Origin: a virus
Lineage: Duplodnaviria; Heunggongvirae; Uroviricota; Caudoviricetes
Reading direction: 5' to 3' (one strand)
Length of the DNA stretch: 64,000 bases
Virus record (IMG/VR): IMGVR_UViG_2839610755_000002
Part shown: positions 1-64,000 of the stretch, one piece after another
How positions within the stretch are numbered: position 1 is the stretch's first letter
Layout: every line of letters starts with the position of its first letter
Program-made: the position numbers and the translations under genes
The notes under the pieces: generated by a model
The model's database searches: none
Told to the model about the DNA's origin: nothing
The model's input: the letters and a program-made list of their open reading frames with translations, nothing else

Positions 1-1
1 A

Positions 2-1363
2 CCAGCTATTGACTGGTTTTCCATTCGCCCAACCAGGGTGAAAGCATTCCTTAGCGCGGCGCATTCGGCATCACCATTGGCAGAAATGGTTCAGAGGTTA
101 TCGCTCATATTCACAGACCATACCGCGTTGGGTGATCTGACTCTGGACGAGATGAAAGAAGCCTCCATTCAGTGGGCCGATCAACAAAATGAGGTTAACT
201 CAGACTTCTTGCCAGCATTCAGGAAGGCCGTTAGTAAAGCGGATGATGCCCGTGGAATTCTGAAGGCATTTAAGGCATTGCAAAGTCGGGTTAATAAACA
301 TGTCGGTGATATCGATGGGGTAACGGCGGAAGGCAGGGATATCCTTAAAGAGCACGGCATAACGCCAGAGTTTATTGATGAGATCAGGACGGATATGCAG
401 CGTGAGGTCGTATCGTCCCTGCAAATTGTAGTCAGAGCGTTGGCGGATGCTAATCCGAAGAGTGCGGCCATTGTTAACCGGGTTATTGGTGATATTGAAG
501 CATCGGAGGGCATGGGGGCGCTGAAACACTTCCTTTCGCGAGCGTTTAATCCTAACGGCAATATTCTCCCCGGCATTATTGGTGAGGCTAAAAAGTATGT
601 CAGCGAAGAAGAACTTGAGCATCTTGACCAACTACTTAAGCGATTCTCATATAACCCGCAGACACGCTGGCAAATGAATCAGCGAAGTATGGGTTCGGTC
701 CACGAGAAAGTGTTATCCGCCATGAACAGTGCGATCGCCAACTCATCCGTATCTGAAGAAAAAGCTCTTGAGTGGGCCGACTCTTTTATCACGGAAGAAG
801 TGGAAGAAGCCCGCGCTGGACAGAATGGTGGGATAGACCTGCGCAAGGAACTTGCTGATATTTATCGCCTGACCGGCGGTAAAATTTCGACCTTATCAAA
901 GGTGGTTCACCACCAGGGAAGGGCATATGCAAATCTTAATGGTGTTGTTGCTGTCAATTTGAACGATGAAAATGCAAGTGCACTGTGGCACGAGCTGGGT
1001 CATCATCTTGAGTACAGTAACCCAGGTTTGTTAGAGAAAGCCCGGTCATTCCTGAAGGCCAATGTTGAAGGGGATAAGCCATCTTTCGTCAATATCGGTG
1101 GGCGTGGCAAGCCTGAATGGTGCTTCAGATCTCGATTGAGTAATATTTATATGGCGAAGGTATACCCGCCAGCCTCAGTAAGTAACACCGGGAAAATTCG
1201 GCAGAAATCACCGACTATTTCCAAAACGTCAGCAACGGAAGTATTCTCTATGGCTCTTCAGTTGTATCATGACAAAGAGGCCGCTGCCGCATCACTGATG
1301 AATGGTGACGGATTGCTGGAACTGTTATTAGGTGTGGCAAAGGAGCTAAATAATGCAGATTAA
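2..1363 (+). CDS. hypothetical protein, 5' end outside window; C-terminal part carries an HExxH zinc-metallopeptidase-like motif (WHELGHHLEY)
   Basis: Reading frame is open from the first in-frame codon of the window to the stop at 1361-1363; HELGH motif resembles ImmA/IrrE- or SprT-type metallopeptidase cores; next gene is translationally coupled. Confidence 0.5.
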   Translation, partial: PAIDWFSIRPTRVKAFLSAAHSASPLAEMVQRLSLIFTDHTALGDLTLDEMKEASIQWADQQNEVNSDFLPAFRKAVSKADDARGILKAFKALQSRVNKHVGDIDGVTAEGRDILKEHGITPEFIDEIRTDMQREVVSSLQIVVRALADANPKSAAIVNRVIGDIEASEGMGALKHFLSRAFNPNGNILPGIIGEAKKYVSEEELEHLDQLLKRFSYNPQTRWQMNQRSMGSVHEKVLSAMNSAIANSSVSEEKALEWADSFITEEVEEARAGQNGGIDLRKELADIYRLTGGKISTLSKVVHHQGRAYANLNGVVAVNLNDENASALWHELGHHLEYSNPGLLEKARSFLKANVEGDKPSFVNIGGRGKPEWCFRSRLSNIYMAKVYPPASVSNTGKIRQKSPTISKTSATEVFSMALQLYHDKEAAAASLMNGDGLLELLLGVAKELNNAD

Positions 1364-1673
1364 AATCGCAGCGCCATTAGGTGGAGATGCCATTATCGAA
1401 TTTGATGATAATGAAGAAGTTTCCGGGCGTTTAAGCATTATCTCCGGTGACATTACCGAGGACATGATCGCTGAAGCCATAGCTGGGGCAAATCCCAATA
1501 GCTATATGGGATTCGTTAACACCCTTGATGCTCCCGCAAGTGATGTTCTCCGAACGCTGCATCTTTACGCTGGCTGGTTTGTTGATTGGCCAGCAGTAGA
1601 TGGTGGCGATGAGGATGATGATGACGATGAAGAGGGTTTTAGTGATGAAACAGTCAACCAACTCTTGTATTGA
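1353..1673 (+). CDS. small acidic protein (C-terminal DEDDDDDEEG tract)
   Basis: ATG preceded by AAGGAG; overlaps upstream stop (coupled); function unknown. Confidence 0.45.
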   Translation: MQIKIAAPLGGDAIIEFDDNEEVSGRLSIISGDITEDMIAEAIAGANPNSYMGFVNTLDAPASDVLRTLHLYAGWFVDWPAVDGGDEDDDDDEEGFSDETVNQLLY

Positions 1674-1802
1674 CAGGAATTGGCATAGAATTGATTGTTC
1701 AAATTTCATCCATCACATAGACGACTTCATGTTATTTGCCTGATAATTATGGCCTTAATAACCCATGTATATCTTTTGGGTTATATTCTTATCTTTAACA
1801 AG

Positions 1803-1848
1803 GTTATAAGAGCGACAATGATAAATTTATCACTATCGCTCTTATAAC
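1803..1848. repeat. 46-bp near-perfect palindrome (23-bp arms, 3 central mismatches) in AT-rich convergent intergenic region
   Basis: gttataagagcgacaatgataaa / tttatcactatcgctcttataac read directly; lies between the 3' ends of two convergent ORFs. Confidence 0.6.
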
Positions 1849-1876
1849 TCTTTGTTAGCTATAGCTTTAAACAAAT

Positions 1877-2164
1877 TTAGTTTTGAGGCAATGCAACAAA
1901 AGTCAGCTCTTGATCTTTGATTAATGCTTTTGTTTGTTTGGATGTAATTCCCACTTTAGTTTTTACATCATTGTGGAGCTTCTTATACGCTTTTATTTCA
2001 TCTGCTGTATATCGGAAGCCATTTGCACTGTTACTGGACAGTTGAAGTGCGATTACGTCATCACTGACACCCGCATCGCTTAGCTTAGCTATGCGGGTAA
2101 TAGTGTGGCCTGCGCGAGTGTTTGTGGTGGATATTTTGTCTAAGAAATTGTTCAGTTTTTCCAT
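1877..2164 (-). CDS. hypothetical 95-aa protein
   Basis: ATG with AAGAGG RBS; own AT-rich upstream region; no recognisable domain. Confidence 0.45.
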   Translation of the reverse strand: MEKLNNFLDKISTTNTRAGHTITRIAKLSDAGVSDDVIALQLSSNSANGFRYTADEIKAYKKLHNDVKTKVGITSKQTKALIKDQELTFVALPQN

Positions 2165-2382
2165 TGTTTACAACCTCTTACTTGAGTTTATTGCCAGTAG
2201 AATTGCCACTATTCTTTTGCCTCAACGAATCACAATGTACTGGAATAAGAAACTATGAGCAATACTTACGCTTTGCGAATACAGAAGATGAATAATCAAC
2301 TTATTACTAAAATGTTAATAATATTATTCTGTTACATAGTGTTCGCTATAACAATCGGGAGTTGAATGCTAATTCAATAAAT

Positions 2383-2412
2383 AAAGAACCCGCCAATTGG
2401 CGGGTTCTTTTT
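2383..2412 (-). terminator. rho-independent terminator-like hairpin, usable in both directions
   Basis: AAAGAACCCGCC-AATT-GGCGGGTTCTTT followed by T-run; begins right after the stop of the 2411-3193 gene. Confidence 0.6.
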
Positions 2413-3193
2413 AATCACTTTCCACTTCTTCCGTGGTGTTTTCTTGCAGTTCTGTTAATGCAGCACGACATAGGTTCCGGGCATTGGCTATAGCCACACT
2501 TTTGACTTCATCCGTCATCGTGCAGGTAATGTACTGATCGAGTTCTTCAGCGCGGATGATGCTTTTGCCAATCAGAAACTGTATTTGCCAGAGCAGATCG
2601 GCATCCATAATCAGAATTTCTGCCGGGCCTTCAGGGCCAGCCGGGAAGGAAACATAAGACTGTTTGCCCAGGCCGACAACTCGACAACTTGCTTCAAGAA
2701 TTGCGCGCTTGAGGTCTGACTTTATAACGGAAACAGGTTGATTTTCACCAGTGATTACGCCGTTGACATGGAAAGGCATGTAGCTTGAAATACGCTCCAC
2801 TTTCCACACACCAGCAAGCGATCCTTCATGCAGCACAATGGGGGTAACCGCGAGTTTCATCTCACCATATAGCTGCTGGCAGATAGCTGGATTGCTGAAT
2901 ACATCTAAAGGCTCACATTCAAACAGCGGCGCAATCTGCATGAGGTCCATCATGGTCATCCCTGGGGTACGAGCAGTAATGAATCTGCGCATACCAGTAT
3001 CCATTGCGCTCCAGATTGCTACACCATGCTTTTTGCTCACTTCTTCAGTAAAGCCAAGGTGGCACATGATGGTTTTTTCGATAGCCAGATCAGAGATCGA
3101 AACCTTTTCGCCAGGCACACCATCATTATTGATGGTCACTTCGACACTCTGACCATTACGCAGGCGGTATTGAATTGCTTTAGTATTTTCCAC
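2411..3193 (-). CDS. hypothetical 260-aa protein, last gene of the ssb operon
   Basis: GTG start with GGAG RBS; start sits 9 nt after upstream stop; no recognisable motif. Confidence 0.55.
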   Translation of the reverse strand: MENTKAIQYRLRNGQSVEVTINNDGVPGEKVSISDLAIEKTIMCHLGFTEEVSKKHGVAIWSAMDTGMRRFITARTPGMTMMDLMQIAPLFECEPLDVFSNPAICQQLYGEMKLAVTPIVLHEGSLAGVWKVERISSYMPFHVNGVITGENQPVSVIKSDLKRAILEASCRVVGLGKQSYVSFPAGPEGPAEILIMDADLLWQIQFLIGKSIIRAEELDQYITCTMTDEVKSVAIANARNLCRAALTELQENTTEEVESD

Positions 3194-3199
3194 GTTAAA

Positions 3200-3877
3200 T
3201 CACTCCACTACAAACCAGTCACATGCCAGTAAGTCGCCTACAGAAGGAACCCACGGAACAACTACACCTTGTGCATTTTTTAAGGCGAAATAAGCACCAT
3301 ACGGAACGAGGTCGCCGGGGAAATATCCCTTAATGGCTTCCATTCGTGCCGGGTACTGTCCTTCAGGAACCAGCCAGCAGAATTGGTTTTCGCCGTTCCA
3401 CCCGCGTCGGGCAACTTTCTTGCCATCCTTCAGCCACATCAGCGCGTCAGAAAAGTCGGCTGCTTCAAGGTCGATTTCTTCTTGTAGAGTAGCGATACCG
3501 CCAGCAGAAATAGTTACGTCCCTGGCTGTAATGAATGTCACCCCATTGTGACCTTCAATGCTGAGCGATACCCCATTTTCGAAGAAGTCGTTAGTCCGAC
3601 TAAAGCCTTCTTCAAATGTTTTTTCTGGCGAATAGGACAGAGATCCGTCCTCATAAGCGACCAGATATCCGCCAATTTCTGGTCGGTGTTTTTGCAAAAA
3701 TATTTTATCAACATGGACTTTTACCCCTTCTGGCTCAACGACTTCGATGTTGCAAAAAAGGACCACATCCATTAGGGCGATAATTTCGATATCTTTGATT
3801 TTTGAGGCGCGAACTGTTTTATGGCTTTTGTATTTTGGAAGTGCCGTCAAAAGCTCTTTCGTTGTCATGTTATTCAT
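3200..3877 (-). CDS. two-domain protein with C-terminal DUF2829 (Tad2-like) domain
   Basis: Internal ATG (MNNMTTKELL) with AGAGGAAAG RBS chosen over the longer ORF; C-terminal about 80 aa (LKDGKKVARRGWNGENQFCWL...VVVPWVPSVGDLLACDWFVVE) matches the DUF2829 pattern as I recall it. Confidence 0.6.
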   Translation of the reverse strand: MNNMTTKELLTALPKYKSHKTVRASKIKDIEIIALMDVVLFCNIEVVEPEGVKVHVDKIFLQKHRPEIGGYLVAYEDGSLSYSPEKTFEEGFSRTNDFFENGVSLSIEGHNGVTFITARDVTISAGGIATLQEEIDLEAADFSDALMWLKDGKKVARRGWNGENQFCWLVPEGQYPARMEAIKGYFPGDLVPYGAYFALKNAQGVVVPWVPSVGDLLACDWFVVE

Positions 3878-4074
3878 AGTCTTTCCTCTGCTTAAAACCT
3901 GATGTATTGCGCCTTCAGGTGGGTCAGGAATGTTTTCCCACCAGCGAACGCAATATCTCGGGGTGTTCTTTTCGTGAAAAGCGCGTGCCATTGCCAACTT
4001 TGGCGTTTGTTTGCGAGTTCGTGCTTTTGTCGGCGTCTGGACCACCGCTTTTCTTTCAGTCGTTTTTTACACAT

Positions 4075-4563
4075 TCAAAACGGAATATCGTCGTCAAAGT
4101 CCATTGGAGGTTCGTTATTGGCGTTGCTCTGAGGTTTACCGCCACCACTGTATTGCTGGTGGTTTTGAGGTTGGTTTGATTGCCCCCAGCCATTTGAGGA
4201 CTGTGAATCGTCACGGCGAGCGCCGATCATTTGCATGGTGCCGCCCTGGCTGACGATAATTTCCGTCGTGTAACGTTCTACACCGGCGTCATCTGTCCAC
4301 TTACGGGTTTTAAGTTTCCCTTCGATGTAGACCTGAGAACCTTTTCGTAAATATTCACTCGCAATTTCAGCAAGTTTTCCGAACAAAACGACTTTATGCC
4401 ATTCTGTTTGCTCTTTCTGTTGGCCCGTTTGCTTGTCGCGCCATGATTCATTCGTTGCGATGCTGAGTCTTCCGACCGCTCCGCCATTTGGTATATACCT
4501 GATCTCCGGGTCTTGCCCCAGGGTACCAATCAGGATGACTTTGTTTACACCGCGTTGTGCCAC
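4075..4563 (-). CDS. ssb: single-stranded DNA-binding protein
   Basis: OB-fold SSB N-terminus ([15 protein letters not shown]), Gly/Gln-rich linker, acidic tail ending DFDDDIPF; GTG start with AGGTAAG RBS. Confidence 0.95.
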
Positions 4564-4582
4564 TTATCTTACCTAATAAAAT

Positions 4583-4599
4583 AAATTAATTAGAGCAAT
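4583..4599 (-). promoter_or_regulatory. C1 repressor operator-like 17-mer upstream of ssb
   Basis: Minus strand reads ATTGCTCTAATTAATTT (16/17 to the P1 operator consensus). Confidence 0.6.
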
Positions 4600-4732
4600 A
4601 ATGTATATCTTTGAAACGTAGCTAACAAGTGATTTGCATTATCCTGTGCCTTCTAAAGGGATCGAGTCAGTCGGTATTGGCTGTGAATGGGTGTTTGTCC
4701 TGGAGCGTAAAAAATTCGCTTATGAGGTCTTT

Positions 4733-5290
4733 ATGAAGGGAAAAACAGCCGCAGGAGGCGGTGCAATTTGCGCTATCGCGGTGATGATTACCATCGTGAT
4801 GGGTAATGGCAATGTGCGAACCAACCAGGCGGGGCTTGAGCTTATCGGAAACGCTGAAGGTTGCCGACGTGACCCATACATGTGCCCGGCGGGTGTATGG
4901 ACTGACGGGATTGGTAATACACACGGGGTAACGCCAGGCGTGCGAAAAACTGACCAGCAAATCGCCGCTGATTGGGAAAAGAATATCCTGATCGCTGAAC
5001 GCTGTATTAATCAGCACTTCCGGGGCAAAGACATGCCCGATAATGCCTTCAGTGCAATGACAAGCGCGGCATTCAATATGGGATGCAATAGTTTACGGAC
5101 CTACTACAGCAAAGCGCGAGGCATGCGAGTAGAAACGTCCATCCACAAGTGGGCGCAGAAAGGGGAATGGGTGAATATGTGTAACCATCTCCCTGATTTC
5201 GTGAACAGTAACGGCGTGCCCCTGCGAGGTTTAAAGATTCGCCGTGAAAAAGAACGCCAGCTTTGCCTGACGGGACTGGTCAATGAATAA
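4733..5290 (+). CDS. lyz: SAR endolysin, T4-type lysozyme
   Basis: N-terminal Gly/Ala-rich signal-anchor-release segment (KTAAGGGAICAIAVMITIVMG) followed by lysozyme catalytic region (ELIGNAEGCRRD...TDGIGNT); GAGGT RBS. Confidence 0.9.
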   Translation: MKGKTAAGGGAICAIAVMITIVMGNGNVRTNQAGLELIGNAEGCRRDPYMCPAGVWTDGIGNTHGVTPGVRKTDQQIAADWEKNILIAERCINQHFRGKDMPDNAFSAMTSAAFNMGCNSLRTYYSKARGMRVETSIHKWAQKGEWVNMCNHLPDFVNSNGVPLRGLKIRREKERQLCLTGLVNE

Positions 5291-5537
5291 ACTCCGGCAG
5301 CTCCGCCGACTTTCGACAATGAAGTTATCGCTGGCGGCGATAGTTTTCGACTCGATTTTCATGGCGGTATATGTGCTCAATGAGACGTGGCCACTGGAAC
5401 CGCTATTGTATGCCGGGCTTCGGCTGTGCCTGACATTTTTGAGCATGGCTGCAAGATTGATGCAGCAGAAAGAAACCGCTTCAGATTGTCCACGCCGCGC
5501 GGTGCGCAAATATATGGCACGCAGGCGAAGGCGATAA
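5283..5537 (+). CDS. small membrane-protein ORF overlapping lyz stop (uncertain)
   Basis: ATG overlaps lyz stop (ATGAATAA); two hydrophobic segments and Arg-rich C-terminus; lies before the lyz terminator; weak RBS. Confidence 0.3.
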   Translation: MNKLRQLRRLSTMKLSLAAIVFDSIFMAVYVLNETWPLEPLLYAGLRLCLTFLSMAARLMQQKETASDCPRRAVRKYMARRRRR

Positions 5538-5550
5538 TAGTTAACGAGAA

Positions 5551-5577
5551 CCCCGGCAGCCGCCGGGGTTATTTTTG
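5551..5577 (+). terminator. rho-independent terminator after lyz
   Basis: CCCCGGC-AGCC-GCCGGGG hairpin followed by TTATTTTT. Confidence 0.6.
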
Positions 5578-5581
5578 GTGG

Positions 5582-8312
<2,731 letters not shown>

Positions 8313-8378
8313 TTAATTAGAATAATTCGCATCGTGTTTGAACGGAATTTAACACTAGTCACTTGTTAAGGATTACCA

Positions 8379-9242
8379 ATGAACAAGCTATCTATGGGGG
8401 TGTTTCGCTGTTCAAGTGTCAGCGAAATATTGAAATACATTAGGGCAATAACATCTCACCGGGCGCCGATTAAATACGGCGTGGAAAAGGTGGAAGGCAA
8501 AAGCTATGACCGACTGCGCCGGGAGGCGAATCAGAAGGCGATAGATTTGCTTAATTCGCTGGTGGACGGCGCGACACTGACAGATGAACAGCGCCAGATC
8601 CTGGCTGGGTACACCGGTGAAGGTGGCATTGGCGGGGCCGTCTCCGAATATTACACACCAAAGCCGATCGCTGAAGGCGTCTGGGAGATCATGAAGCTCT
8701 ACGGCGCGGACGTAGGTAACACTCTGGAACCATCGGCGGGAACCGGCGTTTTTAATGAGACAAAACCGGTTGGTACGGTGATGACCGCGACTGAGATCAG
8801 CAGTGTTTCCGGTCGTATAAACCAGTTGTTACACCCGGAAGACAGCGTACAGATTTCCCCGTTCGAACAGCTGGCTATAAGCACGCCTAACGATTCATTC
8901 GACCATGTTGTGGGTAACGTTCCGTTCGGCGGTCGTGATAACACACGCAACATCGATAAGCCTTACGCAGAAGAAACGGACATGGGTTCTTACTTCATGC
9001 TCCGCATGCTGGACAAGATAAAGCCTGGCGGATTCATGTGTGTGATTGTGCCGCCGTCCATTGTTTCAGGTTCAAACATGAAGCGGTTACGCCTGCGCCT
9101 ATCCCGTAAAGCTGAATTTCTTGGCGCTCACCGCTTGCCTACCGGTACTTTTGACGCAAACGGGACCAGTACGGTCGTTGATGTGGTGCTGATGCGTAAA
9201 CATCCGGCAGAGATGGCTGAGAAAATCCCCCCTGGTGGATGA
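8379..9242 (+). CDS. darB: DarB-like protein, N-terminal fragment (N6-adenine methyltransferase domain), ended by frameshift
   Basis: SAM-binding motif LEPSAGTGVF and NPPF-like motif GNVPFGG; ORF stops 4 codons after a C6 run at 9227-9232 and the downstream ORF continues in the +1 frame. Confidence 0.75.
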   Translation: MNKLSMGVFRCSSVSEILKYIRAITSHRAPIKYGVEKVEGKSYDRLRREANQKAIDLLNSLVDGATLTDEQRQILAGYTGEGGIGGAVSEYYTPKPIAEGVWEIMKLYGADVGNTLEPSAGTGVFNETKPVGTVMTATEISSVSGRINQLLHPEDSVQISPFEQLAISTPNDSFDHVVGNVPFGGRDNTRNIDKPYAEETDMGSYFMLRMLDKIKPGGFMCVIVPPSIVSGSNMKRLRLRLSRKAEFLGAHRLPTGTFDANGTSTVVDVVLMRKHPAEMAEKIPPGG

Positions 9243-12200
9243 AGGCACTCTTGAATCGGCAAATGTGCTTTGGCCAACGTTTATTTCTGGCAAGTGGTTC
9301 GAAAAGGACGGCCGCCGGTTTGTTCATGGCACCCAGGAGAAGGGTTTCCAGGGGCGTATTGAGGTTCGTGCCGACGGGCAGATTGATAACCTGGCTCTTA
9401 AAGCGAAGCTGATTCATCGTTTCGAAAGTCGTATCGACTGGTCTTTGCTCGATATGGCTGAACCGTCACCGACCGCAGATGTTGTTGATGAAGGGGAAAT
9501 GCGCCTGATTAATGGCGTATGGCAAAAATATGCTGGTGGTCGCTGGATTGAAGCTGATGCCGGGAAGGAGCTGAAGATTGATGTTGCCAGTTATGGCGCG
9601 GATAGCTGGGAGGCTCTTCAGCGTAACCTGACTACCACAGAAGGTCGTCTCGGCATGACATTTACCCAGATGGCAAATGTCCGCGATAAGTACACCACAT
9701 CAATCAGCGACGATATGGTGCAGCTGGTGGACTGGATTAACAGCCAGCCTGAAAAATACCGTGAACGCTTGTATCGCGGGGCGATGATTGGCCGGATGTT
9801 AATTGAATATCAGGATATGAAGGCCGCCGGGCATAGTGCTGAACAAATCGAACAGCAGCGCCTTTCTCTGGTATCCCGTTTGCAGGCAGAGATTGACCGC
9901 TTTGGTAATCCTGGTCGCGGTCCTATAGCGAAATTGTCGGGGAGCGGTGCGCGCGCCTGGTTTGCTTTCCGTGGTGCGATTAAGCTGGATGGCACTATTT
10001 CTGACGAGCTGACAGGAAAGCTGGTTACGCATGATTCCAGCGCCAGTTATGACTCCACCAGCTATCAGGACATCCTGCGTTATCTCTATAGCGATCTTAC
10101 CCGCGATCCAATCCAGCTCGATGATTTCCGCCTTGCGTTTACCGGCGAACTGCCAGCCAGTGATAAAGAGTTGCTTAATTTATTGGCCAGCACCCCTGGT
10201 ATTGCGGTTTCACCGTATGGCGGGATTGTTCCGTTCGCCCGCGCCACCAGCGGCGACATTAACGAGATAGTGGCTCCAAAACAGGAATTCCTCGCCACGC
10301 TCCCCGACGGTCCAGTAAAGAACAACGTCCTTAATCAGCTGGCAGCGATCGAAGAGAAGCGCATCAAGACGCCAGCAGAGAATATCCGCTTTAAGCTCAA
10401 TAGCCGTTGGTTCGACCGTTCCGTCATTCTGGAATTTTTGCAGGAAAACGGCTATCCGGATCTGCGCTATGTGCAGTCAGTGCAGCTGGAAGGCGACGAA
10501 ATGGTTTCTGACACCTATCACGGTGGTGATGGTCTGTTCGTCGGACACCGATACGGTGTCGTCCAGCGCAAGGATAAAGAAACAGGCGAGATCCGCTACG
10601 AGTGGGACCGTAAATCAGGTGAAAACGCGACCGGGTTCCCGGCACAGCTGGAAAAGTATCTCAATGGTGCGCGTATCGGTGGCAAAGATAGCGCGACGGC
10701 GAACGGCTACCGCGAGCAGATGGCACTGCTTGAGGACCAGTTCAATAAGTGGCTCAAGACGCACGATCGCTACGATGAGCTGGTTGCCAAATACAACGAT
10801 GTGTTCAATAGCAATATCCCGTATGAACACTCTGGCGATCCGCTTGGGTTGAAGGGATTAAGCGGTAAGCGCCAGCCATTTGATTACCAGAATAGCGAGG
10901 TGCGCCGACTGTCCGAAGATGGGCGCGGCATCCTGGGCTTCGGCACCGGGCTGGGTAAAACGACGACCGCGCTGGCGCTTGAGGCGTTCAACTATGAGAA
11001 CGGTCGCTCCACCCGTACTGCTTATGTAGTGCCTAAAGCAGTGCTGGAAAACTGGTATTACGAAGCAAAAGAGTTCCTGAGTGAAGAGGCATTCAGTAAC
11101 TACCTGTTCGTCGGTCTTGATGTGCTGATGGATGGCGATCAGATTCGCCAGGTGCCGGTGCTCGATGAGAACGGTAAACCTGTTCTTGGTACTGATGGCA
11201 CTCCAGTTATGCGCGATGCTCTTAAGCTGGCAGATGAAGCCACTATCACGGCGCGGATGAACGCGATCCCGCACTCAAATTACCGTGCAGTCGTGTTTAC
11301 CAAAGAACAATACGCCCGCATTCCGCTACGTGATGACACCGTAGATGAGCATGCACAAGACATGCTTTATGACTTCGTTGCTGCCGGGCGTGTGGCCAGC
11401 GCAATGGACTCCGATTCCCATCGCAAAGAGGCGGCGCGTCGCCGGGTATTGTCGGAGTATTCAGATACCGGTACCGAAAAAGCAGAGAAGTATCCGTACT
11501 TTGAGGATATGGGCTTCGACAGCGTGATTGCTGACGAAGGCCACAACTACCGCAATAGCTATAAAAATGGTCGCGAAGCGTCACAACTGGCCTATCTGCC
11601 CACCAGCGCGGTGGCGCAATCGGCGCGGGATATGGCAATCAAAAACGCGTACCTGATGAAAAAGAATGGTGGGCGCGGACCGGTTCTCCTGACTGCAACG
11701 CCAGTAGTTAACACCCCGATCGATGCATACAACATGCTTTCTCATGTGCTGCCGAAGGAATACTGGCAGAAGATGGGGATCTACGGTCCTGATGACTTCG
11801 TTAAATTCTTCGGCAAGACCAGGCTGGAAACGGTACAGAAAATCAGCGGCGAAGTTGAAGAAAAAATGGCGCTGGTGGGTTTTGAAAACCTTGATGCGCT
11901 GCGCGGCATATTCCATCGCTGGACAACGCTTAAAACGGCGGAAGACGTTAAGGATACCGTGGAGATCCCGGAACTGGACGAACACCAGCAGGATGCACCA
12001 CTTACTGAAGAACAACTGGCGGCGTATGAAGAATTGCGTCAGCAGGCGGAAGCGGCAGCCAAAGCCAACAATGGCGTAACGACCTCGGTCAATGAAGACG
12101 GCGTGATTGAGCACGAGAAAGCCCGTCCGATCTTCTCAATAATCAGGGATATGGACCGCGTATGTACTGACATGGACCTGTACTATCGCCGGATCACCTA

Positions 12201-15147
12201 TCGTTTCCTGCCGGAGTATGCCGATGCGGTGCAGCAGCTGGCGGACAGTTTGCCTAAACAAGCCACCAGCGAAGACGACGACAGTGATGATTCAATCACG
12301 CAGCAATCGCAATACTCCCTGATAGATAAGGGCGAGTTTATTCAGTTGCAGGTTCCGGAAGCGTTCGAGCAGGAAGTGAATAAGCGCCTGGCCAGGTTTG
12401 GCATTGACGAACAGACCGTAACTCACCCCGTTACGCCCAAATACGCGAAGCTGATTGCCACGCTGAAGGAGTTTTTCCCGGAAGGTAAGCAAATCATCTT
12501 CACCGATGAAAAAACGCAGCACCAGAAGCTCAAGCGCATTATCTGCAATGCTCTTAACCTTGAACCTTCAAAGGTGGGGATCCTGAATGCTCAGACGGTT
12601 GCCGAGGCAGGTAAAACCGGTCAGAAACTGAAAGCTGTTAAACCGCCGAAAGAGCTACCGGATGAACCAACAGATGCGCAGATAGCGAAATACAACGAGC
12701 AAATGGCTCGGTATGACGCCTATATCGCGCAGCAAAATGAAATGTCGTTGGGCGGTCTGGAAAAGATTGCAGCCGACTTCCAGGAGGGCCGGACTCCGAT
12801 CATCATCTGCAACAAAAAGGCAGAGGTGGGTATCAACCTGCATCGAGGAACGACGGATATCCACCACCTGACGTTGCCGTGGACTCCAGCCAGCATCGCA
12901 CAACGTAACGGTCGCGGTGCACGAGTTGGCTCCAACCGTGCAAGCGTTCGCGTTCACTACTACTGCGGCAAGGGGTCTTTCGATGAATACCGACTGAAGA
13001 CGCTGAAGCGTAAAGCAGGCTGGATCTCCGATATCCTCCGTTCAGATAAGTCAGAAATGGAGAACGCCGACGCCAATGACATGATCGAAATGCAGATGTA
13101 TACCGCGAAGGATGACGGCGAACGTCTGGCAATGATGCAGGTTCAAATGGATAAGGCGAAAGCTGCGAAACGCGCTCGCCAGAAAGAACAGGCTACTATC
13201 GACCTTCAGAACTACATCAAGGCGCAGCACGCAGCTGGTGAGGATGTGGAGGTACTTACCGCTGAATTGGAGCGAAGCAAAGCGGAACTTGAAAAGACCA
13301 CCGCCGACGTCGCCAAATTCAAACAGGCGGTAATGGCCAAAGCAGCTGATAACGCAGACTGGAAAGCCCGCTGGGGTAGCGTCCATCACACAGACCGTAT
13401 GTTGTTAGCACAGTATCGCGCGTCGTTGAAAAGCGCCATTCAGCGCAAGGCTAATATCTCTCAGGCCATCTCCCGCTATGAGAAATTATTGAACCGTACT
13501 CAGAAGGCCGCGACGGATATCAAACGCCTGCGCCCGCTGGTGGAGGATGCAATAAATAAAGGCATTCTGGATGTTGATCCTGATCTGGTTAACCATGCGA
13601 ATGAGTTCCTTGTTATCGGCGATCGCTCATGGCGTGTAGGCCAATACTATGATTGTGCCGGTGATATCGTTCGCATTAAGTCGCTGGACTTCGACAGCCA
13701 GCGCGCAGACGTGGAGATCATCTTTACCTTCAAAGGTACCAAATCGGGTAACTGGGATGTGAAGACGCTGGATAAACAGGTTGATGTAACTCCCGATGAA
13801 GATGCTGTTATGCAGAAAATCAGTGGTGGCGTCTCCATCGCCGGGATTAACGACATCATTTCCTGTGACGATTTCTACCGTTTCCAGCAGCGCGGCATGA
13901 TCAAAATCACTGACTCATACGGCGTTCAGACTACAGAGTCAGGCTATAGCATTGATTTTGTTGGTACCTATACGTACCCACTGAAGCATGCGGTTTACCC
14001 GGATCGCCGTGACGGCGCGCTGAAGTCGTCAATTGCAAAATGGGTGCTTGGTATGATGTCGGAAGGGAATAACCGCCAGATCCGTTCGGCAGAAACATTC
14101 CTGGTTGAACTGTTTGGCTCCAATTATGGCGATGTAATCGCGTCATACGGAGATACGCTATCCCCTGAAGCAATTCAGGAGAAAATAGCGGATGCGATCG
14201 CCAGAATGCCGGAAAAAACAAACCAGGGGGCTACTCGTAACGGGGATTCTGAACTTGAGGTCACCAATGCTATTTTCGGTACCAATGAGTTCCGGGCGTC
14301 AGATTATGAGATCACCACAGCACAGTTTGGCACCATTGGCATTTACAGCAATAAAGACGAGATCAAGCAGGCAATGGACGCAGCAAGCGCGCGCATTGCA
14401 GCAGAACGGAAAGCCAATCTGAATCATGCAGTCGCCGCGCTGACTCAATCGTGGGTAACAGCAATCAGGGAGGCCGCCACCACAGGAAAAATCACACCGG
14501 CAATTGCGGATGTCGTAAACGACGGCTCTAAATTTATGGATGCCTATAAAATGGATGCGATGAAGTTGCCATCAGCCTATGGTCAACTCAGCTATCGCAT
14601 GACCTACAACCTGGTATCAATGTTTTCCGACCTTGCCATCCTTGGGCTGGTGGATCTTAACGAGGTTACGCCGGACTTGCTCAGCATGCGCAAGAATCAT
14701 GTGGAGATATTGCAGAGAATTAACACGGTTCTTGCCGGGCGCACCGATGAAGAGAAACAGGCCGACGCTGATCGGATAAACCTGGCCCTTGGCAACATCA
14801 CGGAGGAAGAAATTGCCGCCAGAAACGAGAAACAAGAAGAGTTATCATCAATACAGGGTGATGCCACCAGCATAGCTCAGTCTCTTGGTCTGAATTATCG
14901 CGTATCCACTGCCGACCTGAAGATGATGTACGCACCAAAATTCGCCGCTGGAGAGGTATTTGGGCTTCAGGAGGCGTCCGGCATGAAAGGCGTTCTTTTC
15001 CGTGCTAAAGACGCAATCAAGGAAAAATTCGGCGCTCGCTGGCTGCCAGCGAAGGCGAAGAACAGCGATTTCCCGGGTAACTGGTGGATTATCGAGACAA
15101 AACACAACGTGGCGGACGTTCTGGCCGTCATCCAACAATACGCATAA
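9235..15147 (+). CDS. darB: DarB-like protein, C-terminal fragment (SF2 helicase domain and long C-terminal region)
   Basis: Helicase motif I GFGTGLGKTTTALA and motif II VIADEGHNYRN; 1970 aa; frame is open back to 9193, overlapping the end of the upstream fragment. Confidence 0.75.
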   Translation: MDEGTLESANVLWPTFISGKWFEKDGRRFVHGTQEKGFQGRIEVRADGQIDNLALKAKLIHRFESRIDWSLLDMAEPSPTADVVDEGEMRLINGVWQKYAGGRWIEADAGKELKIDVASYGADSWEALQRNLTTTEGRLGMTFTQMANVRDKYTTSISDDMVQLVDWINSQPEKYRERLYRGAMIGRMLIEYQDMKAAGHSAEQIEQQRLSLVSRLQAEIDRFGNPGRGPIAKLSGSGARAWFAFRGAIKLDGTISDELTGKLVTHDSSASYDSTSYQDILRYLYSDLTRDPIQLDDFRLAFTGELPASDKELLNLLASTPGIAVSPYGGIVPFARATSGDINEIVAPKQEFLATLPDGPVKNNVLNQLAAIEEKRIKTPAENIRFKLNSRWFDRSVILEFLQENGYPDLRYVQSVQLEGDEMVSDTYHGGDGLFVGHRYGVVQRKDKETGEIRYEWDRKSGENATGFPAQLEKYLNGARIGGKDSATANGYREQMALLEDQFNKWLKTHDRYDELVAKYNDVFNSNIPYEHSGDPLGLKGLSGKRQPFDYQNSEVRRLSEDGRGILGFGTGLGKTTTALALEAFNYENGRSTRTAYVVPKAVLENWYYEAKEFLSEEAFSNYLFVGLDVLMDGDQIRQVPVLDENGKPVLGTDGTPVMRDALKLADEATITARMNAIPHSNYRAVVFTKEQYARIPLRDDTVDEHAQDMLYDFVAAGRVASAMDSDSHRKEAARRRVLSEYSDTGTEKAEKYPYFEDMGFDSVIADEGHNYRNSYKNGREASQLAYLPTSAVAQSARDMAIKNAYLMKKNGGRGPVLLTATPVVNTPIDAYNMLSHVLPKEYWQKMGIYGPDDFVKFFGKTRLETVQKISGEVEEKMALVGFENLDALRGIFHRWTTLKTAEDVKDTVEIPELDEHQQDAPLTEEQLAAYEELRQQAEAAAKANNGVTTSVNEDGVIEHEKARPIFSIIRDMDRVCTDMDLYYRRITYRFLPEYADAVQQLADSLPKQATSEDDDSDDSITQQSQYSLIDKGEFIQLQVPEAFEQEVNKRLARFGIDEQTVTHPVTPKYAKLIATLKEFFPEGKQIIFTDEKTQHQKLKRIICNALNLEPSKVGILNAQTVAEAGKTGQKLKAVKPPKELPDEPTDAQIAKYNEQMARYDAYIAQQNEMSLGGLEKIAADFQEGRTPIIICNKKAEVGINLHRGTTDIHHLTLPWTPASIAQRNGRGARVGSNRASVRVHYYCGKGSFDEYRLKTLKRKAGWISDILRSDKSEMENADANDMIEMQMYTAKDDGERLAMMQVQMDKAKAAKRARQKEQATIDLQNYIKAQHAAGEDVEVLTAELERSKAELEKTTADVAKFKQAVMAKAADNADWKARWGSVHHTDRMLLAQYRASLKSAIQRKANISQAISRYEKLLNRTQKAATDIKRLRPLVEDAINKGILDVDPDLVNHANEFLVIGDRSWRVGQYYDCAGDIVRIKSLDFDSQRADVEIIFTFKGTKSGNWDVKTLDKQVDVTPDEDAVMQKISGGVSIAGINDIISCDDFYRFQQRGMIKITDSYGVQTTESGYSIDFVGTYTYPLKHAVYPDRRDGALKSSIAKWVLGMMSEGNNRQIRSAETFLVELFGSNYGDVIASYGDTLSPEAIQEKIADAIARMPEKTNQGATRNGDSELEVTNAIFGTNEFRASDYEITTAQFGTIGIYSNKDEIKQAMDAASARIAAERKANLNHAVAALTQSWVTAIREAATTGKITPAIADVVNDGSKFMDAYKMDAMKLPSAYGQLSYRMTYNLVSMFSDLAILGLVDLNEVTPDLLSMRKNHVEILQRINTVLAGRTDEEKQADADRINLALGNITEEEIAARNEKQEELSSIQGDATSIAQSLGLNYRVSTADLKMMYAPKFAAGEVFGLQEASGMKGVLFRAKDAIKEKFGARWLPAKAKNSDFPGNWWIIETKHNVADVLAVIQQYA

Positions 15148-15180
15148 CAGGAGCGCCCGGTTCGCCGGGCGTCGCATAAT

Positions 15181-15621
15181 ATGGCCACACTATCTGATAC
15201 AATAAAACCGAATAAAACATATCTTGAGGCGGTACTCCGTACAGCGTTGTTAGGAAAGACAGAAGACGAATACGTTGATTTCTTCCTGTCAGGGCTACGC
15301 GGGCGATTACTGAAAAATCCCCGCCTGTACCGCAGCTATGGCCCATACTGGCCGGAAATTAAAAAATTATTACTGGAGCGCGGTTATGGTAATTTGGGTC
15401 GTCTCGTTGACCGTGACGTTCGCAAAATTTACCGTTATGACCGCCCGGCGCTGACGCTCATAGCTGCGACGCTCTACAGCCAGGAGCGTTTTGATAACGG
15501 TCAGATATACTCAGCCTGGCATTTATTGCCAGTGCCTGAAGAAGTTGACGACCAGGACTATGAGTTTGAGTCTTACGATTTGGAAGTTGAAGCCTTAGCA
15601 CAGGCTGGAGAGAAAACTTGA
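15181..15621 (+). CDS. ulx: Ulx-like protein
   Basis: 146-aa ORF directly downstream of darB and upstream of the lxc-like ORF (4-nt overlap); name by P1 synteny only. Confidence 0.5.
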   Translation: MATLSDTIKPNKTYLEAVLRTALLGKTEDEYVDFFLSGLRGRLLKNPRLYRSYGPYWPEIKKLLLERGYGNLGRLVDRDVRKIYRYDRPALTLIAATLYSQERFDNGQIYSAWHLLPVPEEVDDQDYEFESYDLEVEALAQAGEKT

Positions 15622-15866
15622 AAAAGCGATACTACACAGTAAAGCATGGGACGCTACGAGCATTACAAGAGTTTGCTGATAAGCATAACGTTGAGGTGCG
15701 CAGGGAAGGGGGAAGTAAAGCTCTGCGCATGTACCGTCCGGACGGGAAATGGCGTACGGTCGTCGATTTCAAAACTAACAGCGTTCCCCAGGGCGTCCGC
15801 GACCGGGCATTCGAAGAATGGGAGCAGATCATCATAGATAACGCATTGCTCCTGAATGCTGATTGA
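15618..15866 (+). CDS. lxc: Lxc-like small protein (C1 corepressor in P1)
   Basis: 82-aa ORF translationally coupled to the ulx-like gene; name by synteny and size. Confidence 0.5.
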   Translation: MKKRYYTVKHGTLRALQEFADKHNVEVRREGGSKALRMYRPDGKWRTVVDFKTNSVPQGVRDRAFEEWEQIIIDNALLLNAD

Positions 15867-15927
15867 TTTCCTGTTAGGTCACTTTATTTTTTAGAGTGGC
15901 CTAAATTACTCTTAATGAGGATGTGAT

Positions 15928-16878
15928 ATGAATGTTTTTATTGATACAAATCTATATTTAGAATTTTACAGGATGGGTAGAGATAAACTAGATGAGCTGG
16001 ATAAAGTATTTGCCTTACATCAATATGGTCGTTTAAAACTTTGGTTACCAGAGCTTTTAGTGAATGAGTTCTGGAGAAATCGTTCTAAAGTTCTCTCTGA
16101 AACCATAAAGGAAATAACAAAAGATTATAAGCCCGCGCTTCCCCAGATTTTTAGGCAACATGAAAAGCATTCACAATTTAATGATAAGGTTATAGAAGCA
16201 GGTAGGTTAAAGAATGAAATTATTACAGATATCCAGAAATTGTTTAAAGAGGAGGCTTTGGCTGCCGATATTGTAATTAAAAGGATTTTTGATGCAGCAT
16301 CTAAAATAGAGGCTGATGATGAAACAATAGATAAGGGGAAACTTCGATTTGATCTTGGAAACCCGCCAGGCAAAAATAAATCATATGGTGACGCAGTTAA
16401 TTGGGAATGTTTGCTAAAAGCGATACCAGACGGTGAGGATATATATATCATAACTGAAGATGGTGATTATAAAAGTGCCTTTATAAAGGATGATATGAAT
16501 GAATATTTGAAGCATGAGTGGAAAAAAAAGAAAAATTCAGAACCACATATCTATTCCCGCTTATCAGAGTTTATAGGCGAGCACTTTCCTCAAGCTAGTA
16601 ACTTGGTGGAAATGGAAGTTAATCTCACTATAGATGAATTACGACACTCTGGCAGTTTTGCTACAACACATCGAGTTGTAGCAAAATTATTAAAGCTCAC
16701 TCACTTTACACAAGAGCAAATCCTAAAAATAATTGATATTTATTTTGAAAATGATCAGGTTGGTTACATCAAAGATGATGATGATGTGAAACTTCTTGCC
16801 AGAAGACTAATATCATTAGGTGACGAGGATAAAGATCCTGAAGGGATGCTGGAGACATTCCGTGTATTTATTGATTAG
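15928..16878 (+). CDS. PIN-like nuclease-domain protein, AT-rich cargo gene at the P1 res-mod position
   Basis: ATG with GAGGA RBS; N-terminus MNVFIDTN plus spaced acidic residues (LVNEFW, GDAVNW, TEDGDY) fit a PIN-like fold; first 60 nt are about 23% GC (counted by hand), versus GC-richer flanking backbone by eye. Confidence 0.8.
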   Translation: MNVFIDTNLYLEFYRMGRDKLDELDKVFALHQYGRLKLWLPELLVNEFWRNRSKVLSETIKEITKDYKPALPQIFRQHEKHSQFNDKVIEAGRLKNEIITDIQKLFKEEALAADIVIKRIFDAASKIEADDETIDKGKLRFDLGNPPGKNKSYGDAVNWECLLKAIPDGEDIYIITEDGDYKSAFIKDDMNEYLKHEWKKKKNSEPHIYSRLSEFIGEHFPQASNLVEMEVNLTIDELRHSGSFATTHRVVAKLLKLTHFTQEQILKIIDIYFENDQVGYIKDDDDVKLLARRLISLGDEDKDPEGMLETFRVFID

Positions 16879-16884
16879 TATAAT

Positions 16885-16903
16885 GGGCGCATAGTTAGCG
16901 CCC
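16885..16903. terminator. hairpin between convergent PIN-like gene and mat-like gene
   Basis: GGGCGC-ATAGTTA-GCGCCC; weak T tract on either side. Confidence 0.45.
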
Positions 16904-16910
16904 AATAAGT

Positions 16911-17552
16911 TTAAAGATAATTATCTTTACCAGTTAATGAACCTTTAGGCACTTTCCGCGCGGCAATTTCATGAGTAGCTTGAATTATATTCACTAGGGG
17001 ACTTAGTAACGACGTATCCTGATTGGCCTCAACTTCTCCAGCCATTGCCCTGATGTAGTCGGCGCTGGCAACGTTGTTGTATTCCGTCGCAAAGCAACAT
17101 AGTAACGTCAGAACATGTTCTGTCGTTATTTCGCTCCAGTTGATGTTGAAAAATTCATCGCCTTTTTTATCGTGTTCGGAATCGAAGATGCTTTTGTGAA
17201 GGATGTATTTGCCGGATTCCTTGCGCGGTAACTTGATTGCTTTCTGGCGTTCCAGCTCCTTATAAATCTGCATTGCCTCAATTAGTACCGGCCTGCTGTT
17301 CATGAAGGGATCGCGCAACCTTACACGCTGGCCAACTCGACCAGTAATAAAGCTGTTTTCCTCTTCCACCAGCACGATAAAACCCTTTTCCTCTTTTTCT
17401 CGCAATTCGCGCAGCAGCTGGAGTTCCATATCGCGGCGGCGTTCAGGGTAGCTGGTCCGCTCAGCCATTATCAGCTCGTTATTGATCCATGCAGCAGTCA
17501 TTGACGCCGGTTTGCCGACGCTCATCGAAACAACGCATATTTTCTTATCCAT
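16911..17552 (-). CDS. mat: Mat-like protein
   Basis: Start set at MDKKICVV with GGGGG RBS (214 aa); position next to ref matches P1 cre-cra-ref-mat. Confidence 0.45.
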   Translation of the reverse strand: MDKKICVVSMSVGKPASMTAAWINNELIMAERTSYPERRRDMELQLLRELREKEEKGFIVLVEEENSFITGRVGQRVRLRDPFMNSRPVLIEAMQIYKELERQKAIKLPRKESGKYILHKSIFDSEHDKKGDEFFNINWSEITTEHVLTLLCCFATEYNNVASADYIRAMAGEVEANQDTSLLSPLVNIIQATHEIAARKVPKGSLTGKDNYL

Positions 17553-17733
17553 AGCGCCCCCTACAAAAAAGAAAAGCCACCAGCGGCGGCTTAGCAATAC
17601 AACTGAAGGTAGCGCCCGGTACTCAGACTGTGCCGTCCATGGAATATTTGAAAAGGGATCCATCCGTACCGGGCGTGTGATGATTCTGACTGAAGTCACT
17701 TGTCAGTTGTCAATCATTTATCATTAAAAATAA

Positions 17734-17750
17734 TATATTTATTAGTGCAT
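17734..17750 (-). promoter_or_regulatory. C1 operator-like site upstream of mat
   Basis: Minus strand reads ATGCACTAATAAATATA; overlaps ref stop codon. Confidence 0.5.
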
Positions 17751-18302
17751 GATGTTTGCCATCTCATAGGCGTCAGCCAGTAACTCCATCTCTGACTTGT
17801 TCAGCAGGGTGAATTCTTTCTTGCCTCCAACCACACCATCGGCATGAACAGGGACCAGCCAGGGGTATTTTGCTCTTACTTCAGCCGGTGCTGCATGCTG
17901 GTGGTGCCATCTACAAAGTGGCAATTGCTTTTTATGACAACCCGGCGCGGTACGACCGGCGATATGGTGCAGAGACACCTCATTAGATATTACTCCATGC
18001 ATATAGCAGGCAATGCAGGGGAGAGCGCCAAGAGCATTGGCGATGCGCCGTTCCTCCGCCGTTGGTGTTCTCCCCTTCAAGCCACGAGATTTTATTTTTA
18101 CCGCGCTTTTCCGCGTTTTGCTAGCTGGTGGGCGCTCTTTCTGTTTAGCGATACGGCGGTCGATAGTATCCCGCATTTTCTGATATTGAAATTCTCGCCA
18201 GACCGGATCAGCCAACTTCTCCCGTTGCCGAGCGATCGCTCGTTCTCTGGCTGCCTTCTGCCACTTGCGGCACTGTTCAATTTTTTGTTCGATTGTTTTC
18301 AT
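17742..18302 (-). CDS. ref: Ref, HNH-family endonuclease (recombination enhancement function)
   Basis: 186 aa; Cys/His HNH-type motifs (CIACYMHG...LHHIAGR...CRWHH); matches P1 Ref as I recall it. Confidence 0.9.
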   Translation of the reverse strand: MKTIEQKIEQCRKWQKAARERAIARQREKLADPVWREFQYQKMRDTIDRRIAKQKERPPASKTRKSAVKIKSRGLKGRTPTAEERRIANALGALPCIACYMHGVISNEVSLHHIAGRTAPGCHKKQLPLCRWHHQHAAPAEVRAKYPWLVPVHADGVVGGKKEFTLLNKSEMELLADAYEMANIMH

Positions 18303-18308
18303 ATGGTC

Positions 18309-18334
18309 AAAAAAAAGGCGGCCTAATGGCCGCC
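18309..18334 (-). terminator. terminator-like hairpin plus U8 immediately upstream of ref start
   Basis: Minus strand: GGCGGCC-ATTA-GGCCGCC then TTTTTTTT, 6 nt before the ref ATG. Confidence 0.5.
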
Positions 18335-18401
18335 AATGATGTCAAGGAGTGAAGTAATGGCAACGTCTTCGTAGTTGACAAAAACTGCGGCTCAATTATA
18401 T

Positions 18402-18418
18402 CAATTAATTAGAGCAAT
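18402..18418 (-). promoter_or_regulatory. C1 operator upstream of ref
   Basis: Minus strand reads ATTGCTCTAATTAATTG; ref is a known C1-controlled gene in P1. Confidence 0.65.
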
Positions 18419-18549
18419 GATAGATATTTTATTTATCGTGAGTCACATTTTTTCACTTCAGTATCTGTCTGCTATACTCCTTCTTGATTGATTGGATGCG
18501 GAATACAAACCCGCTCTTTTGTGCAGCCTGGCTCCTTGCCAGGCTTTTT

Positions 18550-18861
18550 TTATTTCATCATGGAAGCTGTTAATGCTTTGGACCTTGCTGAACTGATTGA
18601 AAGGACATTGTTAACCTTACCCAAGAGTTCGCCAAACTCAGACATCACTTTAGCAAAACCTCGCCGTGCTTCTTCCTCGGTAGCATTCATCACGAAATGT
18701 TCAGCACTACGCATACTTTTGACAGGAAACGCAACGGATATTGAGTCAATATCAGGCATTCTATCGCTCAGCTTTACAGTGACAATGACGGCTGGCGACT
18801 GAATATTAGTGCTTACAGACAGCACTACATATTTTCCGTCGATGTTGAAATCCTTTCTCAT
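18550..18861 (-). CDS. cra: Cra-like protein
   Basis: 103-aa ORF between cre and ref on the same strand; name by P1 synteny. Confidence 0.5.
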   Translation of the reverse strand: MRKDFNIDGKYVVLSVSTNIQSPAVIVTVKLSDRMPDIDSISVAFPVKSMRSAEHFVMNATEEEARRGFAKVMSEFGELLGKVNNVLSISSARSKALTASMMK

Positions 18862-18877
18862 ATGCCACCATAAATAT

Positions 18878-18894
18878 CAAATAATTAGAGCAAT
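18878..18894 (-). promoter_or_regulatory. C1 operator-like site between cre and cra
   Basis: Minus strand reads ATTGCTCTAATTATTTG. Confidence 0.55.
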
Positions 18895-18911
18895 TTATTA
18901 TACATTGACGG

Positions 18912-19943
18912 CTAATCACCATCTTCCAGCAGGCGCACCATTGCCCCCGTTTCACTATCCAGATTACGGATATAGTTCATGACAATATTTACGTTGGTCC
19001 AGCCACCAGCTTGCATGATCTCCGGTATTGAAACTCCGGCGCGGGCCATATCTCGCGCGGCTCCGACACGGGCACTGTGTCCAGACCAGGCCAGGTACCT
19101 CTGACCAGAGTCATCCTTAGCCCCGTAAATCAATCGGTGAGTTGCTTCAAAAATCCCTTCCAGGGCGCGAGTTGATAGCTGGCTGGTGGATGATGGCGAG
19201 GCAACACCATTTTTTCTGACCCGGCAAAACAAGTAGTTATTCGGATCATCAGCCACACCAGAGACAGAAATCCATCGCTCGACCAGTTTAGTTACCCCCA
19301 GGCTAAGTGCCTTCTCTACACCTGCGGTGCTAACCAGCGTTTTCGTTCTGCCAATATGGATTAACATTCTCCCACCGTCAGTACGTGAGATATCTTTAAC
19401 CCTGATCCTGGCAATTTCGGCTATACGTAACAGGGTGTTATAAGCAATCCCCAGAAATGCCAGATTACGTATATCCTGGCAGCGATCGCTATTTTCCATG
19501 AGTGAACGAACCTGGTCGAAATCAGTGCGTTCGAACGCTAGTGCCTGTTTTGCACGTTCACCGGCATCAACGTTTTCTTTTCGGATCCGCCGCATGACCA
19601 GTGAAACAGCGTTGCTGTCACTTGGTCGTGGCAGCCCGGACCGCCGATGAAGCATGTTTAGCTGGCCCAAATGTTGCTGGATAGTTTTTACTGCCAGACC
19701 GCGCGCCTGAAGATATAGAAGATAATCGCGAACATCTTCAGGTTCTGCGGGAAACCATTTCCGGTTATTCAACTTGCACCAAGCCGCCCATGACCGGCAA
19801 ACGGACAGAAGCATTTTCCAGGTATGCTCAGAAAACGCCTGGCGATCCCTGAACATATCCATCAGGTTCTTGCGAACCTCATCACTCGTTGCCTCGACCG
19901 GCAATGCAGGCAAATTTTGGTGTACGGTCAGTAAATTGGACAT
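18912..19943 (-). CDS. cre: Cre tyrosine recombinase
   Basis: 343 aa beginning MSNLLTVHQNLPALP; matches Cre throughout as I recall it, including the C-terminal catalytic region. Confidence 0.97.
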   Translation of the reverse strand: MSNLLTVHQNLPALPVEATSDEVRKNLMDMFRDRQAFSEHTWKMLLSVCRSWAAWCKLNNRKWFPAEPEDVRDYLLYLQARGLAVKTIQQHLGQLNMLHRRSGLPRPSDSNAVSLVMRRIRKENVDAGERAKQALAFERTDFDQVRSLMENSDRCQDIRNLAFLGIAYNTLLRIAEIARIRVKDISRTDGGRMLIHIGRTKTLVSTAGVEKALSLGVTKLVERWISVSGVADDPNNYLFCRVRKNGVASPSSTSQLSTRALEGIFEATHRLIYGAKDDSGQRYLAWSGHSARVGAARDMARAGVSIPEIMQAGGWTNVNIVMNYIRNLDSETGAMVRLLEDGD

Positions 19944-20352
19944 TTGACACTCAGATAATGGTTTTAAGTAAAGTGTACAGGATCGGCTCTGCCTTTACCT
20001 GTTTATGATTCTCGTCATAGAAACGCCAACGACCGCGACTGCGTTCTATCTTTTCTTCACCGCGCGATAATGACAGTTGACAACTATCACGATCAAACCC
20101 TTTTGCCCGCCAGTAACCACGATTTTTCTCAAGCTCAAGATGAGTGGACCTTTAGCAGCTGAATATCCCATTTTTCACCTCTGATTGATTGGTGGTGCTA
20201 AGTGCGCTACGCGAAATCTGGAGCACTAACACTGCCAACATTTCGCAGATTTTACGTAGCGCAACCTTGATCAAATGATCACTATTTGACCTGATAAGGT
20301 ATTGAACTGTATGGATTTACAGGTAAATTAATCATGTTCAATAACCCTTAAG

Positions 20353-20386
20353 ATAACTTCGTATAATGTATGCTATACGAAGTTAT
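20353..20386. other. loxP: loxP recombination site
   Basis: Exact 34-bp ATAACTTCGTATA-ATGTATGC-TATACGAAGTTAT, about 410 bp upstream of cre. Confidence 0.97.
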
Positions 20387-20430
20387 CAGATCCGAAGAGG
20401 AGTTTACGTCCAGCTGCGCACAAAAATCAA

Positions 20431-20446
20431 GAATTATTAGAGCAAT
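20431..20446 (-). promoter_or_regulatory. C1 operator-like site in immC region
   Basis: Minus strand reads ATTGCTCTAATAATTC. Confidence 0.55.
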
Positions 20447-20512
20447 AAATTTAGAGAGAAAAATCCCACTCCACCAGCTAAAAACTGGATTGTTTTTCAT
20501 AGTTGTTTGACA

Positions 20513-20529
20513 ATTGCTCTAATAAATTA
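20513..20529 (+). promoter_or_regulatory. C1 operator (Op99-like) upstream of coi/c1
   Basis: ATTGCTCTAATAAATTA, 16/17 to consensus. Confidence 0.65.
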
Positions 20530-20767
20530 TAGTTTTGCCGTCGTTACGTAATACGACTTTGGATTCACTATTTAATGTGTCTTCAGCGTTGTAGAGCGGC
20601 TCAGAAGGAAATGAGCAAACAGGGAAACCTTATACAACGGCATTACAGCTATGCATTGCTCATCTTACACACAGCGCAATGTTGTTAGATTACCCCAGCA
20701 TGGATCATGGGTGAAACAGTAGGTCAGAGCTTCAGGCTCTGTGTTGTCAATACAGTGAGGCATAATT

Positions 20768-20977
20768 ATGGCTTTCATTCAACCAACCATCGACGACGTT
20801 AGACATTGCTCTAACGCTTTATCTGTAGACCCTGCCGAAACCGACGCTGCCCGCGCCATTGCTGAACACTACTCAAAGATATCCAATCAGGAGTACCGCA
20901 TCACCCAAGACGACCTGGATGACCTCACTGACACAATCGAATATCTCATGGCAACTAACCAGTTAGACTCACAATAA
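20768..20977 (+). CDS. coi: Coi, C1 inactivator
   Basis: 69-aa ORF immediately upstream of c1; size and position as in P1. Confidence 0.85.
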   Translation: MAFIQPTIDDVRHCSNALSVDPAETDAARAIAEHYSKISNQEYRITQDDLDDLTDTIEYLMATNQLDSQ

Positions 20978-20994
20978 ATGCACTAATAAATCTA
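20978..20994 (+). promoter_or_regulatory. operator-like variant between coi and c1
   Basis: ATGCACTAATAAATCTA (variant core GCACTAATAAAT). Confidence 0.4.
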
Positions 20995-21087
20995 TTATTT
21001 TTGTTTGATCCCTCTATAATATAGGTCAGTAATGACCGGTTTTCTCAGCCGGGCGTTATTGACCATGTCAATTCTGGAGGAGGATCA

Positions 21088-21939
21088 ATGATAAATTATG
21101 TCTACGGCGAACAACTGTACCAGGAGTTCGTCAGCTTCAGGGATCTCTTTCTAAAAAAAGCTGTTGCACGCGCCCAACACGTTGATACAGCCAGCGACGG
21201 TCGTCCTGTACGCCCGGTTGTCGTTCTACCGTTCAAAGAAACTGACAGCATTCAGGCTGAAATTGATAAATGGACTTTAATGGCGCGGGAACTGGAACAG
21301 TACCCAGACCTCAATATCCCAAAGACTATTTTATATCCAGTGCCTAACATCCTTCGCGGTGTGCGTAAGGTTACAACTTATCAGACAGAAGCTGTGAACA
21401 GCGTCAACATGACCGCTGGCCGCATTATTCATCTGATTGATAAGGACATTCGCATCCAAAAAAGCGCGGGGATCAATGAGCACAGTGCGAAATACATAGA
21501 GAACCTGGAAGCAACAAAAGAGCTAATGAAGCAGTACCCGGAGGATGAAAAATTCCGTATGCGCGTACACGGCTTTAGCGAAACAATGCTGCGCGTCCAC
21601 TACATTTCCAGTAGCCCTAACTACAATGATGGTAAATCAGTTAGTTACCATGTGCCACTGTGTGGCGTGTTTATCTGCGATGAAACTCTCCGTGATGGAA
21701 TTATCATCAACGGTGAATTCGAAAAAGCAAAATTTAGCCTTTATGACTCCATAGAACCGATCATCTGCGACCGCTGGCCGCAAGCAAAAATATATCGCCT
21801 GGCAGATATTGAAAATGTAAAAAAACAAATTGCCATCACTCGCGAAGAGAAAAAGGTTAAGTCAGCCGCATCAGTTACGCGCAGCCGTAAAACCAAGAAG
21901 GGGCAGCCAGTAAACGACACCCCCGAAAGCGCGCAATAA
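21088..21939 (+). CDS. c1: C1 repressor of lysis
   Basis: 283 aa beginning MINYVYGEQLYQEF; GGAGGAGG RBS; matches P1 C1 as I recall it. Confidence 0.95.
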   Translation: MINYVYGEQLYQEFVSFRDLFLKKAVARAQHVDTASDGRPVRPVVVLPFKETDSIQAEIDKWTLMARELEQYPDLNIPKTILYPVPNILRGVRKVTTYQTEAVNSVNMTAGRIIHLIDKDIRIQKSAGINEHSAKYIENLEATKELMKQYPEDEKFRMRVHGFSETMLRVHYISSSPNYNDGKSVSYHVPLCGVFICDETLRDGIIINGEFEKAKFSLYDSIEPIICDRWPQAKIYRLADIENVKKQIAITREEKKVKSAASVTRSRKTKKGQPVNDTPESAQ

Positions 21940-21944
21940 ATTAT

Positions 21945-21962
21945 GCCCGGCATCAACCGGGC
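21945..21962. terminator. hairpin after c1, shared with the 3' end of the antirepressor-like gene
   Basis: GCCCGG-CATCAA-CCGGGC; same hairpin recurs at 50366-50383. Confidence 0.55.
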
Positions 21963-21971
21963 ATTCTTCCA

Positions 21972-23089
21972 TTATTCAGCTGCCACCGGTTTTAACAAGC
22001 CAGCATCGAGCAGTTTACGCGTCAACCACTGCTGGCCTTTACCCGTTAATTGAGGCGTCAACCGTATCTGGTAGCCATCTTCATCATCCAGCACCACTTC
22101 TTTCACCGTGAAATACCCCGCGTTGATGTACTGCTGGAACGGCACATTTTTACGTCCACCGGACGCTATCAGGATGCCGTTCTCCCGTAACCAGACAAAC
22201 AGCGCGTTTTGCTTAAGTCCAACAACCTTTGCAAAATTCCCAATCAGGATCCCTTTAGCTACTGATACCCGGTCGGCAAAATCGACTTTAGGAGCGGCGG
22301 CCACCAGCTGCTGATTTAGCTGGTGGGCTTTCTGTTCCAGAAGTTGCTTTTGTTCAGCCAGTTCGGCAGCCAGGCGTAGGGCTTCAGGAAGCGTCTGGGG
22401 GATTGCGATCGGTTGCTGTTCTTTTTGTCGGAAGTAGCTGTCTTCCAGTTTTTCAAAGAATGCCCATGCCTGATCGGTTTCGAGCATTTTAGCGTGGCGG
22501 GCTGCGCCGCGTTCTGTCCAGAGGGGAGTGAGCGAACATTGCGAGCAATTTTTACAGAGTAGTTTAAAGCTACTCTGTGCTTCAACTCGCGCAATGATTC
22601 TCCTTCAACTTTGAAAAAGTGCTTCCCTTCAACAAAGCGTACTTTGTTCTCATGATGATTTTGGCGAATACGGATTGTTTCTGTCCCATACCCTCTAGCA
22701 AGAGTCTCGGTTGTCACTACACGCACTCCCTGCCATTCCAGAACGGGAATTTCATCAGACTGATTCTGAACAACCACCAGCTCCGATTCCTGAACTGAAG
22801 GTGCATGAATTTTTTCTGATTTAACGTTAGTTGCTTTCATTCTGTGTGCCTCCTTGCGTGCTTCGGCTGCGACGGTTGCGTAATTCAGATGACCCTGTTC
22901 GAGCAGGTATTCGCGGATATCAGACAACAGGATACGGTGAACCGCGTTCTTGTCCTTTCTCCGGTAAAGTTGTTTGGTGATCATGAAGTAGTTGGCAATA
23001 ACGCCTGGTATATCCCTGGTACTGATACAGGCAGTGTGCTGTTCAATTGCCTCGATCATCTCTTCACGGGTGACTAATGACGTTCTCAT
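21972..23089 (-). pseudogene. antirepressor-like gene copy A (ORF6N/Bro-N-like middle, ANT/KilAC-like C-terminus), split by frameshift
   Basis: Two overlapping ORFs (22316-23089 and 21972-22487) in different frames; the C-terminal about 130 aa are near-identical to the intact 344-aa copy at 50391-51425; shift lies near a G4 run at about 22523-22526. Confidence 0.6.
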
Positions 23090-23625
23090 AGTCCCTCCTG
23101 AGCAGAAGCGTTAACAGGGAGGCACCAGTAACTGAGAGAATTGCGTGAATCAGTGGAAAAACGGGCAGAGAAAATACATGGGGCGTCAGGAAGCTGAGAG
23201 CGGGCCTCATCTTCTGTTGGTGCAATAACGAAGTGATAGTGACGTTTTTGGCAGGAGTAAAAGCGCCAGATAAATTCAGGATGAGTTGGGGTAGGGATAG
23301 TAGCCATATTGGCAGCCTCCTTAGACGTTGGTATGTAACCACCGCAGAAGAGACCAATCTTGCTGGCGGTGGACTGTACGGAGTTGGCCTTACTGGCGTC
23401 CAAGGTAACCAGCCTACCCGAAGGTAGCCCCATACAGCCCACCATTGTAGAGGTGTGCGTGTACGCCGATACAAAAAAAGACGCGAGCGGCGTCTGTATC
23501 GCCTTAGACTTAAGCGGGAGGCCAATCCCGGCACCCGTTTTAATGAGGTGCCTGATAAGCATAAACCGAAAATGCCTCAAGGCGCAAGAGGTCAGGTTCA
23601 ATGTAACATCGGTAGCTAAAAAACA

Positions 23626-23642
23626 CAATTTATTAGAGCAAA
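23626..23642 (-). promoter_or_regulatory. C1 operator-like site about 0.5 kb upstream of antirepressor-like copy A
   Basis: Minus strand reads TTGCTCTAATAAATTGT. Confidence 0.5.
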
Positions 23643-23645
23643 TAT

Positions 23646-25130
23646 TCATTCATTAAGCCATGCCAGAGCTTCATCAACCTGCGCTTCGTCTTCGACGCTA
23701 AGCACTTCATCCTGGGGAACATAATCAGCCAGCATAGCGAAACAATATGTATCCCAATGGTCTGGTGAGTGCAGGTTGAGTTTTTTCTTCATATCCTCCT
23801 TACTCATCACTTTCCATTGACCTGCGGAGTTAATCCCTACAGGGATTTTCGACGCTTCCTCAATAGTTTCATTACCCTTATCCAGTCTCATACGACCAGA
23901 TTTTACGGCCTCTGCGGCTTGAACGTTGGCATAAGCACGTTTATCAAAGTACAGGCTCTTATCTTCACGGCTATGCATCTTTTTACCCCAGCGTATACGC
24001 TGTACGGTAATACCATAATACTCGTACATCAGATCCGCCGTTGCTTTACCCAGGCCATCGCCGTCTATCGCTATGGTGATATTTGGGAATCGCTCAGGAT
24101 TACATTCTGCGAAAATTTTGGCGGCAAGCTGCGTTTCTGTAACGTCTGTGTATTCCAGCATTCGATAGTTGATTACACGGCGTTTATTTCGCTGGCCGGA
24201 CACCATCATGATATTGATAACGGACTTATCCCGTCCCGTACCACCAGCAACGTCCACACATGCAAGCCAGCCCCATCCTTTTGCAATCTTGACTTTCCGC
24301 CGCGTTGCACGTTCAACCTCATCACGTCCAAGAAGGAAGCCATCCTGTGATTTAGGGAATAGGCCGCGTACCTTAATCATGTACATAGGGTTATCGCGCC
24401 CGCCGTACTCCGCCAGCTTCATTTTGATAAATGCTGGCGTTACCAGCGGTGATTCCTCACTGTTAAGCGTGATCGCCGTATAAACGCCATCAGGGTTACC
24501 AGGACGCTTGGCCAGTTTATGGTGAGTATCGTAGAAATAGCCGCTTGGGCGTGTAGGCTGTGACAGTAATAAGATGCGGTTATCCTGTCCGGTAAGAGCA
24601 CCGGTGATGATACCGAAAGCTCTATCACTGACACCGGAGGCTTCATCGATAATATACAGAAGATGATCTGCGTGTTCACCGGCGAGAGCTTCTTCACTTC
24701 CCAGACGAAAGCCCTTCGGTACTACAGTCCATACACCTTTACCAGTAACCTCATAGAAAGCGGTTTCTGTCAGAACAAAATAATCAGCAAGCCATGGGAA
24801 ACGGCTGGTGGCAGTAGCCCAGTTTATCTTGATGTACTTGAATATACCGGTCATTACCTGCTGAATTTTGTTCGCAACGATAATGGCTCGGGCACCGGGA
24901 TACATGATTATGAACAACATGATCATGATAGAAGTCATGTCTGATTTCCCGGTACCGTGACCAGACGAAACAGATGTCTTGCTACCCTGTTCCTGCACAG
25001 ACTCAATAATCAGATCCTGCTGCCAGGTAGGTGTTTTGCCGAACAAAACATCAGCGGCCGCAATCCAGTCATAACGATATAGCGCCACCAGCTCGCGCCA
25101 ACGTGGATCCGTTACGCAACTTCTGGCCAT
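23646..25130 (-). CDS. pacB: terminase large subunit (pacase)
   Basis: 494 aa; Walker [10 protein letters not shown] and Walker [12 protein letters not shown]; adjacent to pacA. Confidence 0.9.
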
Positions 25131-26323
25131 TAATCATCATCCCCGTATAGCTTGCGGGTAACTTCTTCGTCTTCCTCCTCGTCTTCGTCCAGGTCTTGTT
25201 CCAGCCATGGGTCGTTTGATGCACCTTCAGTATCAACATCTCCATAACCGCCTGTATCAACGATATCGGCGATTTCTTCCCTACGCTGCTCAATCCACAA
25301 TGCGGCATCCGCGCGGCGGTTGGCGGCCCGTTCTCGCGCAACTTTGTCCAGATCTTCAAGAGAAGGGCCACCGACGGCTGTTTGCCTTTCCTCATCATCG
25401 GTATTGGTCTTAGGAGCACGCAGATCGGCTTTGATTTGCTCCAGCATCAGGGGCGGCACTTTCCCGCCATGCGCCTCGATGAATTCAGCTGCTTCCAGCA
25501 CTGACCAGTTATTTTCACGCTTTCGTTCGTATGCCAGCTTAACAATGCCAGCTTGCCCCATAGATAAAGCGTGCTTTTCCGCCTCCCGGCTTTCTTTTCG
25601 ATAGTTATTCCGGATGCTGTAAATGGTGTTGATCAGGCTGCTTATCTGCGCGGAACAGCTGTTTAGCATGCTCGCGATACGATATTCAGGCGGAGTCCCT
25701 TCATCATCGTCTTTTTGCTGATCGCGCATTTCCTGCACCAGACGAATACACGTATCCCTGGCGTTCTCCAGCATAAGGAGATGAGAAAGAGACTTTTCCA
25801 GAAGAGTGGTTTCCAGAACATCGGCCCCGGACCGACGCAACATAGCGCGCGCGGCCTTCCGCGCTTCAACGTTATCTATCAGGTAATCGCCAGCTTCGAA
25901 TTCAAAGCGTTCACCATCATCATCCAGGGTGTCGCGTTCCAGGCGATCACGTAAGGTCCGGTGGGCGCGGGTGATCACGTCATGATCATCAGAACGATCA
26001 TTTATGCGCTTATTTTGGCGCTTCGCATTCTCGACTGCGGCACTGACAACGGCATTAACCCTTTGTTTTTCCGCTATTTCAGCCGCAATGTGATTACCTG
26101 CATGTTGATCATTAGAGTGATCAATGATCATGCTTTTTAGTGGCTTCCTGACTGGCTTATTTGGCTTGCGGCTGTCCGCTGTCCTGGTGTCTTCTTTGAA
26201 GGCACGGAGATAACGACGTGCAGTATTAGGGTTAAGATTAAACTCGGCGGCATACTGTGCGATGGTGTAACCACCATCTCGCGCCAGGCGAGCAAAATTC
26301 TTCTTGTGATCGTCCCAGGTCAC
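25130..26323 (-). CDS. pacA: terminase small subunit (pac-recognition subunit)
   Basis: 397 aa; contains the pac hexamer clusters within its coding sequence, as in P1. Confidence 0.85.
25944..26131. other. pac: pac packaging site (4+3 TGATCA/G hexamers with GATC Dam sites)
   Basis: Four hexamers at about 25945-26001 and three at 26106-26129 inside pacA. Confidence 0.75.
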
Positions 26324-26408
26324 TTATGCTTCCTTTCGTAAAAACTCTTTTTGACGCGAGGGTAACGAAAGTCACATGTCAAAAGGCCCGGAACGGGCAA
26401 GCAATCAA

Positions 26409-26861
26409 TCAGATACGTGCGGATGTGGCATTACCGTAATGACGGTGCTGACGGGCCACCTTATTGAAAAGTTGACGCGCCATTACCCAAGGCTGGTGCT
26501 CCCGGCGTTCCTTTTCGTCCTGCGTCATATAGAGTTCGTTCTGGAGTTTTTCATCAAACCGGCGCGGAGCGCGGCTACGGCGAAAGAATTCAGGATTCAG
26601 AGAGTGGATCTGAAATCTACGTGGGCGTGTACTGTCATCAATCAAAACAGACGAATACTTAGACACAGCGATAGCCTTTAAGCGCAGATAAACATCGCGC
26701 TTATCGACATCCAGATGCGGGTATTCCTTTTCAAGAATTGCTGCGAGTTCTTTCGCTGATAGAAGAGATTTAGTGCGGATCATGTAATCCGCAATCTCGT
26801 ACGATGTTATTCGTGAGTGATTTATTTCCATGAAGTGGCGTCCCTGCCAGTTAAGTAACAT
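26409..26861 (-). CDS. lpa: late promoter activator (Lpa-like)
   Basis: 150-aa ORF upstream of pacA on the same strand with a C1 operator just upstream; name by synteny. Confidence 0.55.
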   Translation of the reverse strand: MLLNWQGRHFMEINHSRITSYEIADYMIRTKSLLSAKELAAILEKEYPHLDVDKRDVYLRLKAIAVSKYSSVLIDDSTRPRRFQIHSLNPEFFRRSRAPRRFDEKLQNELYMTQDEKERREHQPWVMARQLFNKVARQHRHYGNATSARI

Positions 26862-26931
26862 CCTGTCACCTACTGATTAGCCCATGTCAACTAATCAACG
26901 TGGAATATAATACCCTCGATTAAAGAAATAG

Positions 26932-26948
26932 CAATACATTAGAGCAAT
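26932..26948 (-). promoter_or_regulatory. C1 operator-like site upstream of lpa
   Basis: Minus strand reads ATTGCTCTAATGTATTG. Confidence 0.5.
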
Positions 26949-26949
26949 T

Positions 26950-27993
26950 TTATCTAACGCTCGACGAGTGACTTGTGATAGCGCCGACTCCAAGCGCGTA
27001 ATCAAAGAACAATCGTTGATGCATCGCCAGCCTGCCGTGCGTCTTCTCCCAATTATCGCGGTCACGCTCAATATCACGCTGGCATGACTGGCACAGAGGA
27101 ATTGCGTAAATGTCATGCGCGCATAATCGACTATGACGAACGATATAAGGCGTAATGCGAGCGCCAGCTCCCGCAGCTCCACATCCACAGCACGGACGGG
27201 AAGCAACAAAGTCCATGTACTCGGGTAATTTTAGCGATTGCAGTTTTGGTATTTTGAAATGCGCCATGCCAGGGTCGGAGTCAACATCCACAGGGCATAC
27301 TTTTGCACGCATCGGCGCGGCGCGTTCTTCCATCATCTGAACATATGCTGTAGCACGATCGTCGTACGGGCGAATATCCGCCTCTTTCAAAGGTCCGCTA
27401 TCCTGCGGAGCAGCCTTCATCTTATTTATTGATATGCGGCAAACTTCTTCCGGCATCAGGTGCATCATGTTGCGCATGAAAGCCCACCAGCACAGTTCCT
27501 GAATACTTAAATCATGGCCATCTGAAAGCCCCATTTCCTGACGGGCGACATCCAGTATCCAGTTAACGCGATTATTATGCAGCGTTTCTTTCAGCTCATT
27601 AAAACCACGCATCCGGTAATGGTTATCGTGATGCCAGCACAACAACACCGCGCTATTGTCTCGTTCTGCGTGGACAATATGGTTGTCACACCAGCTACGA
27701 TCTGCGGCCTGGCATTGCCCCTCTTTCCTGCGCAACCACGCCACCAGCGCGTCAATTCCACCAATACGGCGAAACAGTTCATCGCTGTTAAAAAACGGCT
27801 GCAACGCCTCATTTGTTGCCATAGTTTGCTCGGAAACAACGAGGCCGTCGTCCATGTGCTCGATTAACTCACGCGGCACCGGCTCCATAATAAATTTACG
27901 GCCAGCCTCCACCAGCTTTCTGACTTCCTGATCCACTTTGAATGTGGCGACGCCAAGCTCTTTTTGTACAAAGGGAGTAATTACGGCTTTCAC
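26950..27993 (-). CDS. pdcB: PdcB-like protein (Cys-rich C-terminal region)
   Basis: 347-aa ORF, second gene downstream of doc; Cys cluster CCGCG...CAHD...CQSCQ; name by position. Confidence 0.45.
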
Positions 27994-28020
27994 ATCACAC
28001 CTTTCATCACTGATTGGGCT

Positions 28021-28221
28021 TTATCTGCTGCCCGGCATTCTCTGTTTAAGCACAACCATTTCCTGACGGCATAACACAGCAATAGCAGTCCTGGCTCTAA
28101 TTTGCTTACCAACCAGGTATTGCTTTACCTCGCGGCGACTCACGCCATCAAGAAGCATCTTTAACGCTTCACGGGACAATTTGTTGTATTTGCGTGCCAT
28201 TAATCTACTCCGCAGAACCAT
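28021..28221 (-). CDS. pdcA: PdcA-like small protein
   Basis: 66-aa ORF overlapping doc stop; name by position. Confidence 0.4.
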
Positions 28222-28585
28222 ACAATCTACGTAACGTGGCGGCGACAGAAGATACAGATATCTCGCCAGTCGCAGCCCCTACGGTAAGGTCTGCCAGTTC
28301 AGGTGAATCAAATACCTGCACCCCGTTACGGCGTAGAAATAACAGCGCACTGTTTAGCGCGGTACGCTTATTGGCATCATTGAATATATGCCCTCTCGCC
28401 GTAGCCACCAGGTAGGTGGCGGAGACTTCGAAAAGGTCGGTGATCTCTTCGTAGGCAACTCTGGCCTGAACTCTCCCGATAATGGCCTCTGCCCTACCCG
28501 GATCTGACATTCCCGGCAGGCCGCCGTAGCGGCTTATATTCGCATCATGAAGCGCAATAAGTTCTTCCGGTGATATATGCCTCAT
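28205..28585 (-). CDS. doc: Doc toxin (Fic-fold kinase)
   Basis: 126 aa with Fic motif [10 protein letters not shown]; directly downstream of phd. Confidence 0.95.
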
Positions 28586-28806
28586 TATCGGTTAACCAGT
28601 TCCTTGTTGGTGGAGTCCAGGGTGTCAAACAGGGATGCAAATTCAGCATCCAGCGCCGCTTTTTTGTAGGCTTCGAAAGTAGCCTTGCTGACAATTACTG
28701 CTGGCTCACGGCCTCTGCGGGTGATTTCAACCTCTTCCCCGGCTTCAACATTGTTAAGCACTTCAGAAAGGTTGCCACGCGCGGTACGGAAGTTAATGGA
28801 TTGCAT
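28585..28806 (-). CDS. phd: Phd antitoxin
   Basis: 73 aa from [13 protein letters not shown]; stop overlaps doc start. Confidence 0.95.
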
Positions 28807-28878
28807 AAACACCTCGTGTACTCGTTATGTGTACACAATTATAAACTTCACAGGCATAAAGCACCAGCACTTTGCAGC

Positions 28879-29268
28879 TTAAATGATCGGACAATCATCA
28901 AACTCCCCACATCGGGCATCATTGATGACATGAGTGATCACACCAAAAACAGCATTACTACCCGTGTAACCATCGTCATCTACTGGTAACGCCTCTTTCT
29001 TCCCGGTGCTTAAATCCTCCAGGTGCTGGCGCGGATACTTTCGGTATCTCTTTATGCGATATTCACCCTCCATAGCGCAGACAAGCAGCGAACCATCAAC
29101 CGGAGTAAGCGAGGAATCAACCACCAGCAAAGCACCCTGCAATATTCCCTCACGGTGATGGCTGTCTGCCGCCCGCATGAAGTAGGTCGCTGATGGATGC
29201 CTGATTAGTTGCTGATCAAGAGAAATTCTGCTTTCAACATAATCCGCCGCAGGAGAAGGGAAGCCCAT
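28879..29268 (-). CDS. humD: HumD, UmuD'-like translesion-synthesis accessory protein
   Basis: 129 aa; UmuD-like core (LLVVDSSLTPVDGSLLVCAMEGEYRIKRY). Confidence 0.85.
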   Translation of the reverse strand: MGFPSPAADYVESRISLDQQLIRHPSATYFMRAADSHHREGILQGALLVVDSSLTPVDGSLLVCAMEGEYRIKRYRKYPRQHLEDLSTGKKEALPVDDDGYTGSNAVFGVITHVINDARCGEFDDCPII

Positions 29269-29287
29269 AGCGTTTTCACCTCAATAA

Positions 29288-29307
29288 TACTGTTCATTTA
29301 CACAGTA
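29288..29307. promoter_or_regulatory. LexA (SOS) box in the humD/lxr divergent promoter region
   Basis: TACTGT-TCATTTAC-ACAGTA fits CTGT-N8-ACAG. Confidence 0.7.
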
Positions 29308-29442
29308 TACATTAAAGAGACACCTTTGGTGCAAACGCGTTATGTACATCAACCACCGCAGATGATTTTGTGCGCTTTGCTACTATTCATCACCAACGGA
29401 TCAGCGTAACCTCATTGCCAATCAGTTAATAAGGAATTAGCT

Positions 29443-30015
29443 ATGCCTAATCGCATTCCTCTCGATCCTGTATTGCCCAAAAATTTTGACTGCACTCCTA
29501 ACGAGAGACGCTCTAAAGCTCAGCTGGACGCCTGGTGGGACCATCCCTATGGGGTTACAGAACATGACGGGAAAATTGTTGTTTATTGTCTGAATGGTGG
29601 CGCGTGGGACCGTCCATCCGTGCTGGGTTTGGCAAATAACTATGATGAAGCCTGTGAACTTGCCGAAAGACAGCAGGCTAGATGGGTAAAAACGCGGTCA
29701 CAGCCGATATTTATGTACTCACAGGAACCTCCATTTGTGCTGGCGAGAATGCCGCAGCGACCGGATCATCAACAAGAAATTGTTGCTGAATTTTCCTCAA
29801 TGGATGAGATGAATCTCTTCTCATTAAAGCAGGAAGAAAGGGATCGCGTCGAAGTGTCTCCAACTCTCGACCACAACCGGATGAACCTGGCCCAACTCGC
29901 CTGGTACAGCAAAGAATTGGAGATGTCTATTGCCCGGCTTGAAAACGAAAAAGCCGCTATCCAAGCCCAGCATGAAGCTGTCATTGCCAGGATACGAGAA
30001 GTTCAAAACGGTTAA
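29443..30015 (+). CDS. lxr: Lxr-like protein
   Basis: 190-aa ORF divergent from humD across the LexA box; name by position. Confidence 0.5.
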   Translation: MPNRIPLDPVLPKNFDCTPNERRSKAQLDAWWDHPYGVTEHDGKIVVYCLNGGAWDRPSVLGLANNYDEACELAERQQARWVKTRSQPIFMYSQEPPFVLARMPQRPDHQQEIVAEFSSMDEMNLFSLKQEERDRVEVSPTLDHNRMNLAQLAWYSKELEMSIARLENEKAAIQAQHEAVIARIREVQNG

Positions 30016-30021
30016 CTACCG

Positions 30022-30273
30022 CTATTTCTTTACGGCATCATCTTTCTGATATGCCGGATCGCTCCCTTTTGGCAACTGGAGGCTTAACTGCCGGTAGTGC
30101 CGTAGCCGTTCCATGAAATAGGTGCGCAGATTCTCTGGTTGATCGCGGGCTACCTGTTCAGCTATGACTGGTATGTTCAATCGCTCTTTGTACGCCACAC
30201 CGCTGGCAGCCAGATCAACGTTAACCTTATCCCGTTCTTCCTGACTTTTAGCTGCAATATTCCAGTCGCTCAT
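30022..30273 (-). CDS. hot: Hot, homologue of DNA polymerase III theta subunit
   Basis: 83 aa; [25 protein letters not shown] resembles HolE. Confidence 0.85.
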
Positions 30274-30275
30274 AT

Positions 30276-30548
30276 TTAAGGCTCACATTTCCAGATGGTA
30301 TTCTGAACACCCGAACCGGGCGCTAGATGAGGGTTAGCGTTCGCGCTATGCTGATATACTGCTTTAGACTTCCCATATTGCTGACAGGCTTTATCTGCGG
30401 TTTTTTGCAGGCTATCCAGGCCATACCAACCATCTGACTGTATGCTTACCTTTTCACCGTCGTTGTATTGCACCATTGCACACCCAGATATAGCCAGTAT
30501 CGCGCCGACAATAACGCTTTTCCATAAAACTCTATGCAACATAGACAA
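30276..30548 (-). CDS. small lipoprotein
   Basis: Signal peptide with lipobox LAISGC; 90 aa. Confidence 0.6.
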
Positions 30549-30587
30549 AAATCCCCTCTGTGAATTGAGGGGATTTTAGCATGGTGA

Positions 30588-30848
30588 TCAGAGATCAGCT
30601 TTATGCAGAATTTTATCCACCAGCGATGTGATTTTTTCTGCCAGGTCATCATTACTTACCCAATCCTGGCGGGCAGCCAGAACGGGCGACAAGGCTAATA
30701 TTAACTCTCGTCGTAATGATACGTTCCTTGCTACAGGCGGAATACGTGGTGCTGGTGGTGGTTTAAGCCCCTCGCTCCCTTGTATTTCTGGAGTATTCGG
30801 CTGATAGCCATTAGTTATTTTCGGCGGTATTGGACGAGGACGAAACAT
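30588..30848 (-). CDS. Pro-rich hypothetical protein
   Basis: Start set at MFRPRP with AGGAGG RBS; overlaps upstream stop. Confidence 0.45.
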   Translation of the reverse strand: MFRPRPIPPKITNGYQPNTPEIQGSEGLKPPPAPRIPPVARNVSLRRELILALSPVLAARQDWVSNDDLAEKITSLVDKILHKADL

Positions 30849-30852
30849 CGCG

Positions 30853-31137
30853 CTACCTCCTACACTCAGGGCAGGTGTTCCCTTCCGCAAAGTAGGGGAA
30901 ACTGCTATCAAGTTCATCACACCATCTGCGATGCTCGTAGCACCAAAAAGCCTCCCACGGTAAACCAAAAGACTTCATCCACCGGGACACTCGATCTGGT
31001 ATATCTGCTGGTGGCAGTTCTTCTGGCAATAATTTGCCTGATAATTCCCTTTCCGCCCGCGCCAGCATTCCTTTTAGACTCGCATTCTCTTTTTCAAGAA
31101 TCTCTATGCGCGCCTGTAACTCAGCTTTCGTTGGCAT
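30853..31137 (-). CDS. coiled-coil / Cys-rich hypothetical protein
   Basis: Start set at MPTKAELQ; C-terminal CYEHRRWC...CPEC. Confidence 0.45.
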   Translation of the reverse strand: MPTKAELQARIEILEKENASLKGMLARAERELSGKLLPEELPPADIPDRVSRWMKSFGLPWEAFWCYEHRRWCDELDSSFPYFAEGNTCPECRR

Positions 31138-31771
31138 GGCCCGCCTCATGCTTATCAGCCACCAGCGGCAATAAAGCCCTGGCCATCTTATGAACCAATA
31201 GTGCATCAATAATGCCAAGCGTATGCCCCGGCTTAATGTTTAATGCCGCCTCAAGGTGACACCTTTCCAGGCCACTTTTCTCGGCTTGTTTATGATGATC
31301 TGGCGTAATAACGTCGCCCAAAACACGGCTAATTTTTTCTCGTAATTGCTGGGTGCCAGCACACTTGATCGCTGTATCGTGGATGCGGTTAACCAGTTCG
31401 CGATAAACATGCGGCTTAATTCGGATACGTTCACCGGTGACGCCCTTTCCTGGCGCTGGCACCGAACTATCCGGAATATCCGGATAGTTGCCAGCCTCGT
31501 AAGCTACCCGCAGCCAGTGCATGAATGTTTCAGTGGACACACAACCGCAGTCCACATCGATTTTCGCGCGTTGCTGTTCCAGCCACTGCTCAAAATTCAA
31601 TCTACACGTATTACTTTCATGTTGCTCTTTTTGTCTCAAGGCCAGCATCTGCTGGGCTATTTCCAATACTTCATCTGCCGTATATCCAGCACCGTGACCA
31701 TACATTTCGATACGGGAAATAATCTCTGATATACGCTCTTCAGTTATTCTGGTCATTTCTTTTTGCGCCAT
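31121..31771 (-). CDS. hypothetical 216-aa protein
   Basis: Long ORF in co-directional gene array; no motif recognised. Confidence 0.55.
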   Translation of the reverse strand: MAQKEMTRITEERISEIISRIEMYGHGAGYTADEVLEIAQQMLALRQKEQHESNTCRLNFEQWLEQQRAKIDVDCGCVSTETFMHWLRVAYEAGNYPDIPDSSVPAPGKGVTGERIRIKPHVYRELVNRIHDTAIKCAGTQQLREKISRVLGDVITPDHHKQAEKSGLERCHLEAALNIKPGHTLGIIDALLVHKMARALLPLVADKHEAGHANES

Positions 31772-32127
31772 TTCTTTTCACATTCCTTAGTCCATTTTTC
31801 AATGTTCATTTTGGCAATATCAGTCATTCCATCACCTAAGAAATACTTTCTCCGGTACGTCTTGCACTTAAACCACACTACAACAGCCACCAGCCAGAAA
31901 ATAAAAGGCCATACAGCAATACCAACTCCAGCCGCGATAAAGCACAATAGCCATAAATGAAGCTCTCCAACTTCTGTTTGCGGCAATATTCTTAAAGAAT
32001 TAAGCAGCAGACTGAAGGAATGGTCGTATGCATTGGCGGTATAAGACATGCAATCCATATAATTAAAGTCATAGCCTGCGGCTGCCGCCCATAATGGGCG
32101 GTCAAGAAAATGTTTTAGTGTCATCAT
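31753..32127 (-). CDS. small membrane protein
   Basis: Hydrophobic segment LWLLCFIAAGVGIAVWPFIFWLVAVVVWF and Lys-rich tail. Confidence 0.5.
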   Translation of the reverse strand: MMTLKHFLDRPLWAAAAGYDFNYMDCMSYTANAYDHSFSLLLNSLRILPQTEVGELHLWLLCFIAAGVGIAVWPFIFWLVAVVVWFKCKTYRRKYFLGDGMTDIAKMNIEKWTKECEKKWRKKK

Positions 32128-32133
32128 ATAAAT

Positions 32134-32514
32134 TTAAGGTTCAGACCAGTTATCTTCAATAGCAATGCTTAATCTTTGTAGCCATTCTGCTAATTTCAGC
32201 ATTGCTTCTCTTTCGCTTAAACCACGAGGAAAATCATCAAGCGAAATTGTTGGCTTGAAGCCCCCGTAATTATCCATTTCAACAGTCAGATTTTGCTCCA
32301 GCACGGTATTCCTTACGCGGCTGTTGTGTCGAAGCAAATATACTGAACGTGATTTATTGGTTTTATGGTCAAACTGATATTCGGTAAGTATCATCTGGCT
32401 TTTGCCATGACTATTACCTCTCCACATACTTACCTCACTTAATAAAACAACTCCATACGTAGTTGATGATTTTTTCCCACGTAATATAAATATGCACTCC
32501 AGCAGAAAAACCAA
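32134..32514 (-). CDS. hypothetical 126-aa protein
   Basis: ORF in co-directional array. Confidence 0.5.
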   Translation of the reverse strand: MVFLLECIFILRGKKSSTTYGVVLLSEVSMWRGNSHGKSQMILTEYQFDHKTNKSRSVYLLRHNSRVRNTVLEQNLTVEMDNYGGFKPTISLDDFPRGLSEREAMLKLAEWLQRLSIAIEDNWSEP

Positions 32515-32605
32515 AACCTACAATTACTGAAAAAATCAAAACATTTACTTTTGACATTATAAATTTTCTCTCGGTGTCGTAGGTGATAGCACCATAATTG
32601 ATAAT

Positions 32606-32857
32606 TTAGTGAGTTAGCAGTTCCATTTTTTGGATGATTTCCGCATGAGCATCATCGTTATCAACACTTAACTCGTTTAATGCCTCTCGCACCACATCAA
32701 CTTCTTCTGGTTGGAAGAAATCATCTCGGTAGTCACCAAATAGAACCGAAACAAGCCTGCCACCAGCAACATCAAGATTGGCGCTAACAGGTGGCTCTTT
32801 ACCATCCTCAAATTCGACTACAAAAGTTATTTTTCCCATCGTTACCACCAGCGACAA
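32606..32857 (-). CDS. hypothetical acidic 83-aa protein
   Basis: ORF in co-directional array. Confidence 0.5.
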   Translation of the reverse strand: MSLVVTMGKITFVVEFEDGKEPPVSANLDVAGGRLVSVLFGDYRDDFFQPEEVDVVREALNELSVDNDDAHAEIIQKMELLTH

Positions 32858-32924
32858 ATTGAATACAAACCCAGTGCTGCCGCCATCACAATTCCTACCG
32901 TGGTGAATGCTTCAGGCCAGCTCA

Positions 32925-33185
32925 TTATCTCACCTCCAGTCTCCATACCGCCTGACCAATCCGGCTGGCATGGGTATCTTTGGATGCTGTTCCGTCTTTA
33001 GCCATCTCCATAAGAATTTTGCGCAAATCTGCCGAACGCCATTCTTCATCAGGAAATTCCTTCTCCATTGCCAACCGCAGATTCCAGGTTGCCATCCTGA
33101 ATGGATATTCCCCGCCGAGAGCTTTATCTTGCAGGGCAGCCCGGGAACGCATCACCTGCAAAACCTTCTCTTTTACATCCATCAT
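32925..33185 (-). CDS. hypothetical 86-aa protein
   Basis: Start MMDVKEK overlaps upstream stop (ATGA). Confidence 0.5.
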   Translation of the reverse strand: MMDVKEKVLQVMRSRAALQDKALGGEYPFRMATWNLRLAMEKEFPDEEWRSADLRKILMEMAKDGTASKDTHASRIGQAVWRLEVR

Positions 33186-34402
33186 TTCGCCCCCTTCGGA
33201 GGTTCTGGCAACGGCATCCAGAACAAGACGTTCCCTAACCACGATAAAGTGCCGTCGCTCAACTCCACGTATTCCCCTTGCACCTGTCCTGCCATATACT
33301 CGCCGTGCTTTGAATAAATTAAAATCCAATCATCTTGAGGGGGCATTCGCTCACTACAGCTTATCCAACCATCCTGAGTTACCGGAAGCGAGAACGGCAG
33401 CACATCTCTGTGAACAAGTTTTTGCTGTGACAGGTTATCCAGAACTTTCTGTACTGCTGCATCACCGAATACACCAAGCGCATCTGCCATAACTCCTACA
33501 ACCTGATAAGCCTCAGCGCATACCGTGGATAAACCATCCTGAGTTACCGGAGAGTTGCCGTGTTCTTTAATGTGCAAGCGAGGTTCACCATCTTTTGGCT
33601 CAGGCCACTGGCGCTCCATGTTGATCTTCAATTTATCTTCCATAGCAGCGGTAATTTCAGCATCGCTGATGCCAGCACGGCGCTGTGCATCCCACAACAG
33701 AAACTGCATATCAGCCCACTCGCTAAGATCGTCTGGTTCGGCTGCGGCTTCCAGTGCCTCTTTTGAGAGATGTTTCAGCGGGCCAACTGGACCAACACAG
33801 CCAAACGTCTTATCTGACCATTCAGCATGGCGCTGCCGGATTAAATTGCGCAATTGAAGCGATGATCCGTTCTCCTCTGACAACTCTTCATGATTACTTG
33901 CAGGTTCGACACCCTGAAGCATATCCGCGCGGCAGGCGTTAAGCGCGTTTTGCACGCGTTTAGCGTTCTGTACTTCGTATTTAGGTGCGGCTGCCAATGC
34001 CCATAGCCAACCAATTTCATAGCTATCAGCTTTTGATAGAGCACATTCCATTTCCAGTGTTATTTTCTTAGGTACGAGTTGCCAATCATCTGGCACTACT
34101 GGCGCTGGCGGGGCGGTGTAAAGCGGTGTTATTTCTACCCGAAAATCACCGACTTTATGCAGTCGCCCCCACCGTTCGGCTTCTGCTTTGTCAGAATACA
34201 TAGCGGTGAACGTATTATATTCATGGTCAATTTGCGTGAAGGTTGCCTTCCACGCCACTGGCTCTGCTTCCAGCGATGCCAGCGCGATACGAAACACATT
34301 GGCAAGCAGGCTGTCTGAAGATTGGTTATCGTGCGCCGCATCGCTCAGAAAGCCAGTGATGAATGATTTAATCTCTGCGCTTTCTCTGGTAATAGTTGCC
34401 AT
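33182..34402 (-). CDS. hypothetical 406-aa protein
   Basis: Start set at MATITRES with AAGGAAACAG RBS; Trp/Pro-rich C-terminal region. Confidence 0.6.
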   Translation of the reverse strand: MATITRESAEIKSFITGFLSDAAHDNQSSDSLLANVFRIALASLEAEPVAWKATFTQIDHEYNTFTAMYSDKAEAERWGRLHKVGDFRVEITPLYTAPPAPVVPDDWQLVPKKITLEMECALSKADSYEIGWLWALAAAPKYEVQNAKRVQNALNACRADMLQGVEPASNHEELSEENGSSLQLRNLIRQRHAEWSDKTFGCVGPVGPLKHLSKEALEAAAEPDDLSEWADMQFLLWDAQRRAGISDAEITAAMEDKLKINMERQWPEPKDGEPRLHIKEHGNSPVTQDGLSTVCAEAYQVVGVMADALGVFGDAAVQKVLDNLSQQKLVHRDVLPFSLPVTQDGWISCSERMPPQDDWILIYSKHGEYMAGQVQGEYVELSDGTLSWLGNVLFWMPLPEPPKGAK

Positions 34403-34714
34403 ATCTGTTTCCTTATGTGGGTTAATTTTATTGTGTAGCTTCCTGAATAGTGTAGGCACCTCACTCTCCTTTAGTGCGCAAGTAGTTTTTCCAGCGGTTT
34501 TGCGCCGCGCTGCGCTTATCTCGGACTCCCTCTCTGGCAATTCCAGAAAATGAAAACAACACCACACGGCGATTGCTAACTCTCAACCACTGGCTGGGGT
34601 AGCAAAATCTGTATACACGGGAGATAAGCATCTTAGCTTTACGGTTTTTCATCGTTTTGTTCTCCGATTAGTTCAGCCATTTTTATTACCGCCCTTTCGG
34701 GCGGCATCCCGACA

Positions 34715-34927
34715 TTAATCGTTGTGGTAACTCATGGCTTCATTTGCAGCATCAACCGGATCAACCTCCCACCAGCAATAATTTGGGTCGGTTCCTTCAG
34801 GTGTCCACGGCTCTAATTCATTTTTTGCTACATTCTCGTCAGCAGTAATTTTAAAAATCTGCTCAGAGAATTTTTTTACCCACTCGTTATATTTTTCCGC
34901 GTTAATGGTTTTCTGTGTATTTAACAT
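34715..34927 (-). CDS. hypothetical 70-aa protein
   Basis: Small ORF, Trp-rich C-terminus. Confidence 0.4.
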   Translation of the reverse strand: MLNTQKTINAEKYNEWVKKFSEQIFKITADENVAKNELEPWTPEGTDPNYCWWEVDPVDAANEAMSYHND

Positions 34928-34972
34928 AGATATACCTCCGGTTAAGGATTAAATTTTATTTACAGTGCTGAT

Positions 34973-35332
34973 TTAATATTCAGTTCTGGATTTTGTCGCT
35001 CTGCGTATCCGCGCTTTCGCGTTACGCTCAATCTGAATTAGCTTTTCTATATTTTTTCGCCTTTCCTGTTCCTCCTGGCGCAATAGTTTTACATCATCTG
35101 CCAGCCTGGTTTCTCTTTTCGCAACAGAGAGCATCCAGTCAAATGGCTCCACAACTGCACCGCAGATTTTACAGCGGACCTGACGCTCTTTTTCATCAAC
35201 CCGGACAGAGGCATGATGGCAATATGGTCTTTCCGATGGTTCATAAAGAAAATTAACCTGATTACGTGGGTCATCCTCTTTTACCGGAAATAAAACAATA
35301 TTACTTAACTCATCTTCTGGTTTTATTTCCAT
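34973..35332 (-). CDS. zinc-ribbon-like small protein
   Basis: Start MEIKPEDEL with AAGGAGAAG RBS; CHH...CKICG motif. Confidence 0.5.
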   Translation of the reverse strand: MEIKPEDELSNIVLFPVKEDDPRNQVNFLYEPSERPYCHHASVRVDEKERQVRCKICGAVVEPFDWMLSVAKRETRLADDVKLLRQEEQERRKNIEKLIQIERNAKARIRRATKSRTEY

Positions 35333-36002
35333 GCTCTTCTCCTTTGATGTGAATGCCAGCGTCAAACATCATATGCAGCTCTCCTTTTCGAAGCTGGGCG
35401 GCTAACTCATCACATATGTGCGTCAAAGAGCAAAGTTTGATTGATGGGTGTTCGCGCATCATCTCTACCCCCTGCGCCCGAGCTTCAGCCAGGAAAGCGT
35501 CGGTGGCTGGAATTTGCGGCATCCCTCCGTCTGTTGCGCAGATATACGCATCAGATATTTCATCCTGCTGGCCATCAAACACGTAGCAACAGCCCCTGAT
35601 AAACAGCTTCATTGAGGCATTCTCCACTGCCAGCGCCGTGCGATTACCATCCAGCTCTGCAATGCGCTGTTTTGCGGCATCCAGTTCAATCGACAATTTT
35701 TCCAACTGCTCTTGATGCTTCTTGTATTCCTGATATGCGTGCCAAGACTGACCTTTGCGCACACTATCAGTGATATCAGTAATCTGTTCTGGTGTTAGCG
35801 TGGTCAGTGGCTGTGATGGGAAAATAAGCACTTTCCCGGAATCCCAATCAAAACCAGCGTGAATTGACTGAACCTCAACTGAAGGTGTTGAACCAATGCT
35901 GCCAGGCGAATGAACAACGATCGTTACATCCATATCGCGACGATGGCTGTGGTTGTTGGACAAAATACGATTCACCAACTCAGAAAATTTGGAAAATTTC
36001 AT
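35310..36002 (-). CDS. Ead/Ea22-like protein
   Basis: Contains the IPATDAFLAEARAQGVE motif typical of Ead/Ea22-like prophage proteins. Confidence 0.55.
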   Translation of the reverse strand: MKFSKFSELVNRILSNNHSHRRDMDVTIVVHSPGSIGSTPSVEVQSIHAGFDWDSGKVLIFPSQPLTTLTPEQITDITDSVRKGQSWHAYQEYKKHQEQLEKLSIELDAAKQRIAELDGNRTALAVENASMKLFIRGCCYVFDGQQDEISDAYICATDGGMPQIPATDAFLAEARAQGVEMMREHPSIKLCSLTHICDELAAQLRKGELHMMFDAGIHIKGEEHGNKTRR

Positions 36003-36322
36003 GCTGATTCCCCTTTCTCTGCTCTCTCCTGTCGGAACATCACTATCATCAGGTCGCCTTTTGTCGCTATCCTGGCTGTTGTACCTGGTTCAATGCGGCT
36101 AAGCTCAAATGCGTCATAGAACGCTTCTAATGCCTTCTGGCGTAGTTCCTGTTTGCGCCGTTTTTTCCACTGTTTTAGGAAAATGGAACCCAGCCATCGC
36201 CATGTACGGGACATGATGTAAAGCCAACCGAGAAGTGCCAGACCGGTATTTAGGAGCGTATCGATCGTTATTGTCGTGTCGATATTCACTGGCTGCTTCC
36301 TTTGCGAATCTGTTCCGCCCAT
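35999..36322 (-). CDS. small membrane protein (uncertain)
   Basis: Hydrophobic segment LLNTGLALLGWLYIM; overlaps neighbours. Confidence 0.4.
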   Translation of the reverse strand: MGGTDSQRKQPVNIDTTITIDTLLNTGLALLGWLYIMSRTWRWLGSIFLKQWKKRRKQELRQKALEAFYDAFELSRIEPGTTARIATKGDLMIVMFRQERAEKGESA

Positions 36323-36987
36323 TCTTCAAGGGATTTCTCCGCATATTCACCAGACAGGCCATCAATCGGGTACGGTTCATTAGCCAACTCTTCTTTCGCT
36401 GACAAAATCATGCGTGTAACGTCGAAAACTTCACGCAAAGACTTATTGATAAATCCGTGATTGAACGCAGCAGCAAGACGGCTGGCGGTATAGTTAATCC
36501 CCTCGTTGCGTGCTTCCGCACGAATTTCAGCCAGAAAAGCATCGGTAGCTGGAGTTTCGCTGTGGTGTAGGGCATCGTTGATAATCATTGCAGCAACACC
36601 AGCCTGCCCTGCATCCGTGACCGACACATGCTCAAGAGTTACGGCCATTGCGTGTTTCAGCCCGGCGTTCTCTGCCACCAGCGCCGCGAGATTAGTCTCA
36701 AGCTCTGAAATTCGGCACGTGGCATCAATATTTGTGTCCTCCAAGCACTTAATTTCACCAAGCAGCTCCAGTGCAACCTTTGGGTTGAACGCGGCAACAT
36801 GACGAGCGTTGTTCTCTGCATTTTTCTGTCCATCAAAGCCGGTCCATTTGATAACGTCTTCACATCGTTCATCACCGGGCGTGTGCACCGCATACGTACC
36901 AGTACCCGGCGAAATAAATGCGACCCATTCGCCCTGTGTTGCCTGTTTTGCTATCTCACGCAGTGCCCGGTAATTAATTTCGCTCAC
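36286..36987 (-). CDS. Ead/Ea22-like protein
   Basis: GTG start with AAGGAGG RBS; motif ETPATDAFLAEIRAEARNEG. Confidence 0.6.
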   Translation of the reverse strand: MSEINYRALREIAKQATQGEWVAFISPGTGTYAVHTPGDERCEDVIKWTGFDGQKNAENNARHVAAFNPKVALELLGEIKCLEDTNIDATCRISELETNLAALVAENAGLKHAMAVTLEHVSVTDAGQAGVAAMIINDALHHSETPATDAFLAEIRAEARNEGINYTASRLAAAFNHGFINKSLREVFDVTRMILSAKEELANEPYPIDGLSGEYAEKSLEEWAEQIRKGSSQ

Positions 36988-37223
36988 TGGCTGCCTCCTT
37001 TGCGGAGTTGCGCTTCGATGCACGAAAAAAAAGACTCCCGAGTATGACTGTTAAGAGCTGGTGCGAACGCCGCGTTAAGAACGGCAGCATCACAGCCGTC
37101 ATCAATATAGAGCGCAATTTTTTTCTCCAGGCGCGCTTTGGCTTCCTGCAACTGCATACCCCGGCACGCACGCGGGATATAATCAGCAATTTGAGCGATA
37201 GCTTTTTCGTTCTGTTTAAACAT
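36984..37223 (-). CDS. hypothetical 79-aa protein
   Basis: Small ORF coupled to downstream gene. Confidence 0.45.
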   Translation of the reverse strand: MFKQNEKAIAQIADYIPRACRGMQLQEAKARLEKKIALYIDDGCDAAVLNAAFAPALNSHTRESFFSCIEAQLRKGGSQ

Positions 37224-37419
37224 GCTTCACCTCGATAGGCTTGATGGTGTCTAACAGCAGTCGACGGCGCGTATTTTCTGCAAAGTGGCGGCGTCCGGTA
37301 TCTTTGTGGTAAAACTCATTTTTGCCGACGACCCACATCCGCTCTGTTTGGTGCAGTTTTTTTACCTGCGGCCCGTCTTTGGTGATCACGGTGCCGGTAT
37401 GGGTTTTTACGATTGTCAT
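37216..37419 (-). CDS. hypothetical 67-aa protein
   Basis: Small ORF at the head of the array. Confidence 0.4.
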   Translation of the reverse strand: MTIVKTHTGTVITKDGPQVKKLHQTERMWVVGKNEFYHKDTGRRHFAENTRRRLLLDTIKPIEVKHV

Positions 37420-37502
37420 GCCACTACCTCTTCGAACAGATGAACGAGACAGGCCGATGCTCGTCCACCTGAAAAACTGACGATTTGATGCATACTCACG
37501 GT

Positions 37503-38223
37503 TTATTCCTGAATGCGCTTAAACTCGATTACCCACACCAAGGGATTAGCGTTCCAGCTTTCTTCACCATAGATGGATTCCCACAGGCGCTGGAACGCAA
37601 CCTTGGCCATTGCGAAATCCCCCTTGGGAGTAAGGAATGTTCCCGGGTGATCAGGAAGCAAACTCCCAGCAGGCGGAACGCCCTCAGCCCTTGCATCGCA
37701 TTCGCTGATATCGTTCAACCGTTCAACGCGCACGTTGGTAATTTCCAACAGAATGCGTGATGCCCATCGCGGCATGTGAATTGATGGACGCCACCCACCA
37801 TCAAACTTTTCATTCACAGTGTGAGGTTTCCAGTCGGCATCATCGGGTATCGACCATAAGCCGTAATCACCAGGTTTTTGCTCGCAACTGGCCCGATAAA
37901 TCCTTGCTGCGTTCTTCTCATCGCCACGACAAAGGTTGTCGTTCCAGTACACTGCAACCATCCTCATTGCCTAATATCGCCAACGCTTCACGGACCCATA
38001 TGCGATCACCAACGTTACCGAACGGGCATAAACCATGTTCAGGTGCATCCATAACGTGGGTATAGACACCATTGCGTTTCTTTGTCGGTTTACGGATAAC
38101 CAGGCAGTTATCGGCCCTGACATTTTTTACAGGTCGGCGAGTCTGCGTCTTCCTTCCTTCAAGGATGGCCCGGACCATCTCATCGTTGAAAATCATGCCG
38201 CGCTCTTTCACTTCGCCTTTCAT
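37503..38223 (-). pseudogene. ASCH-like protein apparently split into two overlapping ORFs
   Basis: N-part (MIFNDEMVRAILEGRKTQTRR...GDRIWVREA) and C-part (...RPSIHMPRWASRILLEITNVRVERLNDISECDARAEG) look like one domain in different frames. Confidence 0.4.
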
Positions 38224-38347
38224 GCATCCCCCTTACCCATGTGCGACGATGCCGCCAAAAGTGATAGAGAACAGCCAGAAATAGATCGCGGCCATAATGA
38301 TTTTGAATGCCGTGTTCATATTTTCAGCTCCTGTGATTGATTGGATA

Positions 38348-38375
38348 CATGCCGCGCCTTGCGGCATGTTTTTAT
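38348..38375 (+). terminator. strong plus-strand terminator-like hairpin with no annotated plus-strand gene upstream
   Basis: CATGCCGC-GCCTT-GCGGCATG followed by TTTTTAT. Confidence 0.45.
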
Positions 38376-38401
38376 TTTCACTTCCCCTGCCTTAAAAATC
38401 A

Positions 38402-38418
38402 AGATTTATTAGAGCAAT
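38402..38418 (-). promoter_or_regulatory. C1 operator-like site
   Basis: Minus strand reads ATTGCTCTAATAAATCT. Confidence 0.55.
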
Positions 38419-38924
38419 TATTGTTGATGAAGAAGCGCATTTTCATACTCCCTGACCATGAATGTAAGTACGCCGTGACTCCTGAACACACGCGCCACTT
38501 CAATCTTATCTTCCAGCGCGAACGCAATTTTACTTAGACCAATTTTCTTCAGGAGATCAATCTTTGCTGGACCGTCATTTCTGTCATCGGTGGCAGGACG
38601 CATAGATAGCAAAGGCTCAGCCCCGTTTGTTACGTACTTCCGCAGCCAGGCTCGTGTTTTATCCCTTGCGATCTCACAGCGCCCGGTTACAAACCAGACC
38701 GTGTAAACGTTAAATAACTGGCGCACCATATCAATAACCGGAGTGATGGGAGTATCGGTGTCACAGGCGAGATTAAACTCGTTCCAGTCCTTTGTTAATG
38801 CACCTTTACCTGGTGGCGGAAGCAAATGCAGTCTGTCTTCAGTTGCCTCTGATATTGTTCCATCAATATCGACTATGACGATATACGGACGTTCCTGGTG
38901 TGCGTGTTTATTGAAAATACTCAA
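38418..38924 (-). CDS. HAD-superfamily phosphatase-like protein
   Basis: N-terminal IVIVDIDGTISE (DxDGT) motif; 168 aa. Confidence 0.6.
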   Translation of the reverse strand: MSIFNKHAHQERPYIVIVDIDGTISEATEDRLHLLPPPGKGALTKDWNEFNLACDTDTPITPVIDMVRQLFNVYTVWFVTGRCEIARDKTRAWLRKYVTNGAEPLLSMRPATDDRNDGPAKIDLLKKIGLSKIAFALEDKIEVARVFRSHGVLTFMVREYENALLHQQ

Positions 38925-38996
38925 ATGCCCTCCTCATTGGACGAAAAAAATGCTGGTGGGCGCACTCCACCAGCATTAAAAGTGACGCTGTAACTA

Positions 38997-40259
38997 TCAG
39001 CGGACGTAAATAGTGCCGCCGTTCTCTTTTTCCCACGCATCGCTACGTGCATAGCAAACATCGAGAAGTCTTCTTGCCGCTGTTTCCTCTAAACCCAATT
39101 CGACAACCAACTGCTCATGACGGCGGGTAACCACATCAAACAGGGTATGCAACCCTTTAGTTGCCAGATCATCAATGAATTCCGGTTCGAACGGCAGCTC
39201 TGCATCTGCCAACATAACCTCTTGCGCCCACTCAACTCGACGGACCAATTCCGGGCGGCGGCTTTCCATCTCTTTACAGATCAATTCATGGAAGAACTCT
39301 ACCCAACCTTCCGGCTGGAACTCGCGGAAAATTGCCAACGGCTGGAAGTTTGGCATCAACCATTCGTTGATTCGGATATCAATGGCATAGCCCATGTCGC
39401 AGCAGAACTGATAAGCAAAGTCCAGCTTAGAAACGATATAAGGACGCTCGTTATTGAACTCTTTAGGCGATGAGATCCCATAAGCCAGGAGGCGCGGGAA
39501 GAAGGAGATTTGCCCTAACGTCGGATGAAGTTTGCTTGCAGGGAAACGGCGCTCAGTAATGCCATACATTTCCTTCTTGAGCGTCGCAAATTTGGCATTC
39601 TCATTAACCAGCGCGGTAACCTCTGCTTTTTTAATAGCAAATGCCACGCGCGCTTCGCTTGCATCTTTAATAGTTTTTTTGAGCTGTTGGTTAAGGTCGG
39701 CGACCTGCTTACGCAGTTCCTGTCGCTCGCTTTTAGCTTTGTTATAGCGTTTCTCAAGGTTAAAAGGATCAAGTTTCATGATCTCTTTATATTGAGATTT
39801 TAGCGTTGAAATCTGTGAGTTCCGCAGTTCAACCATCGCGGTCATTTCATTGAGTTTTGTTTCCAGCTCAATGCTTATACGTTCGGCATTATCAGCACGC
39901 TGGTTGGCGTCATGCGTCGCATCGTCGATCGCGTCCTGTTGCTGGCGTTTCAAATGTTCAATTTGTAGCTGAAGCTCTTCAATTTCTTTACCCTTCAGAC
40001 CGAGATCCAACTGCATATTTTCAGCTGCATCTACCAGGGAGTTATGGCTATCAGCTTCTGCGTTATAAACATCAATAAGCTGTGCGTGAAGCATCTCCGC
40101 TGACTGAACCGCATTATCAAAAAAACGCGCTGTGAGGTCATCACAACTAACGCGGCGTTGCGCGGCCCGGATGTTCTGGATAATGGCCGGGATACCGGCA
40201 TTCAGGACGTCAGGGATAGATACATTTTCGATTGATTGGTTTTGTGCTGAAGTGCTCAT
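38997..40259 (-). CDS. 420-aa protein with long coiled-coil N-terminal half
   Basis: Heptad-rich, Glu/Lys/Gln-rich region followed by a globular C-terminal domain; no motif recognised. Confidence 0.6.
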   Translation of the reverse strand: MSTSAQNQSIENVSIPDVLNAGIPAIIQNIRAAQRRVSCDDLTARFFDNAVQSAEMLHAQLIDVYNAEADSHNSLVDAAENMQLDLGLKGKEIEELQLQIEHLKRQQQDAIDDATHDANQRADNAERISIELETKLNEMTAMVELRNSQISTLKSQYKEIMKLDPFNLEKRYNKAKSERQELRKQVADLNQQLKKTIKDASEARVAFAIKKAEVTALVNENAKFATLKKEMYGITERRFPASKLHPTLGQISFFPRLLAYGISSPKEFNNERPYIVSKLDFAYQFCCDMGYAIDIRINEWLMPNFQPLAIFREFQPEGWVEFFHELICKEMESRRPELVRRVEWAQEVMLADAELPFEPEFIDDLATKGLHTLFDVVTRRHEQLVVELGLEETAARRLLDVCYARSDAWEKENGGTIYVR

Positions 40260-40260
40260 T

Positions 40261-40479
40261 TCAAAGTTCCGTATTAGCTTGTGCTTCGGTCATTTTTCCT
40301 AAGTATGAAGGAGGAAGGACTACGCAATTTGTATCCAGTCCCTCACCTATGGCAGCCTGTAAAATTCTGGCTAAGGTGAGTCTCTTGTTGCGATACCTGG
40401 TGATGACATGCCTGATACCGCCGGTCGGCGTAACAAAGGCGATCAGCCAGTAGTGATATTTCCGTCGGAATGGCCACAT
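40261..40479 (-). CDS. hypothetical 72-aa protein
   Basis: Small ORF directly upstream of the 420-aa gene. Confidence 0.4.
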   Translation of the reverse strand: MWPFRRKYHYWLIAFVTPTGGIRHVITRYRNKRLTLARILQAAIGEGLDTNCVVLPPSYLGKMTEAQANTEL

Positions 40480-40493
40480 AGTGCACCTTGTAG

Positions 40494-40510
40494 ATTGCTC
40501 TAATAAAAAA
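40494..40510 (+). promoter_or_regulatory. C1 operator-like site (one of a divergent pair)
   Basis: ATTGCTCTAATAAAAAA. Confidence 0.55.
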
Positions 40511-40542
40511 CGTGATGAGTGTACATCACGCTTTAAAAATAT

Positions 40543-40559
40543 GGAATTATTAGAGCAAT
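40543..40559 (-). promoter_or_regulatory. C1 operator-like site (one of a divergent pair)
   Basis: Minus strand reads ATTGCTCTAATAATTCC; 32 bp from its partner. Confidence 0.55.
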
Positions 40560-40560
40560 G

Positions 40561-41262
40561 TTATTCTGATTCTCGCTCAAAAAATGAGCTGACAAGGGGA
40601 AGCCAATCCTCTGACACTTCGCGAGGTCGCGGTTTGCCGTGGAAAAAGATTATTCGGCAGTCTTTTGGTAATGCCCCATTCCCCCTGGAGTAACGCGCGC
40701 TCGCATATTTTGAACCAGGTTCCACAACATCGGCCTTGTAACTTACAAACCATCCTGGATACAGATCCTGAAATGCTGGTGTATCATCGCCCATAACCTT
40801 CCGTAAGAACCCCTGATCACCCCAGCACTCAGTAGTGACACAACGAGAAATCCAACCTTCCGGATCTTGCCAGAATGAACTCCAGATATGCGCTTTAACA
40901 CTATTTGGTATCCACAGGGCACCGCTGCCACGATATTGTGGATGGTAAAAATCCCTAAGCATGGTGAAGCTGGTTGGTGGATGCTCTAGGATTGGGCGTA
41001 TATCACCGGCAATAACCGTGTCCAAATCCAGATAGAACAGATCATCGGTTATATCCGGTCGGAACAACTCGATTTTCGCCCACCAGCCACGGCACTTTTG
41101 CCACTGGTTGATCAATGGGACAACTTTGACGCCAGGTACATGTAAACGCTTCAGGTCTGTCAGGCAAATAATTTCATAGCCTTTTGGCAGTTGATTAACC
41201 AGCCACTGCACATCGGAAGCGTTATAGTCACCACCAGAGCGAAAAACTAAAGCAATCTTCAT
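40561..41262 (-). CDS. hypothetical 233-aa protein (possible DxD-type transferase)
   Basis: LDLDTV and Trp-rich segments; function not established. Confidence 0.5.
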
Positions 41263-41951
41263 GCTGCACCATCACCTTTCACTTTCATCAATGTCAGGTT
41301 TCCGCAAAATACGGCACCAGTGTCGATATACTGCTGATTCCAGAATGTCTTCGGGCTTTTCACCGGAGTGTGACCAAAGATAAAACGATCTGCGCCCGAA
41401 ATTTCGCCACCAATATCATCCATCGAATCACTGATACGCTCGCGCGCCCAGACAACGTTGAAAAGCGGCACCTCCTTACCGAATTGGTATTCATTATCCG
41501 GATAGTCGGCATGGGCTATAACGATAGTTTCTTGCCCGGTGTTCAACTCAATGATATAGGGCAGACGCTTTACCAGCTCCACCAGCGCCCTGGCTAATAT
41601 TTCCTGATCAGTGTCCAGCATGAAGAACCATTGTCCGCCATTCATTAGCCAGTTATTCACGTTGCCATCTGGACTTAACGCATCAATCATCAGCCGCTCA
41701 TGGTTCCCCATCACTGCCCTGAACCAGGGCATCTGCAATAGTTCCAGACATTCGACATTTTCAGTACCGCGATCGATAAGGTCGCCGACCGATATCAGTA
41801 AATCCTGCGCCGGGTCAAAATCCACACGATGGAGTTCGGACATCAGTCTGGTGTAGCAACCATGCAGATCACCAACAACCCAGACATTCCTGTATTTGGT
41901 ACCGTCGATACGGTGATAAATTGTGGGTGCCATCATGTATTCTTCAGCCAT
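41259..41951 (-). CDS. Ser/Thr protein phosphatase, calcineurin-like metallophosphoesterase
   Basis: Motifs GDLHG, GDLIDRG, GNHE in canonical order; 230 aa. Confidence 0.85.
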
Positions 41952-42559
41952 TCTTTAAGAGTCATCTGCGGAATACCTCCCATTTTCCCGCATGAAACAA
42001 CGTCAATCTGTTCACGCGCAGACTGGAATAACAAAGGCAGGTGACTTAGATTTTTTGGCGTGCCGCCGGAATGAACGCGTGGTTCTTGCGTAGCGTCAAC
42101 GCCCACCAGGGCTACATGTTTGAATCCGATATGGAAAGCCAGGTTCAGAGCACCATATGCACTATTGCCGCTGGCAATTTCATTCTCATCTTCGCAAAGG
42201 CCGAAATGTGCGGACCAGCGCCACGCCCACCACTCGGGAGAATTCGTATTTTTTGGCTCCGTGCCGCGCTCAGCCACACGACGGAAGCACAAAACGCCGT
42301 CTCTGACCTCACGTTCTTTAACATCGGGTAGCGCCATGCAATAACAAACACCACGGCGACGGCGGCCACGACCAACGCGCCGCATATTGTCTGGCGATGG
42401 ATCAAGGGTGAAAAAATAAGAAGCGCGGTTAAGCCAGTCGATGGCCCCATTGACCGCTATAATCGGCACTCCGCGCGGCGCAACAAAGTTTGCGGCGCTT
42501 GGGCCACTGCCGACGATAATAACGCGATCACTGCCTCTAAATTTATTCTTGGGAAACAT
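41933..42559 (-). CDS. GSGPS-motif protein, paralogue 1
   Basis: [10 protein letters not shown]...[10 protein letters not shown]; paralogous to the adjacent upstream gene. Confidence 0.5.
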
Positions 42560-55813: not shown

Positions 55814-55991
55814 CCTCTCACTCCATTATTTAACGAATAAAAAAGCTGCGGTGCCGGGTTCCTCCCGGTGTCCTTTGGCTGGTTATCCACCGTGGACGTG
55901 GAAACAAGGAGAAATAATGGACAGATATAACCATTTCCCCGCGTGCGCTTAGCCGCATTCACCGCAACGGAAAGAGCATTCTTGGTGGACC

Positions 55992-56039
55992 TGTAGATTG
56001 GGATATGAACCCGTTACAGGAGAATGCTCTTACCTGTTA
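55992..56039. repeat. repeat unit A+B in non-coding spacer
   Basis: A recurs at 56271-56296 and B at 56664-56683; an inverted partial copy lies at about 56623-56640. Confidence 0.5.
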
Positions 56040-56270
56040 CGTGCTCCGTTTCGTGGAGCTAACGGCGGGTGATCAGACCGCACCAGACTGGACTTATTTC
56101 AGCGTTATGCTCATGCCAGAGAATCAAACTGTGATGGTCGGTGCTGAACTCCGACACAGGGTTGTAGCAAGCCCCGCAAAGCGCGCACTACTGTAGTTGC
56201 GGCACATCAGCCTGTGCATTCACCACAATGTTGAGAACACTGGTTGTCACGCGGCAACGCAACATTTATT

Positions 56271-56296
56271 CGTAGATTGGGATATGACCCCGTTAC
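56271..56296. repeat. second copy of repeat A (CGTAGATTGGGATATGACCCCGTTAC)
   Basis: Direct repeat of 55992-56017 with 2 mismatches. Confidence 0.5.
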
Positions 56297-56686
56297 GCCA
56301 GTGTTCTCAACGTTGTAGTTGTTATGCGTATTCTCTTACTAACCGCACACCAATACATTTCCCATCACGTTCATTTGTCTCGAAACGTGAATACTTAAGT
56401 TCGCCGTTAATAATCGCTGTTACAACCCGTATCCCGTTAAACGCCCACATATTTCGCTCCATTTACACACATTACCAGTCGCCGGTTACGGTTCCGGCCA
56501 GGCCTCTTCCTCAACGGGGTGTTCTCCATACGGACTACCGTTTATTGGTCGTTCCTGCGGTTTATGTTGTGAAGCCAGATGCTTATCTTCTGGTTGCTTC
56601 TAAGATCTGCACTTCATCACAACGGTAAGAGCACTCGATGCATTTAAGCCAGGCCCCATAAGGGAGAATGCTCTTACCTGTTATGT

Positions 56687-56762
56687 TGGTGCCGATTAAC
56701 GGGATCGAACCGCTGACCATTCGCTTACAAAGCGACTGCTCTACCAACTGAGCTAAATCGGC
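56687..56762 (-). tRNA. tRNA-Thr (anticodon UGU)
   Basis: Cloverleaf with canonical D-loop and T-loop, encoded CCA. Confidence 0.85.
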
Positions 56763-56766
56763 AATG

Positions 56767-56853
56767 TGGTGGGGAGTGATGGAGTCGAACCACCCGAGTC
56801 GCAATGACAGTAGATTTACAGTCTACCCCGCTACCCCTACGGACTAACTCCCC
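56767..56853 (-). tRNA. class II tRNA-like gene, anticodon GUA (Tyr-like), long variable arm
   Basis: 7-bp acceptor stem, perfect anticodon stem, 14-nt variable arm, encoded CCA; D-arm pairing imperfect. Confidence 0.5.
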
Positions 56854-56858
56854 TAAAG

Positions 56859-56933
56859 TGGCGATGGTGGGTGGATTCGAACTACCGACCAGTTGGTTAA
56901 CAGCCAACTGCTCTACCGCTGAGCTACACCATC
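56859..56933 (-). tRNA. tRNA-Asn (anticodon GUU)
   Basis: Cloverleaf with canonical loops, encoded CCA. Confidence 0.85.
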
Positions 56934-57598
56934 ACTTGCCGGGTACGTCTCCGGCGAGGGCTTCCACCTCCGTATGCTTTTCGGCGCACCGCGCCCTGGC
57001 TGCAATTCGGTAACAGGGGATGCATAACCCTGGCTTCCAGCGTGATTAGCGCCTTCAGCATGACGGGATATACCCGTAAATTCGTGGAACTGTACCCAAA
57101 GTGCTGTTAAGCACCGCTGTTACGCTGAAAAGAAAACGCAACAGGAAAGGACGCTGACCAACAGATGGCCCCTTCTCGTTCATCTGGTTAATCACACCAG
57201 CGCCCTTACCTGTTGTGCCTCCCCGTTCCCTAATACACAGACGGGGACACTCTGCGGTCGATTTTTTGACGGGGGACGACTCATACCCCATGGCATCTGG
57301 CTTCTTAGGCCGCTACCATCATCAGATCATCGTTTGCATTTACTTTAATGGTCAGTTTCTAAACCGCCGCAAAGTCGCTAACCATGACGAAAACCCTGAA
57401 AAAAACGCCCACCCGAAGATGGGCAAACTGGACGCTCGTAACGCACTTCGGCGTTGCCACTTAGGCGCATGGTCAACCTGGCAACTCGGTGGTTTGTCTG
57501 GGAGGACTAGGCCCAGCCATGCTTACCGCCGCGCCTGTCGCGGCTAACAGCTAAATCGCTCTATAAATCACGATTCATTGAGGTGATATTACACTAAT

Positions 57599-57615
57599 AA
57601 ATTTATTAGAGCAAT
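57599..57615 (-). promoter_or_regulatory. C1 operator, perfect consensus
   Basis: Minus strand reads ATTGCTCTAATAAATTT exactly; overlaps the dmt stop. Confidence 0.65.
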
Positions 57616-60600
57616 ATACCCAAAACGTCATGAGCTACACCTCGAGTGTCCCCCTTACAAGACACAGAACGTCTGGCAAAAAGAGGTTCCACTCTGAAGC
57701 CACTGTCATGATAAAGCTCTCTGATGTTTGGCGCGCCACTGTTAGTAATGAGAACCTTTGCACCTCGACGATGAGCATCCGTCAACAGAGACACCAGGCG
57801 TTTTTGCTCTTCAAACTTAAAGTCATGACCGGAATAGTTCGTGAATCCCTCTGTATTTGGAAGCGGTTCATACGGCGGATCGCAAAAGATGACATCTCCT
57901 TCTCCGGCAGCTTCAATCACCGCTGCAAAATCACCGCATACAAACTCAGACCGCCCTTCCGCACCGAGGAAGGCTTCCATCTCCTGTAATGGGAAATACG
58001 GAGTTTTATACTTCCCATAACCGACATTGAACTCACCGGCCTGGTTGTAACGCGTCAATCCGTTAAAACAATGTCGGTTCAGGAACAAAAACGCCGCTGC
58101 GCGATGTAAATCATCATAGACTTGTTTGTTAAACGCATTCCGTACTGCCAGGTATCCTTCCTGTGTGTTGTAGTCCTGGAAGAAACGATGTGCCAGAGTG
58201 ATAAGTGAATGCGCCTCGCGTTGCAGAGTCTTGTAAAAGTTAATCAGGTCAGCATTCACATCATTTAGCAGATTTTCCTGGTATCCGGCATTCATGAAGA
58301 CAGCTCCGCCACCAACGAAAGGTTCAATCAGGCGCTTCCCTTCTGGCAAATAGCGAAAGATTTGTTCCAGAACACCAAATTTTCCACCAGCCCATTTGAA
58401 TATGGACCGTTCGAATTCTGCCGCTGGTTTAACTTTTCGCTCTTTTGTTTCACTTCCTTCTTTCTGCCGACATACGGCCTTAGTAATCCGATCGCCAATC
58501 CAGCGCATTACTGGTATTGCCATACTATTGCCGATCGCTTTGTAACGCGGTCCGTCAGCTGCAAGCATTGCGGCCTCTTCTTCGCTTAAATCTGGATAGT
58601 GATTGTGCAGATATGCCAGTTCATCTGAATTAACTTTTTTACGCTTTTCCGTAGGGATCAACGTATGCCAATCAGGAAAACCTTGCAGCCTTTCACATTC
58701 GACAGGGGTAAGACGGCGCATTCTACCGTCGCCGAGCAATACAATTGGTGCTTCATGGTTACATGTCAAAGTTGGTGCCGAATTATCGGTTTTTATCTCA
58801 GCCCCTCCTTGCCCATGTGCCATGGCAATTATGTTTGTATCATCGCAAGTTCTGATAGCGATGTTTGAAGTATATCTGGTAGTTTCCTTCCCCTCGCCTC
58901 TGCTCGGCGCAATATTCCGGCGCACGCCTTCGAACTCAAAAAGTACCGTTGCGGGATCGAGATCTGTTCGAGCACTTGCGACAACAAACACGCGTCGGCG
59001 TCGTTGTGCCACTCCGAAGTATTGGGCATCAAGGATTCTCCAGGCCACTTTTCGCTGCGGTCCATAAATACAACCACACTGCGGCCACTTTGGAACATGG
59101 CAACCGGTTTTGCCATCCCACCGCCAGAACGCGTTGCTTTTTCCTGATTCAGGTCGATCACCTGGTTCAAATGGCACATCTTCTCCAGCCAATCCGGCAA
59201 GGAAACATCCGAAGGCGTTATCTGCCGATGACAAGACTCCTGGGACATTTTCCCAGACGATAACGGCTGGTTTGAGAAATGACTCAGCCCGTTTGTCGTC
59301 AATTGCATTTGCAAGCTCCACATACTTTAAAGTTAGCGCGCCACGCTCATCATCAAGCCCACCACGTAATCCCGCGATACTGAATGCCTGACAGTTATGG
59401 ACCACCGCACCATTGAGGATATAGGAATGATCACCTTCGACTTCTATGTTGTATACAGTATCTAGGCCTACCGATTTAAACTCTTTGACTGTTCGTAAAA
59501 GCATTCCATGAGCCAATCTTGATTTACGTGACAATTTCTGCGGGCAGATTGTTACCTGATAATAATTCCGTTGATTTACCACGCGATCCTCGATCACTTT
59601 TTTGGGCTCAACTTCAATAAAGCTGACCGAAGAAACATAACCACAAGTCTGTGACAACCCCGCAACGCCCCAAGCAAGCGCAGAACTAACACTATTAATT
59701 CTAAATCCCGCTTTACCACTTGGTGTCCCATCAGTATCAAGATAGCCTTGTAAAAACACATGACGCAATGGATGCGACATCACCCATGCAGGGATACGCT
59801 TAGCATGGCTTAACTCGCCAAAATGTTCATTAAGCCAATTGGCATAACACGTATCATTCAAGGTTACTTTGATGCTCCCTCGGATTTCGCTTGCCACGGA
59901 AAATATGTTTTCTGGTATGCGGCAATGAAACTTTCTCAATTTCTGGCAATTTATGCCAAAAACAACCGCCTTCTTAGATTTACCTCTCCATCTCCTAATA
60001 TATCCATCGCCAACATAAGCGCCCGCAAGATACATAGCCTGTTCTTCAGACAAGAACCGAGAACAAATATCTGGAAATGCAATATTGAAATTAGTTAGAG
60101 CGCACCATTGATATCCCGGCATATCACATGCTGCTCGCCATTCCGGTTCAGACAACAACTCTCTCTTAAAATATGTGCCATTTTTCCGGGTGTTTTGGGC
60201 TTTCCACCGAACAGCCAGGAAGGGATGGTCATTGGTTGTTCTTATACCTAAAGGCTGCCCAACGGCATTAAGTAACCCCGTATTAGCTATTTTTGAACCA
60301 ACTCTTTTTACTTGTTGTAACCGCCCGAGATGACTGACTACGTAATCACCAGGGCAAACATTTTCTATTGGTTTATAGCCATTTTTACAAAGAACCATAT
60401 GCCCCGCGGTAAAACATGGTGTTCCCCCGACGAGCACGTCAGGGGATTCGATTTCCCCAGCCAAGACTTTTTTGGCAAGTTTTTTCATGTCGCCAAGGTT
60501 GGCAACATGGGGCCAGCGGAGCGCAAGAACGGCCGATGGAAAAGGCTCGATTTCAGCAAACCACGCCGGACGCATACCCAACGGTTCCCAGGCAATACTC

Positions 60601-60647
60601 GCGGCTTCAATTCCACTGCAAACAGATCCATAGCACAGCTCTTTCAC
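57606..60647 (-). CDS. dmt: bifunctional C5-cytosine / N6-adenine DNA methyltransferase (Dmt-like) with in-frame intein
   Basis: C5-MTase motifs split by the intein at GGTP | CQAFSIAG, then ENV, QRRRRVF, AIGNS; C-terminal Dam-like domain with FKWAGGK and DPPY. Confidence 0.85.
59394..60416 (-). other. intein (341 codons) with LAGLIDADG homing-endonuclease motifs inside dmt
   Basis: Starts with Cys after GGTP, ends ...VVHN before Cys+1; block [11 protein letters not shown]; LAGLIDADG-like [11 protein letters not shown] and [10 protein letters not shown]. Confidence 0.8.
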
Positions 60648-61549
60648 TGCTTAGCCTCTCCGCCAAGGGCATTTACCAGAGCATCAACCAGGCACGAAAT
60701 TTCACTGGTCAACAGGAAGAAATCTGCGTCCAGTCGCTGCGCAACATCTTCACTATCAATATCAGAGTTCTGCTCAAGCAATTCATCCGCAAATTTGACG
60801 CTGGTAAGGCTGAAGTTATGGTCCAGTGTAAATTTAATGCGGTTCTGCCAGTCGAGTGCCAACTTAGTGACGAGCTTGCCAGCTTCCAGGTGTGTGGAAA
60901 TTTCATCGCTTCCCAAATCCTGCTTTTTCACTCGGGCAATACCGCCATCCTCAAGCACTGCCTTAAGTTCTGCCGCATCCCCCATTTGAAATCCCTGTGG
61001 AGCACTACCATCACGTACCCAGTCGGTCAGCGTTAATTCAATGGGATTTTCAACACTCAGGGGAACAGCAGGAAGAGAACCCAGAGACTTACGCATAAGC
61101 GCGAGCATATCCTCTGCCTGCCGCGCGCTGGCATTGATATAGATACGTTTAGTTGAACCGTCGTAGATCGCCTGGATAACAGAAAACTTTGAAAAAGCCC
61201 GTGGCAGAAGAGAATGCAGAACTTCGTCTTTCAGGGAGTCCTTCTCTGTTTTCTTCAGTTTACGCGCTTGTTCTTGCTGAAGTTTTTCAATTTTTTCTTG
61301 AATAGCTCGCTGGATAACCGGCGGGGGAAGAATTTTTGTTTCGCGCTTTGCTTCAACAAGGATAAAACCATTTCCATGCATAGCGATAACTTCAGAATTA
61401 TCACCAAATGGCGATACAAAACCGAACTTGGCCATATCCTGACTACCGCATGGCGTGAAAAGGATCATTTTCTTTTTATCTTCTAAGTCGGTCAGATCCG
61501 CCTCACGAGAAAGTTTATAAATAGTAATGTTTTTCCAGTGCTTAAACAT
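60644..61549 (-). CDS. hrdC: RdgC homologue
   Basis: Start set at [13 protein letters not shown]; RdgC-like throughout ([14 protein letters not shown]...[22 protein letters not shown]). Confidence 0.85.
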
Positions 61550-61898
61550 GTTGTAACCCTTGAATATCAACCACAGAAAGCTCGTCTTTGTAGAAAAAGG
61601 CCAGGTTGTGGCACCCCCTCGTTTGAGCGTATGAGCTGGGACCAATTTCGTTCTTCCAGACAAATGGCTTCAAATCCGTACGGCGAAGCATAAAAACGCG
61701 ATTTATTCCGCTCTGATTCCCAATGAGGCAAAAGCCTTCTTTCACCTTGATAGCCTGCAAGTTGTCGAGTTCACCGCTGGTTACACGGCTATCGAACTCT
61801 TTGCGGCTTATTAGCTCCATCTGCATCTGACGACTCCAAACAAATGCCCATTGAAGGGCGATGGCTGAATGGTACCGAAAATACGACATAAAAAACAA
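61542..61898 (-). CDS. uhr: Uhr-like protein (start uncertain)
   Basis: ORF directly upstream of hrdC; likely start at the internal MSYFRY ATG (61887-61889). Confidence 0.45.
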
Positions 61899-61914
61899 TA
61901 TTTATTAGAGCAAT
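61898..61914 (-). promoter_or_regulatory. C1 operator upstream of the uhr-hrdC-dmt operon
   Basis: Minus strand reads ATTGCTCTAATAAATAT. Confidence 0.6.
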
Positions 61915-61995
61915 TTTGCGATAAGTAAACGCCATACAGACCACAAATAACCTAAGTTAAAATAACGAAAATCAGAGCAAATAATTGGTGATGGC

Positions 61996-62280
61996 GTGGC
62001 AAGCATTGCAACAAAAGACAGCATTTGTTCGGGGCACGGAGGATTCCCATCCAGGCCTCCTGTAGAGAGTGAACCACTACTTAAAGTCAACGGAGTCGAA
62101 GTGTTAGTTGATGGTAAGCAATATGCACAGCATACCGATGGAAACAGTACGCACGGTGGGCAAGCTATATCAACCAGGGCATGGTTTACCGTCAATGGTA
62201 AAGGGATCGTATGCGTTGGTGACCCTGTTTCATGCGGATCTACCGTAGCGTCCGGAGACGGCCTGGTTCAGGTAAGTTAG
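61996..62280 (+). CDS. small Cys/Gly/His-rich protein, PAAR-like
   Basis: 94 aa with paired His and Cys clusters (SICSGHGG...HTDGNSTHGG...VCVGDPVSCGS). Confidence 0.4.
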   Translation: MASIATKDSICSGHGGFPSRPPVESEPLLKVNGVEVLVDGKQYAQHTDGNSTHGGQAISTRAWFTVNGKGIVCVGDPVSCGSTVASGDGLVQVS

Positions 62281-62288
62281 GAGATATC

Positions 62289-63077
62289 ATGCTGGAAAAA
62301 GACTACCAGTTATCCGCATATAAAAAATTGGCCGCCGCCGGTGGGATGAAAACACCTGGTGCCATAACATCGGCACGAAACAGTGCTAACACAGCAAAAC
62401 TGCTTGCAGAAGAATTGACCGGATTAATTCTGGATACAATTGTCTATCCCGACACTATTACCAGCTATGTTTCAACGATCAGAACAACCACAACCGGCTT
62501 AACGAACATTGGAGAACTGGCAACTAAGCACGCGGACCTGTTGGCTGGTTATGCAGATCTGTCAATGCTGCTTCAACTCGATATTGGTTGGGATGTTTAC
62601 TGCCGTGCTAATGAGCGAGAAGTTTCAGAACTGCCGATCTCTATTGCCATTGGTGATGTGAATATTACTAAATCGCTTGAGGACGCTGTTAACGCGCTTA
62701 ATACATCAAGTTTAGTCGCTGCAATGGGGGAGATTAACCAGGCCCTTAACACTGGCTCAGAAAGCTCGTCAGGCTCTGGTTCAGGCGGCGGCACTGCCAC
62801 TCCCCCACCAGCACTAACAGAAGAGCAAATTGAATCTCTGAAAGTAGCAACTGAACAGTTTGGGGTTGTTTTCAACCAGACAACAGCACCCACAACTGCG
62901 TTACAACAGCAGTATGAACGAGCGAATGAAAGCGCCAACGTAGCCATAACTGCTTATAACCATGCTATCGGTACCGCGCTTGCGGAAGCATCAGCAAATA
63001 AGGCCAGCACAGCCAGCGCAGTCGCCGCTTTGGTTCCTGATTCTGTTCTTGATGAATTAAACAAAGCGGCACGGTAA
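62289..63077 (+). CDS. hypothetical 262-aa protein (Ser/Thr/Ala-rich)
   Basis: Start MLEKDYQ; low-complexity GSGSGGG linker. Confidence 0.5.
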   Translation: MLEKDYQLSAYKKLAAAGGMKTPGAITSARNSANTAKLLAEELTGLILDTIVYPDTITSYVSTIRTTTTGLTNIGELATKHADLLAGYADLSMLLQLDIGWDVYCRANEREVSELPISIAIGDVNITKSLEDAVNALNTSSLVAAMGEINQALNTGSESSSGSGSGGGTATPPPALTEEQIESLKVATEQFGVVFNQTTAPTTALQQQYERANESANVAITAYNHAIGTALAEASANKASTASAVAALVPDSVLDELNKAAR

Positions 63078-63116
63078 CAAAGGACTTCATTGATAATTTT
63101 TCTTCAGGAGGAAGAC

Positions 63117-63277
63117 ATGTCATTCTTTTCTACGTTAAAAACAGCTTTGTCTTTGAAGGAGAAACTTGCTGCTACTGGTGTTCTTGTTCTGATTTGCGCA
63201 CTTGTTGGTGCTGGGTTTGCATGGGAACGTCATCAGCTAAAGCAAGCCATGGAGAAAATTGGCAGTCTTGATCAGGC
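63117..63277 (+). CDS. small membrane protein gene, 3' end interrupted by IS insertion
   Basis: CAGGAGGAAG RBS; TM segment; reading frame runs into the IS end at 63278. Confidence 0.45.

Positions 63278-64000
<723 letters not shown>

What the first reader, a model, noticed from the sequence alone, without database searches (positions are those of the whole stretch)
3200..3877. DUF2829 (Tad2-like) domain fused to an unknown N-terminal domain inside the ssb operon
The C-terminal about 80 aa fit the DUF2829 pattern, the family that includes the Thoeris anti-defence protein Tad2, a sponge for cyclic ADP-ribose signals. Here it is fused to an unrelated 145-aa N-terminal domain and co-transcribed with ssb, an early position suited to counter-defence. 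The downstream 260-aa gene in the same operon is also unassigned.
Basis: partly seen in the sequence, partly recalled or inferred. Interest (0 to 1): 0.55.

Follow-up and report, generated by a model that had tools for sequence, protein, structure and literature searches.

The report
Two-domain Tad2 sponge in P1-like phage
A P1-like phage carries, just after its early ssb gene, a protein whose tail is a clear member of the Tad2 family (phage proteins that soak up bacterial alarm molecules) and whose head is an unnamed small barrel domain that, across thousands of phages, keeps turning up fused or next to other such 'sponge' proteins.

Summary

Two corrections. The N-terminal part is not one 145-aa domain: it is a ~90-aa OB-fold barrel (aa 10-97), homologous to the phage L Dec OB domain, plus a ~40-aa low-confidence linker. 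The nearest characterised relative binds His-ADPR and cUMP/cCMP rather than gcADPR.

The Tad2 call is already made in public annotation, and the gene is common in P1-like plasmids. The new lead is the OB domain: at least 3,289 clusters, no Pfam or NCBIfam model. In longer proteins its only recognisable partners are four known sponge-associated Pfam families. Known sponge genes are enriched within 1.6 kb. It may be an undescribed anti-signalling module; this is untested.

The parts
4537..4648 (-). ssb promoter/operator region (P1ssb, C1 operator Ossb at 4583-4599, P2ssb). It drives the operon and is repressed by C1 in the lysogen.
   Evidence: 112 nt are 100% identical to the P1 region that carries these annotated features; the operator sequence ATTGCTCTAATTAATTT was found at 4583.
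4075..4563 (-). ssb, first gene of the operon
   Evidence: PF00436 SSB at E=7e-40; annotated ssb in P1, SJ46 and Ro157c2YLVW.
3878..4074 (-). 197-nt spacer between ssb and the Tad2-like gene. It contains the Shine-Dalgarno GAGGAAAG (3881-3888) and an in-frame upstream GTG (4045) that some records use as the start (281 aa).
   Evidence: Sequence read; ORF list; SJ46 annotates 846 nt and Ro157c2YLVW 678 nt. P1 keeps this spacer and the same RBS context in front of isaA.
3587..3850 (-). N-terminal OB-fold module (aa 10-97), motif LPxYxSHKxVxAxKI ... KHxPxxGGYxVxYEDGxxSYSPxxxFEEG
3470..3586 (-). Variable linker (aa 98-136), low-confidence in the model
   Evidence: pLDDT <50 for 98-106 and 108-136. 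This segment varies in length, is replaced or is absent in homologues (alignment A1).
3203..3469 (-). Tad2-like sponge domain (aa 137-225); stop codon at 3200-3202
2411..3193 (-). isaA homologue (260 aa, GTG start 6 nt after the Tad2-like stop codon); function unknown; conserved downstream partner
   Evidence: 94.6% identical to residues 60-320 of P1 IsaA. phrog_2326, unknown function, at E=1.5e-149. No Pfam or PDB match. A 48%-identical homologue follows the OB-Tad2 gene in D6-like elements.
2383..2410 (-). Terminator-like hairpin that ends the operon
   Evidence: 12-pair stem with 7 GC pairs followed by a T-rich tail.

Best explanation
The gene encodes a two-module counter-defence protein of a P1-like temperate phage. 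It is transcribed with ssb from the C1-repressed ssb promoter, so it would be made as soon as repression is absent, on infection or induction. This timing is inferred from the P1 annotation. The C-terminal 89 residues form a Tad2-type domain. By analogy with solved Tad2 proteins it should assemble into a homotetramer whose inter-protomer pockets bind and sequester a TIR-derived ADP-ribose signal, keeping the Thoeris effector off. The nearest characterised relative is ModTad2. The most likely ligands are therefore His-ADPR (type II Thoeris) and possibly cUMP/cCMP (Pycsar) at a second interface; gcADPR remains possible. The N-terminal OB-fold barrel is joined through a flexible ~40-aa linker. 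It is most likely a second, autonomous anti-signalling module (a further ligand-binding sponge or a close functional partner of sponges), making the protein a dual inhibitor like the published Tad2-Acb4 and Tad2-Sequestin fusions. Shown here: domain identity, fold, conserved contact residues, operon structure, distribution, and the fusion and neighbourhood statistics. Inferred: oligomeric state, ligand identity, any activity of the OB module, and early expression.
Against: No binding, oligomerisation or anti-defence assay exists for this protein or any close homologue that I could find. The residues lining the adenine side of the SPO1 pocket (I63, T65, D67, H71, T78) are L199, N201, Q203, V207 and G214 here, so ligand specificity cannot be read off. 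The His-ADPR contacts of ModTad2 were not available to me. About a quarter of the sponge homologues tested in 10.1101/2025.08.24.671296 inhibited none of seven systems. For the OB module the evidence is only guilt by fusion and neighbourhood. Most of its family members have no recognisable sponge nearby. The neighbourhood contrast is modest (roughly p=0.03, my own hand estimate). Its only solved relative, Dec, binds capsids, not nucleotides. No known sponge family has an OB fold (PMC13243611).
Confidence: 0.7

Rival explanations
1. Only the Tad2 domain is a sponge. The OB-fold module is a passive or auxiliary part (solubility, higher-order assembly, or docking onto a phage or host protein) with no ligand of its own.
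For: The only solved homologue, the phage L Dec OB domain, is a protein-binding (capsid-binding) module (6e3c hits; its role is my own knowledge of the Dec literature). The module sits on a flexible linker. It occurs on either side of Tad2 (P0253 has Tad2 first). In close relatives it can be swapped for a dUTPase or a PGDYG-like module while the Tad2 domain stays 80-98% identical.
Against: The module is most often a stand-alone ~90-aa protein in phages, so it must function on its own. Its ~20 invariant or near-invariant residues include H19, K20, Y71, Y75, D77, Y79, S81 and S83, more than a passive tag would need. Its recognisable fusion partners come only from the four sponge-associated Pfam families, not just Tad2.
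Confidence: 0.3
2. The protein is an anti-CRISPR of the AcrIIA7 type, since DUF2829 was first linked to Cas9 inhibition.
Against: The Tad2 discovery paper notes that Cas9 binding was never shown and argues that the family is anti-Thoeris. The same HgmTad2 was solved with cADPR and cGG bound (8kbj, 8kbk). From general knowledge, E. coli and Salmonella hosts of P1-like phages carry type I, not type II, CRISPR-Cas. The window protein is closer to ModTad2 than to AcrIIA7.
Confidence: 0.03
3. The protein works in DNA metabolism with SSB: the OB fold binds single-stranded DNA and the location in the ssb operon reflects a replication or recombination role.
Confidence: 0.05

Closest known systems
ModTad2 / MoTad2 (Myroides odoratus prophage Tad2; PDB 9EIB with His-ADPR, 8V3E apo)
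   Different: ModTad2 is a stand-alone 89-aa protein, whereas this one carries a 136-aa N-terminal extension. ModTad2's binding of His-ADPR and cUMP/cCMP is shown experimentally; nothing is shown for this protein. The His-ADPR contact residues could not be compared.
SPO1 Tad2 (Gp34.65; PDB 8SME/8SMF/8SMG), founding member, gcADPR sponge
   Same: Same fold (Foldseek E about 1e-5 to 1e-6). Core contacts W25/N26/W73/S76/D79 are conserved as W160/N161/W209/S212/D215.
   Different: Only about 33% identity. The adenine-side and water-coordinating residues I63, T65, D67, H71 and T78 are replaced (L, N, Q, V, G). SPO1 Tad2 is single-domain.
Sponge-sponge fusion proteins (Acb4-Tad2 of Pasteurella phage Pm86; Tad2-Sequestin; Sequestin-Acb4), bioRxiv 10.1101/2025.07.12.664507
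   Same: A Tad2 domain joined by a linker to a second small phage module. Close relatives of this very Tad2 domain (about 80-85% identical) carry a C-terminal Sequestin domain (P0061).
   Different: The partner here is an OB-fold module with no Pfam model and no demonstrated ligand. The published fusion survey searched Pfam families only, so this partner would not have been found.
Phage L decoration protein Dec, N-terminal OB-fold domain (PDB 6E3C)
   Different: From my own knowledge, Dec has a C-terminal trimeric spike and decorates capsids; that part is absent here. The family here is mostly ~90-aa stand-alone proteins in clusters of small genes next to replication or packaging genes, and some are fused to sponges.
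P1 IsaA / canonical P1 ssb-isaA region
   Same: Same operon frame: ssb, the same spacer and ribosome-binding context, then isaA.
   Different: P1 lacks the 684-bp Tad2-like cassette, and IS1 plus isaB lie beyond isaA. P1's annotated 320-aa IsaA starts at the upstream GTG, so it includes the 57-codon spacer.

Membership tests
Tad2 (Pfam PF11195, Thoeris anti-defence 2-like) | Sequence match to the family profile above the curated threshold | tested here: met
   80.2 bits against a 25-bit cut-off, E=1.6e-22, profile positions 2-73 of 73.
Tad2 (Pfam PF11195, Thoeris anti-defence 2-like) | [quoted passage not shown] | tested here: met
Tad2 (Pfam PF11195, Thoeris anti-defence 2-like) | Conserved ligand-pocket residues (SPO1 W25, N26, W73, D79; S76 coordinates water) | tested here: met
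   They align with W160, N161, W209, D215 and S212. W160, W209 and D215 are invariant and S212 is at least 90% conserved in 50 homologues.
Tad2 (Pfam PF11195, Thoeris anti-defence 2-like) | Homotetramer with two inter-protomer pockets | not testable with these tools
Tad2 (Pfam PF11195, Thoeris anti-defence 2-like) | Binds a TIR-derived signal and abolishes Thoeris defence | not testable with these tools
   Needs biochemistry and phage assays. No paper in the held library reports a test of a P1-type or OB-fused Tad2.
ModTad2 subclade (His-ADPR / cUMP binders) | Closer to ModTad2 than to gcADPR-binding Tad2 proteins | tested here: met
   E=8e-21 to ModTad2, against 9e-12 (HgmTad2) and 1e-9 (SPO1 Tad2) for the isolated C-domain.
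ModTad2 subclade (His-ADPR / cUMP binders) | Conservation of the His-ADPR and cUMP pocket residues | tested here: inconclusive
At 46-49% identity specificity may differ.
Dual-sponge fusion proteins | Two domains, each a demonstrated signal sponge | tested here: inconclusive
   One domain is Tad2. The OB partner has only associative evidence.
Dec-type capsid decoration proteins | OB-fold domain homologous to Dec | tested here: met
Dec-type capsid decoration proteins | C-terminal trimerising spike and a late, structural gene context | tested here: not met
   The C-terminus here is a Tad2 domain. The gene is in the C1-controlled ssb operon, not a late operon.
AcrIIA7 anti-CRISPR | Homology to AcrIIA7 (which is HgmTad2) | tested here: met
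   8kbi/9kzr at E=4e-10 and 1e-9. The same protein is a cADPR/cGG sponge (8kbj, 8kbk).
AcrIIA7 anti-CRISPR | Inhibition of Cas9 | not testable with these tools
   The mechanism was never shown, according to bioRxiv 10.1101/2023.05.01.538930.

The most novel reading that the evidence does not exclude
The N-terminal OB-fold barrel (aa 10-97) belongs to a very large, unnamed phage protein family: at least 3,289 clusters at 90% identity and 2,514 representatives at 50%. This family may be a new class of inhibitor of nucleotide immune signalling, either a new sponge family with an OB fold or an obligate partner of sponges. The P1-like protein would then be a natural dual inhibitor. The family would have been missed by the published fusion-based search, which used Pfam families only.
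Probability: 0.35. Interest if true: 0.8.

Novelty: new variant of a known kind. Interest (0 to 1): 0.6.

Why it matters
The Tad2 assignment by itself adds little. Pfam already names the domain, and NCBI and UniRef already label these proteins. It would nonetheless give P1-like phage-plasmids, which are abundant in clinical and food-chain E. coli and Salmonella, a predicted counter-measure against TIR-based (Thoeris) and perhaps Pycsar immunity. The laboratory strain P1 naturally lacks the gene, which gives a ready-made isogenic test. The larger value is the N-terminal module. If it proves to be a new signal-sequestering or sponge-assisting family, thousands of 'hypothetical' ~90-aa phage genes would gain a function. 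New sponges have also repeatedly served as tools to capture and identify unknown immune signals, as happened with His-ADPR and 3'cADPR. The locus also shows how counter-defence modules are shuffled: OB, dUTPase, PGDYG-like and Sequestin partners occur on one nearly identical Tad2 domain.

Tried and rejected
1. A single-sequence AlphaFold run gave mean pLDDT 34 and was unusable. It was repeated with a 50-sequence alignment.
2. No text supplements are held for the sponge-diversity preprint, so I could not check whether an OB-fused or P1-type Tad2 was among its 18 tested homologues.
3. Literature searches for an OB-fold sponge or other newly named sponge families found nothing. 'OB-fold' occurs in none of the sponge papers listed. 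TadIV-1 (T4 vs.3) is helical and unrelated. No match to the Lockin termini I hand-translated from the published primer sequences (approximate, not a tool result).
4. Pfam, NCBIfam and PHROGs give no function for the OB module. BFVD lists only 'uncharacterized' proteins and a MazG fusion.
5. The 260-aa isaA homologue has no Pfam, no PDB hit and only a PHROG of unknown function.
6. I tested whether an IsaA-like gene always follows Tad2 fusions. It does not: in another type of ~90-kb contig (likely phage-plasmid) the downstream 226-aa gene is unrelated.
7. The 2,604-aa 'hit' with eight stretches is a bacterial Ig-repeat protein and is spurious, so some of the weakest of the 2,514 hits may be false.
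8. My first greedy six-frame ORF caller lost many OB genes in GC-rich loci. It was replaced by a same-strand caller anchored on the match.

Full report
**What the window is.** The region is more than 96% identical to Escherichia phage P1 and 99.7% identical to the P1-like phage vB_EcoM-Ro157c2YLVW. Its gene order is that of P1: darB side, portal, pro, lyz, ssb. The finding lies just downstream of ssb on the minus strand.

**Observation check.**
- Window 3200-3877 (minus) is an ORF of 225 codons. It starts at an ATG preceded by GAGGAAAG at 3881-3888.
- Residues 141-224 match Pfam PF11195, now named 'Tad2-like' (formerly DUF2829), at E=1.6e-22 and 80 bits against a 25-bit threshold.
- Nothing in Pfam matches the first ~135 residues.
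- An in-frame GTG at 4045 could extend the ORF to 281 aa, as annotated in phage SJ46. Homologues in unrelated contexts begin at the MNN/MDN position. The 678-nt form is also what RefSeq annotates in Ro157c2YLVW. ATG 3877 is therefore the likelier start.

**Operon structure.**
- ssb (4075-4563), the Tad2-like gene and the 260-aa gene (2411-3193, GTG start 6 nt after the preceding stop codon) lie head to tail on the minus strand.
- The scan found no minus-strand promoter-like or terminator-like site between them. A 12-bp GC-rich hairpin with a T tract sits directly after the third gene, at 2410-2383.
- The 112 nt upstream of ssb (4537-4648) are 100% identical to the P1 segment annotated with promoters P1ssb and P2ssb and the C1 repressor operator Ossb (Op21). 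The operator is at 4583-4599.
- Co-transcription with ssb from a C1-repressed promoter is therefore well supported by annotation transfer. It is not shown experimentally here.

**Canonical P1.** P1 aligns with window 3874-8701 (98.6%) and with 2411-3189 (93.8%), but has nothing for 3190-3873.
- At the junction, P1 reads ...GAGAAAAGACT ATG ACA GCA CAA AAT ACT AAA..., so isaA sits directly behind the ribosome-binding context that precedes the Tad2-like gene in the window.
- The window has a 684-bp cassette there, and isaA restarts with GTG GAA AAT ACT AAA.
- P1 thus lacks exactly this gene and keeps isaA. P1's annotated 320-aa IsaA is the 57-codon spacer read in frame plus the 260-aa homologue (94.6% identity over residues 60-320).
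- P7 has nmpC on the other strand at this site.
- In PLSDB, P1-type ssb is found in 500 plasmids, the Tad2-like gene in 229 (193 with at least 80% coverage) and isaA in 406. The gene is a common accessory gene of P1-like phage-plasmids and is annotated as 'DUF2829 domain-containing protein'.

**The C-terminal domain.**
- phmmer against PDB sequences gives ModTad2 (9EIB, 8V3E) at E about 1e-20, HgmTad2/AcrIIA7 at about 1e-10 to 1e-11, and SPO1 Tad2 at about 1e-9.
- The Tad2 discovery paper lists W25, W73, N26 and D79 as the main contacts with gcADPR, and S76, T78, I63, T65, D67 and H71 as secondary or water-mediated contacts.
- In the HMMER alignment the main contacts correspond to W160, W209, N161 and D215, and S76 to S212. 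These are conserved. T78, I63, T65, D67 and H71 correspond to G214, L199, N201, Q203 and V207, which differ.
- W160, W209 and D215 are invariant across 50 homologues.
- The domain therefore passes every membership test that can be run in silico.
- ModTad2 did not inhibit type I Thoeris. It sequesters His-ADPR, the type II Thoeris signal, and binds cUMP/cCMP at a second interface, inhibiting Pycsar. Other Tad2 proteins bind N7-cADPR or cyclic dinucleotides.
- Which signal this protein binds cannot be decided from sequence. His-ADPR is the best guess on phylogenetic proximity alone.

**The N-terminal part.** The model shows a confident barrel for aa 10-97 (pLDDT 81-93 per 10-residue block) and a low-confidence stretch at 98-136. 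That stretch varies in length, is replaced or is missing in homologues.
- An exhaustive phmmer of aa 1-135 against 1.84 billion cluster representatives found 2,514 proteins at E<=1e-3. The matched core was always about aa 10-97. Many hits are stand-alone proteins of 83-100 aa.
- A profile of 38 stand-alone members (A2) shows a strong motif: LPxYxCHKxVxAxKI ... KHxPxxGGYxVxYEDGYxSxSPAKAFEEGY.
- Pfam and NCBIfam have no model for it. PHROGs 11049, 872, 9467 and 32732 are 'unknown function'.
- A profile search of the 5.8-billion-protein collection returned 3,289 clusters, nearly all unnamed.

**What the OB module associates with.**
1. Fusions. I scanned 96 longer representatives that contain the module against Pfam. 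Only four families appeared at E<=1e-3: Sequestin PF21825 (7), Acb4 PF13876 (5), Tad2 PF11195 (5) and the Acb2/Tad1 hairpin PF24729 (1). These are all families of phage proteins that sequester immune nucleotides. Examples are P0246 (OB + Acb4 + Sequestin) and P0253 (Tad2 + OB, reverse order).
2. Neighbourhood. In 73 non-duplicate IMG/VR loci I called same-strand ORFs of 55-200 aa within 1.6 kb of the OB gene.
   - Pfam found Acb4, Acb2/Tad1 hairpin, Tad2 or Sequestin in 10-11 of 341 such ORFs.
   - In the two neighbour-only batches these were the only families seen more than once. In the third, mixed batch they were likewise the only repeats. The total is my tally.
   - Five of the 29 OB-containing ORFs of at least 125 aa were fusions to Tad2 or Acb4.
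   - A control set of 145 ORFs of the same size, 2 kb or more away in the same loci, gave none. The one-sided hypergeometric probability is roughly 0.03, by my own hand estimate.
3. Individual loci.
   - L008 has Tad2 - orf - OB - three orfs - Acb4, just upstream of the terminase gene.
   - L027 has a Tad2+Sequestin gene 27 bp upstream of an OB+Acb4 gene.
   - L064 and L070 have an OB+Tad2 gene overlapping an Acb4 gene.

A 2025 preprint showed that sponge domains are frequently fused to each other. It used fusion to Tad2 or Acb4 to discover Sequestin, but it searched Pfam families only. A 2026 paper counts Tad1, Tad2, Acb2, Acb4, Sequestin, Lockin and TadIV-1 as the known sponge families. None is described there as an OB fold, and I found no description of this module in the held literature.

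**Modularity around this Tad2 domain.** Proteins whose Tad2 domain is 80-98% identical to the window's carry other partners: a dUTPase (P0056), a PGDYG-like module (P0057, P0068, P0073) or a C-terminal Sequestin (P0061).
- In D6 and D6-like Salmonella and E. coli elements the order is cre-like integrase, two ORFs, dUTPase, the Tad2-like gene (146 aa in D6 itself; the 222-aa OB-Tad2 fusion, 83% identical, in D6-like elements), an IsaA homologue (48% identical), then doc/phd.
- The OB-Tad2 gene and isaA therefore travel as a pair independently of ssb. This argues against a replication role and for a mobile accessory cassette.
- In a third type of ~90-kb contig (likely phage-plasmid) the downstream gene is unrelated.

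**Mechanism proposed.** On infection or induction, loss of C1 repression allows transcription of ssb, the OB-Tad2 gene and isaA. The Tad2 domains assemble, presumably as tetramers, and sequester a TIR-derived signal before it can activate the effector. The signal is most likely His-ADPR, with cUMP/cCMP or a cADPR isomer as alternatives. The OB module, tethered by a flexible linker, most likely provides a second, independent anti-signalling activity.
- Confidence is about 0.8 that the C-domain is a functional signal sponge.
- Confidence is about 0.35 that the OB module is itself a signal binder.
- Confidence is about 0.3 that the OB module is merely auxiliary.
- The isaA homologue remains unassigned.

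**Verdict.** The Tad2 call is correct but already public knowledge. The specificity claim (cyclic ADP-ribose) is uncertain. The 'unknown 145-aa domain' resolves into a Dec-like OB module plus a linker. That module's exclusive association with sponge-associated Pfam families is the part worth following up.

Noticed in passing
window 3878-4074 and P1 locus L001 4001-4963: P1's annotated IsaA (320 aa, GTG start) appears over-extended. Its first 57 codons are the ssb-isaA spacer, and an ATG with the same RBS context as the window's Tad2-like gene (GAGAAAAGACT ATG) precedes the conserved 260-aa part. The difference between P1 and the window is a clean 684-bp gene-sized indel.
   Followed up: partly
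window 1629-2410, including ORF 1877-2164 (minus, 95 aa): This segment has no counterpart in P1, which carries isaB and IS1 here instead. The 95-aa ORF has no Pfam or PHROG match and is annotated as hypothetical in Ro157c2YLVW.
   Followed up: no
P0056 (241 aa) and phage D6 locus L004 3548-4497: D6 has separate dUTPase and DUF2829 genes. Some E. coli elements encode a single dUTPase-Tad2 fusion whose junction lies at an AGGI motif, shared with the window protein's ...SAGGIATLQEE; by my own knowledge this sits near the dUTPase C-terminal glycine-rich motif. This looks like recombination at a short shared sequence.
   Followed up: no
L027 465-1708 (IMG/VR UViG_3300024966_000042): Two adjacent genes encode four small modules: Tad2+Sequestin (162 aa), then 27 bp later OB+Acb4 (243 aa). 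This is a compact multi-sponge locus.
   Followed up: partly
phrog_37613; BFVD A0A384WK77 (Vibrio phage vB_VpaS_KF6, 394 aa): The OB module also occurs in proteins labelled MazG-like pyrophosphatase, another nucleotide-directed activity. One OB-locus ORF (neighbour or fusion not resolved) carries a RyR domain, which a 2026 preprint links to degradation of ADPR-based signals.
   Followed up: no
P0134 (2,604 aa): A giant bacterial Ig-like repeat protein (Big_13 and Big_6) scored E=3.7e-13 against the N-terminal query through eight partial repeat matches. This is a false positive, and it warns that the weakest hits in the 2,514 count may include noise.
   Followed up: yes
window 57596-57616 and other sites: Short near-matches to the C1 operator region of ssb occur elsewhere in the window (for example 95% over 21 nt at 57596-57616). 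They are presumably further C1 operators, as in P1.
   Followed up: no
L090 and L091 (about 90-kb Logan contigs): In another type of ~90-kb contig (likely phage-plasmid), Tad2+Sequestin and PGDYG-like+Tad2 fusions occupy the same slot, between a RecA-dependent nuclease gene and a higBA module. This suggests a second hotspot for Tad2 variants.
   Followed up: partly

Follow-up and report, generated by a model that had tools for sequence, protein, structure and literature searches.

The window analysed here, a 64,000-nt stretch of the IMG/VR record IMGVR_UViG_2839610755_000002, begins inside ddrB and carries, further along, a counterpart of the phage P1 anti-restriction gene darB, with a portal-like gene of 569 aa upstream and ulx downstream (Table 1). 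At the nucleotide level, the darB region shares 96-98% identity with the darB genes of P1, P7 and further Punavirus records; against P1 darB the value is 97.4% over 701 nt. In the P1 genome (NC_005856), the counterpart is a 2255-aa CDS with the annotation darB, "defense against restriction" (P1_gp011, YP_006479.1). The 5' part of the gene in the window has a Pfam match to N6_Mtase/Eco57I, and the 3' part has matches to SNF2, ResIII and Helicase_C. The window thus shares with P1 the gene order prt-darB-ulx, the domain order (a gamma-class N6-adenine methyltransferase (MTase) followed by an SNF2/ResIII helicase with Helicase_C) and, once the lesion described below is repaired, the length of the product. 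Both the orthologous sequence and the position between prt and ulx identify the gene as that of P1 DarB, and the original prediction that darB is divided here into a methyltransferase part and a helicase part is borne out by the identity to P1 and P7, the Pfam domains and the 2255-aa length after repair. The ddrB counterpart in pF1273-3, the closely related plasmid considered below, is a 995-aa CDS (24028-27015), and in syntenic loci the ddrB product carries PF18763 (ddrB-ParB).

Table 1. Coordinates of the darB region and of associated features in the window
Feature	Position	Strand	Description
ddrB, 3' part	2..1363	+	453 codons open from window base 2; the window begins inside the gene
darB pseudogene	8379..15147	+	6769 nt; without the extra C, 6768 nt and 2255 codons
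5' ORF	8379..9242	+	Frame 0; 287 aa, DarB residues 1-284 followed by Pro-Gly-Gly
C6 homopolymer	9227..9232	+	Wild type is C5, with codons ATC CCC CTG encoding I283 P284 L285
+1 frame	9193..15147	+	Rest of the N-terminal domain and SNF2-type helicase region
ulx	15181..15621	+	146 aa, intact; phrog_1629 'Ulx-like anti-restriction', E 1e-65
IS3-family insertion	46530..47840	+	Absent at this site in pF1273-3; orfA 46584-46910, orfB 46907-47797

DarB is a 250-kDa protein of which about 40 copies are packaged per virion, and the first 30 of its residues are enough to target it to the capsid (PMC9024508). Loading is aided by Ulx and by DdrB, the latter being the Dar component needed for adding DarB to the capsid, and the packaged protein counters EcoK and EcoB restriction (PMC9024508). 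The ordered packaging of Dar proteins described in PMC12810830 agrees with PMC9024508, and darB of P1 is non-essential (PMC10695390). For the N-terminal domain of DarB (residues 86-290; window 8379-9230), the best sequence matches among solved structures come from modification subunits of type I systems, EcoKI HsdM among them (E 1e-5), and a fold search places it among HsdM, BsaXI, TaqI and CamA, which are gamma-class adenine methyltransferases. EcoKI, to which this HsdM belongs, is the system that DarB counters.

Six C residues are read directly at the break, in the context ...GAGAAAATCCCCCCTGGTGGATGA... (positions 9215-9242 are GGCTGAGAAAATCCCCCCTGGTGGATGA), and they form the sole C run of five or more bases within the 6.8-kb darB. 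The frame-0 codons at this point are ATC CCC CCT GGT GGA TGA, with the stop at 9240-9242. The 5' ORF and the C6 tract stand as originally predicted, but the stop does not lie four codons after the run, TGA being the third codon past the one that holds the last C. In the +1 frame, the final stop maps to 9190-9192, so the claim that this frame is open from 9193 holds, and it continues to 15147. Its first in-frame start is GTG 9235 (ORF 9235-15147, 1970 aa), while the start used by gene callers is ATG 9655 (1830 aa). Deleting one C in silico produces a single ORF of 2255 aa with zero internal stops, which is the length of P1 DarB and is in line with the expectation that C5 in place of C6 would fuse the two halves. 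Compared with P1, which has C5, the C6 of the window splits the frame after residue 284. A single polypeptide of about 2255 aa uniting the targeting signal, the N6-MTase and the SNF2-type helicase is not encoded in the window, where these parts are divided between the 287-aa ORF and a 1970-codon +1 frame. Since all the DarB domains are present but split, the locus is a pseudogene of the DarB family and not an intact member. A CCTGGTGG sequence beside the tract is one base off Chi (GCTGGTGG) and was judged irrelevant.

The tract length was compared across related records, as the original prediction had also proposed. P1 (NC_005856) has C5 at the tract site. Among 70 IMG/VR contigs that contain the site, the tract reads C5 in 67, the synonymous CCCCT in two and C6 in one; this sole C6 copy has the same flanks as the other C6 copies. 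The exact C6 90-mer was found in 8 of the 450 complete E. coli records that contain this 90-nt stretch. Within the best 60 of these 450 records, the remaining 52 span one base less, which corresponds to C5, and an even sample of the 450-record ranking showed C5 throughout, except for one record spanning two bases less. Exact C6 matches were present in 3 of 450 PLSDB records. By these counts, C5 is the wild-type state, found in approximately 98% of relatives, and C6 is a minor allele at 1-2%.

The likely consequence for the protein was examined using an AlphaFold model of the N-terminal part (alignment of 20 homologues, pLDDT 73, pTM 0.72). A search with the 283-aa fragment for natural stand-alone MTase homologues returned mostly partial proteins at contig ends, and its hits were used only for the alignment behind this model. 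The last strand of the MTase core spans residues 268-274 and is followed by a confident helix at 277-285 (pLDDT ~93). Confident helices, carrying the conserved motifs ANVLW and GKWF, continue to about residue 310, and confidence falls beyond this point. Because the confident fold extends to about residue 310, the break after residue 284 interrupts the folded N-terminal domain itself rather than a linker. According to the model, the 5' fragment has the whole MTase beta sheet and ends before conserved helices of the N-terminal domain. For the downstream frame, the calculated Shine-Dalgarno (SD) duplex is -2.7 kcal/mol at GTG 9235 and -4.7 at ATG 9655, as against -5.9 at the true darB start, and no good SD match was found at its in-frame starts. 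A two-gene arrangement served by an internal promoter or terminator was considered and rejected, the scan counts being at the level of shuffled sequence. A product restarted in the +1 frame would miss the N-terminal targeting signal, so it would not be loaded into capsids.

One way in which the split gene might still serve is translational bypass: ribosomes would either slip by +1 at AUC CCC CCU or reinitiate at GTG 9235, and the full-length or two-part DarB made in this way would suffice for a working system. The sequence CC[C/U]-[C/U] is especially prone to +1 shifts, at up to ~1% at the second codon in E. coli (PMC4519876), and re-pairing of tRNA-Pro from CCC to CCC would restore the exact DarB frame. 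In addition, GTG 9235 sits 5 nt ahead of the stop and overlaps the stop region (GTGGATGA), making termination-reinitiation geometrically possible, and the 5' fragment retains the complete beta sheet of the MTase core. On the other hand, the shift site is derived, and the ancestral state, held by the 98% majority, needs no shift. The A site holds CCU, neither a slow nor a stop codon, and there is no SD-like stimulator. The normal dose of DarB is about 40 copies per virion (PMC9024508), and CCC-C slippage could give trace amounts of full-length protein far below this dose. Reinitiation fares no better, given in-frame starts that lack a good SD, a restart product that lacks the targeting signal and a break that removes conserved helices of the N-terminal domain. 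We consider a working bypass very unlikely.

The resemblance to known recoding systems is limited in the same way. Non-programmed CCC-C frameshifting through tRNA-Pro slippage (the work of Gamper and Hou; PMC4519876) has its likeness in the AUC CCC CCU of the mutant mRNA, but the site in the window is a recent mutation, deep in the ORF, with no stimulators and no sign of use. Programmed +1 frameshifting of the prfB type would be accompanied by a conserved shift site, whereas 67 of 70 IMG/VR loci have the shift-free C5 and only 8 of 450 E. coli records have the exact C6. The prfB-type stimulators were likewise not found: the A-site codon is CCU, the stop comes three codons on, and the upstream GGCUGAGAAAAU contains no SD-like run at the right distance. 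As the site is derived and the stimulators are absent, programmed +1 frameshifting is excluded as the family to which this locus belongs.

Comparison of the C6 loci codon by codon (n=14) revealed that the 5' part is essentially invariant, with changes upstream of approximately codon 330 at codon 87 only. The 3' part is a mosaic that differs in shared blocks of mostly synonymous changes, as would be expected if it had recombined with other darB alleles. BLAST comparison of the 5' 1.6 kb found the eight complete C6 records to be at least 99.9% identical to each other, and the nearest C5 allele to be 98.6% identical. The exact repaired 2255-aa protein was absent from a collection of 15 billion sequences, and no C5 copy of the C6 haplotype, whether revertant or ancestor, was found among the 450 complete records, the 70 IMG/VR loci or the exact-protein look-up. 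P0032, which had appeared to be an intact ancestor owing to a rounded "100%" identity, was rejected, as it differs at residue 87 and further downstream. The shared 5' haplotype, the distance to the nearest C5 allele and the lack of a repaired protein together indicate that the insertion arose once, and the sampled sequences point to a single origin of C6 with no revertant seen. At codon 87 (window 8637-8639), the window and the O157 and O111 copies encode Ala (GCC), two C6 loci (L005 and L007) differ, and C5 alleles encode Ser (TCC). This non-synonymous change probably arose after the frameshift, dividing C6 into two sub-alleles.

Private substitutions in the window allele are 8 synonymous to 9 non-synonymous, compared with 126 to 91 in 68 C5 alleles (Fisher p = 0.45), and thus there is no molecular-evolution signal of relaxed constraint in the window allele. 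Of the 15 C6 loci examined, 12 have no further stop or indel in the downstream frame. The substitution counts and the intact downstream frames point to an event that is recent in terms of point substitution; retained function would also fit. For example, the C6 allele might be alive through a slow reversible switch between C5 and C6, through low-dose full-length DarB made by CCC-C slippage, or through a packaged 287-aa fragment that has its targeting signal and MTase core and plays a role of its own. We see only a very slight chance that any of these three holds, but if true, any of them would explain why the 1970-codon frame is still intact in most carriers across Shiga-toxin E. coli (STEC) serotypes. 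Three C6 carriers, namely two drafts and the complete 2012C-4227 plasmid, have in common a 2000-nt deletion at the 3' end of darB (window 13099-15098). The deletion is exact, with GAAATGCAGATG joined to AAAACACAACG at the junction, and lies at about 11720 or 10787 in the coordinates of the three loci (L016, L018 and L091). L016 and L018 differ at 38 sites upstream of it. A 2-kb deletion on the C6 background is what would be expected once the gene was dead.

The homopolymer could also be read as a contingency locus, in which the C run toggles between C5 (ON) and C6 or C4 (OFF) and switches DarB at useful rates. The lesion does lie in a homopolymer, tracts of C4, C5 and C6 are all present in databases, and the downstream ORF is intact in most carriers. 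Phase-variable homopolymers usually have seven or more bases, and the tract here has merely 5-6, short of the length for high slippage rates. Neither repeated variation in tract length nor ON and OFF states within one lineage were found, since C6 is confined to one haplotype whose nearest C5 relative is at 98.6% and which has no C5 copy among the 450 complete records, the 70 IMG/VR loci or the exact-protein look-up. The records that show C4 also contain other indels, the synonymous CCCCT variant shows that the run itself is not conserved, and the 2-kb deletion has accumulated on the C6 background. Phase variation of darB is therefore extremely improbable, and the single origin, the lack of revertants and the short tract leave little of the earlier suggestion that the mutation is slippage-prone.

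The eight complete plasmids with C6 come from E. coli O157:H7 F1273, O157:H7 TX 376-2, 94_0962, three O111:H8 strains, O103:H2 CEC12044 (Japan) and the CDC strain 2012C-4227. All eight match the C6 90-mer exactly, and direct inspection of the sequence in six of them confirmed C6. PGAP marks darB as 'frameshifted' in each of the five carriers whose annotation was examined, these being the RefSeq plasmids pF1273-3 (NZ_CP038378.1), the pTX376-2 plasmid (NZ_CP038288.1), p94_0962-2, p7_54_11A-2 and pO103_CEC12044_1. Their darB is 100% identical to that of the window in the first two and 99.0-99.99% identical in the other three, and in pF1273-3 the stretch identical to the window darB is labelled 'N-6 DNA methylase, frameshifted'. 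At least 1000 contigs encode the exact 287-aa product, which appears in 1927 index blocks of a public protein collection, where the entries examined were NCBI draft assemblies with contigs of up to ~100 kb. The exact 1970-aa ORF is present in the Logan assemblies of runs SRR8111110 and SRR25036098, both of which have C6. Finally, 16 complete records have identical 90-nt flanks with C5, which rules out a systematic sequencing error specific to this context.

Homopolymer indels are a typical long-read error, and at this very tract C4 has been called in ON470617.2, ON470615.2 and NZ_JBTZPE010000003.1 (L002, L003 and L090, respectively), alongside other one-base deletions and fragmented genes. All three records have darB cut into separate CDS, and L090 has a second one-base deletion in darB as well as a frameshifted neighbouring gene. 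These C4 calls are probably uncorrected long-read errors, which would make the tract an artefact hot spot elsewhere. That C6 itself is such an artefact, with a true tract of C5 and an intact darB, is almost certainly wrong, given that C6 recurs across several laboratories and countries in eight complete plasmids, as well as in many NCBI drafts and in Logan run-level assemblies, that it is bound to one haplotype while other records with the same local sequence have C5, and that the suspected errors at the tract are deletions and not insertions. The original prediction had left the choice open between an indel of sequencing or assembly and a genuine mutation; the former falls with the recurrence of C6 across plasmids, drafts and Logan assemblies, and the latter stands as a heritable and probably inactivating change.

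The element that carries the C6 allele shows other signs of decay. Up to base 46529, the window differs by three SNPs from pF1273-3 of E. coli O157:H7 F1273 (record base 25653 onward). Past this point, there is one more SNP after the IS, and the window has two IS copies that pF1273-3 lacks. The first of these splits a tail-protein gene (phrog_1906 'tail protein'), leaving a truncated ORF of 222 aa (45864-46532). A second IS3-family copy, at 63277-64000 in the ppfA region, is also absent at its site in pF1273-3. The prophage is probably defective for virion production. The PGAP annotation of pF1273-3 lists three further frameshifted CDS (one of only 221 nt), an internal stop in ppfA and a structural gene split by an IS. 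Flags of pF1273-3 that map to window 21972-23089 and 37503-38223 concern a KilAC antirepressor and a hypothetical gene, both 'frameshifted', and the internal stop in ppfA.

Records matching darB cover at least 80% of the gene in only 440 of 705 cases for plasmids and 442 of 712 for E. coli, which indicates that P1-like plasmids often have a partial darB. A virion-borne anti-restriction protein is useless to an element that persists as a plasmid, and relaxed selection is thus a plausible reason why loss of darB may be tolerated. The slot that follows ulx and an 82-aa ORF (window 15928-16878) is variable. It holds a PIN-domain gene in the window, and a SIR2_2, an AraC-type HTH or a DUF2971 gene in seven otherwise syntenic C6 loci (L011-L015, L017 and L094). 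The res/mod restriction genes of P1 lie near this position, and the slot looks like a hot spot for defence genes.

Taken together, the C6 darB is very probably a genuine, vertically inherited loss-of-function allele that arose once and spread with P1-like phage-plasmids, mainly in Shiga-toxin E. coli. We propose that slippage in a C5 run during replication added one C. Translation from the darB start would then end at TGA 9240-9242, and the resulting 287 aa would retain the N-terminal targeting signal and the MTase strands but lose the last helices of the MTase domain and the entire helicase part. The remaining 1970 codons appear to have no ribosome-binding site of their own, and any product made from them would not be loadable into capsids. 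Virions, if still made, would be without functional DarB, leaving their DNA exposed to type I restriction of the EcoK/EcoB type. After its one origin on one darB haplotype, the C6 allele has travelled with the P1-like phage-plasmid lineage, chiefly in Shiga-toxin E. coli.

In conclusion, the locus is best read as an ordinary pseudogene in a decaying prophage-plasmid, neither a sequencing error nor a new mechanism. RefSeq already carries the lesion with the flag 'frameshifted', and the kind of event is ordinary. Our literature search found no paper on a darB frameshift in P1-like plasmids of STEC, and the single-origin allele distributed over several STEC serotypes is described in no paper that we found. 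For annotation and quality control, the break in darB calls for annotation as a true pseudogene, without "polishing" to C5. In addition, C6 together with the private SNPs at darB codons 28, 82 and 322 offers a lineage marker for P1-like phage-plasmids in O157, O111 and O103 STEC. Overall, the C6 allele represents one more virion-borne anti-restriction gene decaying in a phage-plasmid that is seemingly becoming a plain plasmid.

What the first reader, a model, noticed from the sequence alone, without database searches (positions are those of the whole stretch)
15867..16910. AT-rich single PIN-like gene sits where P1 carries EcoP1I res-mod: candidate undescribed single-gene defence module
In P1 as I recall it, the interval between mat and lxc/ulx-darB holds the type III R-M genes res and mod plus IS1. 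Here that interval is about 1 kb and holds one 316-aa ORF (15928-16878) with its own RBS and a downstream hairpin. The ORF is strikingly AT-rich (first 60 nt about 23% GC, counted by hand) against a visibly GC-richer backbone, which points to horizontal acquisition. Its N-terminus (MNVFIDTN) and spaced acidic residues fit a PIN-like Mg-dependent nuclease fold; the C-terminal about 130 aa match nothing I recognise. A lone nuclease-fold gene in a known phage-plasmid immunity slot is what a single-gene anti-phage or abortive-infection system looks like.
Basis: partly seen in the sequence, partly recalled or inferred. Interest (0 to 1): 0.88.

Follow-up and report, generated by a model that had tools for sequence, protein, structure and literature searches.

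The report
PIN nuclease in P1 defence slot
A P1-like phage-plasmid carries, in the exact slot where phage P1 keeps its restriction system, a single foreign gene for a PIN-type nuclease fused to a small helical domain; it is very probably an anti-phage defence gene, but it has never been tested and a recent machine-learning screen had already flagged it.

Summary
Window 15867-16910 is a 1,044-bp cassette of 34.5% GC, the lowest 1-kb GC in the window. It lies exactly between the stop codons of lxc and mat of a P1-like phage-plasmid and holds one 316-aa gene (15928-16878).

The lxc-mat slot is a cargo hotspot. It holds EcoPI res-mod, CapRel-SJ46, SIR2, DUF2971, YaaC, GNAT, EAL/HTH, or nothing. 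A single-gene, abortive-infection-type defence nuclease is the best reading.

It is not undescribed. A 93%-identical allele is listed as a high-scoring 'predicted novel defense gene' in DefensePredictor Table S10, and the PIN-based systems DS-3 and DS-5 are validated. The function of this gene remains untested. About a quarter of family members, but not this one, end in an SSB-like DDDIPF tip.

The parts
15618..15866 (+). lxc (C1 modulator), left conserved flank of the slot; homology among P1-like elements ends at its stop codon
15867..16910 (.). AT-rich cargo cassette (GC 0.345) that fills the lxc-mat slot
15874..15904 (+). 13-bp-stem hairpin between the lxc stop and the PIN RBS; conserved in the second allele, where a G.U pair becomes G-C
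15917..15921 (+). Shine-Dalgarno GAGGA, 6 nt upstream of the ATG
   Evidence: read from the sequence
15928..16878 (+). 316-aa PIN_12 + helical C-terminal domain gene (stop codon included)
15928..16587 (+). PIN nuclease domain, aa 1-220, with a long helical insert (aa 42-123). Invariant acidic residues: D6 (15943-15945), E47 (16066-16068), D114 (16267-16269), D155 (16390-16392), D178 (16459-16461), D180 (16465-16467). Hallmark loop LGNPPGKxxSYGD at aa 143-155
16591..16875 (+). C-terminal six-helix alpha-solenoid domain, aa 222-316. Its core, aa 227-298, matches the C-terminal module of PADLOC candidate PDC-S34. Conserved residues include N275, Q277, D284 and D286
16884..16904 (.). GC-rich hairpin between the convergent PIN and mat genes (terminator-like; conserved in the second allele)
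16911..17663 (-). mat (maturation control), right conserved flank; homology resumes at its stop codon

Best explanation
The cassette is a self-contained, single-gene anti-phage (abortive-infection-type) defence module, carried as exchangeable cargo in the lxc-mat hotspot of P1-like phage-plasmids.

Proposed mechanism:
- The N-terminal VapC-group PIN domain is a metal-dependent endonuclease, most likely an RNase acting on tRNA, rRNA or mRNA as VapC toxins do.
- There is no antitoxin. The fused alpha-solenoid C-terminal domain is therefore proposed to hold the enzyme inactive or to act as the sensor, and to release it when a phage-derived cue appears during superinfection.
- Activation stops translation or growth of the infected lysogen, which protects the P1 element and the clonal population.

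Shown here: the fold, the conserved active-site residues, purifying selection, single-gene organisation, the cargo nature of the cassette, and defence-rich neighbourhoods.

Inferred: nuclease activity, RNA as substrate, the regulatory role of the C-terminal domain, and the defence phenotype.
For: - PIN fold and conserved acidic residues.
- dN/dS of 0.08 between the two plasmid alleles.
- No conserved neighbour and no upstream antitoxin in 11 contexts examined. DUF4935 genes are described as monocistronic (PMC5499597).
- The slot boundaries fall exactly at the lxc and mat stop codons, with unrelated cargo in between.
- Cargo in the slot includes two experimentally proven systems, EcoPI and CapRel-SJ46 (PMC9712102). 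It also includes SIR2, DUF2971, YaaC, GNAT and EAL/HTH.
- Homologue neighbourhoods are defence-rich: hsdMS/Mrr/McrA-like/SymE in an E. coli-Klebsiella island; a prophage accessory end; Hhe; a type IIG RM gene with a 4-nt overlap; an AbiGi/Zeta/NERD array. A more distant DUF4935 relative lies between Eco29kI RM and SIR2/HEPN genes.
- The C-terminal module matches PADLOC candidate PDC-S34 in 59 of 59 family members.
- DefensePredictor gives the 93%-identical allele a log-odds of 14.1.
- PIN nucleases work as defence effectors in DS-3 (single protein, no antitoxin) and DS-5 (PIN_12), where catalytic mutants lose defence (PMC13092281).
Against: - There is no experimental test of this gene or of any full-length family member.
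- No known-system model matches it end to end: PADLOC gives only partial hits and NCBIfam gives none.
- Some contexts show no recognisable defence genes, for example Aeromonas.
- The C-terminal fold is a generic HEAT/ARM-like solenoid, which says nothing specific about the ligand.
- PIN domains can also cut DNA, so RNA as substrate is only an analogy.
- No convincing own sigma-70 promoter was found upstream, so expression in lysogens is assumed, for example by read-through from lxc.
Confidence: 0.55

Rival explanations
1. It is a selfish or inter-element competition module rather than an anti-phage system. In this reading it is a toxin-like nuclease used for plasmid or prophage addiction, for exclusion of competing plasmids, or for P1-specific superinfection exclusion.
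Against: No antitoxin gene and no RNA-antitoxin repeats are present (contexts), so post-segregational killing has no obvious antidote. P1-like elements already carry their own addiction functions (established knowledge of P1 phd-doc). Neighbours are mostly RM and Abi genes rather than plasmid-maintenance genes.
Confidence: 0.15
2. It serves the phage-plasmid's own life cycle or counter-defence. Examples would be a host-shut-off or RNA-processing nuclease, or an anti-defence factor, which would fit its neighbours darB and ulx (anti-restriction).
For: It is co-directional with, and only 61 bp downstream of, the darB-ulx-lxc block. No independent promoter was predicted.
Against: It is present in only about 3% of P1-like plasmids and is replaceable by unrelated cargo or by nothing. 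Close homologues occur in non-phage chromosomal islands and in Bacteroidota. The other occupants of the slot are defence systems, not anti-defence systems.
Confidence: 0.1
3. The protein works like DARNA (PD-T7-3). Its C-terminal domain would be a homologue of DARNA's ssDNA-binding domain, and the PIN nuclease, in place of HEPN, would be switched on by ssDNA presented by phage SSB.
For: hmmscan matches aa 178-281 to PD-T7-3 profile positions 293-398 of 432, with E 7e-5. DefensePredictor's HHblits run independently lists PD-T7-3 for the sister allele, with probability 79.6 and coverage 0.16. DARNA is a nuclease followed by a HEAT-like (Pds5-like) C-terminal domain that binds ssDNA (bioRxiv 10.64898/2026.02.22.705581). 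Our C-terminal domain is also a HEAT-like solenoid. In 47 of 202 family members the protein ends in an SSB-like acidic DD[IL]PF tip.
Against: Only 1 of 59 family members reaches the PD-T7-3 model. The solenoid fold is generic. Our C-terminal domain is about 95 aa against about 300 aa in DARNA. The DARNA sequence could not be obtained, so its ssDNA-contact residues (F368, D372, Q403, W406) could not be aligned. The window protein itself lacks the SSB-like tip.
Confidence: 0.12
4. It is a non-catalytic or housekeeping nucleic-acid-binding protein with no conflict role, carried along as neutral cargo.
For: The function is unknown for the whole DUF4935 family. One homologue sits among ordinary metabolic genes.
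Against: All candidate catalytic acidic residues are invariant across 59 diverse sequences. Purifying selection is strong. The distribution is sporadic, accessory and borne on mobile elements.
Confidence: 0.05

Closest known systems
DS-5 (DefensePredictor, E. coli): PIN_12 protein WP_021513009.1 plus a DUF5830/AcrIF4-like partner
   Same: The nuclease domain belongs to the same Pfam family, PF16289 PIN_12. hhalign of our family against the DS-5 PIN protein gives probability 82% and E 1e-5 over aa 1-62. The catalytic residues of the DS-5 PIN domain are required for defence (PMC13092281).
   Different: DS-5 needs a second gene, whereas ours has no partner. The DS-5 C-terminal region is different and does not align.
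DS-3 (DefensePredictor): single-protein PIN ribonuclease, WP_022645725.1
   Same: The logic is the same: one protein, a VapC-like PIN domain interrupted by a helical insertion, no antitoxin, and proposed auto-inhibition until infection.
   Different: No detectable sequence relationship: hhalign probability is 1%. In DS-3 the PIN halves sit at the two termini. Ours is a complete PIN domain (aa 1-220) followed by a separate C-terminal domain.
DARNA / PD-T7-3 (HEPN tRNase with an ssDNA-sensing helical C-terminal domain)
   Same: Both are single-protein systems with an N-terminal RNase-type effector and a C-terminal HEAT-like helical domain. There is a weak sequence signal to the PD-T7-3 C-terminal region. 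DARNA acts by abortive infection through tRNA cleavage.
   Different: The effector is PIN, not HEPN. The C-terminal domain is about one third the size. Homology is seen in only 1 of 59 family members. Oligomeric state and trigger are unknown.
CapRel-SJ46 (fused toxin-antitoxin defence of Salmonella phage SJ46)
   Same: It occupies exactly the same lxc-mat slot of a P1-like element. It is a single polypeptide with an N-terminal toxin and a C-terminal auto-inhibitory sensor domain (PMC9712102).
   Different: The fold and chemistry are unrelated: a RelA/SpoT tRNA pyrophosphokinase against a PIN nuclease. It also lies on the opposite strand within the slot.
VapC toxins of VapBC type II toxin-antitoxin systems
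   Different: There is no VapB antitoxin. The protein is 316 aa against about 130 aa, with a roughly 80-aa helical insert and an added C-terminal domain.
PDC-S34 (untested single-gene candidate in PADLOC-DB)
   Same: The C-terminal helical module (our aa 227-298) matches profile positions 299-370 of 384 in all 59 family members, with best E 3e-17.
   Different: Positions 1-298 of the PDC-S34 profile are not matched, so its N-terminal domain differs. PDC candidates are untested (bioRxiv 10.1101/2024.01.29.577857).

Membership tests
PIN domain-like superfamily, VapC group, PIN_12/DUF4935 (PF16289) | Match to the family HMM above the curated threshold | tested here: met
   PF16289 scores 60.7 bits against a cut-off of 32, over aa 3-181 covering the whole profile. 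PF18476 PIN_8 scores 50.9 bits against 26.1.
PIN domain-like superfamily, VapC group, PIN_12/DUF4935 (PF16289) | PIN alpha/beta/alpha fold | tested here: met
PIN domain-like superfamily, VapC group, PIN_12/DUF4935 (PF16289) | Four to five conserved acidic active-site residues | tested here: met
   D6, E47, D114, D155, D178 and D180 are invariant in 59 sequences down to 32% identity. Their 3-D clustering was not measured.
PIN domain-like superfamily, VapC group, PIN_12/DUF4935 (PF16289) | Long helical insert after strand 2; monocistronic genes (Matelska et al. 2017) | tested here: met
   Helices at aa 42-64, 81-107 and 112-123 follow strand 37-41. The gene stands alone in all contexts examined.
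PIN domain-like superfamily, VapC group, PIN_12/DUF4935 (PF16289) | Metal-dependent nuclease activity | not testable with these tools
   This needs biochemistry.
VapBC type II toxin-antitoxin system | Adjacent, usually upstream and overlapping, small antitoxin gene | tested here: not met
   Only 61 bp of non-coding sequence with a hairpin lies upstream, after lxc. No conserved small neighbour appears in other contexts.
DARNA / PD-T7-3 | N-terminal HEPN domain with the Rx4H motif | tested here: not met
   The N-terminus is a PIN domain. The PADLOC hit covers only profile positions 293-398.
DARNA / PD-T7-3 | Homologous ssDNA-binding C-terminal domain | tested here: inconclusive
   The window protein gives E 7e-5, but only 1 of 59 family members hits the model. 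HHblits probability is 79.6 in DefensePredictor Table S10. No DARNA sequence or structure was available.
PDC-S34 (PADLOC candidate) | Full-length match to the 384-position profile | tested here: not met
   Only positions 299-370 match.
DS-5 (PIN_12 two-gene system) | Partner gene with a DUF5830/AcrIF4-like domain, required for defence | tested here: not met
   The neighbours are lxc and mat. No partner is conserved elsewhere.
DS-3 (single-protein split PIN) | Sequence homology to WP_022645725.1 | tested here: not met
   hhalign gives probability 1.1%.
Mobile-element defence hotspot (conserved flanks, exchangeable immune cargo) | Same flanking genes with mutually exclusive, unrelated cargo that includes validated defence systems | tested here: met
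   Breakpoints fall at the lxc and mat stop codons. Cargo seen in place:
- res-mod
- CapRel-SJ46
- GNAT
- SIR2
- YaaC plus a hypothetical gene
- DUF2971
- EAL plus HTH
- empty slot
- PIN (window)

The most novel reading that the evidence does not exclude
The PIN_12-plus-solenoid family would be a widespread, so far unvalidated class of single-protein immune nucleases. Its small C-terminal domain, shared with PDC-S34 and possibly distantly with DARNA, would sense phage replication intermediates. The branch whose members end in a bona fide SSB-type acidic tip (DDDIPF/DDDLPF) would use an SSB-tail decoy to plug into, or bait, proteins that bind SSB tails. That would be a trigger principle not yet described for any defence system.
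Probability: 0.15. Interest if true: 0.75.

Novelty: new variant of a known kind. Interest (0 to 1): 0.5.

Why it matters
If the gene is confirmed as a defence system, three things follow.

1. It would add a compact (about 1 kb), antitoxin-free PIN nuclease system to the set of phage-plasmid-borne immune genes circulating in E. coli, including O157:H7 and O111:H8 STEC, and in Salmonella and Klebsiella.
2. It would give a function to the DUF4935/PIN_12-plus-C-terminal-domain family, which is found from Enterobacteria to Bacteroidota.
3. It would establish the lxc-mat interval of P1-like elements as a defined one-cassette defence hotspot. That hotspot could be mined for further systems; the YaaC pair, GNAT and EAL/HTH cargos are also uncharacterised.

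The SSB-tip tails in part of the family offer a concrete, testable lead on how such sensors recognise infection.

Tried and rejected
1. Sequence searches of the PDB with the protein, the family profile and the C-terminal profile found nothing significant. The best hit was an ArsR-like Lmo1102 at E 0.4, which I treat as noise.
2. An exhaustive HMM search with the C-terminal profile was meant to find other architectures that carry the same module, such as PDC-S34-like or HEPN fusions. It returned 1,429 hits, but only the best 150 are listed, and all are the same PIN-plus-C-terminal-domain family or fragments of it.
3. tblastn of the C-terminal domain against plasmids at E up to 10 found only the 23 P1-like copies.
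4. I tried to obtain the DARNA/PD-T7-3 sequence. Only the accession RCP48690.1 is given, and no supplement is held for the DARNA preprint. The ssDNA-contact residues therefore could not be aligned.
5. The Vassallo 2022 HHpred tables contain no DUF4935 or PIN hit for PD-T7-3.
7. An RNA antitoxin or structured RNA was looked for and not found: no tandem repeats, no Rfam match, and no repeats flanking the cassette.
8. A C1-operator-like sequence upstream was considered by eye. It matches 9 of 17 positions of the consensus recalled from memory, so I dropped it.
9. I checked whether the validated DS-45 (working id '2971') is the DUF2971 cargo of this slot. This could not be resolved from the supplement.

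Full report
**What is there**

The window is a P1-like phage-plasmid read in the orientation opposite to the P1 map. The order is darB (to 15147), ulx (15181-15621), lxc (15618-15866), the target ORF (15928-16878, +), then on the minus strand mat (16911-17663), ref, c8 and cre. It is 100% identical over this region to plasmids of E. coli 2012C-4227 and of O157:H7 and O111:H8 strains.

The ORF has a GAGGA Shine-Dalgarno 6 nt upstream. A conserved 13-bp-stem hairpin lies between the lxc stop and the RBS (15874-15904, dG -17 kcal/mol, z -5.5). A GC-rich hairpin follows the stop codon (16884-16904, dG -13.7, z -3.9).

The cassette 15867-16910 has GC 0.345, against 0.484 for the whole window. It is the lowest of 1,260 sliding windows, and the first 60 nt are 23.3% GC. 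The only slips are these:
- The insertion sequence inside P1 mod is IS5, not IS1.
- The unassigned C-terminal part is about 95 aa rather than 130.

**It is a real, selected gene**

P1-like plasmids carry two alleles that are 91% identical in DNA and 93% in protein. Between them dS is 0.41 and dN is 0.03, so dN/dS is 0.08 (0.05 in the PIN part, 0.13 in the C-terminal part). Full-length homologues of 315-335 aa occur in Enterobacterales, Vibrio, Aeromonas and many Bacteroidota, at 93% down to about 33% identity. A profile of the C-terminal 131 aa finds 1,429 cluster representatives at E below 1e-3.

**The protein**

- Pfam places aa 3-181 in PIN_12 (PF16289, formerly DUF4935; 60.7 bits against a cut-off of 32) and in PIN_8.
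- An AlphaFold2 model built on a 59-sequence alignment has mean pLDDT 90.9.
- Invariant across the alignment are D6, N8, E47, R52, D114, R140, the loop P146-P147-G148-K149, G154-D155, W159, D178 and D180. This is the acidic set expected of an active PIN nuclease.
- The fold core runs to about aa 220 and has the long helical insert after strand 2 that Matelska et al. described for DUF4935. They classified the family in the VapC group, with function unknown and genes 'usually mono-cistrons' (PMC5499597).

**The C-terminal domain and known defence models**

In PADLOC-DB, aa 227-298 match the C-terminal module (positions 299-370 of 384) of the candidate PDC-S34, with E 1e-11. All 59 family members do so (best E 3e-17), as do two more distant DUF4935 proteins. 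The N-terminal 298 positions of PDC-S34 are never matched. The module is therefore shared between different N-terminal domains. The PDC candidates are untested (bioRxiv 10.1101/2024.01.29.577857).

The window protein also hits the C-terminal region of PD-T7-3, with E 7e-5 over aa 178-281. PD-T7-3 is now called DARNA. It is a HEPN tRNase whose Pds5-like helical C-terminal domain binds ssDNA presented by phage SSB (bioRxiv 10.64898/2026.02.22.705581). Only 1 of 59 family members reaches that model, and I could not obtain a DARNA sequence to align. I rate the link as inconclusive.

**The slot**

I aligned the junctions of five elements. Homology stops exactly at the lxc stop codon and resumes exactly at the mat stop codon, and the sequence in between is unrelated from one element to the next. 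Cargo seen in place between lxc and mat:
- EcoPI res-mod in P1
- nothing, with only 39 bp between the genes, in RCS47
- a GNAT gene
- the RelA/SpoT gene of Salmonella phage SJ46, which is the experimentally proven fused toxin-antitoxin defence CapRel-SJ46 (PMC9712102)
- a SIR2 protein
- a YaaC-family gene plus a small ORF
- a DUF2971 protein
- an EAL protein plus an HTH protein

PADLOC recognises the SIR2 cargo (ThsA-like/PDC-S25), the DUF2971 cargo (PDC-S31) and CapRel (PDC-S33, full length).

In an evenly spaced sample of 719 matching plasmids the commonest annotations were SIR2, DUF2971, YaaC, EAL/HTH, RelA/SpoT and type III RM. The PIN cassette occurs in 23 plasmids and in phage JL22, and in 30 of 5,426 complete E. 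coli genomes, always on plasmids. It is never found together with other cargo, because the match from lxc to mat is contiguous.

The slot is an immunity hotspot. I found no paper that describes it as such, including a 2025 survey of P1-like elements that reports RM III, dGTPase, PrrC and CapRel.

**Neighbourhoods elsewhere**

- The 64%-identical chromosomal homologue of E. coli/Klebsiella lies in an integrative island. On one side are hsdM/hsdS and an HNH gene. On the other are KlcA, RadC, CbtA/CbeA, Mrr, an McrA-like HNH gene and SymE.
- The Pantoea homologue lies at the recombinase end of a prophage.
- The Vibrio homologue lies 1.3 kb from a full-length Hhe gene.
- A metagenomic homologue overlaps the stop codon of a type IIG RM gene by 4 nt.
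- A Flavobacterium homologue sits in an array with AbiGi, Zeta toxin and NERD.
- A distant DUF4935 relative on a Paraburkholderia plasmid lies between Eco29kI RM and SIR2/ATPase/HEPN genes.
- An Aeromonas homologue has no such neighbours.
- No neighbour is conserved in any of these contexts, and none has an antitoxin-like upstream ORF. The window has no tandem repeats, no Rfam match and no flanking repeats.

**Prior knowledge**

- RefSeq annotates the gene as 'PIN domain-containing protein' or 'DUF4935'.
- DefensePredictor (Science 2026, PMC13092281) lists WP_033545800.1 in Table S10 with mean log-odds 14.1. It is labelled 'Predicted novel defense gene' and carries a weak HHblits hit to PD-T7-3. 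This accession is the 93%-identical allele annotated in NZ_CP041922.1. I did not find it among that paper's experimentally validated systems.
- That paper does validate two PIN systems. DS-3 is a single protein with no antitoxin and is 'likely auto-inhibited'. DS-5 is a PIN_12 protein plus a DUF5830/AcrIF4-like partner.
- By hhalign our family is unrelated to DS-3 (probability 1%). It shares only the N-terminal PIN_12 region with the DS-5 nuclease (probability 82%, E 1e-5).
- HEC-03 pairs an ABC ATPase with a PIN protein.

**Interpretation**

The best-supported reading is a single-gene, abortive-infection-type defence module with two parts: a VapC-like PIN endonuclease, and a fused solenoid domain that keeps it in check or switches it on. 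This parallels its slot-mate CapRel-SJ46, DS-3 and DARNA.

Shown:
- fold and conserved catalytic residues
- purifying selection
- solitary gene organisation
- exchangeable-cargo status
- defence-rich contexts

Inferred:
- nuclease activity
- RNA as target
- the sensor role of the C-terminal domain
- the phenotype itself

I put 0.55 on defence with this general mechanism. Smaller weights go to an inter-element competition or addiction role, to a P1 life-cycle or counter-defence role, and to the specific DARNA-like ssDNA/SSB trigger.

**An unexpected side observation**

Of 202 full-length family members, 47 end in an acidic linker followed by DD[IL]PF, DEIPF or DDFPF. This is the signature C-terminal tip of bacterial SSB; E. 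coli SSB ends in DDDIPF (from my own knowledge). The window protein and its enterobacterial, Vibrio and Aeromonas clade lack this tail. Together with the faint PD-T7-3 signal, it hints that parts of this family are wired to the SSB and replication interface. This is a lead, not a result.

**Verdict**

The object is an untested member of an already catalogued PIN family, and a published predictor has already flagged it as a probable defence gene. Single-protein PIN defence also has validated precedents. I rate it a new variant of a known kind, of moderate interest. The added value here is the definition of the lxc-mat hotspot and the SSB-tip lead.

Noticed in passing
Family proteins outside the window, e.g. 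P0038, P0046, P0060, P0066, P0093, P0117 (C-termini): Of 202 full-length PIN-plus-C-terminal-domain family members, 47 end in a low-complexity acidic linker followed by DD[IL]PF, DEIPF or DDFPF. This is the same motif as the C-terminal tip of bacterial SSB. The window protein's own clade lacks it (it ends ...ETFRVFID).
   Followed up: partly
window 15866/15867 and 16910/16911 (lxc stop and mat stop): The lxc-mat interval of P1-like elements is a one-cassette hotspot with breakpoints exactly at the two stop codons. Cargo lies on either strand and includes EcoPI, CapRel-SJ46, SIR2, DUF2971, YaaC plus a small ORF, GNAT, EAL plus HTH, PIN, or nothing. I found no paper that describes this slot as a hotspot.
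   Followed up: yes
window 15928-16878 compared with L017/L018 829-1779: The two PIN alleles differ by dS 0.41, while the flanking lxc and ulx genes encode identical proteins and are about 97% identical in DNA. The alleles are therefore much older than the backbone, or were acquired separately into the same slot.
   Followed up: partly
window 16911-17663 (mat): mat comes in two annotated lengths: 753 nt here, in P1 and in the DUF2971-bearing plasmid, and 642 nt in RCS47, SJ46 and the plasmids with GNAT, SIR2 and YaaC cargo. Its 3' end diverges far more between cargo types than the rest of the backbone. This suggests that recombination tracts extend into mat.
   Followed up: no
window 15874-15904: A 13-bp-stem hairpin lies directly after the lxc stop and before the PIN RBS. 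It is conserved in the second allele, where a G.U pair becomes G-C. It could be the lxc terminator or a translational or transcriptional control element for the PIN gene. No convincing sigma-70 promoter was predicted upstream of the gene.
   Followed up: partly
L020 1-20981 (Flavobacterium MAG, GCA_036386895.1): The PIN homologue sits in a run of about 25 co-directional small ORFs separated by regular gaps of about 150-300 bp. The layout resembles an integron cassette array. The run also holds NERD, DUF3800, CAT, Zeta-toxin and AbiGi genes.
   Followed up: no
L019 7287-10990: The start of a tail-bearing homologue (P0043) overlaps the stop of a type IIG restriction-methylase gene by 4 nt, which suggests co-transcription with an RM enzyme.
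   Followed up: no
Also, the 104-aa ORF next to cre in the window (18550-18861, minus strand) corresponds to c8, not cra.
   Followed up: yes
P0180 (428 aa, N-terminally truncated metagenomic protein): This family member carries an extra C-terminal extension of about 140 aa after the solenoid domain. It may be a further domain fusion or a read-through.
   Followed up: no

What the first reader, a model, noticed from the sequence alone, without database searches (positions are those of the whole stretch)
18309..18418. Terminator-like hairpin with U8 sits between the ref operator and the ref start codon
On the minus strand the order is C1 operator (18418-18402), then a GC-rich hairpin (18334-18317) followed by eight U, then 6 nt and the ref ATG with no obvious Shine-Dalgarno. 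Either read-through from cre-cra is terminated immediately before ref, or ref expression is attenuated, or the hairpin is part of an unusual translation-initiation region.
Basis: seen in the sequence. Interest (0 to 1): 0.35.

Follow-up and report, generated by a model that had tools for sequence, protein, structure and literature searches.

The report
Known leader terminator of P1 ref
A strong transcription-stop hairpin sits between the repressor-controlled promoter and the start codon of the ref nuclease gene of a P1-type phage-plasmid; it is real and conserved, but it matches the "attenuator" named in the title of a 1988 paper on phage P1 ref.

Summary
On the minus strand lie the C1 operator (18418-18402), then the hairpin GGCGGCC-ATTA-GGCCGCC (18334-18317), U8 (18316-18309), GACCAT, and the ref ATG (18302). 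There is no Shine-Dalgarno sequence. One gene name is wrong: the gene upstream is c8, not cra.

The window is a P1-like phage-plasmid, 97.5% identical to P1 here. The hairpin is far beyond chance. Its stem is invariant in 57 distinct P1-like sequences, while the loop, the U-run length and the spacer vary. Two diverged Ref lineages keep the same layout of operator, short leader, hairpin with a U-run (U8 or U7), then ref: the Cronobacter phage JK004 clade and a Pantoea contig. Their stems have different sequences, with compensatory and G·U changes. D6-type ref genes have a divergent upstream gene, lack the hairpin and have a normal SD.

The best reading is an intrinsic terminator acting as a leader attenuator and as an insulator against cre-c8 read-through. 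This corresponds to Windle, Laufer and Hays 1988 ("attenuator-antiterminator control"), of which I could read only the title.

I found no support for a leader peptide and no robust support for a cis antiterminator structure. The proposed P1 antiterminator remains unidentified. A second role for U8 as an SD-less ribosome-loading site is not excluded.

The parts
18402..18418 (-). C1 repressor operator (Oref of P1), ATTGCTCTAATTAATTG
   Evidence: It matches the C1 consensus at 15 of 17 positions; the window has 18 such sites against 0.22 expected. It is homologous to the feature annotated 'monovalent C1 controlled operator Oref' in P1 AF234172. Its core ATTGCTCTAAT is nearly invariant in 57 P1-like sequences.
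18395..18423 (-). Promoter P2ref: -35 CTATCA at 18423-18418 and -10 TATAAT at 18400-18395, overlapped by the operator. Inferred transcript start near 18388.
   Evidence: Mapped from the P1 record's feature 'predicted sigma 70 promoter P2ref'. An operator-like site plus TATAAT is also kept in the JK004 clade. The transcript start is inferred, not mapped.
18335..18388 (-). ref leader (5' untranslated region upstream of the hairpin). It contains the nearly invariant block GTCAACTACGAAGAC (18379-18365) and the motif CUCCUUGAC (18351-18343).
   Evidence: This is the most variable segment between P1-like leader types (67-74% identity, against 85-98% for most neighbouring segments). The 15-nt block and the hairpin stem barely vary. 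The block is unique in the window.
18336..18363 (-). Second, operator-free promoter P1ref: TTGCCA, 16 nt, CATCAT, with TG before the -10. The -10 ends 1 nt before the hairpin.
   Evidence: Found by the promoter scan and annotated 'predicted sigma 70 promoter P1ref' in P1. TG-n-(C/A)ATCAT is conserved in P1-like sequences but absent from the JK004 clade. Inference: its transcripts would start inside the 5' arm and could not form the full hairpin.
18317..18334 (-). Terminator hairpin GGCGGCC-AUUA-GGCCGCC (7 G-C pairs, tetraloop)
   Evidence: -15.0 kcal/mol. The 5' arm has 0 variants in 57 distinct P1-like sequences, while the loop varies (ATTA, ATCA, TAAA, GAAA). Across clades 3 of 7 pairs show compensatory changes and 99.2% of cells are paired.
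18309..18316 (-). U8 tract: the terminator U-run, lying where a Shine-Dalgarno would be (-14 to -7 from the AUG)
   Evidence: The run is 7-10 T in P1-like loci, T8 in the JK004 clade and T7 in L009. It is present on this strand only; the plus strand reads A8-hairpin-AATGATG, which is not a terminator.
18303..18308 (-). Spacer GACCAT between U8 and the ATG, with no SD
   Evidence: The spacer is GCCAT (5 nt) in P1 and most relatives, and GACCAT (6 nt) here and in 17 loci. Together with U-run lengths of 7-10, this makes the frame through the hairpin unconserved, so the segment is non-coding. SD energy is -2.0 kcal/mol.
17742..18302 (-). ref (RecA-dependent HNH nuclease, 186 aa), the gene downstream of the attenuator
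   Evidence: 98.4% identical to P1 Ref. The N-terminus aligns with the JK004 and D6 homologues; M1 and E5 are invariant.
18550..18861 (-). c8 (not cra), the upstream co-directional gene. Its read-through would reach the ref leader terminator.
   Evidence: 99% identical to P1 c8. The hairpin at 18545-18525 has its T-run on the plus strand only.
18375..18391 (-). Upstream arm of an imperfect inverted repeat (GCCGCAGUUUUUGUCAA) that can pair with 18345-18329 (UUGACAUCAUUGGCGGC), including 6 nt of the terminator 5' arm. This is a candidate antiterminator pairing.
   Evidence: 17 nt, 71% complementary. A shuffle test gives p about 0.04 in this window but 0.44-0.87 in the other P1-like leader types and 0.01-0.44 in the JK004 clade. 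The result is inconclusive.

Best explanation
The hairpin plus U8 is a Rho-independent transcription terminator inside the ref transcription unit. In other words it is a leader attenuator.

Transcripts from the C1-repressed promoter P2ref start near 18388. Read-through transcripts from the constitutively needed cre-c8 genes arrive from further upstream. Both meet a 7-bp all-G/C hairpin followed by eight U, 14 nt before the ref AUG, and most of them would end there. Only the fraction that reads through yields mRNA for Ref, a nuclease toxic to the host. That fraction could arise from leakage or from the proposed, still unidentified P1 antitermination function.

The element therefore does two things. 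It insulates ref from upstream transcription in the lysogen, and it damps or delays expression after C1 is lost. In P1-type genomes a weak operator-free promoter (P1ref) abuts the hairpin. Its transcripts would start inside the 5' arm and escape termination.

On read-through mRNA the U-run occupies the SD position of an SD-less start. It probably also helps load ribosomes, as U-rich enhancers bound by protein S1 do.

Shown here: the structure, its strand specificity, its conservation and covariation, and its position relative to the conserved operator and promoter. Inferred: termination itself, the transcript start sites, the bypass by P1ref and the translational role. From the literature: C1 control of ref, and the 'attenuator-antiterminator' conclusion (title only).
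For: - Canonical terminator anatomy at exact coordinates and far above chance. The leader folds better than its shuffles (z = -3.4).
- In 57 distinct P1-like sequences the stem 5' arm never varies, while three of the four loop positions vary (4, 4 and 9 minority sequences) and the U-run and spacer change length. This holds although the leader is the most variable local segment.
- The same architecture occurs in two diverged lineages with different stems. JK004-clade phages and plasmids (Ref 65-75% identical, unrelated upstream genes) have GACGGUC-UUCG-GACCGUC plus U8. Pantoea contig L009 has GCCGCC-UCCG-GGCGGC plus U7. Both lie downstream of a C1-operator-like site.
- Three of 7 pairs show compensatory changes. 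One-sided changes give G·U, which is valid only on the ref-sense RNA strand. 99.2% of cells are paired, and 0 of 500 shuffles reach the covariation score.
- ref is C1-controlled and is induced 73-fold after C1 inactivation. It peaks later and lower than ssb, dmt and kilA (PMC4713147). Because the operator lies upstream of the hairpin, C1-regulated transcripts must cross it.
[quoted passage not shown] PMC10695390 cites it as an indication that P1 encodes antiterminators.
- D6-type ref genes have a divergent upstream gene, no hairpin and a normal SD, AAGAGG. This fits an insulator role where the upstream gene is co-directional.
- ref-less P1-like plasmids keep the operator, leader and hairpin, and homology ends exactly at the U-run.
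Against: - No transcript 5' or 3' ends were available, so termination and its efficiency are inferred.
- The primary papers (Windle 1988, Lu 1989, Lobocka 2004) are not in the held library. I rely on a title and on one secondary sentence.
- The 73-fold induction shows that many transcripts do reach ref, so the stop is not absolute.
- A cis antiterminator structure is not supported beyond chance across the variants.
- The covariation rests on only about 2-3 independent lineage-level events.
- The link between hairpin presence and a co-directional upstream gene rests on three lineages with the hairpin and one main lineage without it.
Confidence: 0.8

Rival explanations
1. The element is only the terminator of the cre-c8 operon and has no regulatory role for ref. 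Under this view, ref is transcribed solely from the downstream promoter P1ref, which starts inside the hairpin, and P2ref is irrelevant.
For: The c8-proximal hairpin lacks a U-run on this strand, so cre-c8 transcripts need a terminator. P1ref is annotated in P1, and its TG-n-NATCAT is conserved in P1-like sequences. ref-less plasmids keep the hairpin.
Against: ref is C1-controlled, and the only nearby operator overlaps P2ref, about 60 bp upstream of P1ref. The JK004 clade and L009 have no P1ref-like -10, yet they keep operator plus TATAAT upstream of the hairpin, with different upstream genes. The title of the 1988 deletion study names an attenuator.
Confidence: 0.08
2. The element is mainly a translation-initiation device of the E. 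coli rnd type. The U8 tract is a binding site for ribosomal protein S1 that replaces the missing Shine-Dalgarno. The hairpin merely presents it, and little termination occurs.
For: There is no SD (-2.0 kcal/mol against a median of -4.3). U8 lies at -14 to -7. The U-run and the weak or absent SD are kept in the JK004 clade. U-rich enhancers act independently of an SD (PMC3592434) and are described for rnd and manY (PMC7769764).
Against: A 7-bp all-G/C stem with a tetraloop directly abutting U7-10 is the signature of a strong terminator, and an S1 site needs no hairpin. In L009 the U-run is about 95 nt from the aligned ATG. ref-less plasmids keep hairpin plus U6 with no start codon after it. This reading is compatible with the best explanation as a second function.
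Confidence: 0.1
3. The terminated leader, about 75-80 nt from P2ref to the U-run, is itself a C1-controlled small RNA with an Hfq-type 3' end. On this reading ref attenuation is secondary.
For: The module of operator, promoter, leader and terminator persists in plasmids that have lost ref. A 15-nt block of the leader is nearly invariant in otherwise variable leaders. A hairpin plus U-tail is the usual sRNA 3' end (general knowledge).
Against: No Rfam family reaches threshold. The rest of the leader diverges faster than its flanks. The block is absent from the JK004 and L009 leaders. No target or expression data exist.
Confidence: 0.05
4. The element is a DNA-level palindrome, such as a protein-binding or recombination site, rather than an RNA structure.
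For: Symmetric changes between clades would also preserve a DNA palindrome. Homology breakpoints in ref-less plasmids fall at the element.
Against: One-sided changes give G·U on the ref-sense strand, which would be C·A on the other strand (L092, L031, L051). The U-run is always on one side only. The loop is always 4 nt but varies in sequence, including the UUCG and GAAA tetraloops.
Confidence: 0.02

Closest known systems
[quoted passage not shown]
   Same: Same locus and same sequence. The window's operator-to-ATG region differs from P1 by a few bases in the operator and one extra base in the spacer. The leader and the hairpin plus U8 are 100% identical.
   Different: Nothing essential differs. 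The window is a P1-like plasmid (100% identical over a 251-nt query spanning this region to pF1273-3 of E. coli O157:H7). What I add is comparative: covariation in two diverged Ref lineages and negative tests for a leader peptide and a cis antiterminator. I could not read the paper, so its details are unverified.
Classical leader attenuators (trp, his, pyrBI type)
   Same: An intrinsic terminator lies between the promoter and the first codon of the regulated gene. An upstream segment can pair with the terminator's 5' arm.
   Different: There is no conserved leader peptide. The frame through the hairpin is broken by indels, and the short ORFs seen in JK004 and L093 are absent in L091 and L164. 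The alternative pairing is not better than chance across the variants.
Lambda-type antitermination at early terminators (N/nut, Q/qut)
   Same: A lytic-cycle gene lies behind a terminator downstream of a repressor-controlled promoter. A phage-encoded antiterminator has been proposed for P1 (PMC10695390).
   Different: No P1 antiterminator protein is known. I saw no boxA-like CGCTCTTA in the leader on direct reading. The conserved leader block is unique to ref within the window.
E. coli rnd 5' leader with its U-rich translational enhancer (Zhang and Deutscher 1992), and the S1-dependent U-rich enhancer of manY
   Same: A U-rich tract lies just upstream of a start codon with poor or absent SD. 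From memory, rnd also has a G/C hairpin followed by eight U between the promoter and the start codon.
   Different: For ref no translation data exist. The rnd anatomy is recalled from memory and was not checked here.
P1 immI regulation (c4 RNA, icd, ant)
   Same: It is another P1 case where transcription downstream of a C1-controlled promoter is cut short before a lytic gene. That locus is present in this window near 51976-50391.
   Different: By established knowledge that system uses an antisense RNA and Rho-dependent polarity, not an intrinsic terminator in a leader.

Membership tests
Intrinsic (Rho-independent) terminator | G/C-rich stem of about 5-14 bp with a loop of 3-8 nt | tested here: met
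   7 G-C pairs, 4-nt loop, -15.0 kcal/mol
Intrinsic (Rho-independent) terminator | U-run immediately 3' of the stem, on the transcribed strand | tested here: met
   U8 directly after the stem on the minus strand only. The run is 7-10 in P1-like loci, 8 in the JK004 clade and 7 in L009.
Intrinsic (Rho-independent) terminator | Structure kept in relatives through compensatory or wobble changes | tested here: met
   3 of 7 pairs have both-side changes, 99.2% of cells are paired, and 0 of 500 shuffles reach the score. Only about 2-3 independent events underlie this.
Intrinsic (Rho-independent) terminator | Transcript 3' ends in the U-run, or termination in vitro | not testable with these tools
   No transcript data are available. 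The primary paper is not held.
Leader attenuator (regulated terminator within a transcription unit) | Terminator lies between the gene's own promoter and its start codon | tested here: met
   Operator and P2ref are at 18423-18395, the hairpin at 18334-18317 and the ATG at 18302, by homology to P1 annotation. The same order holds in the JK004 clade and L009. The transcript start is inferred, not mapped.
Leader attenuator (regulated terminator within a transcription unit) | Mutually exclusive antiterminator structure | tested here: inconclusive
   A 17-nt imperfect repeat can sequester the 5' arm. Stabilisation versus shuffled leaders gives p = 0.04 here, 0.44-0.87 in other P1-like types and 0.01-0.44 in the JK004 clade.
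Leader attenuator (regulated terminator within a transcription unit) | Leader peptide whose translation sets read-through | tested here: not met
   The frame through the hairpin is not conserved, given the spacer and U-run indels. Short ATG ORFs in JK004 and L093 lack the ATG in L091 and L164.
Leader attenuator (regulated terminator within a transcription unit) | Removing the terminator raises expression, or a trans factor increases read-through | not testable with these tools
   Implied only by the title of Windle et al. 1988 and by one sentence in PMC10695390.
Lambda-type processive antitermination site (nut/qut/put) | boxA/boxB-like or put-like element in the leader, shared among regulated operons | tested here: not met
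   No boxA-like CGCTCTTA on direct reading of the leader. The conserved block GTCAACTACGAAGAC occurs once in the 64-kb window. No Rfam hit reaches threshold.
U-rich (S1-dependent) translational enhancer, rnd type | U-rich tract just 5' of a start codon that lacks an SD | tested here: met
   U8 lies at -14 to -7. Anti-SD duplex is -2.0 kcal/mol against a median of -4.3.
U-rich (S1-dependent) translational enhancer, rnd type | The tract is required for 30S binding or translation | not testable with these tools
   Needs fusions or toeprinting.

The most novel reading that the evidence does not exclude
The ref leader terminator may be a target of the long-postulated but never identified P1 antitermination function. 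The same may hold for the similar hairpin plus U-run that I found in what appears to be a non-coding leader of the neighbouring gene mat. On this reading the nearly invariant leader block GTCAACTACGAAGAC, or the motif UCCYUGAC just 5' of the hairpin, would be its recognition site, and the U8 would double as an SD-less ribosome-loading site. One 26-nt element would then gate both transcription and translation of a toxic nuclease.
Probability: 0.15. Interest if true: 0.55.

Novelty: already known. Interest (0 to 1): 0.2.

Why it matters
Ref is a RecA-dependent nuclease that is toxic to the host, reduces lysogenisation and underlies phage-antibiotic synergy (PMC4713147). How tightly it is kept off in the lysogen and released in lytic growth is therefore biologically relevant.

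The attenuator appears to be textbook-era knowledge for P1, so the finding adds little on its own. The comparative results are new to my knowledge: conservation with compensatory changes in the JK004 and Pantoea lineages, absence from D6-type genes, and retention in ref-less plasmids. They confirm that the element is under selection.

They also keep one old question in view. P1 is thought to encode an antiterminator, and none has been found (PMC10695390).

Tried and rejected
- Primary papers. Windle 1988 (PMC211533), Lu 1989 (PMC210067), Lobocka 2004, Schaefer and Hays 1990, Laufer 1989, Gruenig 2011 and Lehnherr 2001 are not held. Only titles and secondary statements could be used.
- N-terminally extended Ref read through the hairpin. 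In P1 the upstream frame is open and in frame with ref. In the window it ends at a TGA, and U-run lengths of 7-10 with spacers of 5 or 6 nt break the frame in relatives. Rejected.
- Leader peptide. The short ORFs in JK004 and L093 are not conserved. Rejected.
- Cis antiterminator hairpin. A plausible pairing exists, but it is not better than shuffled leaders in most variants. Left as inconclusive.
- Conserved structure elsewhere in the leader. RNAalifold on 19 leaders returns only the terminator helix.
- Rfam. Nothing reaches threshold. The sub-threshold sRNA hits merely reflect terminator shapes.
- Shared leader motif elsewhere in the window, as for a nut-like site. There is none.
- DNA palindrome. 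Disfavoured by strand-specific G·U changes and by the one-sided U-run.
- P1 transcriptome papers (PMC8201110 and the 2025 bioRxiv Δhfq study) give no transcript-end data for ref.

Full report
**What the window is.** The region is 97.5% identical to phage P1 (AF234172 nt 1429-2679). A 251-nt query spanning the finding is 100% identical to plasmid pF1273-3 of E. coli O157:H7. So this is a P1-like phage-plasmid. On the minus strand the gene order is cre (19943-18912), c8 (18861-18550), ref (18302-17742), then mat.

**Checking the observation.**
- operator ATTGCTCTAATTAATTG, 18418-18402
- hairpin GGCGGCC-ATTA-GGCCGCC, 18334-18317
- T8, 18316-18309
- GACCAT, 18308-18303
- ATG, 18302

The operator matches the C1 consensus at 15 of 17 positions. 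The window holds 18 such sites against 0.22 expected. This one is homologous to the operator annotated as Oref in P1, which overlaps promoter P2ref.

The hairpin is a textbook intrinsic terminator at -15.0 kcal/mol. Strict terminator-like sites gave 16 hits (about 9 distinct sites) in the window against 0.07 in shuffles, and this is the only one with an all-G/C stem and 8 of 8 T. On the plus strand the hairpin has no T-run after it, so it works in one direction only.

No Shine-Dalgarno exists. The best anti-SD duplex is -2.0 kcal/mol and lies inside the hairpin arm; the median for 48 long ORFs is -4.3.

**What is already annotated and published.**
- The P1 record annotates two ref promoters. 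P2ref carries Oref. The predicted P1ref has its -10 (CATCAT, window 18341-18336) ending one base before the hairpin. The record shows no terminator feature in this stretch.
[quoted passage not shown] I could not read that paper or the other primary papers.
[quoted passage not shown] It cites that paper and the P1 genome paper.
- PMC4713147 shows ref is induced 73-fold after C1 inactivation, peaking at 30 min. This is later and lower than ssb, dmt and kilA. [quoted passage not shown]

**Comparative evidence within P1-like elements (new here).** I collected about 80 loci from IMG/VR and GTDB plus plasmids, giving 57 distinct sequences.
- The 5' arm of the stem never varies.
- The loop varies (ATTA, ATCA, TAAA, GAAA) but is always 4 nt.
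- The T-run is 7-10 nt and the spacer to the ATG is 5 or 6 nt.
- The rest of the leader is the most divergent local segment, at 67-74% identity between leader types against 85-98% for most flanking segments.
- The indels show that the segment is non-coding. In P1 the frame through the hairpin happens to be in frame with ref, but in the window it ends at a TGA.

**Comparative evidence in diverged Ref lineages.** Two lineages keep the same order of parts with different stems.
- The JK004 clade comprises Cronobacter phage JK004, three IMG/VR contigs and a Salmonella plasmid. Ref is 65-75% identical and the upstream genes are unrelated. It has a C1-operator-like site plus TATAAT, a leader of about 50 nt, GACGGTC-TTCG-GACCGTC, T8, then ATG or GTG with no real SD.
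- A Pantoea contig (L009) has an operator with one mismatch, then GCCGCC-TCCG-GGCGGC plus T7.

RNAalifold on 19 leaders returns only this helix. Three of 7 pairs have compensatory changes, one-sided changes give G·U, 99.2% of cells pair, and 0 of 500 shuffles reach the covariation score. Only about 2-3 independent events underlie this, so the statistic should not be over-read. The G·U changes are valid only on the ref-sense RNA, which argues against a DNA palindrome.

**Where the element is absent or orphaned.**
- D6-type ref genes (D6 and two plasmids) are transcribed divergently from their upstream neighbour. They have no hairpin and have a normal SD, AAGAGG.
- A Buttiauxella homologue has a hairpin without a U-run, and it lies upstream of the likely promoter region.
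- ref-less P1-like plasmids from E. coli and E. albertii keep the operator, promoter, leader and hairpin plus T6. Homology to the window stops exactly at the T-run, where the 3' end of a convergent icd-ant (KilAC) module abuts.

The hairpin is thus found wherever a co-directional upstream gene runs into the ref promoter. Those genes are cre-c8 in P1 and unrelated genes in JK004 and L009. It is missing where the upstream gene is divergent. The sample is small, so this is only suggestive.

**How it most likely works.**
- The c8-proximal hairpin (18545-18525) has its T-run on the other strand. cre-c8 transcripts probably run on to the ref leader terminator, which insulates the toxic nuclease gene in the lysogen.
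- The operator lies upstream of the hairpin and ref is C1-controlled. C1-regulated transcripts must therefore cross the hairpin, so it also attenuates P2ref.
- Expression then depends on leakage or on the proposed antiterminator. In P1-type genomes it may also depend on P1ref, whose transcripts would start inside the 5' arm and could not form the hairpin (inference).
- On read-through mRNA the U8 sits at -14 to -7, where the SD would be. U-rich S1-dependent enhancers work without an SD (PMC3592434; PMC7769764). A dual role is therefore plausible but untested.

**Tests of regulated attenuation.**
- No leader peptide is conserved.
- An imperfect 17-nt inverted repeat (18391-18375 with 18345-18329) could sequester the terminator's 5' arm. 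Its stabilisation exceeds shuffled leaders only marginally here (p about 0.04) and not in the other P1-like leader types (0.44-0.87). In the JK004 clade p ranges from 0.01 to 0.44. I call this inconclusive.
- No Rfam family reaches threshold.
- The nearly invariant leader block GTCAACTACGAAGAC is unique in the window. Its role is unexplained.

**Verdict.** The element corresponds to the attenuator named in the 1988 paper on P1 ref, so novelty is low. The comparative support, and the negative results on a leader peptide and a cis antiterminator, are modest additions. The identity of any P1 antiterminator remains open.

Noticed in passing
window 17592-17550, minus strand (mat, the gene after ref): A second terminator-like hairpin lies upstream of a gene start. 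AAGCCGCC-GCT-GGTGGCTT plus TTCTTTTTT (17592-17565) is followed by a strong SD, GGGGG (17561-17557), and an ATG at 17552. P1 and PGAP annotate mat from the upstream ATG at 17663, which puts the hairpin inside the CDS. Among P1-like loci the distance between the two ATGs is 111 nt in 36 loci, 110 in 38, 109 in 5 and 112 in 2. The upstream ATG is therefore out of frame in more than half. The segment is probably a non-coding leader and the annotated mat start is probably about 37 codons too long. ref and mat would then both sit behind leader terminators.
   Followed up: partly
window 40559-40479, minus strand (sht operon of P7; pmgS region): Two inverted C1 operators (40559-40543 and 40510-40494) flank a hairpin, CGTGATG-TACACT-CATCACG plus T6 (40530-40505). 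The hairpin's T-run is part of the second operator. All this lies just upstream of the shtA ATG at 40479 and just after the stop of the co-directional upstream gene. It is another case of operator plus terminator-like hairpin before a gene.
   Followed up: partly
window 18894-18878, minus strand (between cre and c8): The window has the C1-operator-like site ATTGCTCTAATTATTTG upstream of c8. P1 has ATTGCTATAATTATTTG there and annotates no operator. The P7 record does list a C1 site under this region. c8 may therefore be C1-controlled in this element.
   Followed up: partly
window 18450-18552, plus strand: A promoter-like site with TG-extended -10 (18450-18478) is followed by the hairpin 18525-18545 and a T7 run on the plus strand. 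This would give a transcript of about 70 nt, antisense to the c8-ref spacer and ending over the c8 stop codon. Only sub-threshold Rfam sRNA hits occur here. It could also simply be the terminator for antisense transcription coming through ref.
   Followed up: no
L002 1500-1675 (NZ_CP027443) and L003 1500-1675 (NZ_CP034163): These P1-like plasmids lack ref. They keep Oref, P2ref, the leader and the hairpin plus T6. Two bases later comes the stop codon of a convergent KilAC antirepressor gene, preceded by icd. An orphan C1-controlled leader transcript would be antisense to read-through from that module.
   Followed up: partly
window 18379-18365 and 18351-18343, minus strand: Two short conserved pieces lie in an otherwise fast-diverging leader. 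GTCAACTACGAAGAC is nearly invariant in 57 P1-like sequences. UCCYUGA(C/U) lies just 5' of the hairpin in the P1-like, JK004-clade and L009 leaders. The function of both is unknown.
   Followed up: partly
window 60647-57606, minus strand (dmt homologue, 1013 aa): The DNA methyltransferase ORF carries an intein-like insertion. Pfam finds Hint_2 (residues 77-126) and LAGLIDADG_3 (298-361) between parts of the C-5 methylase domain. The sequence reads ...GGTP|CFTAGH...VVHN|CQAFS..., so the insertion splits the catalytic PCQ motif.
   Followed up: partly
L004 1620-1725 (NZ_CP080128) and similar plasmids (H78-H82): In several plasmids homology to the ref leader stops after about 40 nt of leader, before the hairpin. 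A Tn3-family transposase gene follows, so a transposon insertion or deletion has removed the attenuator and ref.
   Followed up: no

Follow-up and report, generated by a model that had tools for sequence, protein, structure and literature searches.

Two probable P1 immI-type cassettes with their own C4 antisense RNA specificities and mosaic antirepressor genes, one of them frameshifted, on a P1-like phage-plasmid of Shiga-toxin Escherichia coli

The DNA stretch of 64,000 nucleotides analysed here, referred to as the window, contains two diverged loci, copy A and copy B, each with an antirepressor-like gene. An earlier note had described them as domain-shuffled members of a C1-controlled antirepressor family. 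This raises the question of what the two loci encode, how they would be controlled and whether both can still produce an antirepressor. The analysis indicates that both are very probably complete immI cassettes of the phage P1 type with C4 specificities of their own, that the ant gene of copy A has been inactivated, and that their mosaic structure probably arose by recombination or gene conversion.

The window is a P1-like phage-plasmid of Shiga-toxin E. coli. Positions 21900-23700 match seven complete E. coli plasmid records at 100%, mostly from Shiga-toxin-producing strains, among them pF1273-3 from an O157:H7 strain. Base 1 of the window corresponds to base 25653 of pF1273-3, relative to which the window has an extra IS3-family element at 46530-47839. 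A motif scan found 18 matches to the C1 operator consensus in the window, against 0.22 expected. The open reading frame at 21088-21939 presumably encodes a repressor near-identical to C1 of P1; in the matching plasmids, NCBI names its product "phage repressor protein C1". Copy A forms a 1.7-kb insertion between pacB and c1, which are only 24 bp apart in P1, and the insertion is also present in RCS47, JL22, 673R5 and about 250 complete E. coli genomes. It has been mentioned as two short open reading frames plus ant (Venturini et al. 2019, PMC6906374), and in the literature no paper was found that describes the C4 and IsrK RNAs or the icd gene of this insertion. Copy B is flanked by the ban-side genes on one side and by convergent baseplate genes on the other, whereas immI of P1 is located between sim and kilA. 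Copy B was considered as the canonical immI and rejected, since a third, canonical cassette (b' CACAAUC, a' CUGUCAA) adjoins kilA in the near-identical pF1273-3, outside the window.

Copy A and the genes on either side of it comprise the following elements:

21088-21939, plus strand: c1 repressor gene, intact in the window
23646-25130, minus strand: pacB, intact in the window
23626-23642, minus strand: C1 operator TTTGCTCTAATAAATTG, two mismatches to the consensus ATTGCTCTAATAAATTT
23587-23558, minus strand: possible promoter TTGCGC-18-TATGCT, seen by eye only
23474-23551, minus strand: IsrK-type leader RNA (Rfam isrK, RF01394, 60.8 bits; gathering score 50)
23519-23525, minus strand: decoy a1, in a hairpin loop of the leader
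23502-23509, minus strand: decoy b1, in the leader
23479-23495, minus strand: stem of the intrinsic leader terminator, followed by a U run (terminator scan)
23362-23449, minus strand: C4 antisense RNA (Rfam C4, RF01695, 75.9 bits, gathering score 45; predicted fold)
23397-23405, minus strand: C4 element b', CCUUGGACG
23384-23390, minus strand: C4 element a', AGGCCAA
23351-23357, minus strand: target a2, 7-nt complementarity to its own C4
23319-23327, minus strand: target b2, 9-nt complementarity to its own C4
23086-23307, minus strand: icd', 73 aa, Icd-like cell-division inhibitor (PHROG 1426, E = 1e-45)
21972-23089, minus strand: ant' pseudogene of the ORF6N plus KilAC type, with a 1-nt deletion
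22838-22840, minus strand: Ant2-type internal start
21943-21964, no strand assigned: GC-rich hairpin terminator (minus-strand scan: 9 pairs, tail AATTTATT)

The operator of copy A directly follows the pacB stop codon, aligns with Oc4/Op51 of P1 and has the same sequence in RCS47 and JL22. The possible promoter matches the consensus poorly and escaped the scan. Against the Rfam family c4-a1b1, the leader scores 20.5 bits, under the threshold of 46.7. Target b2 overlaps the ribosome-binding site of icd' (AAGGAGG), and the stop codon of icd' overlaps the start codon of ant' (ATGA). In the NCBI annotation of an identical plasmid, the icd' product is an Icd-like protein. Apart from ant', the RNAs and icd' of copy A appear intact. 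The terminator lies between the convergent ant' and c1.

The elements of copy B are arranged in the same way:

51960-51976 (minus strand) and 51944-51960 (plus strand): pair of overlapping C1 operators in inverted orientation, with one and three consensus mismatches, respectively
51918-51890, minus strand: promoter-like site TTGATC-17-TATAGT
51838-51896, minus strand: a1b1 leader RNA (Rfam c4-a1b1, RF03163, 52 bits at 51844-51896; gathering score 46.7)
51852-51858, minus strand: a1
51838-51845, minus strand: b1
51691-51776, minus strand: C4 antisense RNA (Rfam C4, 70.7 bits; gathering score 45)
51726-51736, minus strand: C4 element b', UUUCAUGUACG
51714-51720, minus strand: C4 element a', CUGUCAA
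51684-51690, minus strand: target a2, 7-nt complementarity to its own C4
51652-51662, minus strand: target b2, 11-nt complementarity, overlapping the ribosome-binding site of icd
51422-51643, minus strand: icd, 73 aa (PHROG 1426, E = 6e-46; Icd-like in NCBI)
50391-51425, minus strand: intact ant, 344 aa, with P1-type centre and KilAC domain (open reading frame; alignment to Ant1 of P1/P7)
51174-51176, minus strand: Ant2-type internal start, GGAGG plus ATG at codon 84
50364-50385, no strand assigned: hairpin, two-way terminator (flagged on both strands, T7 run on the plus strand)

Here the operators align with P1 Oc4, the leader reaches 43.1 bits against Rfam isrK (threshold 50), the icd stop codon again overlaps the ant start codon in an ATGA junction, and the hairpin separates ant from the convergent baseplate genes.

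Both copies thus follow one order: C1 operator and promoter, a1/b1 leader, C4, a2/b2 over the icd ribosome-binding site, icd, ant with its Ant2 start, and terminator. This is the order of immI in P1 and P7 (annotation of AF234172), and every P1 element could be mapped on both copies, namely Oc4, the promoters, a1, b1, C4, a2, b2, icd, ant1 and the internal ant2 start. The immI of P1/P7 likewise encodes an Icd of 73 aa and has the ATGA overlap, the Ant2 start and the KilAC C-terminus, and the Ant protein of P1 has the same central domain as copy B. Relative to P1, both cassettes have a new b' and copy A also a new a'; copy A further differs in its IsrK-type leader, strong terminator, ORF6N centre and frameshift, and the N-terminal extension of Ant is visibly different in the alignment. 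The hairpin ATGCCCGG-TTGA-TGCCGGGCAT, at 21943-21964 and 50364-50385 and also after most related modules, is absent after ant of P1 and P7; it is the common terminator that had been noticed 3' of both genes. Operator matches roughly 550 bp 5' of the two ant start codons likewise agree with the C1 operators reported earlier at some 0.5 kb. The shared 5' leader of about 190 bp was correctly measured (191 bp), but it is coding sequence, made up of icd codons 10-73.

The expected DNA similarity between A and B takes the form of two long blocks. In a blastn comparison, 22831-23280 aligned with 51167-51616 (450 bp, 96.7% identity) and 21935-22310 with 50356-50729 (376 bp, 93.4% identity), and a weaker match of 59 bp at 83% joined 22348-22406 to 50746-50804; within the window, no further cassette copy besides A and B was found. 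The Ant2 start (GGAGG plus ATG at codon 84) is located at the 3' edge of the 450-bp block, and its 5' edge lies just after the specificity-determining region of b2 and the start codon. Within this block, the N-terminal 76 aa of Ant, described earlier as near-identical, are identical in all 76 positions. The two Icd proteins agree at 65 of the 74 positions of their alignment, in which the stop codon is counted with the 73 aa, and eight of the nine differences fall within the first nine residues. At the other end of Ant, the near-identity stated for about 130 aa was measured over the last 110 residues, 106 of which are identical. A search for DNA similarity between the central parts of the two ant genes detected none.

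Domain searches place both proteins in the P1 Ant antirepressor family. Pfam ANT/KilAC (PF03374, cut-off 25.3) matches copy B at 110.4 bits (E = 7e-32) and the C-terminal fragment of copy A at 108.5 bits. The differing centres and the ORF6N-like segment of copy A are also borne out: ORF6N (PF10543, cut-off 27.8) was found in copy A only, at 52.2 bits, and in the intact RCS47 protein at 66 bits over profile positions 4-86, while copy B gave no ORF6N match even at E = 10. For the P1-type centre and the 83-aa N-terminal extension, neither Pfam at E = 10 nor a PDB sequence search returned anything. An hhalign comparison of the two central domains yielded no significant match (probability 0.3%), with shallow alignments (Neff 1.4); PHROG 1726 and PHROG 4936 each match both of them. 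The two centres may therefore be remote homologues, as far as these profile matches go.

The specificity of each cassette resides in short elements of C4 that are complementary to its own targets. The partners of b' CCUUGGACG in copy A are b2 CGUCUAAGG and b1 GUCUAAGG, and those of a' AGGCCAA are a1 UUGGCCU and a2 UUGGUCU; for copy B, b2 UGUACAUGAGG is the partner of b' UUUCAUGUACG, and UUGACAG that of a' CUGUCAA. The resulting specificities are b' CCUUGGAC and a' GGCCAA for A, and b' CAUGUAC and a' CUGUCAA for B, and non-matching combinations of C4 and target give short chance matches only. P1 (b' CACUAAC) and P7 (b' CACAAUC, a' CUGCUAA) both differ from A and B in b'. A set of 88 modules, drawn from 79 viral contigs and from reference sequences, contains at least 12 combinations of b' and a', each with matching targets. 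Whole-molecule RNAduplex energies of C4 and target were discarded as uninformative: they ignore the C4 fold, and every pair comes out at about -30 to -44 kcal/mol. Loop-restricted complementarity and covariation were used in their place.

Covariation was counted on class-specific alignments of 13 P1-class and 20 IsrK-class modules (33 in total), as a combined alignment of both RNA classes puts the elements out of register. Pairing between C4 and a2/b2 and between a1/b1 and C4 is kept in 99.6-100% of the cells, and the covarying pairs were changed on both sides in seven to eight cases and on one side only in none. For copy A, the C4 pairing with a2/b2 is 100% maintained with seven doubly changed pairs, as is that of a1/b1 with C4 (100%, seven). 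The corresponding values for copy B are 99.6% with eight doubly changed pairs for the targets and 100% with eight for the leader. None of 500 shuffles reached the observed covariation score, which holds also for C4 and a2/b2 of copy A taken alone, and controls with the partners slid by 1-3 columns gave at most 56% pairing. In the P1 class, nearly all sequence variation falls within the six pairing elements. By comparison across modules, this argues strongly for a working C4 system in both cassettes, copy A included. Since their specificities differ, the C4 RNAs of A and B should not cross-repress. Copy B has the same a' element as the canonical immI of pF1273-3, so partial cross-talk between these two may occur.

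The antirepressor gene of copy A has fared differently from its RNAs. The interval 21972-23089 (1118 nt), previously taken as one gene, splits into two open reading frames in different frames, 22316-23089 (257 aa) and 21972-22487 (171 aa), through a 1-nt deletion relative to the intact orthologues of RCS47 (371 aa) and JL22 (370 aa). Aligned to these orthologues, the missing base is one A in CTCACCCTC, between 22526 and 22525. The frameshift lies downstream of the Ant2 start and ends the ORF6N match at profile position 62 of 86. NCBI marks the identical interval of pF1273-3 as "frameshifted"; pE2-2, which is 99.8% identical, has one base more and encodes an intact protein of 372 aa, and 57 of the 88 related modules have an ant open reading frame of 370-372 aa. 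The deletion is present in seven independent complete plasmid assemblies and is therefore real and inherited. By its sequence, ant' of copy A has become a pseudogene through this frameshift in the plasmid lineage of the window. The gene has been disrupted independently elsewhere, by IS1203 between icd' and ant' in pO111_2 and by an ISSen4 insertion in another plasmid, and truncated alleles occur in viral contigs.

Three other explanations have to be weighed against this. That the frameshift is a sequencing or assembly error in a truly intact gene is extremely improbable. Record 673R5 (99.3% identical) does show a one-base gap of its own, within a C run at a distance of 25 nt; its c1 is in pieces as well, which suggests errors in that particular record. 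The seven separate assemblies agree completely over 21900-23700, deletion included, the missing A lies outside any homopolymer run, and c1, icd' and pacB of the window are intact. It is also very improbable that copy A has kept its antirepressor activity by programmed frameshifting or in the form of two polypeptides. In the latter case, a truncated ORF6N fragment would work together with a 171-aa KilAC fragment started at ATG 22487, loosely like Ant1 and Ant2. The 171-aa frame holds a complete KilAC domain, and by its annotation, the P1 antirepressor normally works as a complex in which two products of a single gene are joined. However, inspection found neither a slippery heptamer at CUC CCC UCU, nor an X XXY YYZ motif at 22518-22534, nor a ribosome-binding site before ATG 22487. 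The upstream frame ends 171 nt past this ATG, which makes coupling by re-initiation unlikely. Moreover, the relatives are in frame, with intact alleles predominating, and IS insertions in the same gene of other lineages look like loss and not recoding.

The third explanation takes both copies as functional antirepressor paralogues that are controlled mainly by an upstream CCUCCCUG sequestering the GGAGG of ant, and it is unlikely. The hairpin proposed in the earlier note can form: the CCUCC/GGAGG stem is part of the minimum-energy fold of both copies, the isolated hairpin has -8.3 kcal/mol, and the site is mostly paired in the ensemble (probability of being unpaired about 0.15). Its opening by ribosomes finishing icd would also suit the known dependence of ant on icd. 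Yet the folding energy of the whole region equals that of shuffled sequences (z = 0.02-0.7), and when the upstream part is shuffled, 6.5-11.5% of the controls occlude the site as strongly. The P1 orthologue is predicted to pair the site with sequence downstream of it in the minimum-energy fold, and the degree of occlusion there is nothing out of the ordinary. Both arms are constrained in other ways, one by icd coding and one as the ribosome-binding site itself. Across the 88 modules, the junction shows essentially no variation, so the pairing columns hold no informative changes and thus no covariation evidence for the hairpin. Copy A, in addition, has no capacity for a full-length protein. The hairpin is possible and fits an icd-dependent translation of ant, yet it is unsupported by these folding comparisons. 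As in P1, the main post-transcriptional control is probably the C4 antisense RNA together with coupling to icd translation.

In P1, C4 is known to block icd translation and hence ant, and Ant to inactivate C1. The immI operon of P1 involves Rho-dependent polarity, coupling of ant to icd and processing by RNase P. On this model, C4 would be cut out of the operon transcript of each cassette, and its a' and b' elements would pair with a2 and b2 and block the translation of icd. No antirepressor would then be made, because ant depends on icd translation through the ATGA overlap. If made, Ant would bind and inactivate the C1 repressor, which in turn would repress the operon through the predicted operators. 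The a1/b1 leader could compete with the a2/b2 targets for C4; in copy A, this leader is of the IsrK type and has its own terminator. We infer from P1 that expression and processing of C4, repression of icd and ant, and binding of C1 by Ant take place in this plasmid as well. Copy A, judging by what remains of it, would now supply only C4, the leader RNA and Icd'. The earlier view of domain-shuffled antirepressors under C1 control therefore survives in part: a mosaic Ant does stand behind C1 operators, but the one in copy A is frameshifted, and C4 and icd had been missed.

The mosaic structure of the two cassettes probably goes back to two conserved blocks at which co-resident cassettes recombined or underwent gene conversion, one formed by the 3' end of icd and the 5' end of ant, the other by the KilAC domain and the terminator. 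The shared blocks of A and B are 93-97% identical to each other, against 80-87% to the canonical immI of pF1273-3. Each C4 class is combined with each central-domain type somewhere among the related modules (four combinations in all), which fits recombination through conserved flanks. Co-resident modules differed in C4 type in all eight genomes or contigs sampled. Phage antirepressors are reportedly subject to domain shuffling, with N-terminal domains of the KilA-N, Bro-N or ORF6N type and C-terminal domains of the KilAC/ANT type. Copy A (ORF6N plus ANT) and copy B (ANT C-domain) correspond to this modular pattern, and N-domain exchange on a constant KilAC is known. In the present case, however, the exchange would be between paralogues of one replicon with near-identical flanks, which include the 83-aa Ant1-specific extension that has no Pfam match.

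Copy A has close relatives at the same site and more distant ones in other phages. RCS47 (FO818745), pTZ20_1P and JL22 (ON018986) carry the same module at the same pacB-c1 locus; over 21900-23700, the identity to copy A is 92.6% for RCS47 and 88.1% for JL22. The alleles of these two differ from copy A by their intact ant and have other b'/a' types of C4. In Gifsy-1, the region isrK-orf45-anrP (Hershko-Shalev et al. 2016, PMC4825925) has isrK followed by C4, as in copy A, and the same succession is found in the Stx2 phage F004. Stx2a phages share about 80% DNA identity with copy A over 23290-23550. Both in Gifsy-1 and in copy A, the antirepressor is governed through an overlapping upstream open reading frame (ATGA). 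Unlike copy A, Gifsy-1 lacks icd, and its antirepressor, a shorter protein, comes directly after C4. The hosts of these isrK-C4 units are lambdoid prophages under repressors other than C1.

A wider reading joins these observations and is put forward here as a tentative possibility that is more doubtful than probable. P1-like phage-plasmids would carry two to four immI cassettes, the C4 RNAs of which would form a combinatorial (a' × b') immunity code, and recombination through the icd/ant-5' and KilAC blocks would re-assort antisense specificity with the centre of Ant. IsrK of Gifsy-1 would be the a1b1 leader of such a cassette and serve as an anti-antisense sponge for C4. Cassette A would have been reduced to an "immunity-only" unit of C4, leader and Icd, able to silence incoming phages of the same code and unable to induce its own prophage.

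The known mechanism of P1 immI is extended by extra paralogous cassettes and is not changed; this is a well-understood system in extra copy and no new mechanism. Several cassettes with differing C4 specificities on one plasmid prophage would shape the coexistence and mutual induction of P1-like elements. In Shiga-toxin-producing E. coli, plasmids of the P1 type spread genes for resistance and virulence. The repeated loss of the extra antirepressor, by the 1-nt deletion and by IS insertions, hints at selection on the circuit. For annotation, the copy A locus should be given as a C4 RNA, a leader RNA, icd and an ant pseudogene, and not as a gene with a 5' leader.

In the NCBI annotation, a pseudo-CDS for an "ash family protein" spans the RNA genes of the copy A locus.

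Judged by its sequence, the experimentally studied isrK-orf45-anrP locus of phage Gifsy-1 is a C4-type cassette. It is listed here with other loci outside the window to which the two cassettes were compared:
Phage Gifsy-1, NC_010392 34076-34330: isrK-orf45-anrP, counterpart of window 23362-23551
Stx2a-converting phage, LC710661 (L089 2000-2889): example of the IsrK + C4 tandem
Plasmid pF1273-3, NZ_CP038378.1 511-3100: third, canonical immI cassette, with Icd, a 347-aa P1-type Ant and then kilA
Plasmid pO111_2, NC_013370.1 1442-2655: copy A-type ant whose 5' end is parted from icd' by an inserted IS1203

In Gifsy-1, the position of "orf45" coincides exactly with an Rfam match to C4 (69 bits), and isrK also passes the c4-a1b1 threshold (48.1 bits). 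The bases mutated in the published study (Hershko-Shalev et al., 2016; PMC4825925) lie in the pairing segments, G28/G31 within a1 (UUGGCGU) and C159/C162 within a' (ACGCCAA), and b2 (AUCACCG) adjoins the anrP ribosome-binding site. Because of these matches and positions, Gifsy-1 IsrK looks like an a1b1 leader opposing C4. The text of the 2016 paper nowhere names phage P1, and a 2025 review presents IsrK and c4 as two separate systems.

The Rfam families themselves meet on one element: isrK (RF01394) and c4-a1b1 (RF03163) overlap at window 23474-23564 and 51802-51896, and they cross-match in both window cassettes as well as in Gifsy-1. Despite this overlap, clan CL00128 includes C4 and c4-a1b1 without isrK. 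Across the copy A RNA genes, the NCBI annotation places a different kind of feature:
Window 23350-23650 (L006 1733-2050): "ash family protein" pseudo-CDS ("incomplete, missing C-terminus")
This pseudo-CDS spans both the C4 and the IsrK-type RNA genes, and is probably a protein call overlying them.

Many Stx2a-converting lambdoid phages have a region about 80% identical to the copy A IsrK + C4 tandem (window 23290-23550). What follows the tandem in these phages is not icd-ant but a gene for a protein of 215 aa, hypothetical or "regulatory". Such similarity in front of other gene content suggests that the RNA part has been exchanged between lambdoid and P1-like phages.

The third cassette of pF1273-3, a plasmid near-identical to the window, combines a P7-like b' (CACAAUC) with a P1-like a' (CUGUCAA). 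The replicon of the window therefore probably carries three cassettes of different specificities. One IMG/VR genome has four icd loci. In pO111_2, from an O111:H- strain, the IS1203 insertion is, on sequence comparison, a separate disruption of the same extra antirepressor as copy A.

Elsewhere in the window, mobile elements and tRNA genes were located:
46530-47839: IS3-family element, enclosing an Rfam ALIL frameshift pseudoknot (46865-46981, 121.5 bits)
63277-64000: second IS3-family copy, partial, extending past the window end
54669-56933, minus strand: four tRNA genes near the ban (dnaB-like helicase) region
The first IS3-family element is absent from the matching site of pF1273-3. P1-like genomes likewise have tRNA genes near the ban region.

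Follow-up and report, generated by a model that had tools for sequence, protein, structure and literature searches.

A one-nucleotide deletion, delA565, has split one of the antirepressor genes of a P1-like phage-plasmid into two open reading frames (ORFs), and we consider it very probable, at roughly 0.88, that this is a case of ordinary pseudogenisation, in which an inherited deletion breaks the redundant antirepressor gene of a second immI-type module. The gene, here called ant copy A, lies on the minus strand at 21972..23089 of the window, by which we mean the whole analyzed stretch of 64,000 nucleotides (IMG/VR record IMGVR_UViG_2839610755_000002). It consists of two halves, an N-terminal ORF of 257 aa (22316..23089) and a C-terminal ORF of 171 aa (21972..22487), which together encode an ORF6N domain (PF10543) and a KilAC domain (PF03374). 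The frameshift as such is already known, as the public RefSeq annotation produced by PGAP flags the gene as a pseudogene with the note 'frameshifted'.

The intact counterpart of ant copy A is found in most P1-like plasmids as a single ORF of 1119 nt encoding 372 residues. The intact records are annotated as 'phage antirepressor KilAC domain-containing protein', and their corresponding 1161-nt region matches the window at 99.9% identity and is one base longer. Alignment to one such allele (L002:2512-3630; 99.9% identity) reveals delA565 as the only difference, the lost base being A565 of the gene, in codon Thr189. On the plus strand, the window reads GGGG at 22523..22526 where the intact allele reads GGG-T-G, with the T missing between 22525 and 22526. 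On the minus strand, the intact allele reads CTCACCCTC and the window CTC-CCCTC, so that the junction becomes CTCCCCTC; in the wider alignment, CGCTCACTCACCCTCTGG of the intact allele is set against CGCTCACTC-CCCTCTGG of the window. The preliminary description of this DNA had proposed the G4 run at about 22523-22526 as the site of an indel. The alignment agrees with that location, but not with a change in homopolymer length: the intact allele has only C3 and the lost A had a C on both sides, so the four-base run was made by the deletion and the lesion is neither a contraction nor an expansion of a homopolymer. Comparison with copy B, the second antirepressor gene in the window, and with the intact relatives bears out the proposal that a single gene has been split by a 1-nt indel at this site. 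The delA565 haplotype shows 0 other differences from the intact allele over 1119 nt, and the same haplotype is present in records L001, L003, L005, and L007-L011. Since no secondary mutations distinguish it from the intact allele, delA565 is by this sequence measure young, and with 0 SNPs the absence of further mutations in the C-terminal ORF is uninformative.

Residues 1-188 of the N-terminal ORF match the intact 372-aa protein and are followed by a 69-residue tail rich in S, K, N, and P. This tail had been described as low-complexity and out-of-frame; it is indeed out of frame, but its entropy of 3.76 bits makes the first label only loosely apt. The two ORFs overlap by 172 nt, and a -1 shift leads from the first into the frame of the second. 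The C-terminal ORF encodes a complete KilAC (ANT) domain, and its start codon corresponds to the internal Met202 of the intact protein. As had been noted, the conserved C-terminal frame begins before this annotated Met: it is open for another 39 codons upstream, and the homologous residues LWTERGAARHAK are encoded there. The break was, however, misplaced when it was said to fall between the two domains. Pfam assigns ORF6N to residues 116-202 and ANT/KilAC to residues 260-361 of the intact protein, and codon 189 therefore lies inside ORF6N. Correspondingly, the ORF6N match of the 257-aa ORF covers positions 3-62 of the 86-position profile and is cut at 62; what is removed is the conserved C-terminal part of the domain (LWTERGAARHAKM), not a linker. 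ORF6N and ANT, which are joined in one polypeptide in the intact protein, thus reside on separate ORFs in the window, the former in truncated form.

The deletion is not private to the window. When an 81-nt stretch centered on the junction was used as a query, 7 of the 130 complete E. coli genomes containing this segment gave an exact match; the others either have the extra base or differ elsewhere. The carriers are F1273 (O157:H7; beef, USA), TX 376-2 (O157:H7; cattle, USA), EH2252 (human, Belgium; plasmid name pO26_EH2252_2), EH031 (human), UTAK-13 (veal), OkiPb01717 (bovine faeces, Japan), and CEC12044 (O103:H2; human, Japan), and they span several laboratories and serotypes as well as US, Japanese, and European sources. 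The junction is also exact in 4 of the 83 PLSDB plasmid records with full coverage. In the protein collection, the exact 257-aa product occurs on 75 contigs, as well as in 99 index blocks that derive from NCBI drafts and Logan run assemblies, and the intact 372-aa protein on at least 968 contigs. Moreover, delA565 is the sole difference from the intact allele in the drafts GCA_002924065 and GCA_000948745 and in the Logan assemblies SRR35288147, SRR8625930, and SRR11593170. That the Logan contigs come from short reads is deduced from their size of ~11 kb and from their ends, which fall at the repeat shared with copy B. The carrier plasmids diverge from each other elsewhere, with a coverage of 75-86% and an identity of 97.6-98.9% over 24 kb, so that the plasmids and hosts harboring the allele are distinct. 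A literature search returned no information on the sequencing platform of TX 376-2 and F1273. We infer that the deletion arose once and subsequently spread among plasmids of cattle-associated and Shiga-toxin-producing E. coli (STEC).

The broken gene is the last in a module that is otherwise intact. The window derives from a P1-like phage-plasmid that is in essence pTX376-2 / pF1273-3 of E. coli O157:H7, with positions 1..46529 and 47839..51313 identical to pTX376-2 (NZ_CP038288, strain TX 376-2) except for 2 mismatches, and it also contains phd/doc, tRNAs, and other P1 genes. A second C4 RNA / icd / ant module (module A) is located between pacB and c1. Reading along the minus strand from the pacB homologue (23646..25130), it comprises a C1 operator-like site (TTTGCTCTAATAAATTG, 23626..23642; a 17-mer that departs from the P1 consensus at 2 positions and lies immediately downstream of pacB), an isrK-like leader RNA (23474..23551; Rfam RF01394, 60.8 bits, above the gathering score of 50) that ends in a terminator-like hairpin with a T-run (23495..23479), and a C4 antisense RNA (23362..23449; RF01695, 75.9 bits, above the gathering score of 45). 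These are followed by a 73-aa icd-like gene (23086..23307; WP_000201261.1 in relatives), the stop codon of which overlaps the start of ant (ATGA, with the ant ATG at 23089). A consensus scan of the minus strand called no sigma-70 promoter. Ant copy A converges with the plus-strand c1 gene (21088..21939; 283 aa, annotated as phage repressor protein C1), and a terminator-like hairpin separates the two (21943..21964). By analogy with P1, C1 is presumed to be the target of the antirepressor. Further along lies a cre-type integrase gene (18912..19943, minus strand).

Two side observations concern this region. Across the whole window, 18 sites match the P1 C1 operator consensus ATTGCTCTAATAAATTT with at most 3 mismatches, against 0.22 expected, and such matches are found upstream of each C4 module (23626..23642 and 51944..51976). 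In addition, a 187-aa ORF (23086..23649, minus strand) and a PGAP pseudo-CDS named 'ash family protein' (23332..23649, minus strand; Pfam Phage_ASH) both overlie the C4 and isrK-like RNA genes; a protein call at this position is probably an over-prediction on RNA-coding sequence.

Module B, the canonical immI module, is situated 28 kb away and includes a C4 RNA (51691..51776), a1/b1 targets (51844..51896; Rfam c4-a1b1), and ant copy B (50391..51425), all on the minus strand. Copy B is intact and of the P1 Ant1 type, with 344 aa. The two copies have icd and the first 85 codons of ant in common, with 96.7% DNA identity over 450 nt, and the N-terminal 85 aa are identical. Their KilAC domains are 87% identical at the DNA level, whereas the central domain, in which the deletion falls, is wholly different. 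The C4 RNA of module A has diverged from those of module B and of P1.

Module A resembles immI of P1 in several respects. The P1 operon is annotated as the Oc4 operator, the a1/b1 target sites, c4, the a2/b2 target sites, icd, and ant1/ant2, and module A has the same order of C1 operator-like site, leader, C4 RNA, 73-aa icd-like ORF, and ant; its operator-like site is placed like Op51/Oc4, and the icd stop overlaps the ant start as it does with ant1. According to the P1 annotation (L096), ant1 spans 808..1851 and ant2 1057..1851, such that ant2 starts at codon 84 of ant1. Copy A has an in-frame internal ATG at the matching position (Met84, 22838..22840, minus strand), with AAGGAGG 8 nt upstream, which may serve as the equivalent start. 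However, module A occupies the stretch between pacB and c1 and is not adjacent to sim/kilA, its C4 is diverged, its leader matches isrK instead of c4-a1b1, its ant gene contains a central ORF6N that is absent from copy B, and in the window the frameshift separates KilAC from the N-terminal part. The isrK family comprises Salmonella Hfq-binding sRNAs. That an isrK match takes the place upstream of C4 in module A (23474..23551) that c4-a1b1 takes in module B (51844..51896) suggests that the isrK family represents a variant C4 target leader.

An insertion of two short ORFs and an antirepressor gene between pacB and c1 has previously been described for RCS47 and pTZ20_1P (Venturini et al. 2019, PMC6906374). 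Locus and gene are the same as here, with RCS47 being 96.9% identical over 88% of the query, but those copies were described as intact, in contrast to the delA565 allele in the window. Other antirepressors combine an N-terminal Bro/ORF6N-like domain with a C-terminal Ant/KilA-type domain, for example Gp07 of Phi11, although the likeness of the latter to the P1-like protein is distant and confined to the domain level. The growth-inhibitory effect of Phi11 Gp07 is reported to be kept by its C-terminal domain (PMC5944126).

Lesions of the same gene other than delA565 are also found. They comprise delC590 in a C3 run of vB_EcoM-673R5 (a record of a computationally defined phage-like plasmid, so that this lesion may itself be an error), C619T, which converts Gln207 to a stop codon in CP042894, CP034786, AP025210, and CP142679 (L012-L014 and L099), a 4-nt insertion after nt 107 (L075), a 10-nt deletion of nt 749-758 (L083), and the loss of everything after nt 814 in CP040069, where the C-terminus has been replaced and the site adjoins a RelE/Phd toxin-antitoxin pair. 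Including delA565, this amounts to six independent lesions spread over nt 107-814, with most copies of the gene being intact. Given the five other independent lesions, the gene appears from the sequence record to be dispensable, and the pattern fits a dispensable accessory gene with occasional decay rather than a selected split architecture. A truncation hot spot at codons 189-207 (nt 565, 590, and 619) was considered and is not claimed, because the wider sample added the lesions at nt 107, 749-758, and 814; with 3 of the 6 lesions within 55 nt, a rough scan-statistic estimate gives p ~0.13. In a spread sample of 34 full-length records, disruption was confirmed for about 3. Only this rough fraction is given because the PLSDB entry 'none under the match', which we tried as a flag for pseudogenes, proved unreliable: CP080128 and CP060916 carry intact annotated genes in RefSeq. 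In CP059910, PGAP splits the ant gene, yet translation shows an intact reading frame.

As a separate observation, some single P1-like contigs in the viral collection have two ant genes of the ORF6N type, which belong to different subtypes and share 83-94% identity with the intact query. These are 646311924_000007 (L035/L081), 651053023_000001 (L028/L067), and 2713896909_000009 (L039/L071), and they indicate that ORF6N-type antirepressors can occur twice per element.

It is improbable that the deletion is anything other than simple loss, be it through interference with the copy-B complex by shortened products, here termed Ant1' and Ant2', or through -1 slippage yielding traces of full-length Ant. 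If either version were true, delA565 would be an attenuated or dominant-negative regulatory allele and not a dead gene, and in the case of interference it would stabilize the P1-like plasmid prophage in cattle-associated and Shiga-toxin-producing E. coli. We first consider a functional split, in which Ant1' (257 aa), Ant2' (174 aa), and/or a separate 171-aa KilAC protein are produced and act in regulation, for instance as dominant-negative partners of the copy-B Ant1/Ant2 complex through the common 85-aa N-terminus. The identity of these 85 residues in copies A and B, the annotation of P1, by which its Ant1 and Ant2 work as a complex, the intact and Pfam-complete KilAC ORF, and the persistence of the allele across several serotypes are all compatible with such a role. 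The details of the locus nevertheless make it a poor candidate. No Shine-Dalgarno sequence is present upstream of Met202 of the KilAC ORF, where the sequence reads ccgccacgctaaaATG, and the Met202 ATG sits within the out-of-frame tail translated from the N-terminal ORF, so that independent expression of the C-terminal ORF is unlikely. ORF6N is truncated in the N-terminal fragment and missing from the C-terminal one, and the other independent lesions are of various kinds and are scattered in position (nt 107 to 814), which fits decay.

Leaky recoding, which has still less in its favor, would involve -1 slippage of the P-site tRNA-Pro on the newly formed C_CCC_U, giving a little full-length Ant that carries T189P and is attenuated. 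The codon in the -1 frame is likewise CCC, which would allow perfect re-pairing of the tRNA, and a -1 shift is exactly what the KilAC frame needs. However, the site (CUC CCC UCU) contains no slippery heptamer of the form X_XXY_YYZ, and the 50 nt downstream of it do not fold more stably than shuffled sequences (z = +1.09), which leaves the site with no downstream stimulatory structure. Furthermore, only one haplotype shows the shift, and none of the diverged homologues does. Among the IMG/VR homologues with a full start (64-100% identity), 70 of 77 are uninterrupted ORFs of 344-372 aa, and a programmed frameshift was accordingly rejected, as the diverged homologues are single ORFs and the site has neither a heptamer nor a downstream structure.

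Least credible of all is that the true plasmid is intact and its consensus has lost one base, since, although the window reads a G4/C4 run at the site and contains other frameshifted genes, one of which (DarB-like) has its junction at a C6 run, the missing A stood between two C residues, with no change in run length, and the identical allele recurs in the seven complete genomes, two drafts, three Logan run assemblies, and 75 contigs overall described above. A run-length change private to one assembly, which would be expected of a homopolymer error, is not what is seen at delA565, and the alignment together with the independent assemblies rules out a homopolymer slip. The anticipation that accurate reads might restore a single ORF is likewise not borne out, because the same allele is found in independent genomes, drafts, and Logan assemblies.

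The preliminary description had counted this lesion as the third homopolymer-associated frameshift in the window and had considered a systematic assembly error a real possibility. Fragments of two other frameshifted genes are also widespread, with counts that range from 66 to at least 1000 contigs, and a systematic error in assembly does not account for the lesions. The first of these genes, at 8379..15147 on the plus strand, encodes a DarB-like N-6 DNA methylase/helicase of 2255 aa when intact and is marked 'frameshifted' by PGAP. Its junction lies near 9223..9242, at the C6 run (9227..9232), and is thus a true homopolymer site, unlike the ant lesion; the split is nonetheless a very widespread allele, with the N-terminal 287-aa fragment on at least 1000 contigs and the C-terminal 1970-aa fragment on 66. 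The second, at 37503..38223 on the minus strand, is a PGAP 'frameshifted' hypothetical protein of 229-236 aa when intact. Its junction at ~37948..37958 has no obvious homopolymer, and its 101-aa fragment occurs on 845 contigs, the other fragment (154 aa) being absent from the protein collection.

Two further features of the window are recorded here. A small ORF labelled 'creatininase' (19951..20171, minus strand), which adjoins the cre-type integrase, is likewise marked 'frameshifted' by PGAP. Relative to pTX376-2, positions 46530..47838 constitute a 1309-bp insertion sequence with overlapping ORFs at 46584..46910 and 46907..47797 and an Rfam ALIL pseudoknot at 46865..46981 (121.5 bits). We take this pseudoknot to mark an IS3-family element with a programmed -1 frameshift, and the element may be one of the frameshifts counted previously.

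Pseudogenisation of the redundant gene would thus proceed along the following lines. The intact gene encodes a 372-aa antirepressor made up of the 85-aa N-terminus common to P1-type Ant1, ORF6N, and KilAC, and A565 in codon 189 would have been lost in vivo in the carrier lineage. Translation from Met1 and from Met84 would then run into the 69 out-of-frame codons and end at the stop at 22316, yielding truncated products that lack the last ORF6N helix and the whole of KilAC. The KilAC-encoding remainder, which has no ribosome-binding site of its own, would probably go untranslated. Module A would no longer be a source of antirepressor, with module B (c4-icd-ant1/2) remaining intact. Antirepressor function has in all likelihood been lost as a result, while the 188-residue native N-terminal part, which contains the 85 residues found unchanged in copy B, may retain a residual or altered function.

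The ant-A frameshift implies no new mechanism. For quality control, its value is that the frameshifts of the window represent real alleles and not poor assembly, so that the remaining sequence of the window can be trusted. The delA565 allele is in addition a handy lineage marker for P1-like plasmids in O157:H7, O103:H2, and other cattle-associated or Shiga-toxin-producing E. coli. For the biology of the family, the finding means that the second antirepressor module of P1-like phage-plasmids appears to be dispensable and to have been inactivated repeatedly.

Follow-up and report, generated by a model that had tools for sequence, protein, structure and literature searches.

Inteins have been reported before in the DNA methyltransferases of phages (Kelley et al. 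2016, PMC5050341; bioRxiv 10.1101/2025.01.02.630785), and the 2025 survey includes the C-5 methylase (IPR001525) among intein hosts (bioRxiv 10.1101/2025.01.02.630785). For Escherichia coli and Salmonella, inteins have been described as apparently absent (Kelley et al. 2016, PMC5050341). In phage P1, the methyltransferase gene dmt is part of the uhr-hrdC-dmt operon, whose promoter is C1-repressed according to the annotation of the P1 and P7 records. Packaging of P1 needs Dam methylation at pac sites, making dmt essential in dam- hosts, and Dam is the sole Dmt activity with a documented role (PMC12707154); the m5C activity is given as only “perhaps” in the P1 and P7 record annotations.

Here, we examined the dmt locus in a 64,000-nt stretch of a Caudoviricetes genome (IMGVR_UViG_2839610755_000002, hereafter “the window”). 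The dmt of the window is a P1-type Dmt, i.e. a C5-cytosine methyltransferase fused to Dam, and is 100% identical to the dmt of pO111_2 (NC_013370.1) and of further P1-like plasmids. Its precursor open reading frame (57606–60647, minus strand; 1013 aa, 113 kDa) begins at a GTG codon overlapping the stop of the upstream operon gene hrdC/rdgC (60644–61549, minus strand), which was identified from the P1 and P7 record annotation. Three parts follow each other on the minus strand: a 77-aa N-extein spanning the C5-methyltransferase motif I region to the GGTP of motif IV (60417–60647), a 341-aa, 38.3-kDa intein reading CFTAGH...VVHN (59394–60416), and a C-extein composed of the remaining C5-methyltransferase (58413–59393, with CQAFS, ENV, QRRRR, a target-recognition region, and GNS) and of a D12-class N6-adenine methyltransferase (Dam) domain with the stop codon (57606–58412). 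The variable target-recognition cassette of the C5-methyltransferase (58719–58904, minus strand) is of the P7 type in the window. The earlier note on this DNA gave no strand for the intein; plus-strand frames across 59394–60416 are riddled with stops, placing the feature on the minus strand.

Several lines of evidence bear on the identity of the inserted segment, which the earlier note had placed exactly at the PCQ motif of dmt. Aligned to P7 Dam (672 aa) and reference P1 Dmt (754 aa), the precursor shows a clean 341-residue gap at the intein boundaries, with extein flanks 91–97% identical; the intein is absent from both reference P1 and P7. The insert is a run of 341 codons without a stop, in frame between Pro77 (GGTP) and CQAFS. 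When it was removed in silico, the score of PF00145 rose from 104.9 to 125.8 bits as a single contiguous match across the junction and that of TIGR00675 from 95.5 bits, under its 100.65 cutoff, to 115.5 bits, in line with the suggestion that excision restores the C5-methyltransferase motif; the computed product of 672 aa likewise agrees with the roughly 670 aa expected. C5-methyltransferase motifs I, IV (PCQ), VI (ENV), VIII (QRR), IX, and X (GN) occur in order, every motif in the C-extein is intact, and profiles assign the spliced product to both the C5-methyltransferase and Dam families. The Dam domain itself is recognized by PF02086 (E = 1.9e-56) and TIGR00571 (249 bits, cutoff 114.85) and includes a CDPPYEP motif; being a separate C-terminal domain and fold, it probably does not require splicing for its activity.

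Within the insert, Pfam LAGLIDADG_3 (PF14528; 34.2 bits, cutoff 22.5) and NCBIfam intein_Cterm (TIGR01443; 25.9–28.9 bits, cutoff 15.6) exceeded their cutoffs, Hint_2 was borderline (28.1 vs 28.4 bits), and Intein_splicing remained below (21.7 vs 35.8 bits); the N-terminal NCBIfam intein model gave no match on the window intein. A sequence search of the PDB yielded weak matches alone (Spl DnaX mini-intein, 1.5e-3; PI-PkoII, 0.024). An AlphaFold model of the intein (pLDDT 90.5, pTM 0.88) had PI-SceI, TliVMA, PhoVMA, PI-PfuI, and PI-PkoII as best PDB fold matches (E = 2e-17 to 2e-9), and I-DmoI and I-SceI matched its endonuclease core. Insertion polymorphism, blocks A/B and F/G, and a Hint fold were all found in sequence and model, along with a two-motif monomeric LAGLIDADG arrangement in which an acidic residue closes each motif of an alpha-beta-beta-alpha-beta-beta-alpha core. 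Taken together, sequence and structural model confirm 59394–60416 as a class-1 intein, i.e. a Hint domain with a nested two-motif LAGLIDADG endonuclease, for which splicing and cleavage are predicted. Its GC content (42.7%, vs 54.5% in the N-extein and 48.4% in the C-extein) suggests a foreign origin.

The residues expected for splicing, which the earlier note had listed as an N-terminal Cys, TxxH, and a terminal HN, could all be read on the minus strand. These are Cys1 of block A (TGT, 60414–60416), the nucleophile of splicing step 1, which is kept in 8/8 copies and in homologues; T61-N-D-H64 of block B (60225–60236), a TxxH conserved in homologues; and His340-Asn341 of block G (59394–59399, TIGR01443), where Asn cyclisation would release the intein and where N341 is invariant in the alignment of homologues. 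The Cys+1 codon (TGT, 59391–59393) encodes the nucleophile of splicing step 2 and, as had been anticipated, also the catalytic cysteine of motif IV (PCQ) once the methyltransferase is ligated. Overall, the splicing residues are all conserved in the eight sequenced copies and in homologues at 29–56% identity. The two LAGLIDADG-like motifs noticed earlier correspond to LAGAYVGDG (60003–60029, minus strand; intein residues 130–138, putative catalytic Asp137) and LQGYLDTDG (59727–59753, minus strand; residues 222–230, putative catalytic Asp229), within an approximate homing-endonuclease domain delineated from the secondary structure of the model (59532–60056, minus strand; residues ~121–295) and nested in the Hint domain. 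Homologues show almost no variation at G132, Y134, D137, and G138, and in 8/8 copies the intein reading frame is intact throughout and retains both LAGLIDADG Asp residues. Among the homologues, P0019 is a mini-intein without endonuclease domain, and in P0009 the second catalytic Asp is replaced by Asn.

We consider it very probable, from sequence and model, that this class-1 intein in the Dmt PCQ motif splices, homes into intein-less dmt, and represents a recent selfish passenger. Under this scenario, the uhr-hrdC-dmt operon would yield the 113-kDa precursor, Cys1 would undergo an N-S acyl shift, and Cys+1 would then attack the resulting thioester; Asn341 cyclisation followed by an S-N shift would leave a 74.7-kDa Dmt with its GGTPCQAFS active site restored and a free 38.3-kDa intein. 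A single thiol would thus act successively as the nucleophile of splicing and as that of the methyltransferase. Because the same cysteine would be used in splicing and in methyl transfer, m5C activity would require splicing, a dependence that follows from the known PCQ mechanism. When two P1-like elements share a cell, the free intein or the precursor may cut intein-less dmt at ...GGAACACCT/TGTCAGGCATTC... (slash, insertion point), and repair templated by the intein-containing allele would transfer the intein together with a few tens of flanking bases, i.e. homing. The intein would then have spread recently as a selfish passenger among P1-like phage-plasmids of Escherichia, Salmonella, and Shigella.

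Its distribution was surveyed in genomes and plasmids. The intein was found in 152 of 5426 complete E. coli genomes (~3%), corresponding to 152 of the 492 that carry dmt (~31%), with 493 dmt records in these 492 genomes and 153 intein records in the 152; dmt was uninterrupted in 337 complete E. coli genomes. Among PLSDB plasmids, 126 of about 498 had it. P1-like phage-plasmids of Salmonella, Shigella, E. albertii, and E. fergusonii also carry the intein, as does a sequenced laboratory P1vir stock (OP279344). This contradicts, for the accessory genomes of E. coli and Salmonella, the absence stated by Kelley et al. The intein-carrying genes of E. coli and P1vir are annotated as methyltransferase only. 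Full-text literature searches yielded no paper on a Dmt or P1 intein, texts that mentioned both subjects doing so in unrelated contexts, with a mention in Gilcrease & Casjens 2018 or in the supplement of Novikova et al. 2016 being possible. Some copies are visibly decaying: one allele (L013) has an N-extein interrupted by a stop codon, and two others (L004 and L016) have IS insertions. Separately, a 76-nt partial intein match in E. fergusonii plasmids was considered as a second intein type and rejected, as this copy is truncated by IS1.

The flanks of the intein are informative as to how it spread. The intein occurs with both target-recognition cassette types, and nucleotide diversity among intein-containing alleles is lower in the intein (pi = 0.0075) than in every flank (0.011–0.049). 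One allele (L016) has the backbone of another (L008), yet displays the haplotype of a third (L014) at positions -16 to -1 and +21 to +33. At junctions read from ungapped sequence at -1/+1, the last codon of the N-extein is CCA in 8/8 intein-containing and CCT in 8/8 intein-less alleles, and the exact CCA/TGT junction was seen in 0/47 uninterrupted alleles with a window-like flank. Intein-less junctions read ...GGGGGAACACCT/TGTCAGGCATTCAG... in alleles of the L007–L009 type and ...GGGGGTACGCCT/TGTCAGG... in the P1/P7 type. Because short intein-linked flank tracts sit on different dmt backbones and a synonymous CCA at -1 is specific to the intein, these sequence patterns indicate lateral spread of the intein by homing or recombination.

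Mosaic flanks could stem from ordinary homologous recombination. It is possible, if rather unlikely, that the intein splices with an inactive endonuclease, its patchiness and mosaic flanks reflecting vertical descent and ordinary homologous recombination among P1-like elements instead of endonuclease-driven homing. P1-like plasmids are indeed highly mosaic, with target-recognition cassettes and flanks being shuffled, and pN/pS is 0.57 in the endonuclease part vs 0.15 in the Hint part, a value compatible with a decaying nuclease, although it is based on only 22 variable sites. The Asn at the second catalytic Asp of P0009 further indicates that nuclease decay occurs in this intein family. The intact reading frame and both Asp residues in all eight copies instead argue for a functional nuclease, as do the strict linkage of the -1 CCA marker to the intein and the very short transferred tracts, which have the insertion point at their centre, as repair of a double-strand break at that site predicts.

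A further interpretation, which we judge improbable, is that the intein is a splicing-dead remnant, with the C5-methyltransferase half inactivated and the gene retained for the Dam domain alone. Proline at -1 is unfavourable in model inteins, and in the Sce VMA1 intein it disfavours the first splicing step. The uncertain m5C role in the P1/P7 annotation and the documented role of Dam alone (PMC12707154) would both fit a gene kept for Dam, and a homologous intein of Mannheimia sits in a visibly broken methyltransferase gene. Selection in the window-type gene speaks otherwise: within the gene, constraint is strongest in the Hint part, and the 77-aa N-extein, of no use unligated, is under purifying selection in intein-containing alleles (pN/pS 0.14, as low as in intein-less alleles), even if this may date from variation older than the arrival of the intein. 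Every splicing residue is also conserved alongside intact C5-methyltransferase motifs in the C-extein, and among the 66 highest-scoring family members with directly read junctions, 62 keep Cys+1-Gln and 63 have Pro at -1.

Another reading, to which we attach little credence, is conditional splicing, in which the -1 Pro slows the reaction or in which redox state (through Cys1, Cys10, Cys21, and Cys+1), temperature, or DNA binding gates it. If true, it would create a post-translational switch in which the precursor provides Dam activity at once and m5C only after splicing. Methylation at m5C can expose DNA to Mcr-type restriction. The intein would in that case be a domesticated regulator instead of a pure parasite and, as a natural intein that has adapted to a -1 Pro, would be of use to protein engineers. 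Finally, a native accessory domain of the methyltransferase family, with no mobile insertion, which the earlier note had named as the reading that would overturn its own, has a negligible probability and can be set aside, as 337 E. coli genomes, P7, and reference P1 have GGTP joined exactly to CQ and the modelled fold is that of an intein endonuclease.

The earlier picture needs a correction: the intein is not peculiar to the window but belongs to a large family that occupies this insertion point in many C5-methyltransferases of phages. The junction pattern P/C...N/CQxxS is common to 118 of the best 148 cluster representatives, a pattern that demands Pro at -1 and from which the frequency of Pro therefore cannot be measured. 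Among the 66 highest-scoring members, for which junctions were read directly, the counts given above (63 with Pro, 62 with Cys+1-Gln) show that Pro at -1 is the rule in this intein family. Only two of the 118 canonical-junction representatives, P0035 (the cluster representative of the window protein) and P0036, include a Dam-type DPPY motif within the same protein. This same-site family is large and mostly undescribed.

By kind, the window intein is an ordinary one; it is, however, unannotated in databases and occurs in a species said to lack inteins. Because the intein drops the dcm model (TIGR00675) below its cutoff, the precursor carries just the name “Dam family methyltransferase”, and this annotation blind spot extends to the large uncharacterised intein family at the PC motif of phage C5-methyltransferases. 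A single cysteine would serve both splicing and methyl-transfer chemistry, in an intein family that seems naturally tolerant of Pro at -1. The intein also sits in a highly developed phage genetic system: with an intein-carrying P1vir stock (OP279344) and P1 c1-100 and P7 as natural intein-less targets, splicing, homing, and co-conversion are directly measurable in E. coli.

Among known systems, reference P1 Dmt and P7 Dam share with the window orthologous exteins, the uhr-hrdC-dmt operon, and the C5-methyltransferase-Dam fusion, but lack the intein and have CCT, not CCA, as the -1 Pro codon; reference P1 additionally has a different target-recognition cassette, which is 82 aa longer. Uncharacterised inteins also lie at the PC motif of C5-methyltransferases from other phages and prophages, among them Mannheimia phage vB_MhS_587AP2, Propionibacterium phage B22, and E. 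coli jumbo phage A4, and in many metagenomic proteins; like the window intein, they have the insertion point ..GG[TSF]P/C...HN/CQxxSxAG, a length of 323–368 aa, and homologous sequence (47.7%, 30%, and 27% identity for Mannheimia, B22, and A4, respectively). Unlike in the window dmt, the C-extein of the Mannheimia protein is broken, and in the records inspected none of the host genes is labelled as an intein, the names given being methylase, methyltransferase, or hypothetical protein. Mycobacteriophage “DNA methylase” inteins match at about 27% identity. The methylase inteins of Kelley et al. and of the 2025 survey are from Actinobacteria phages, unlike the window intein, and those of Kelley et al. 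lie in N6/N4 methylases, hence at a different insertion site. Finally, PI-SceI (Sce VMA1), PI-PfuI, PI-PkoII, and TliVMA/PhoVMA have the same organization as the window intein, i.e. a Hint domain with a nested two-motif LAGLIDADG endonuclease, Cys1, His-Asn, and Cys+1. This set gave the best structural matches (TM 0.5–0.63) at a sequence identity of only 11–17%, and the window intein differs from these in its host protein and site, in being bacterial and phage-borne, in its shorter length (341 vs 360–540 aa), and in its Pro at -1.

The insert interrupts dmt in a P1-like phage-plasmid. The gene belongs to the P1 operon uhr-hrdC-dmt, has a tRNA cluster downstream of it, and is 100% identical to dmt on pO111_2 (NC_013370.1) and several further E. 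coli plasmids. The precursor ORF (57606-60647, minus strand) translates to 1013 aa; Pfam and NCBIfam searches assign its N-terminal portion to a C5-cytosine methyltransferase (PF00145) and its C-terminal portion to a Dam-type N6-adenine methyltransferase (PF02086, 1.9e-56; TIGR00571, 249 bits). The earlier note had placed the insert correctly at 59394-60416: these are exactly 341 codons between ...DVLVGGTP and CQAFSIAG... They are read from the minus strand; in the opposite direction the frame is riddled with stops and was rejected. When aligned, P7 Dam (672 aa) and reference P1 Dmt (754 aa) lack precisely these 341 residues and join GGTP cleanly to CQAFS, with flanks 91-97% identical to those of the insert, which excludes a native methyltransferase domain. 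The claimed restoration of the C5-methyltransferase motif also held: in-silico removal raised PF00145 from 104.9 to 125.8 bits, in a single stretch spanning the junction, and the dcm model TIGR00675 from 95.5 to 115.5 bits (cutoff 100.65). The exact 1013-aa protein occurs on at least 1000 contigs, and RefSeq/PGAP calls it only "Dam family site-specific DNA-(adenine-N6)-methyltransferase" because the interruption alone puts the dcm model under its cutoff.

Around the gene, the downstream cluster comprises tRNA-Thr(tgt), tRNA-Tyr(gta) and tRNA-Asn(gtt) (56687-56933, minus strand), with a tRNA-Met beyond it (54666-54741, minus strand). At this spot, reference P1 and P7 carry tRNAs for Asn and Thr alone, and the extra tRNA-Tyr is common to the window and phage Ro157c2YLVW. 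A small Gly-rich ORF of 94 aa (61996-62280, plus strand) matches UpfC, which RCS47 labels a PAAR-motif protein and one plasmid a "PAAR domain-containing protein"; a phage-plasmid does not usually have such content. Near the window end, a 222-aa transposase-like ORF (63320-63988, minus strand) resembles the IS3-family OrfB integrase core.

All intein hallmarks listed in the earlier note are present, namely Cys1 as first insert residue, a block B TxxH (T61-N-D-H64, intein residues 61-64), two LAGLIDADG motifs, each with an acidic residue at motif position 8 (LAGAYVGDG, 130-138, and LQGYLDTDG, 222-230), and a terminal His340-Asn341 followed by Cys+1. A block F segment could be recognised as well. 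Within the insert, LAGLIDADG_3 (34.2 bits, cutoff 22.5) and TIGR01443, the intein C-terminal splicing region, scored over their cutoffs, while Hint_2 (28.1 against 28.4) and Intein_splicing fell under theirs. Its GC content is 42.7%, versus 48-54% for the exteins. An AlphaFold2 model built on 13 homologues was of high confidence (pLDDT 90.5, pTM 0.88), and its top 16 Foldseek matches in the PDB were all intein endonucleases, including PI-SceI (E=2e-17), the TliVMA and PhoVMA inteins, PI-PfuI and PI-PkoII; the free-standing LAGLIDADG enzymes I-DmoI and I-SceI ranked next, aligning to the central domain. A 141-aa mini-intein homologue (P0019) lacks exactly this central domain, confirming a nested architecture of an endonuclease within a Hint domain. 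The observation is genuine, and evidence from sequence, structure and populations alike supports the reading of the earlier note.

Class-1 splicing would turn the 113-kDa precursor into a Dmt of 74.7 kDa and an intein of 38.3 kDa, after which the Cys+1 thiol would attack C6 of the target cytosine. The motif IV cysteine mechanism of C5-methyltransferases is established, and since Cys+1 is this catalytic thiol, m5C activity would require splicing. Dam, as a separate C-terminal fold, would probably work in the precursor too. It is also the Dmt activity with a documented role, because P1 packaging needs methylated pac sites (PMC12707154). The predicted endonuclease target in intein-less alleles would be ...ACACCT/TGTCAGGC... 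(slash, insertion point); most of these alleles have synonymous differences at positions -7, -4 and -1 (GGTACGCCT), which may or may not affect cleavage.

The intein is common yet unannotated. Among 5426 complete E. coli genomes, 492 carry dmt (493 records), which is uninterrupted in 337 and intein-containing in 152 (153 intein records); a maximum of 4 split places per genome suggests that the single genome with two copies of dmt carries the intein in each. It also occurs in 126 of ~498 dmt-bearing PLSDB plasmids, from E. coli, E. albertii, E. fergusonii, Salmonella and Shigella, and in the phage records RCS47, vB_EcoM-Ro157c2YLVW and OP279344. The last was sequenced from a laboratory P1vir stock that served in Argonaute studies (bioRxiv 10.1101/2022.09.09.507302), and has an intein-containing dmt at 1501-4542 of locus L001 (OP279344.1) whose intein is 99.5% identical in nucleotides to that of the window. 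The intein lies in a highly tractable phage system, of which this P1vir stock is part.

We compared eight intein-containing with eight intein-less loci. All eight intein copies are intact ORFs with every catalytic residue kept, and nucleotide diversity is lower in the intein (0.0075) than in each of the segments that flank it in these alleles (0.011-0.049). The C5-methyltransferase target-recognition region (58719-58904, minus strand) is a swappable cassette, of the same type in P7 and the window but unrelated and 82 aa longer in reference P1; P1vir OP279344 has the P7 type, unlike the reference genome. The intein is found with both types, and all four combinations of intein presence and cassette occur. 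Flanks are mosaic, with breakpoints near the insertion point: L016, an intein-containing locus, resembles locus L008 across 700 nt upstream save at -16, -13, -10, -7 and -1, where, as at +21 and +33, it has the haplotype of intein-containing L014. The N-extein of every intein-containing allele ends in the codon CCA, and that of every intein-less allele in CCT. A 50-nt junction search recovered 47 uninterrupted alleles with a window-like flank, each with one mismatch and none with the exact CCA/TGT join; therefore, precise intein loss was not seen within this flank haplotype. Such features agree with a recent lateral spread in which short tracts were co-converted, as happens in homing, although ordinary recombination is a possible source of the same distribution and flank patterns.

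Rough pN/pS values were 0.15 for the Hint part and 0.57 for the endonuclease part, with only 22 variable sites in the intein, and 0.14 versus 0.20 for the 77-aa N-extein of intein-containing and intein-less alleles. These values suggest maintained splicing competence and a possible relaxation of constraint on the nuclease, as is usual in the life cycle of inteins. Decay is seen in some dmt alleles that contain the intein: strain D5 plasmid A has a stop at N-extein codon 62 (L013, 3547-3729), an E. fergusonii plasmid has an IS1 element 76 nt from the start of the intein (L004, 3001-3829), and in L016 dmt is truncated by an IS200/IS605 insertion (6454-6904).

Word-indexed and exhaustive HMMER searches identified homologues at 29-56% identity; 4287 cluster representatives pass E<=1e-3, of which 186 also pass E<=1e-30. 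The junction P/C[FLVI]...N/CQxxS.(.)G is common to 118 of the 148 best representatives, whose inteins span 323-368 aa, with a penultimate His in 105 of these 118; in an unbiased listing, 63 of the 66 top representatives have Pro at -1. The inspected records bear no intein annotation, host genes being labelled methylase, methyltransferase or hypothetical protein. The window intein is therefore no isolated case: it belongs to a large lineage that has gone essentially undescribed and is specific to one site, the catalytic PC motif of C5-methyltransferases in phages, and it points to a large unstudied family at the catalytic cysteine. In a Mannheimia haemolytica prophage (L017, 5971-8321) and phage 587AP2 (L021, 1264-3584), the ORF of the homologous intein has stayed whole, but directly after Cys-Gln the C-extein has suffered a deletion or frameshift; next to the methyltransferase remnant, on its downstream side, comes a free-standing HNH_3 homing-endonuclease gene.

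Neither the mechanism nor the kind of intein is new, inteins in phage DNA methylases being an already reported category: they were described in N6/N4 methylases of mycobacteriophages (Kelley et al. 2016, PMC5050341), and a 2025 preprint lists a C-5 methylase among actinobacteriophage intein hosts (bioRxiv 10.1101/2025.01.02.630785). An incomplete literature check found no published intein for P1-type Dmt or any E. coli replicon. E. coli and Salmonella appear to lack inteins according to Kelley et al. 2016 (PMC5050341), a textbook-style statement that the distribution reported here contradicts. Homologous inteins occur in Pseudomonas phage Lana, Mannheimia phage vB_MhS_587AP2 (47.7% identical to the window intein), Propionibacterium phage B22 (30%) and E. 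coli jumbo phages such as A4 (27%). The A4 (Asteriusvirus) gene (L020, 670-2568), annotated only as DNA-cytosine-methyltransferase, has its intein at the same site, the junction reading directly as GGFP/CFPAGTM...VVHN/CQAWSVAG. Overall, the insert is a conventional intein that has the architecture of PI-SceI, with a sequence identity of only 11-17% to solved intein endonucleases.
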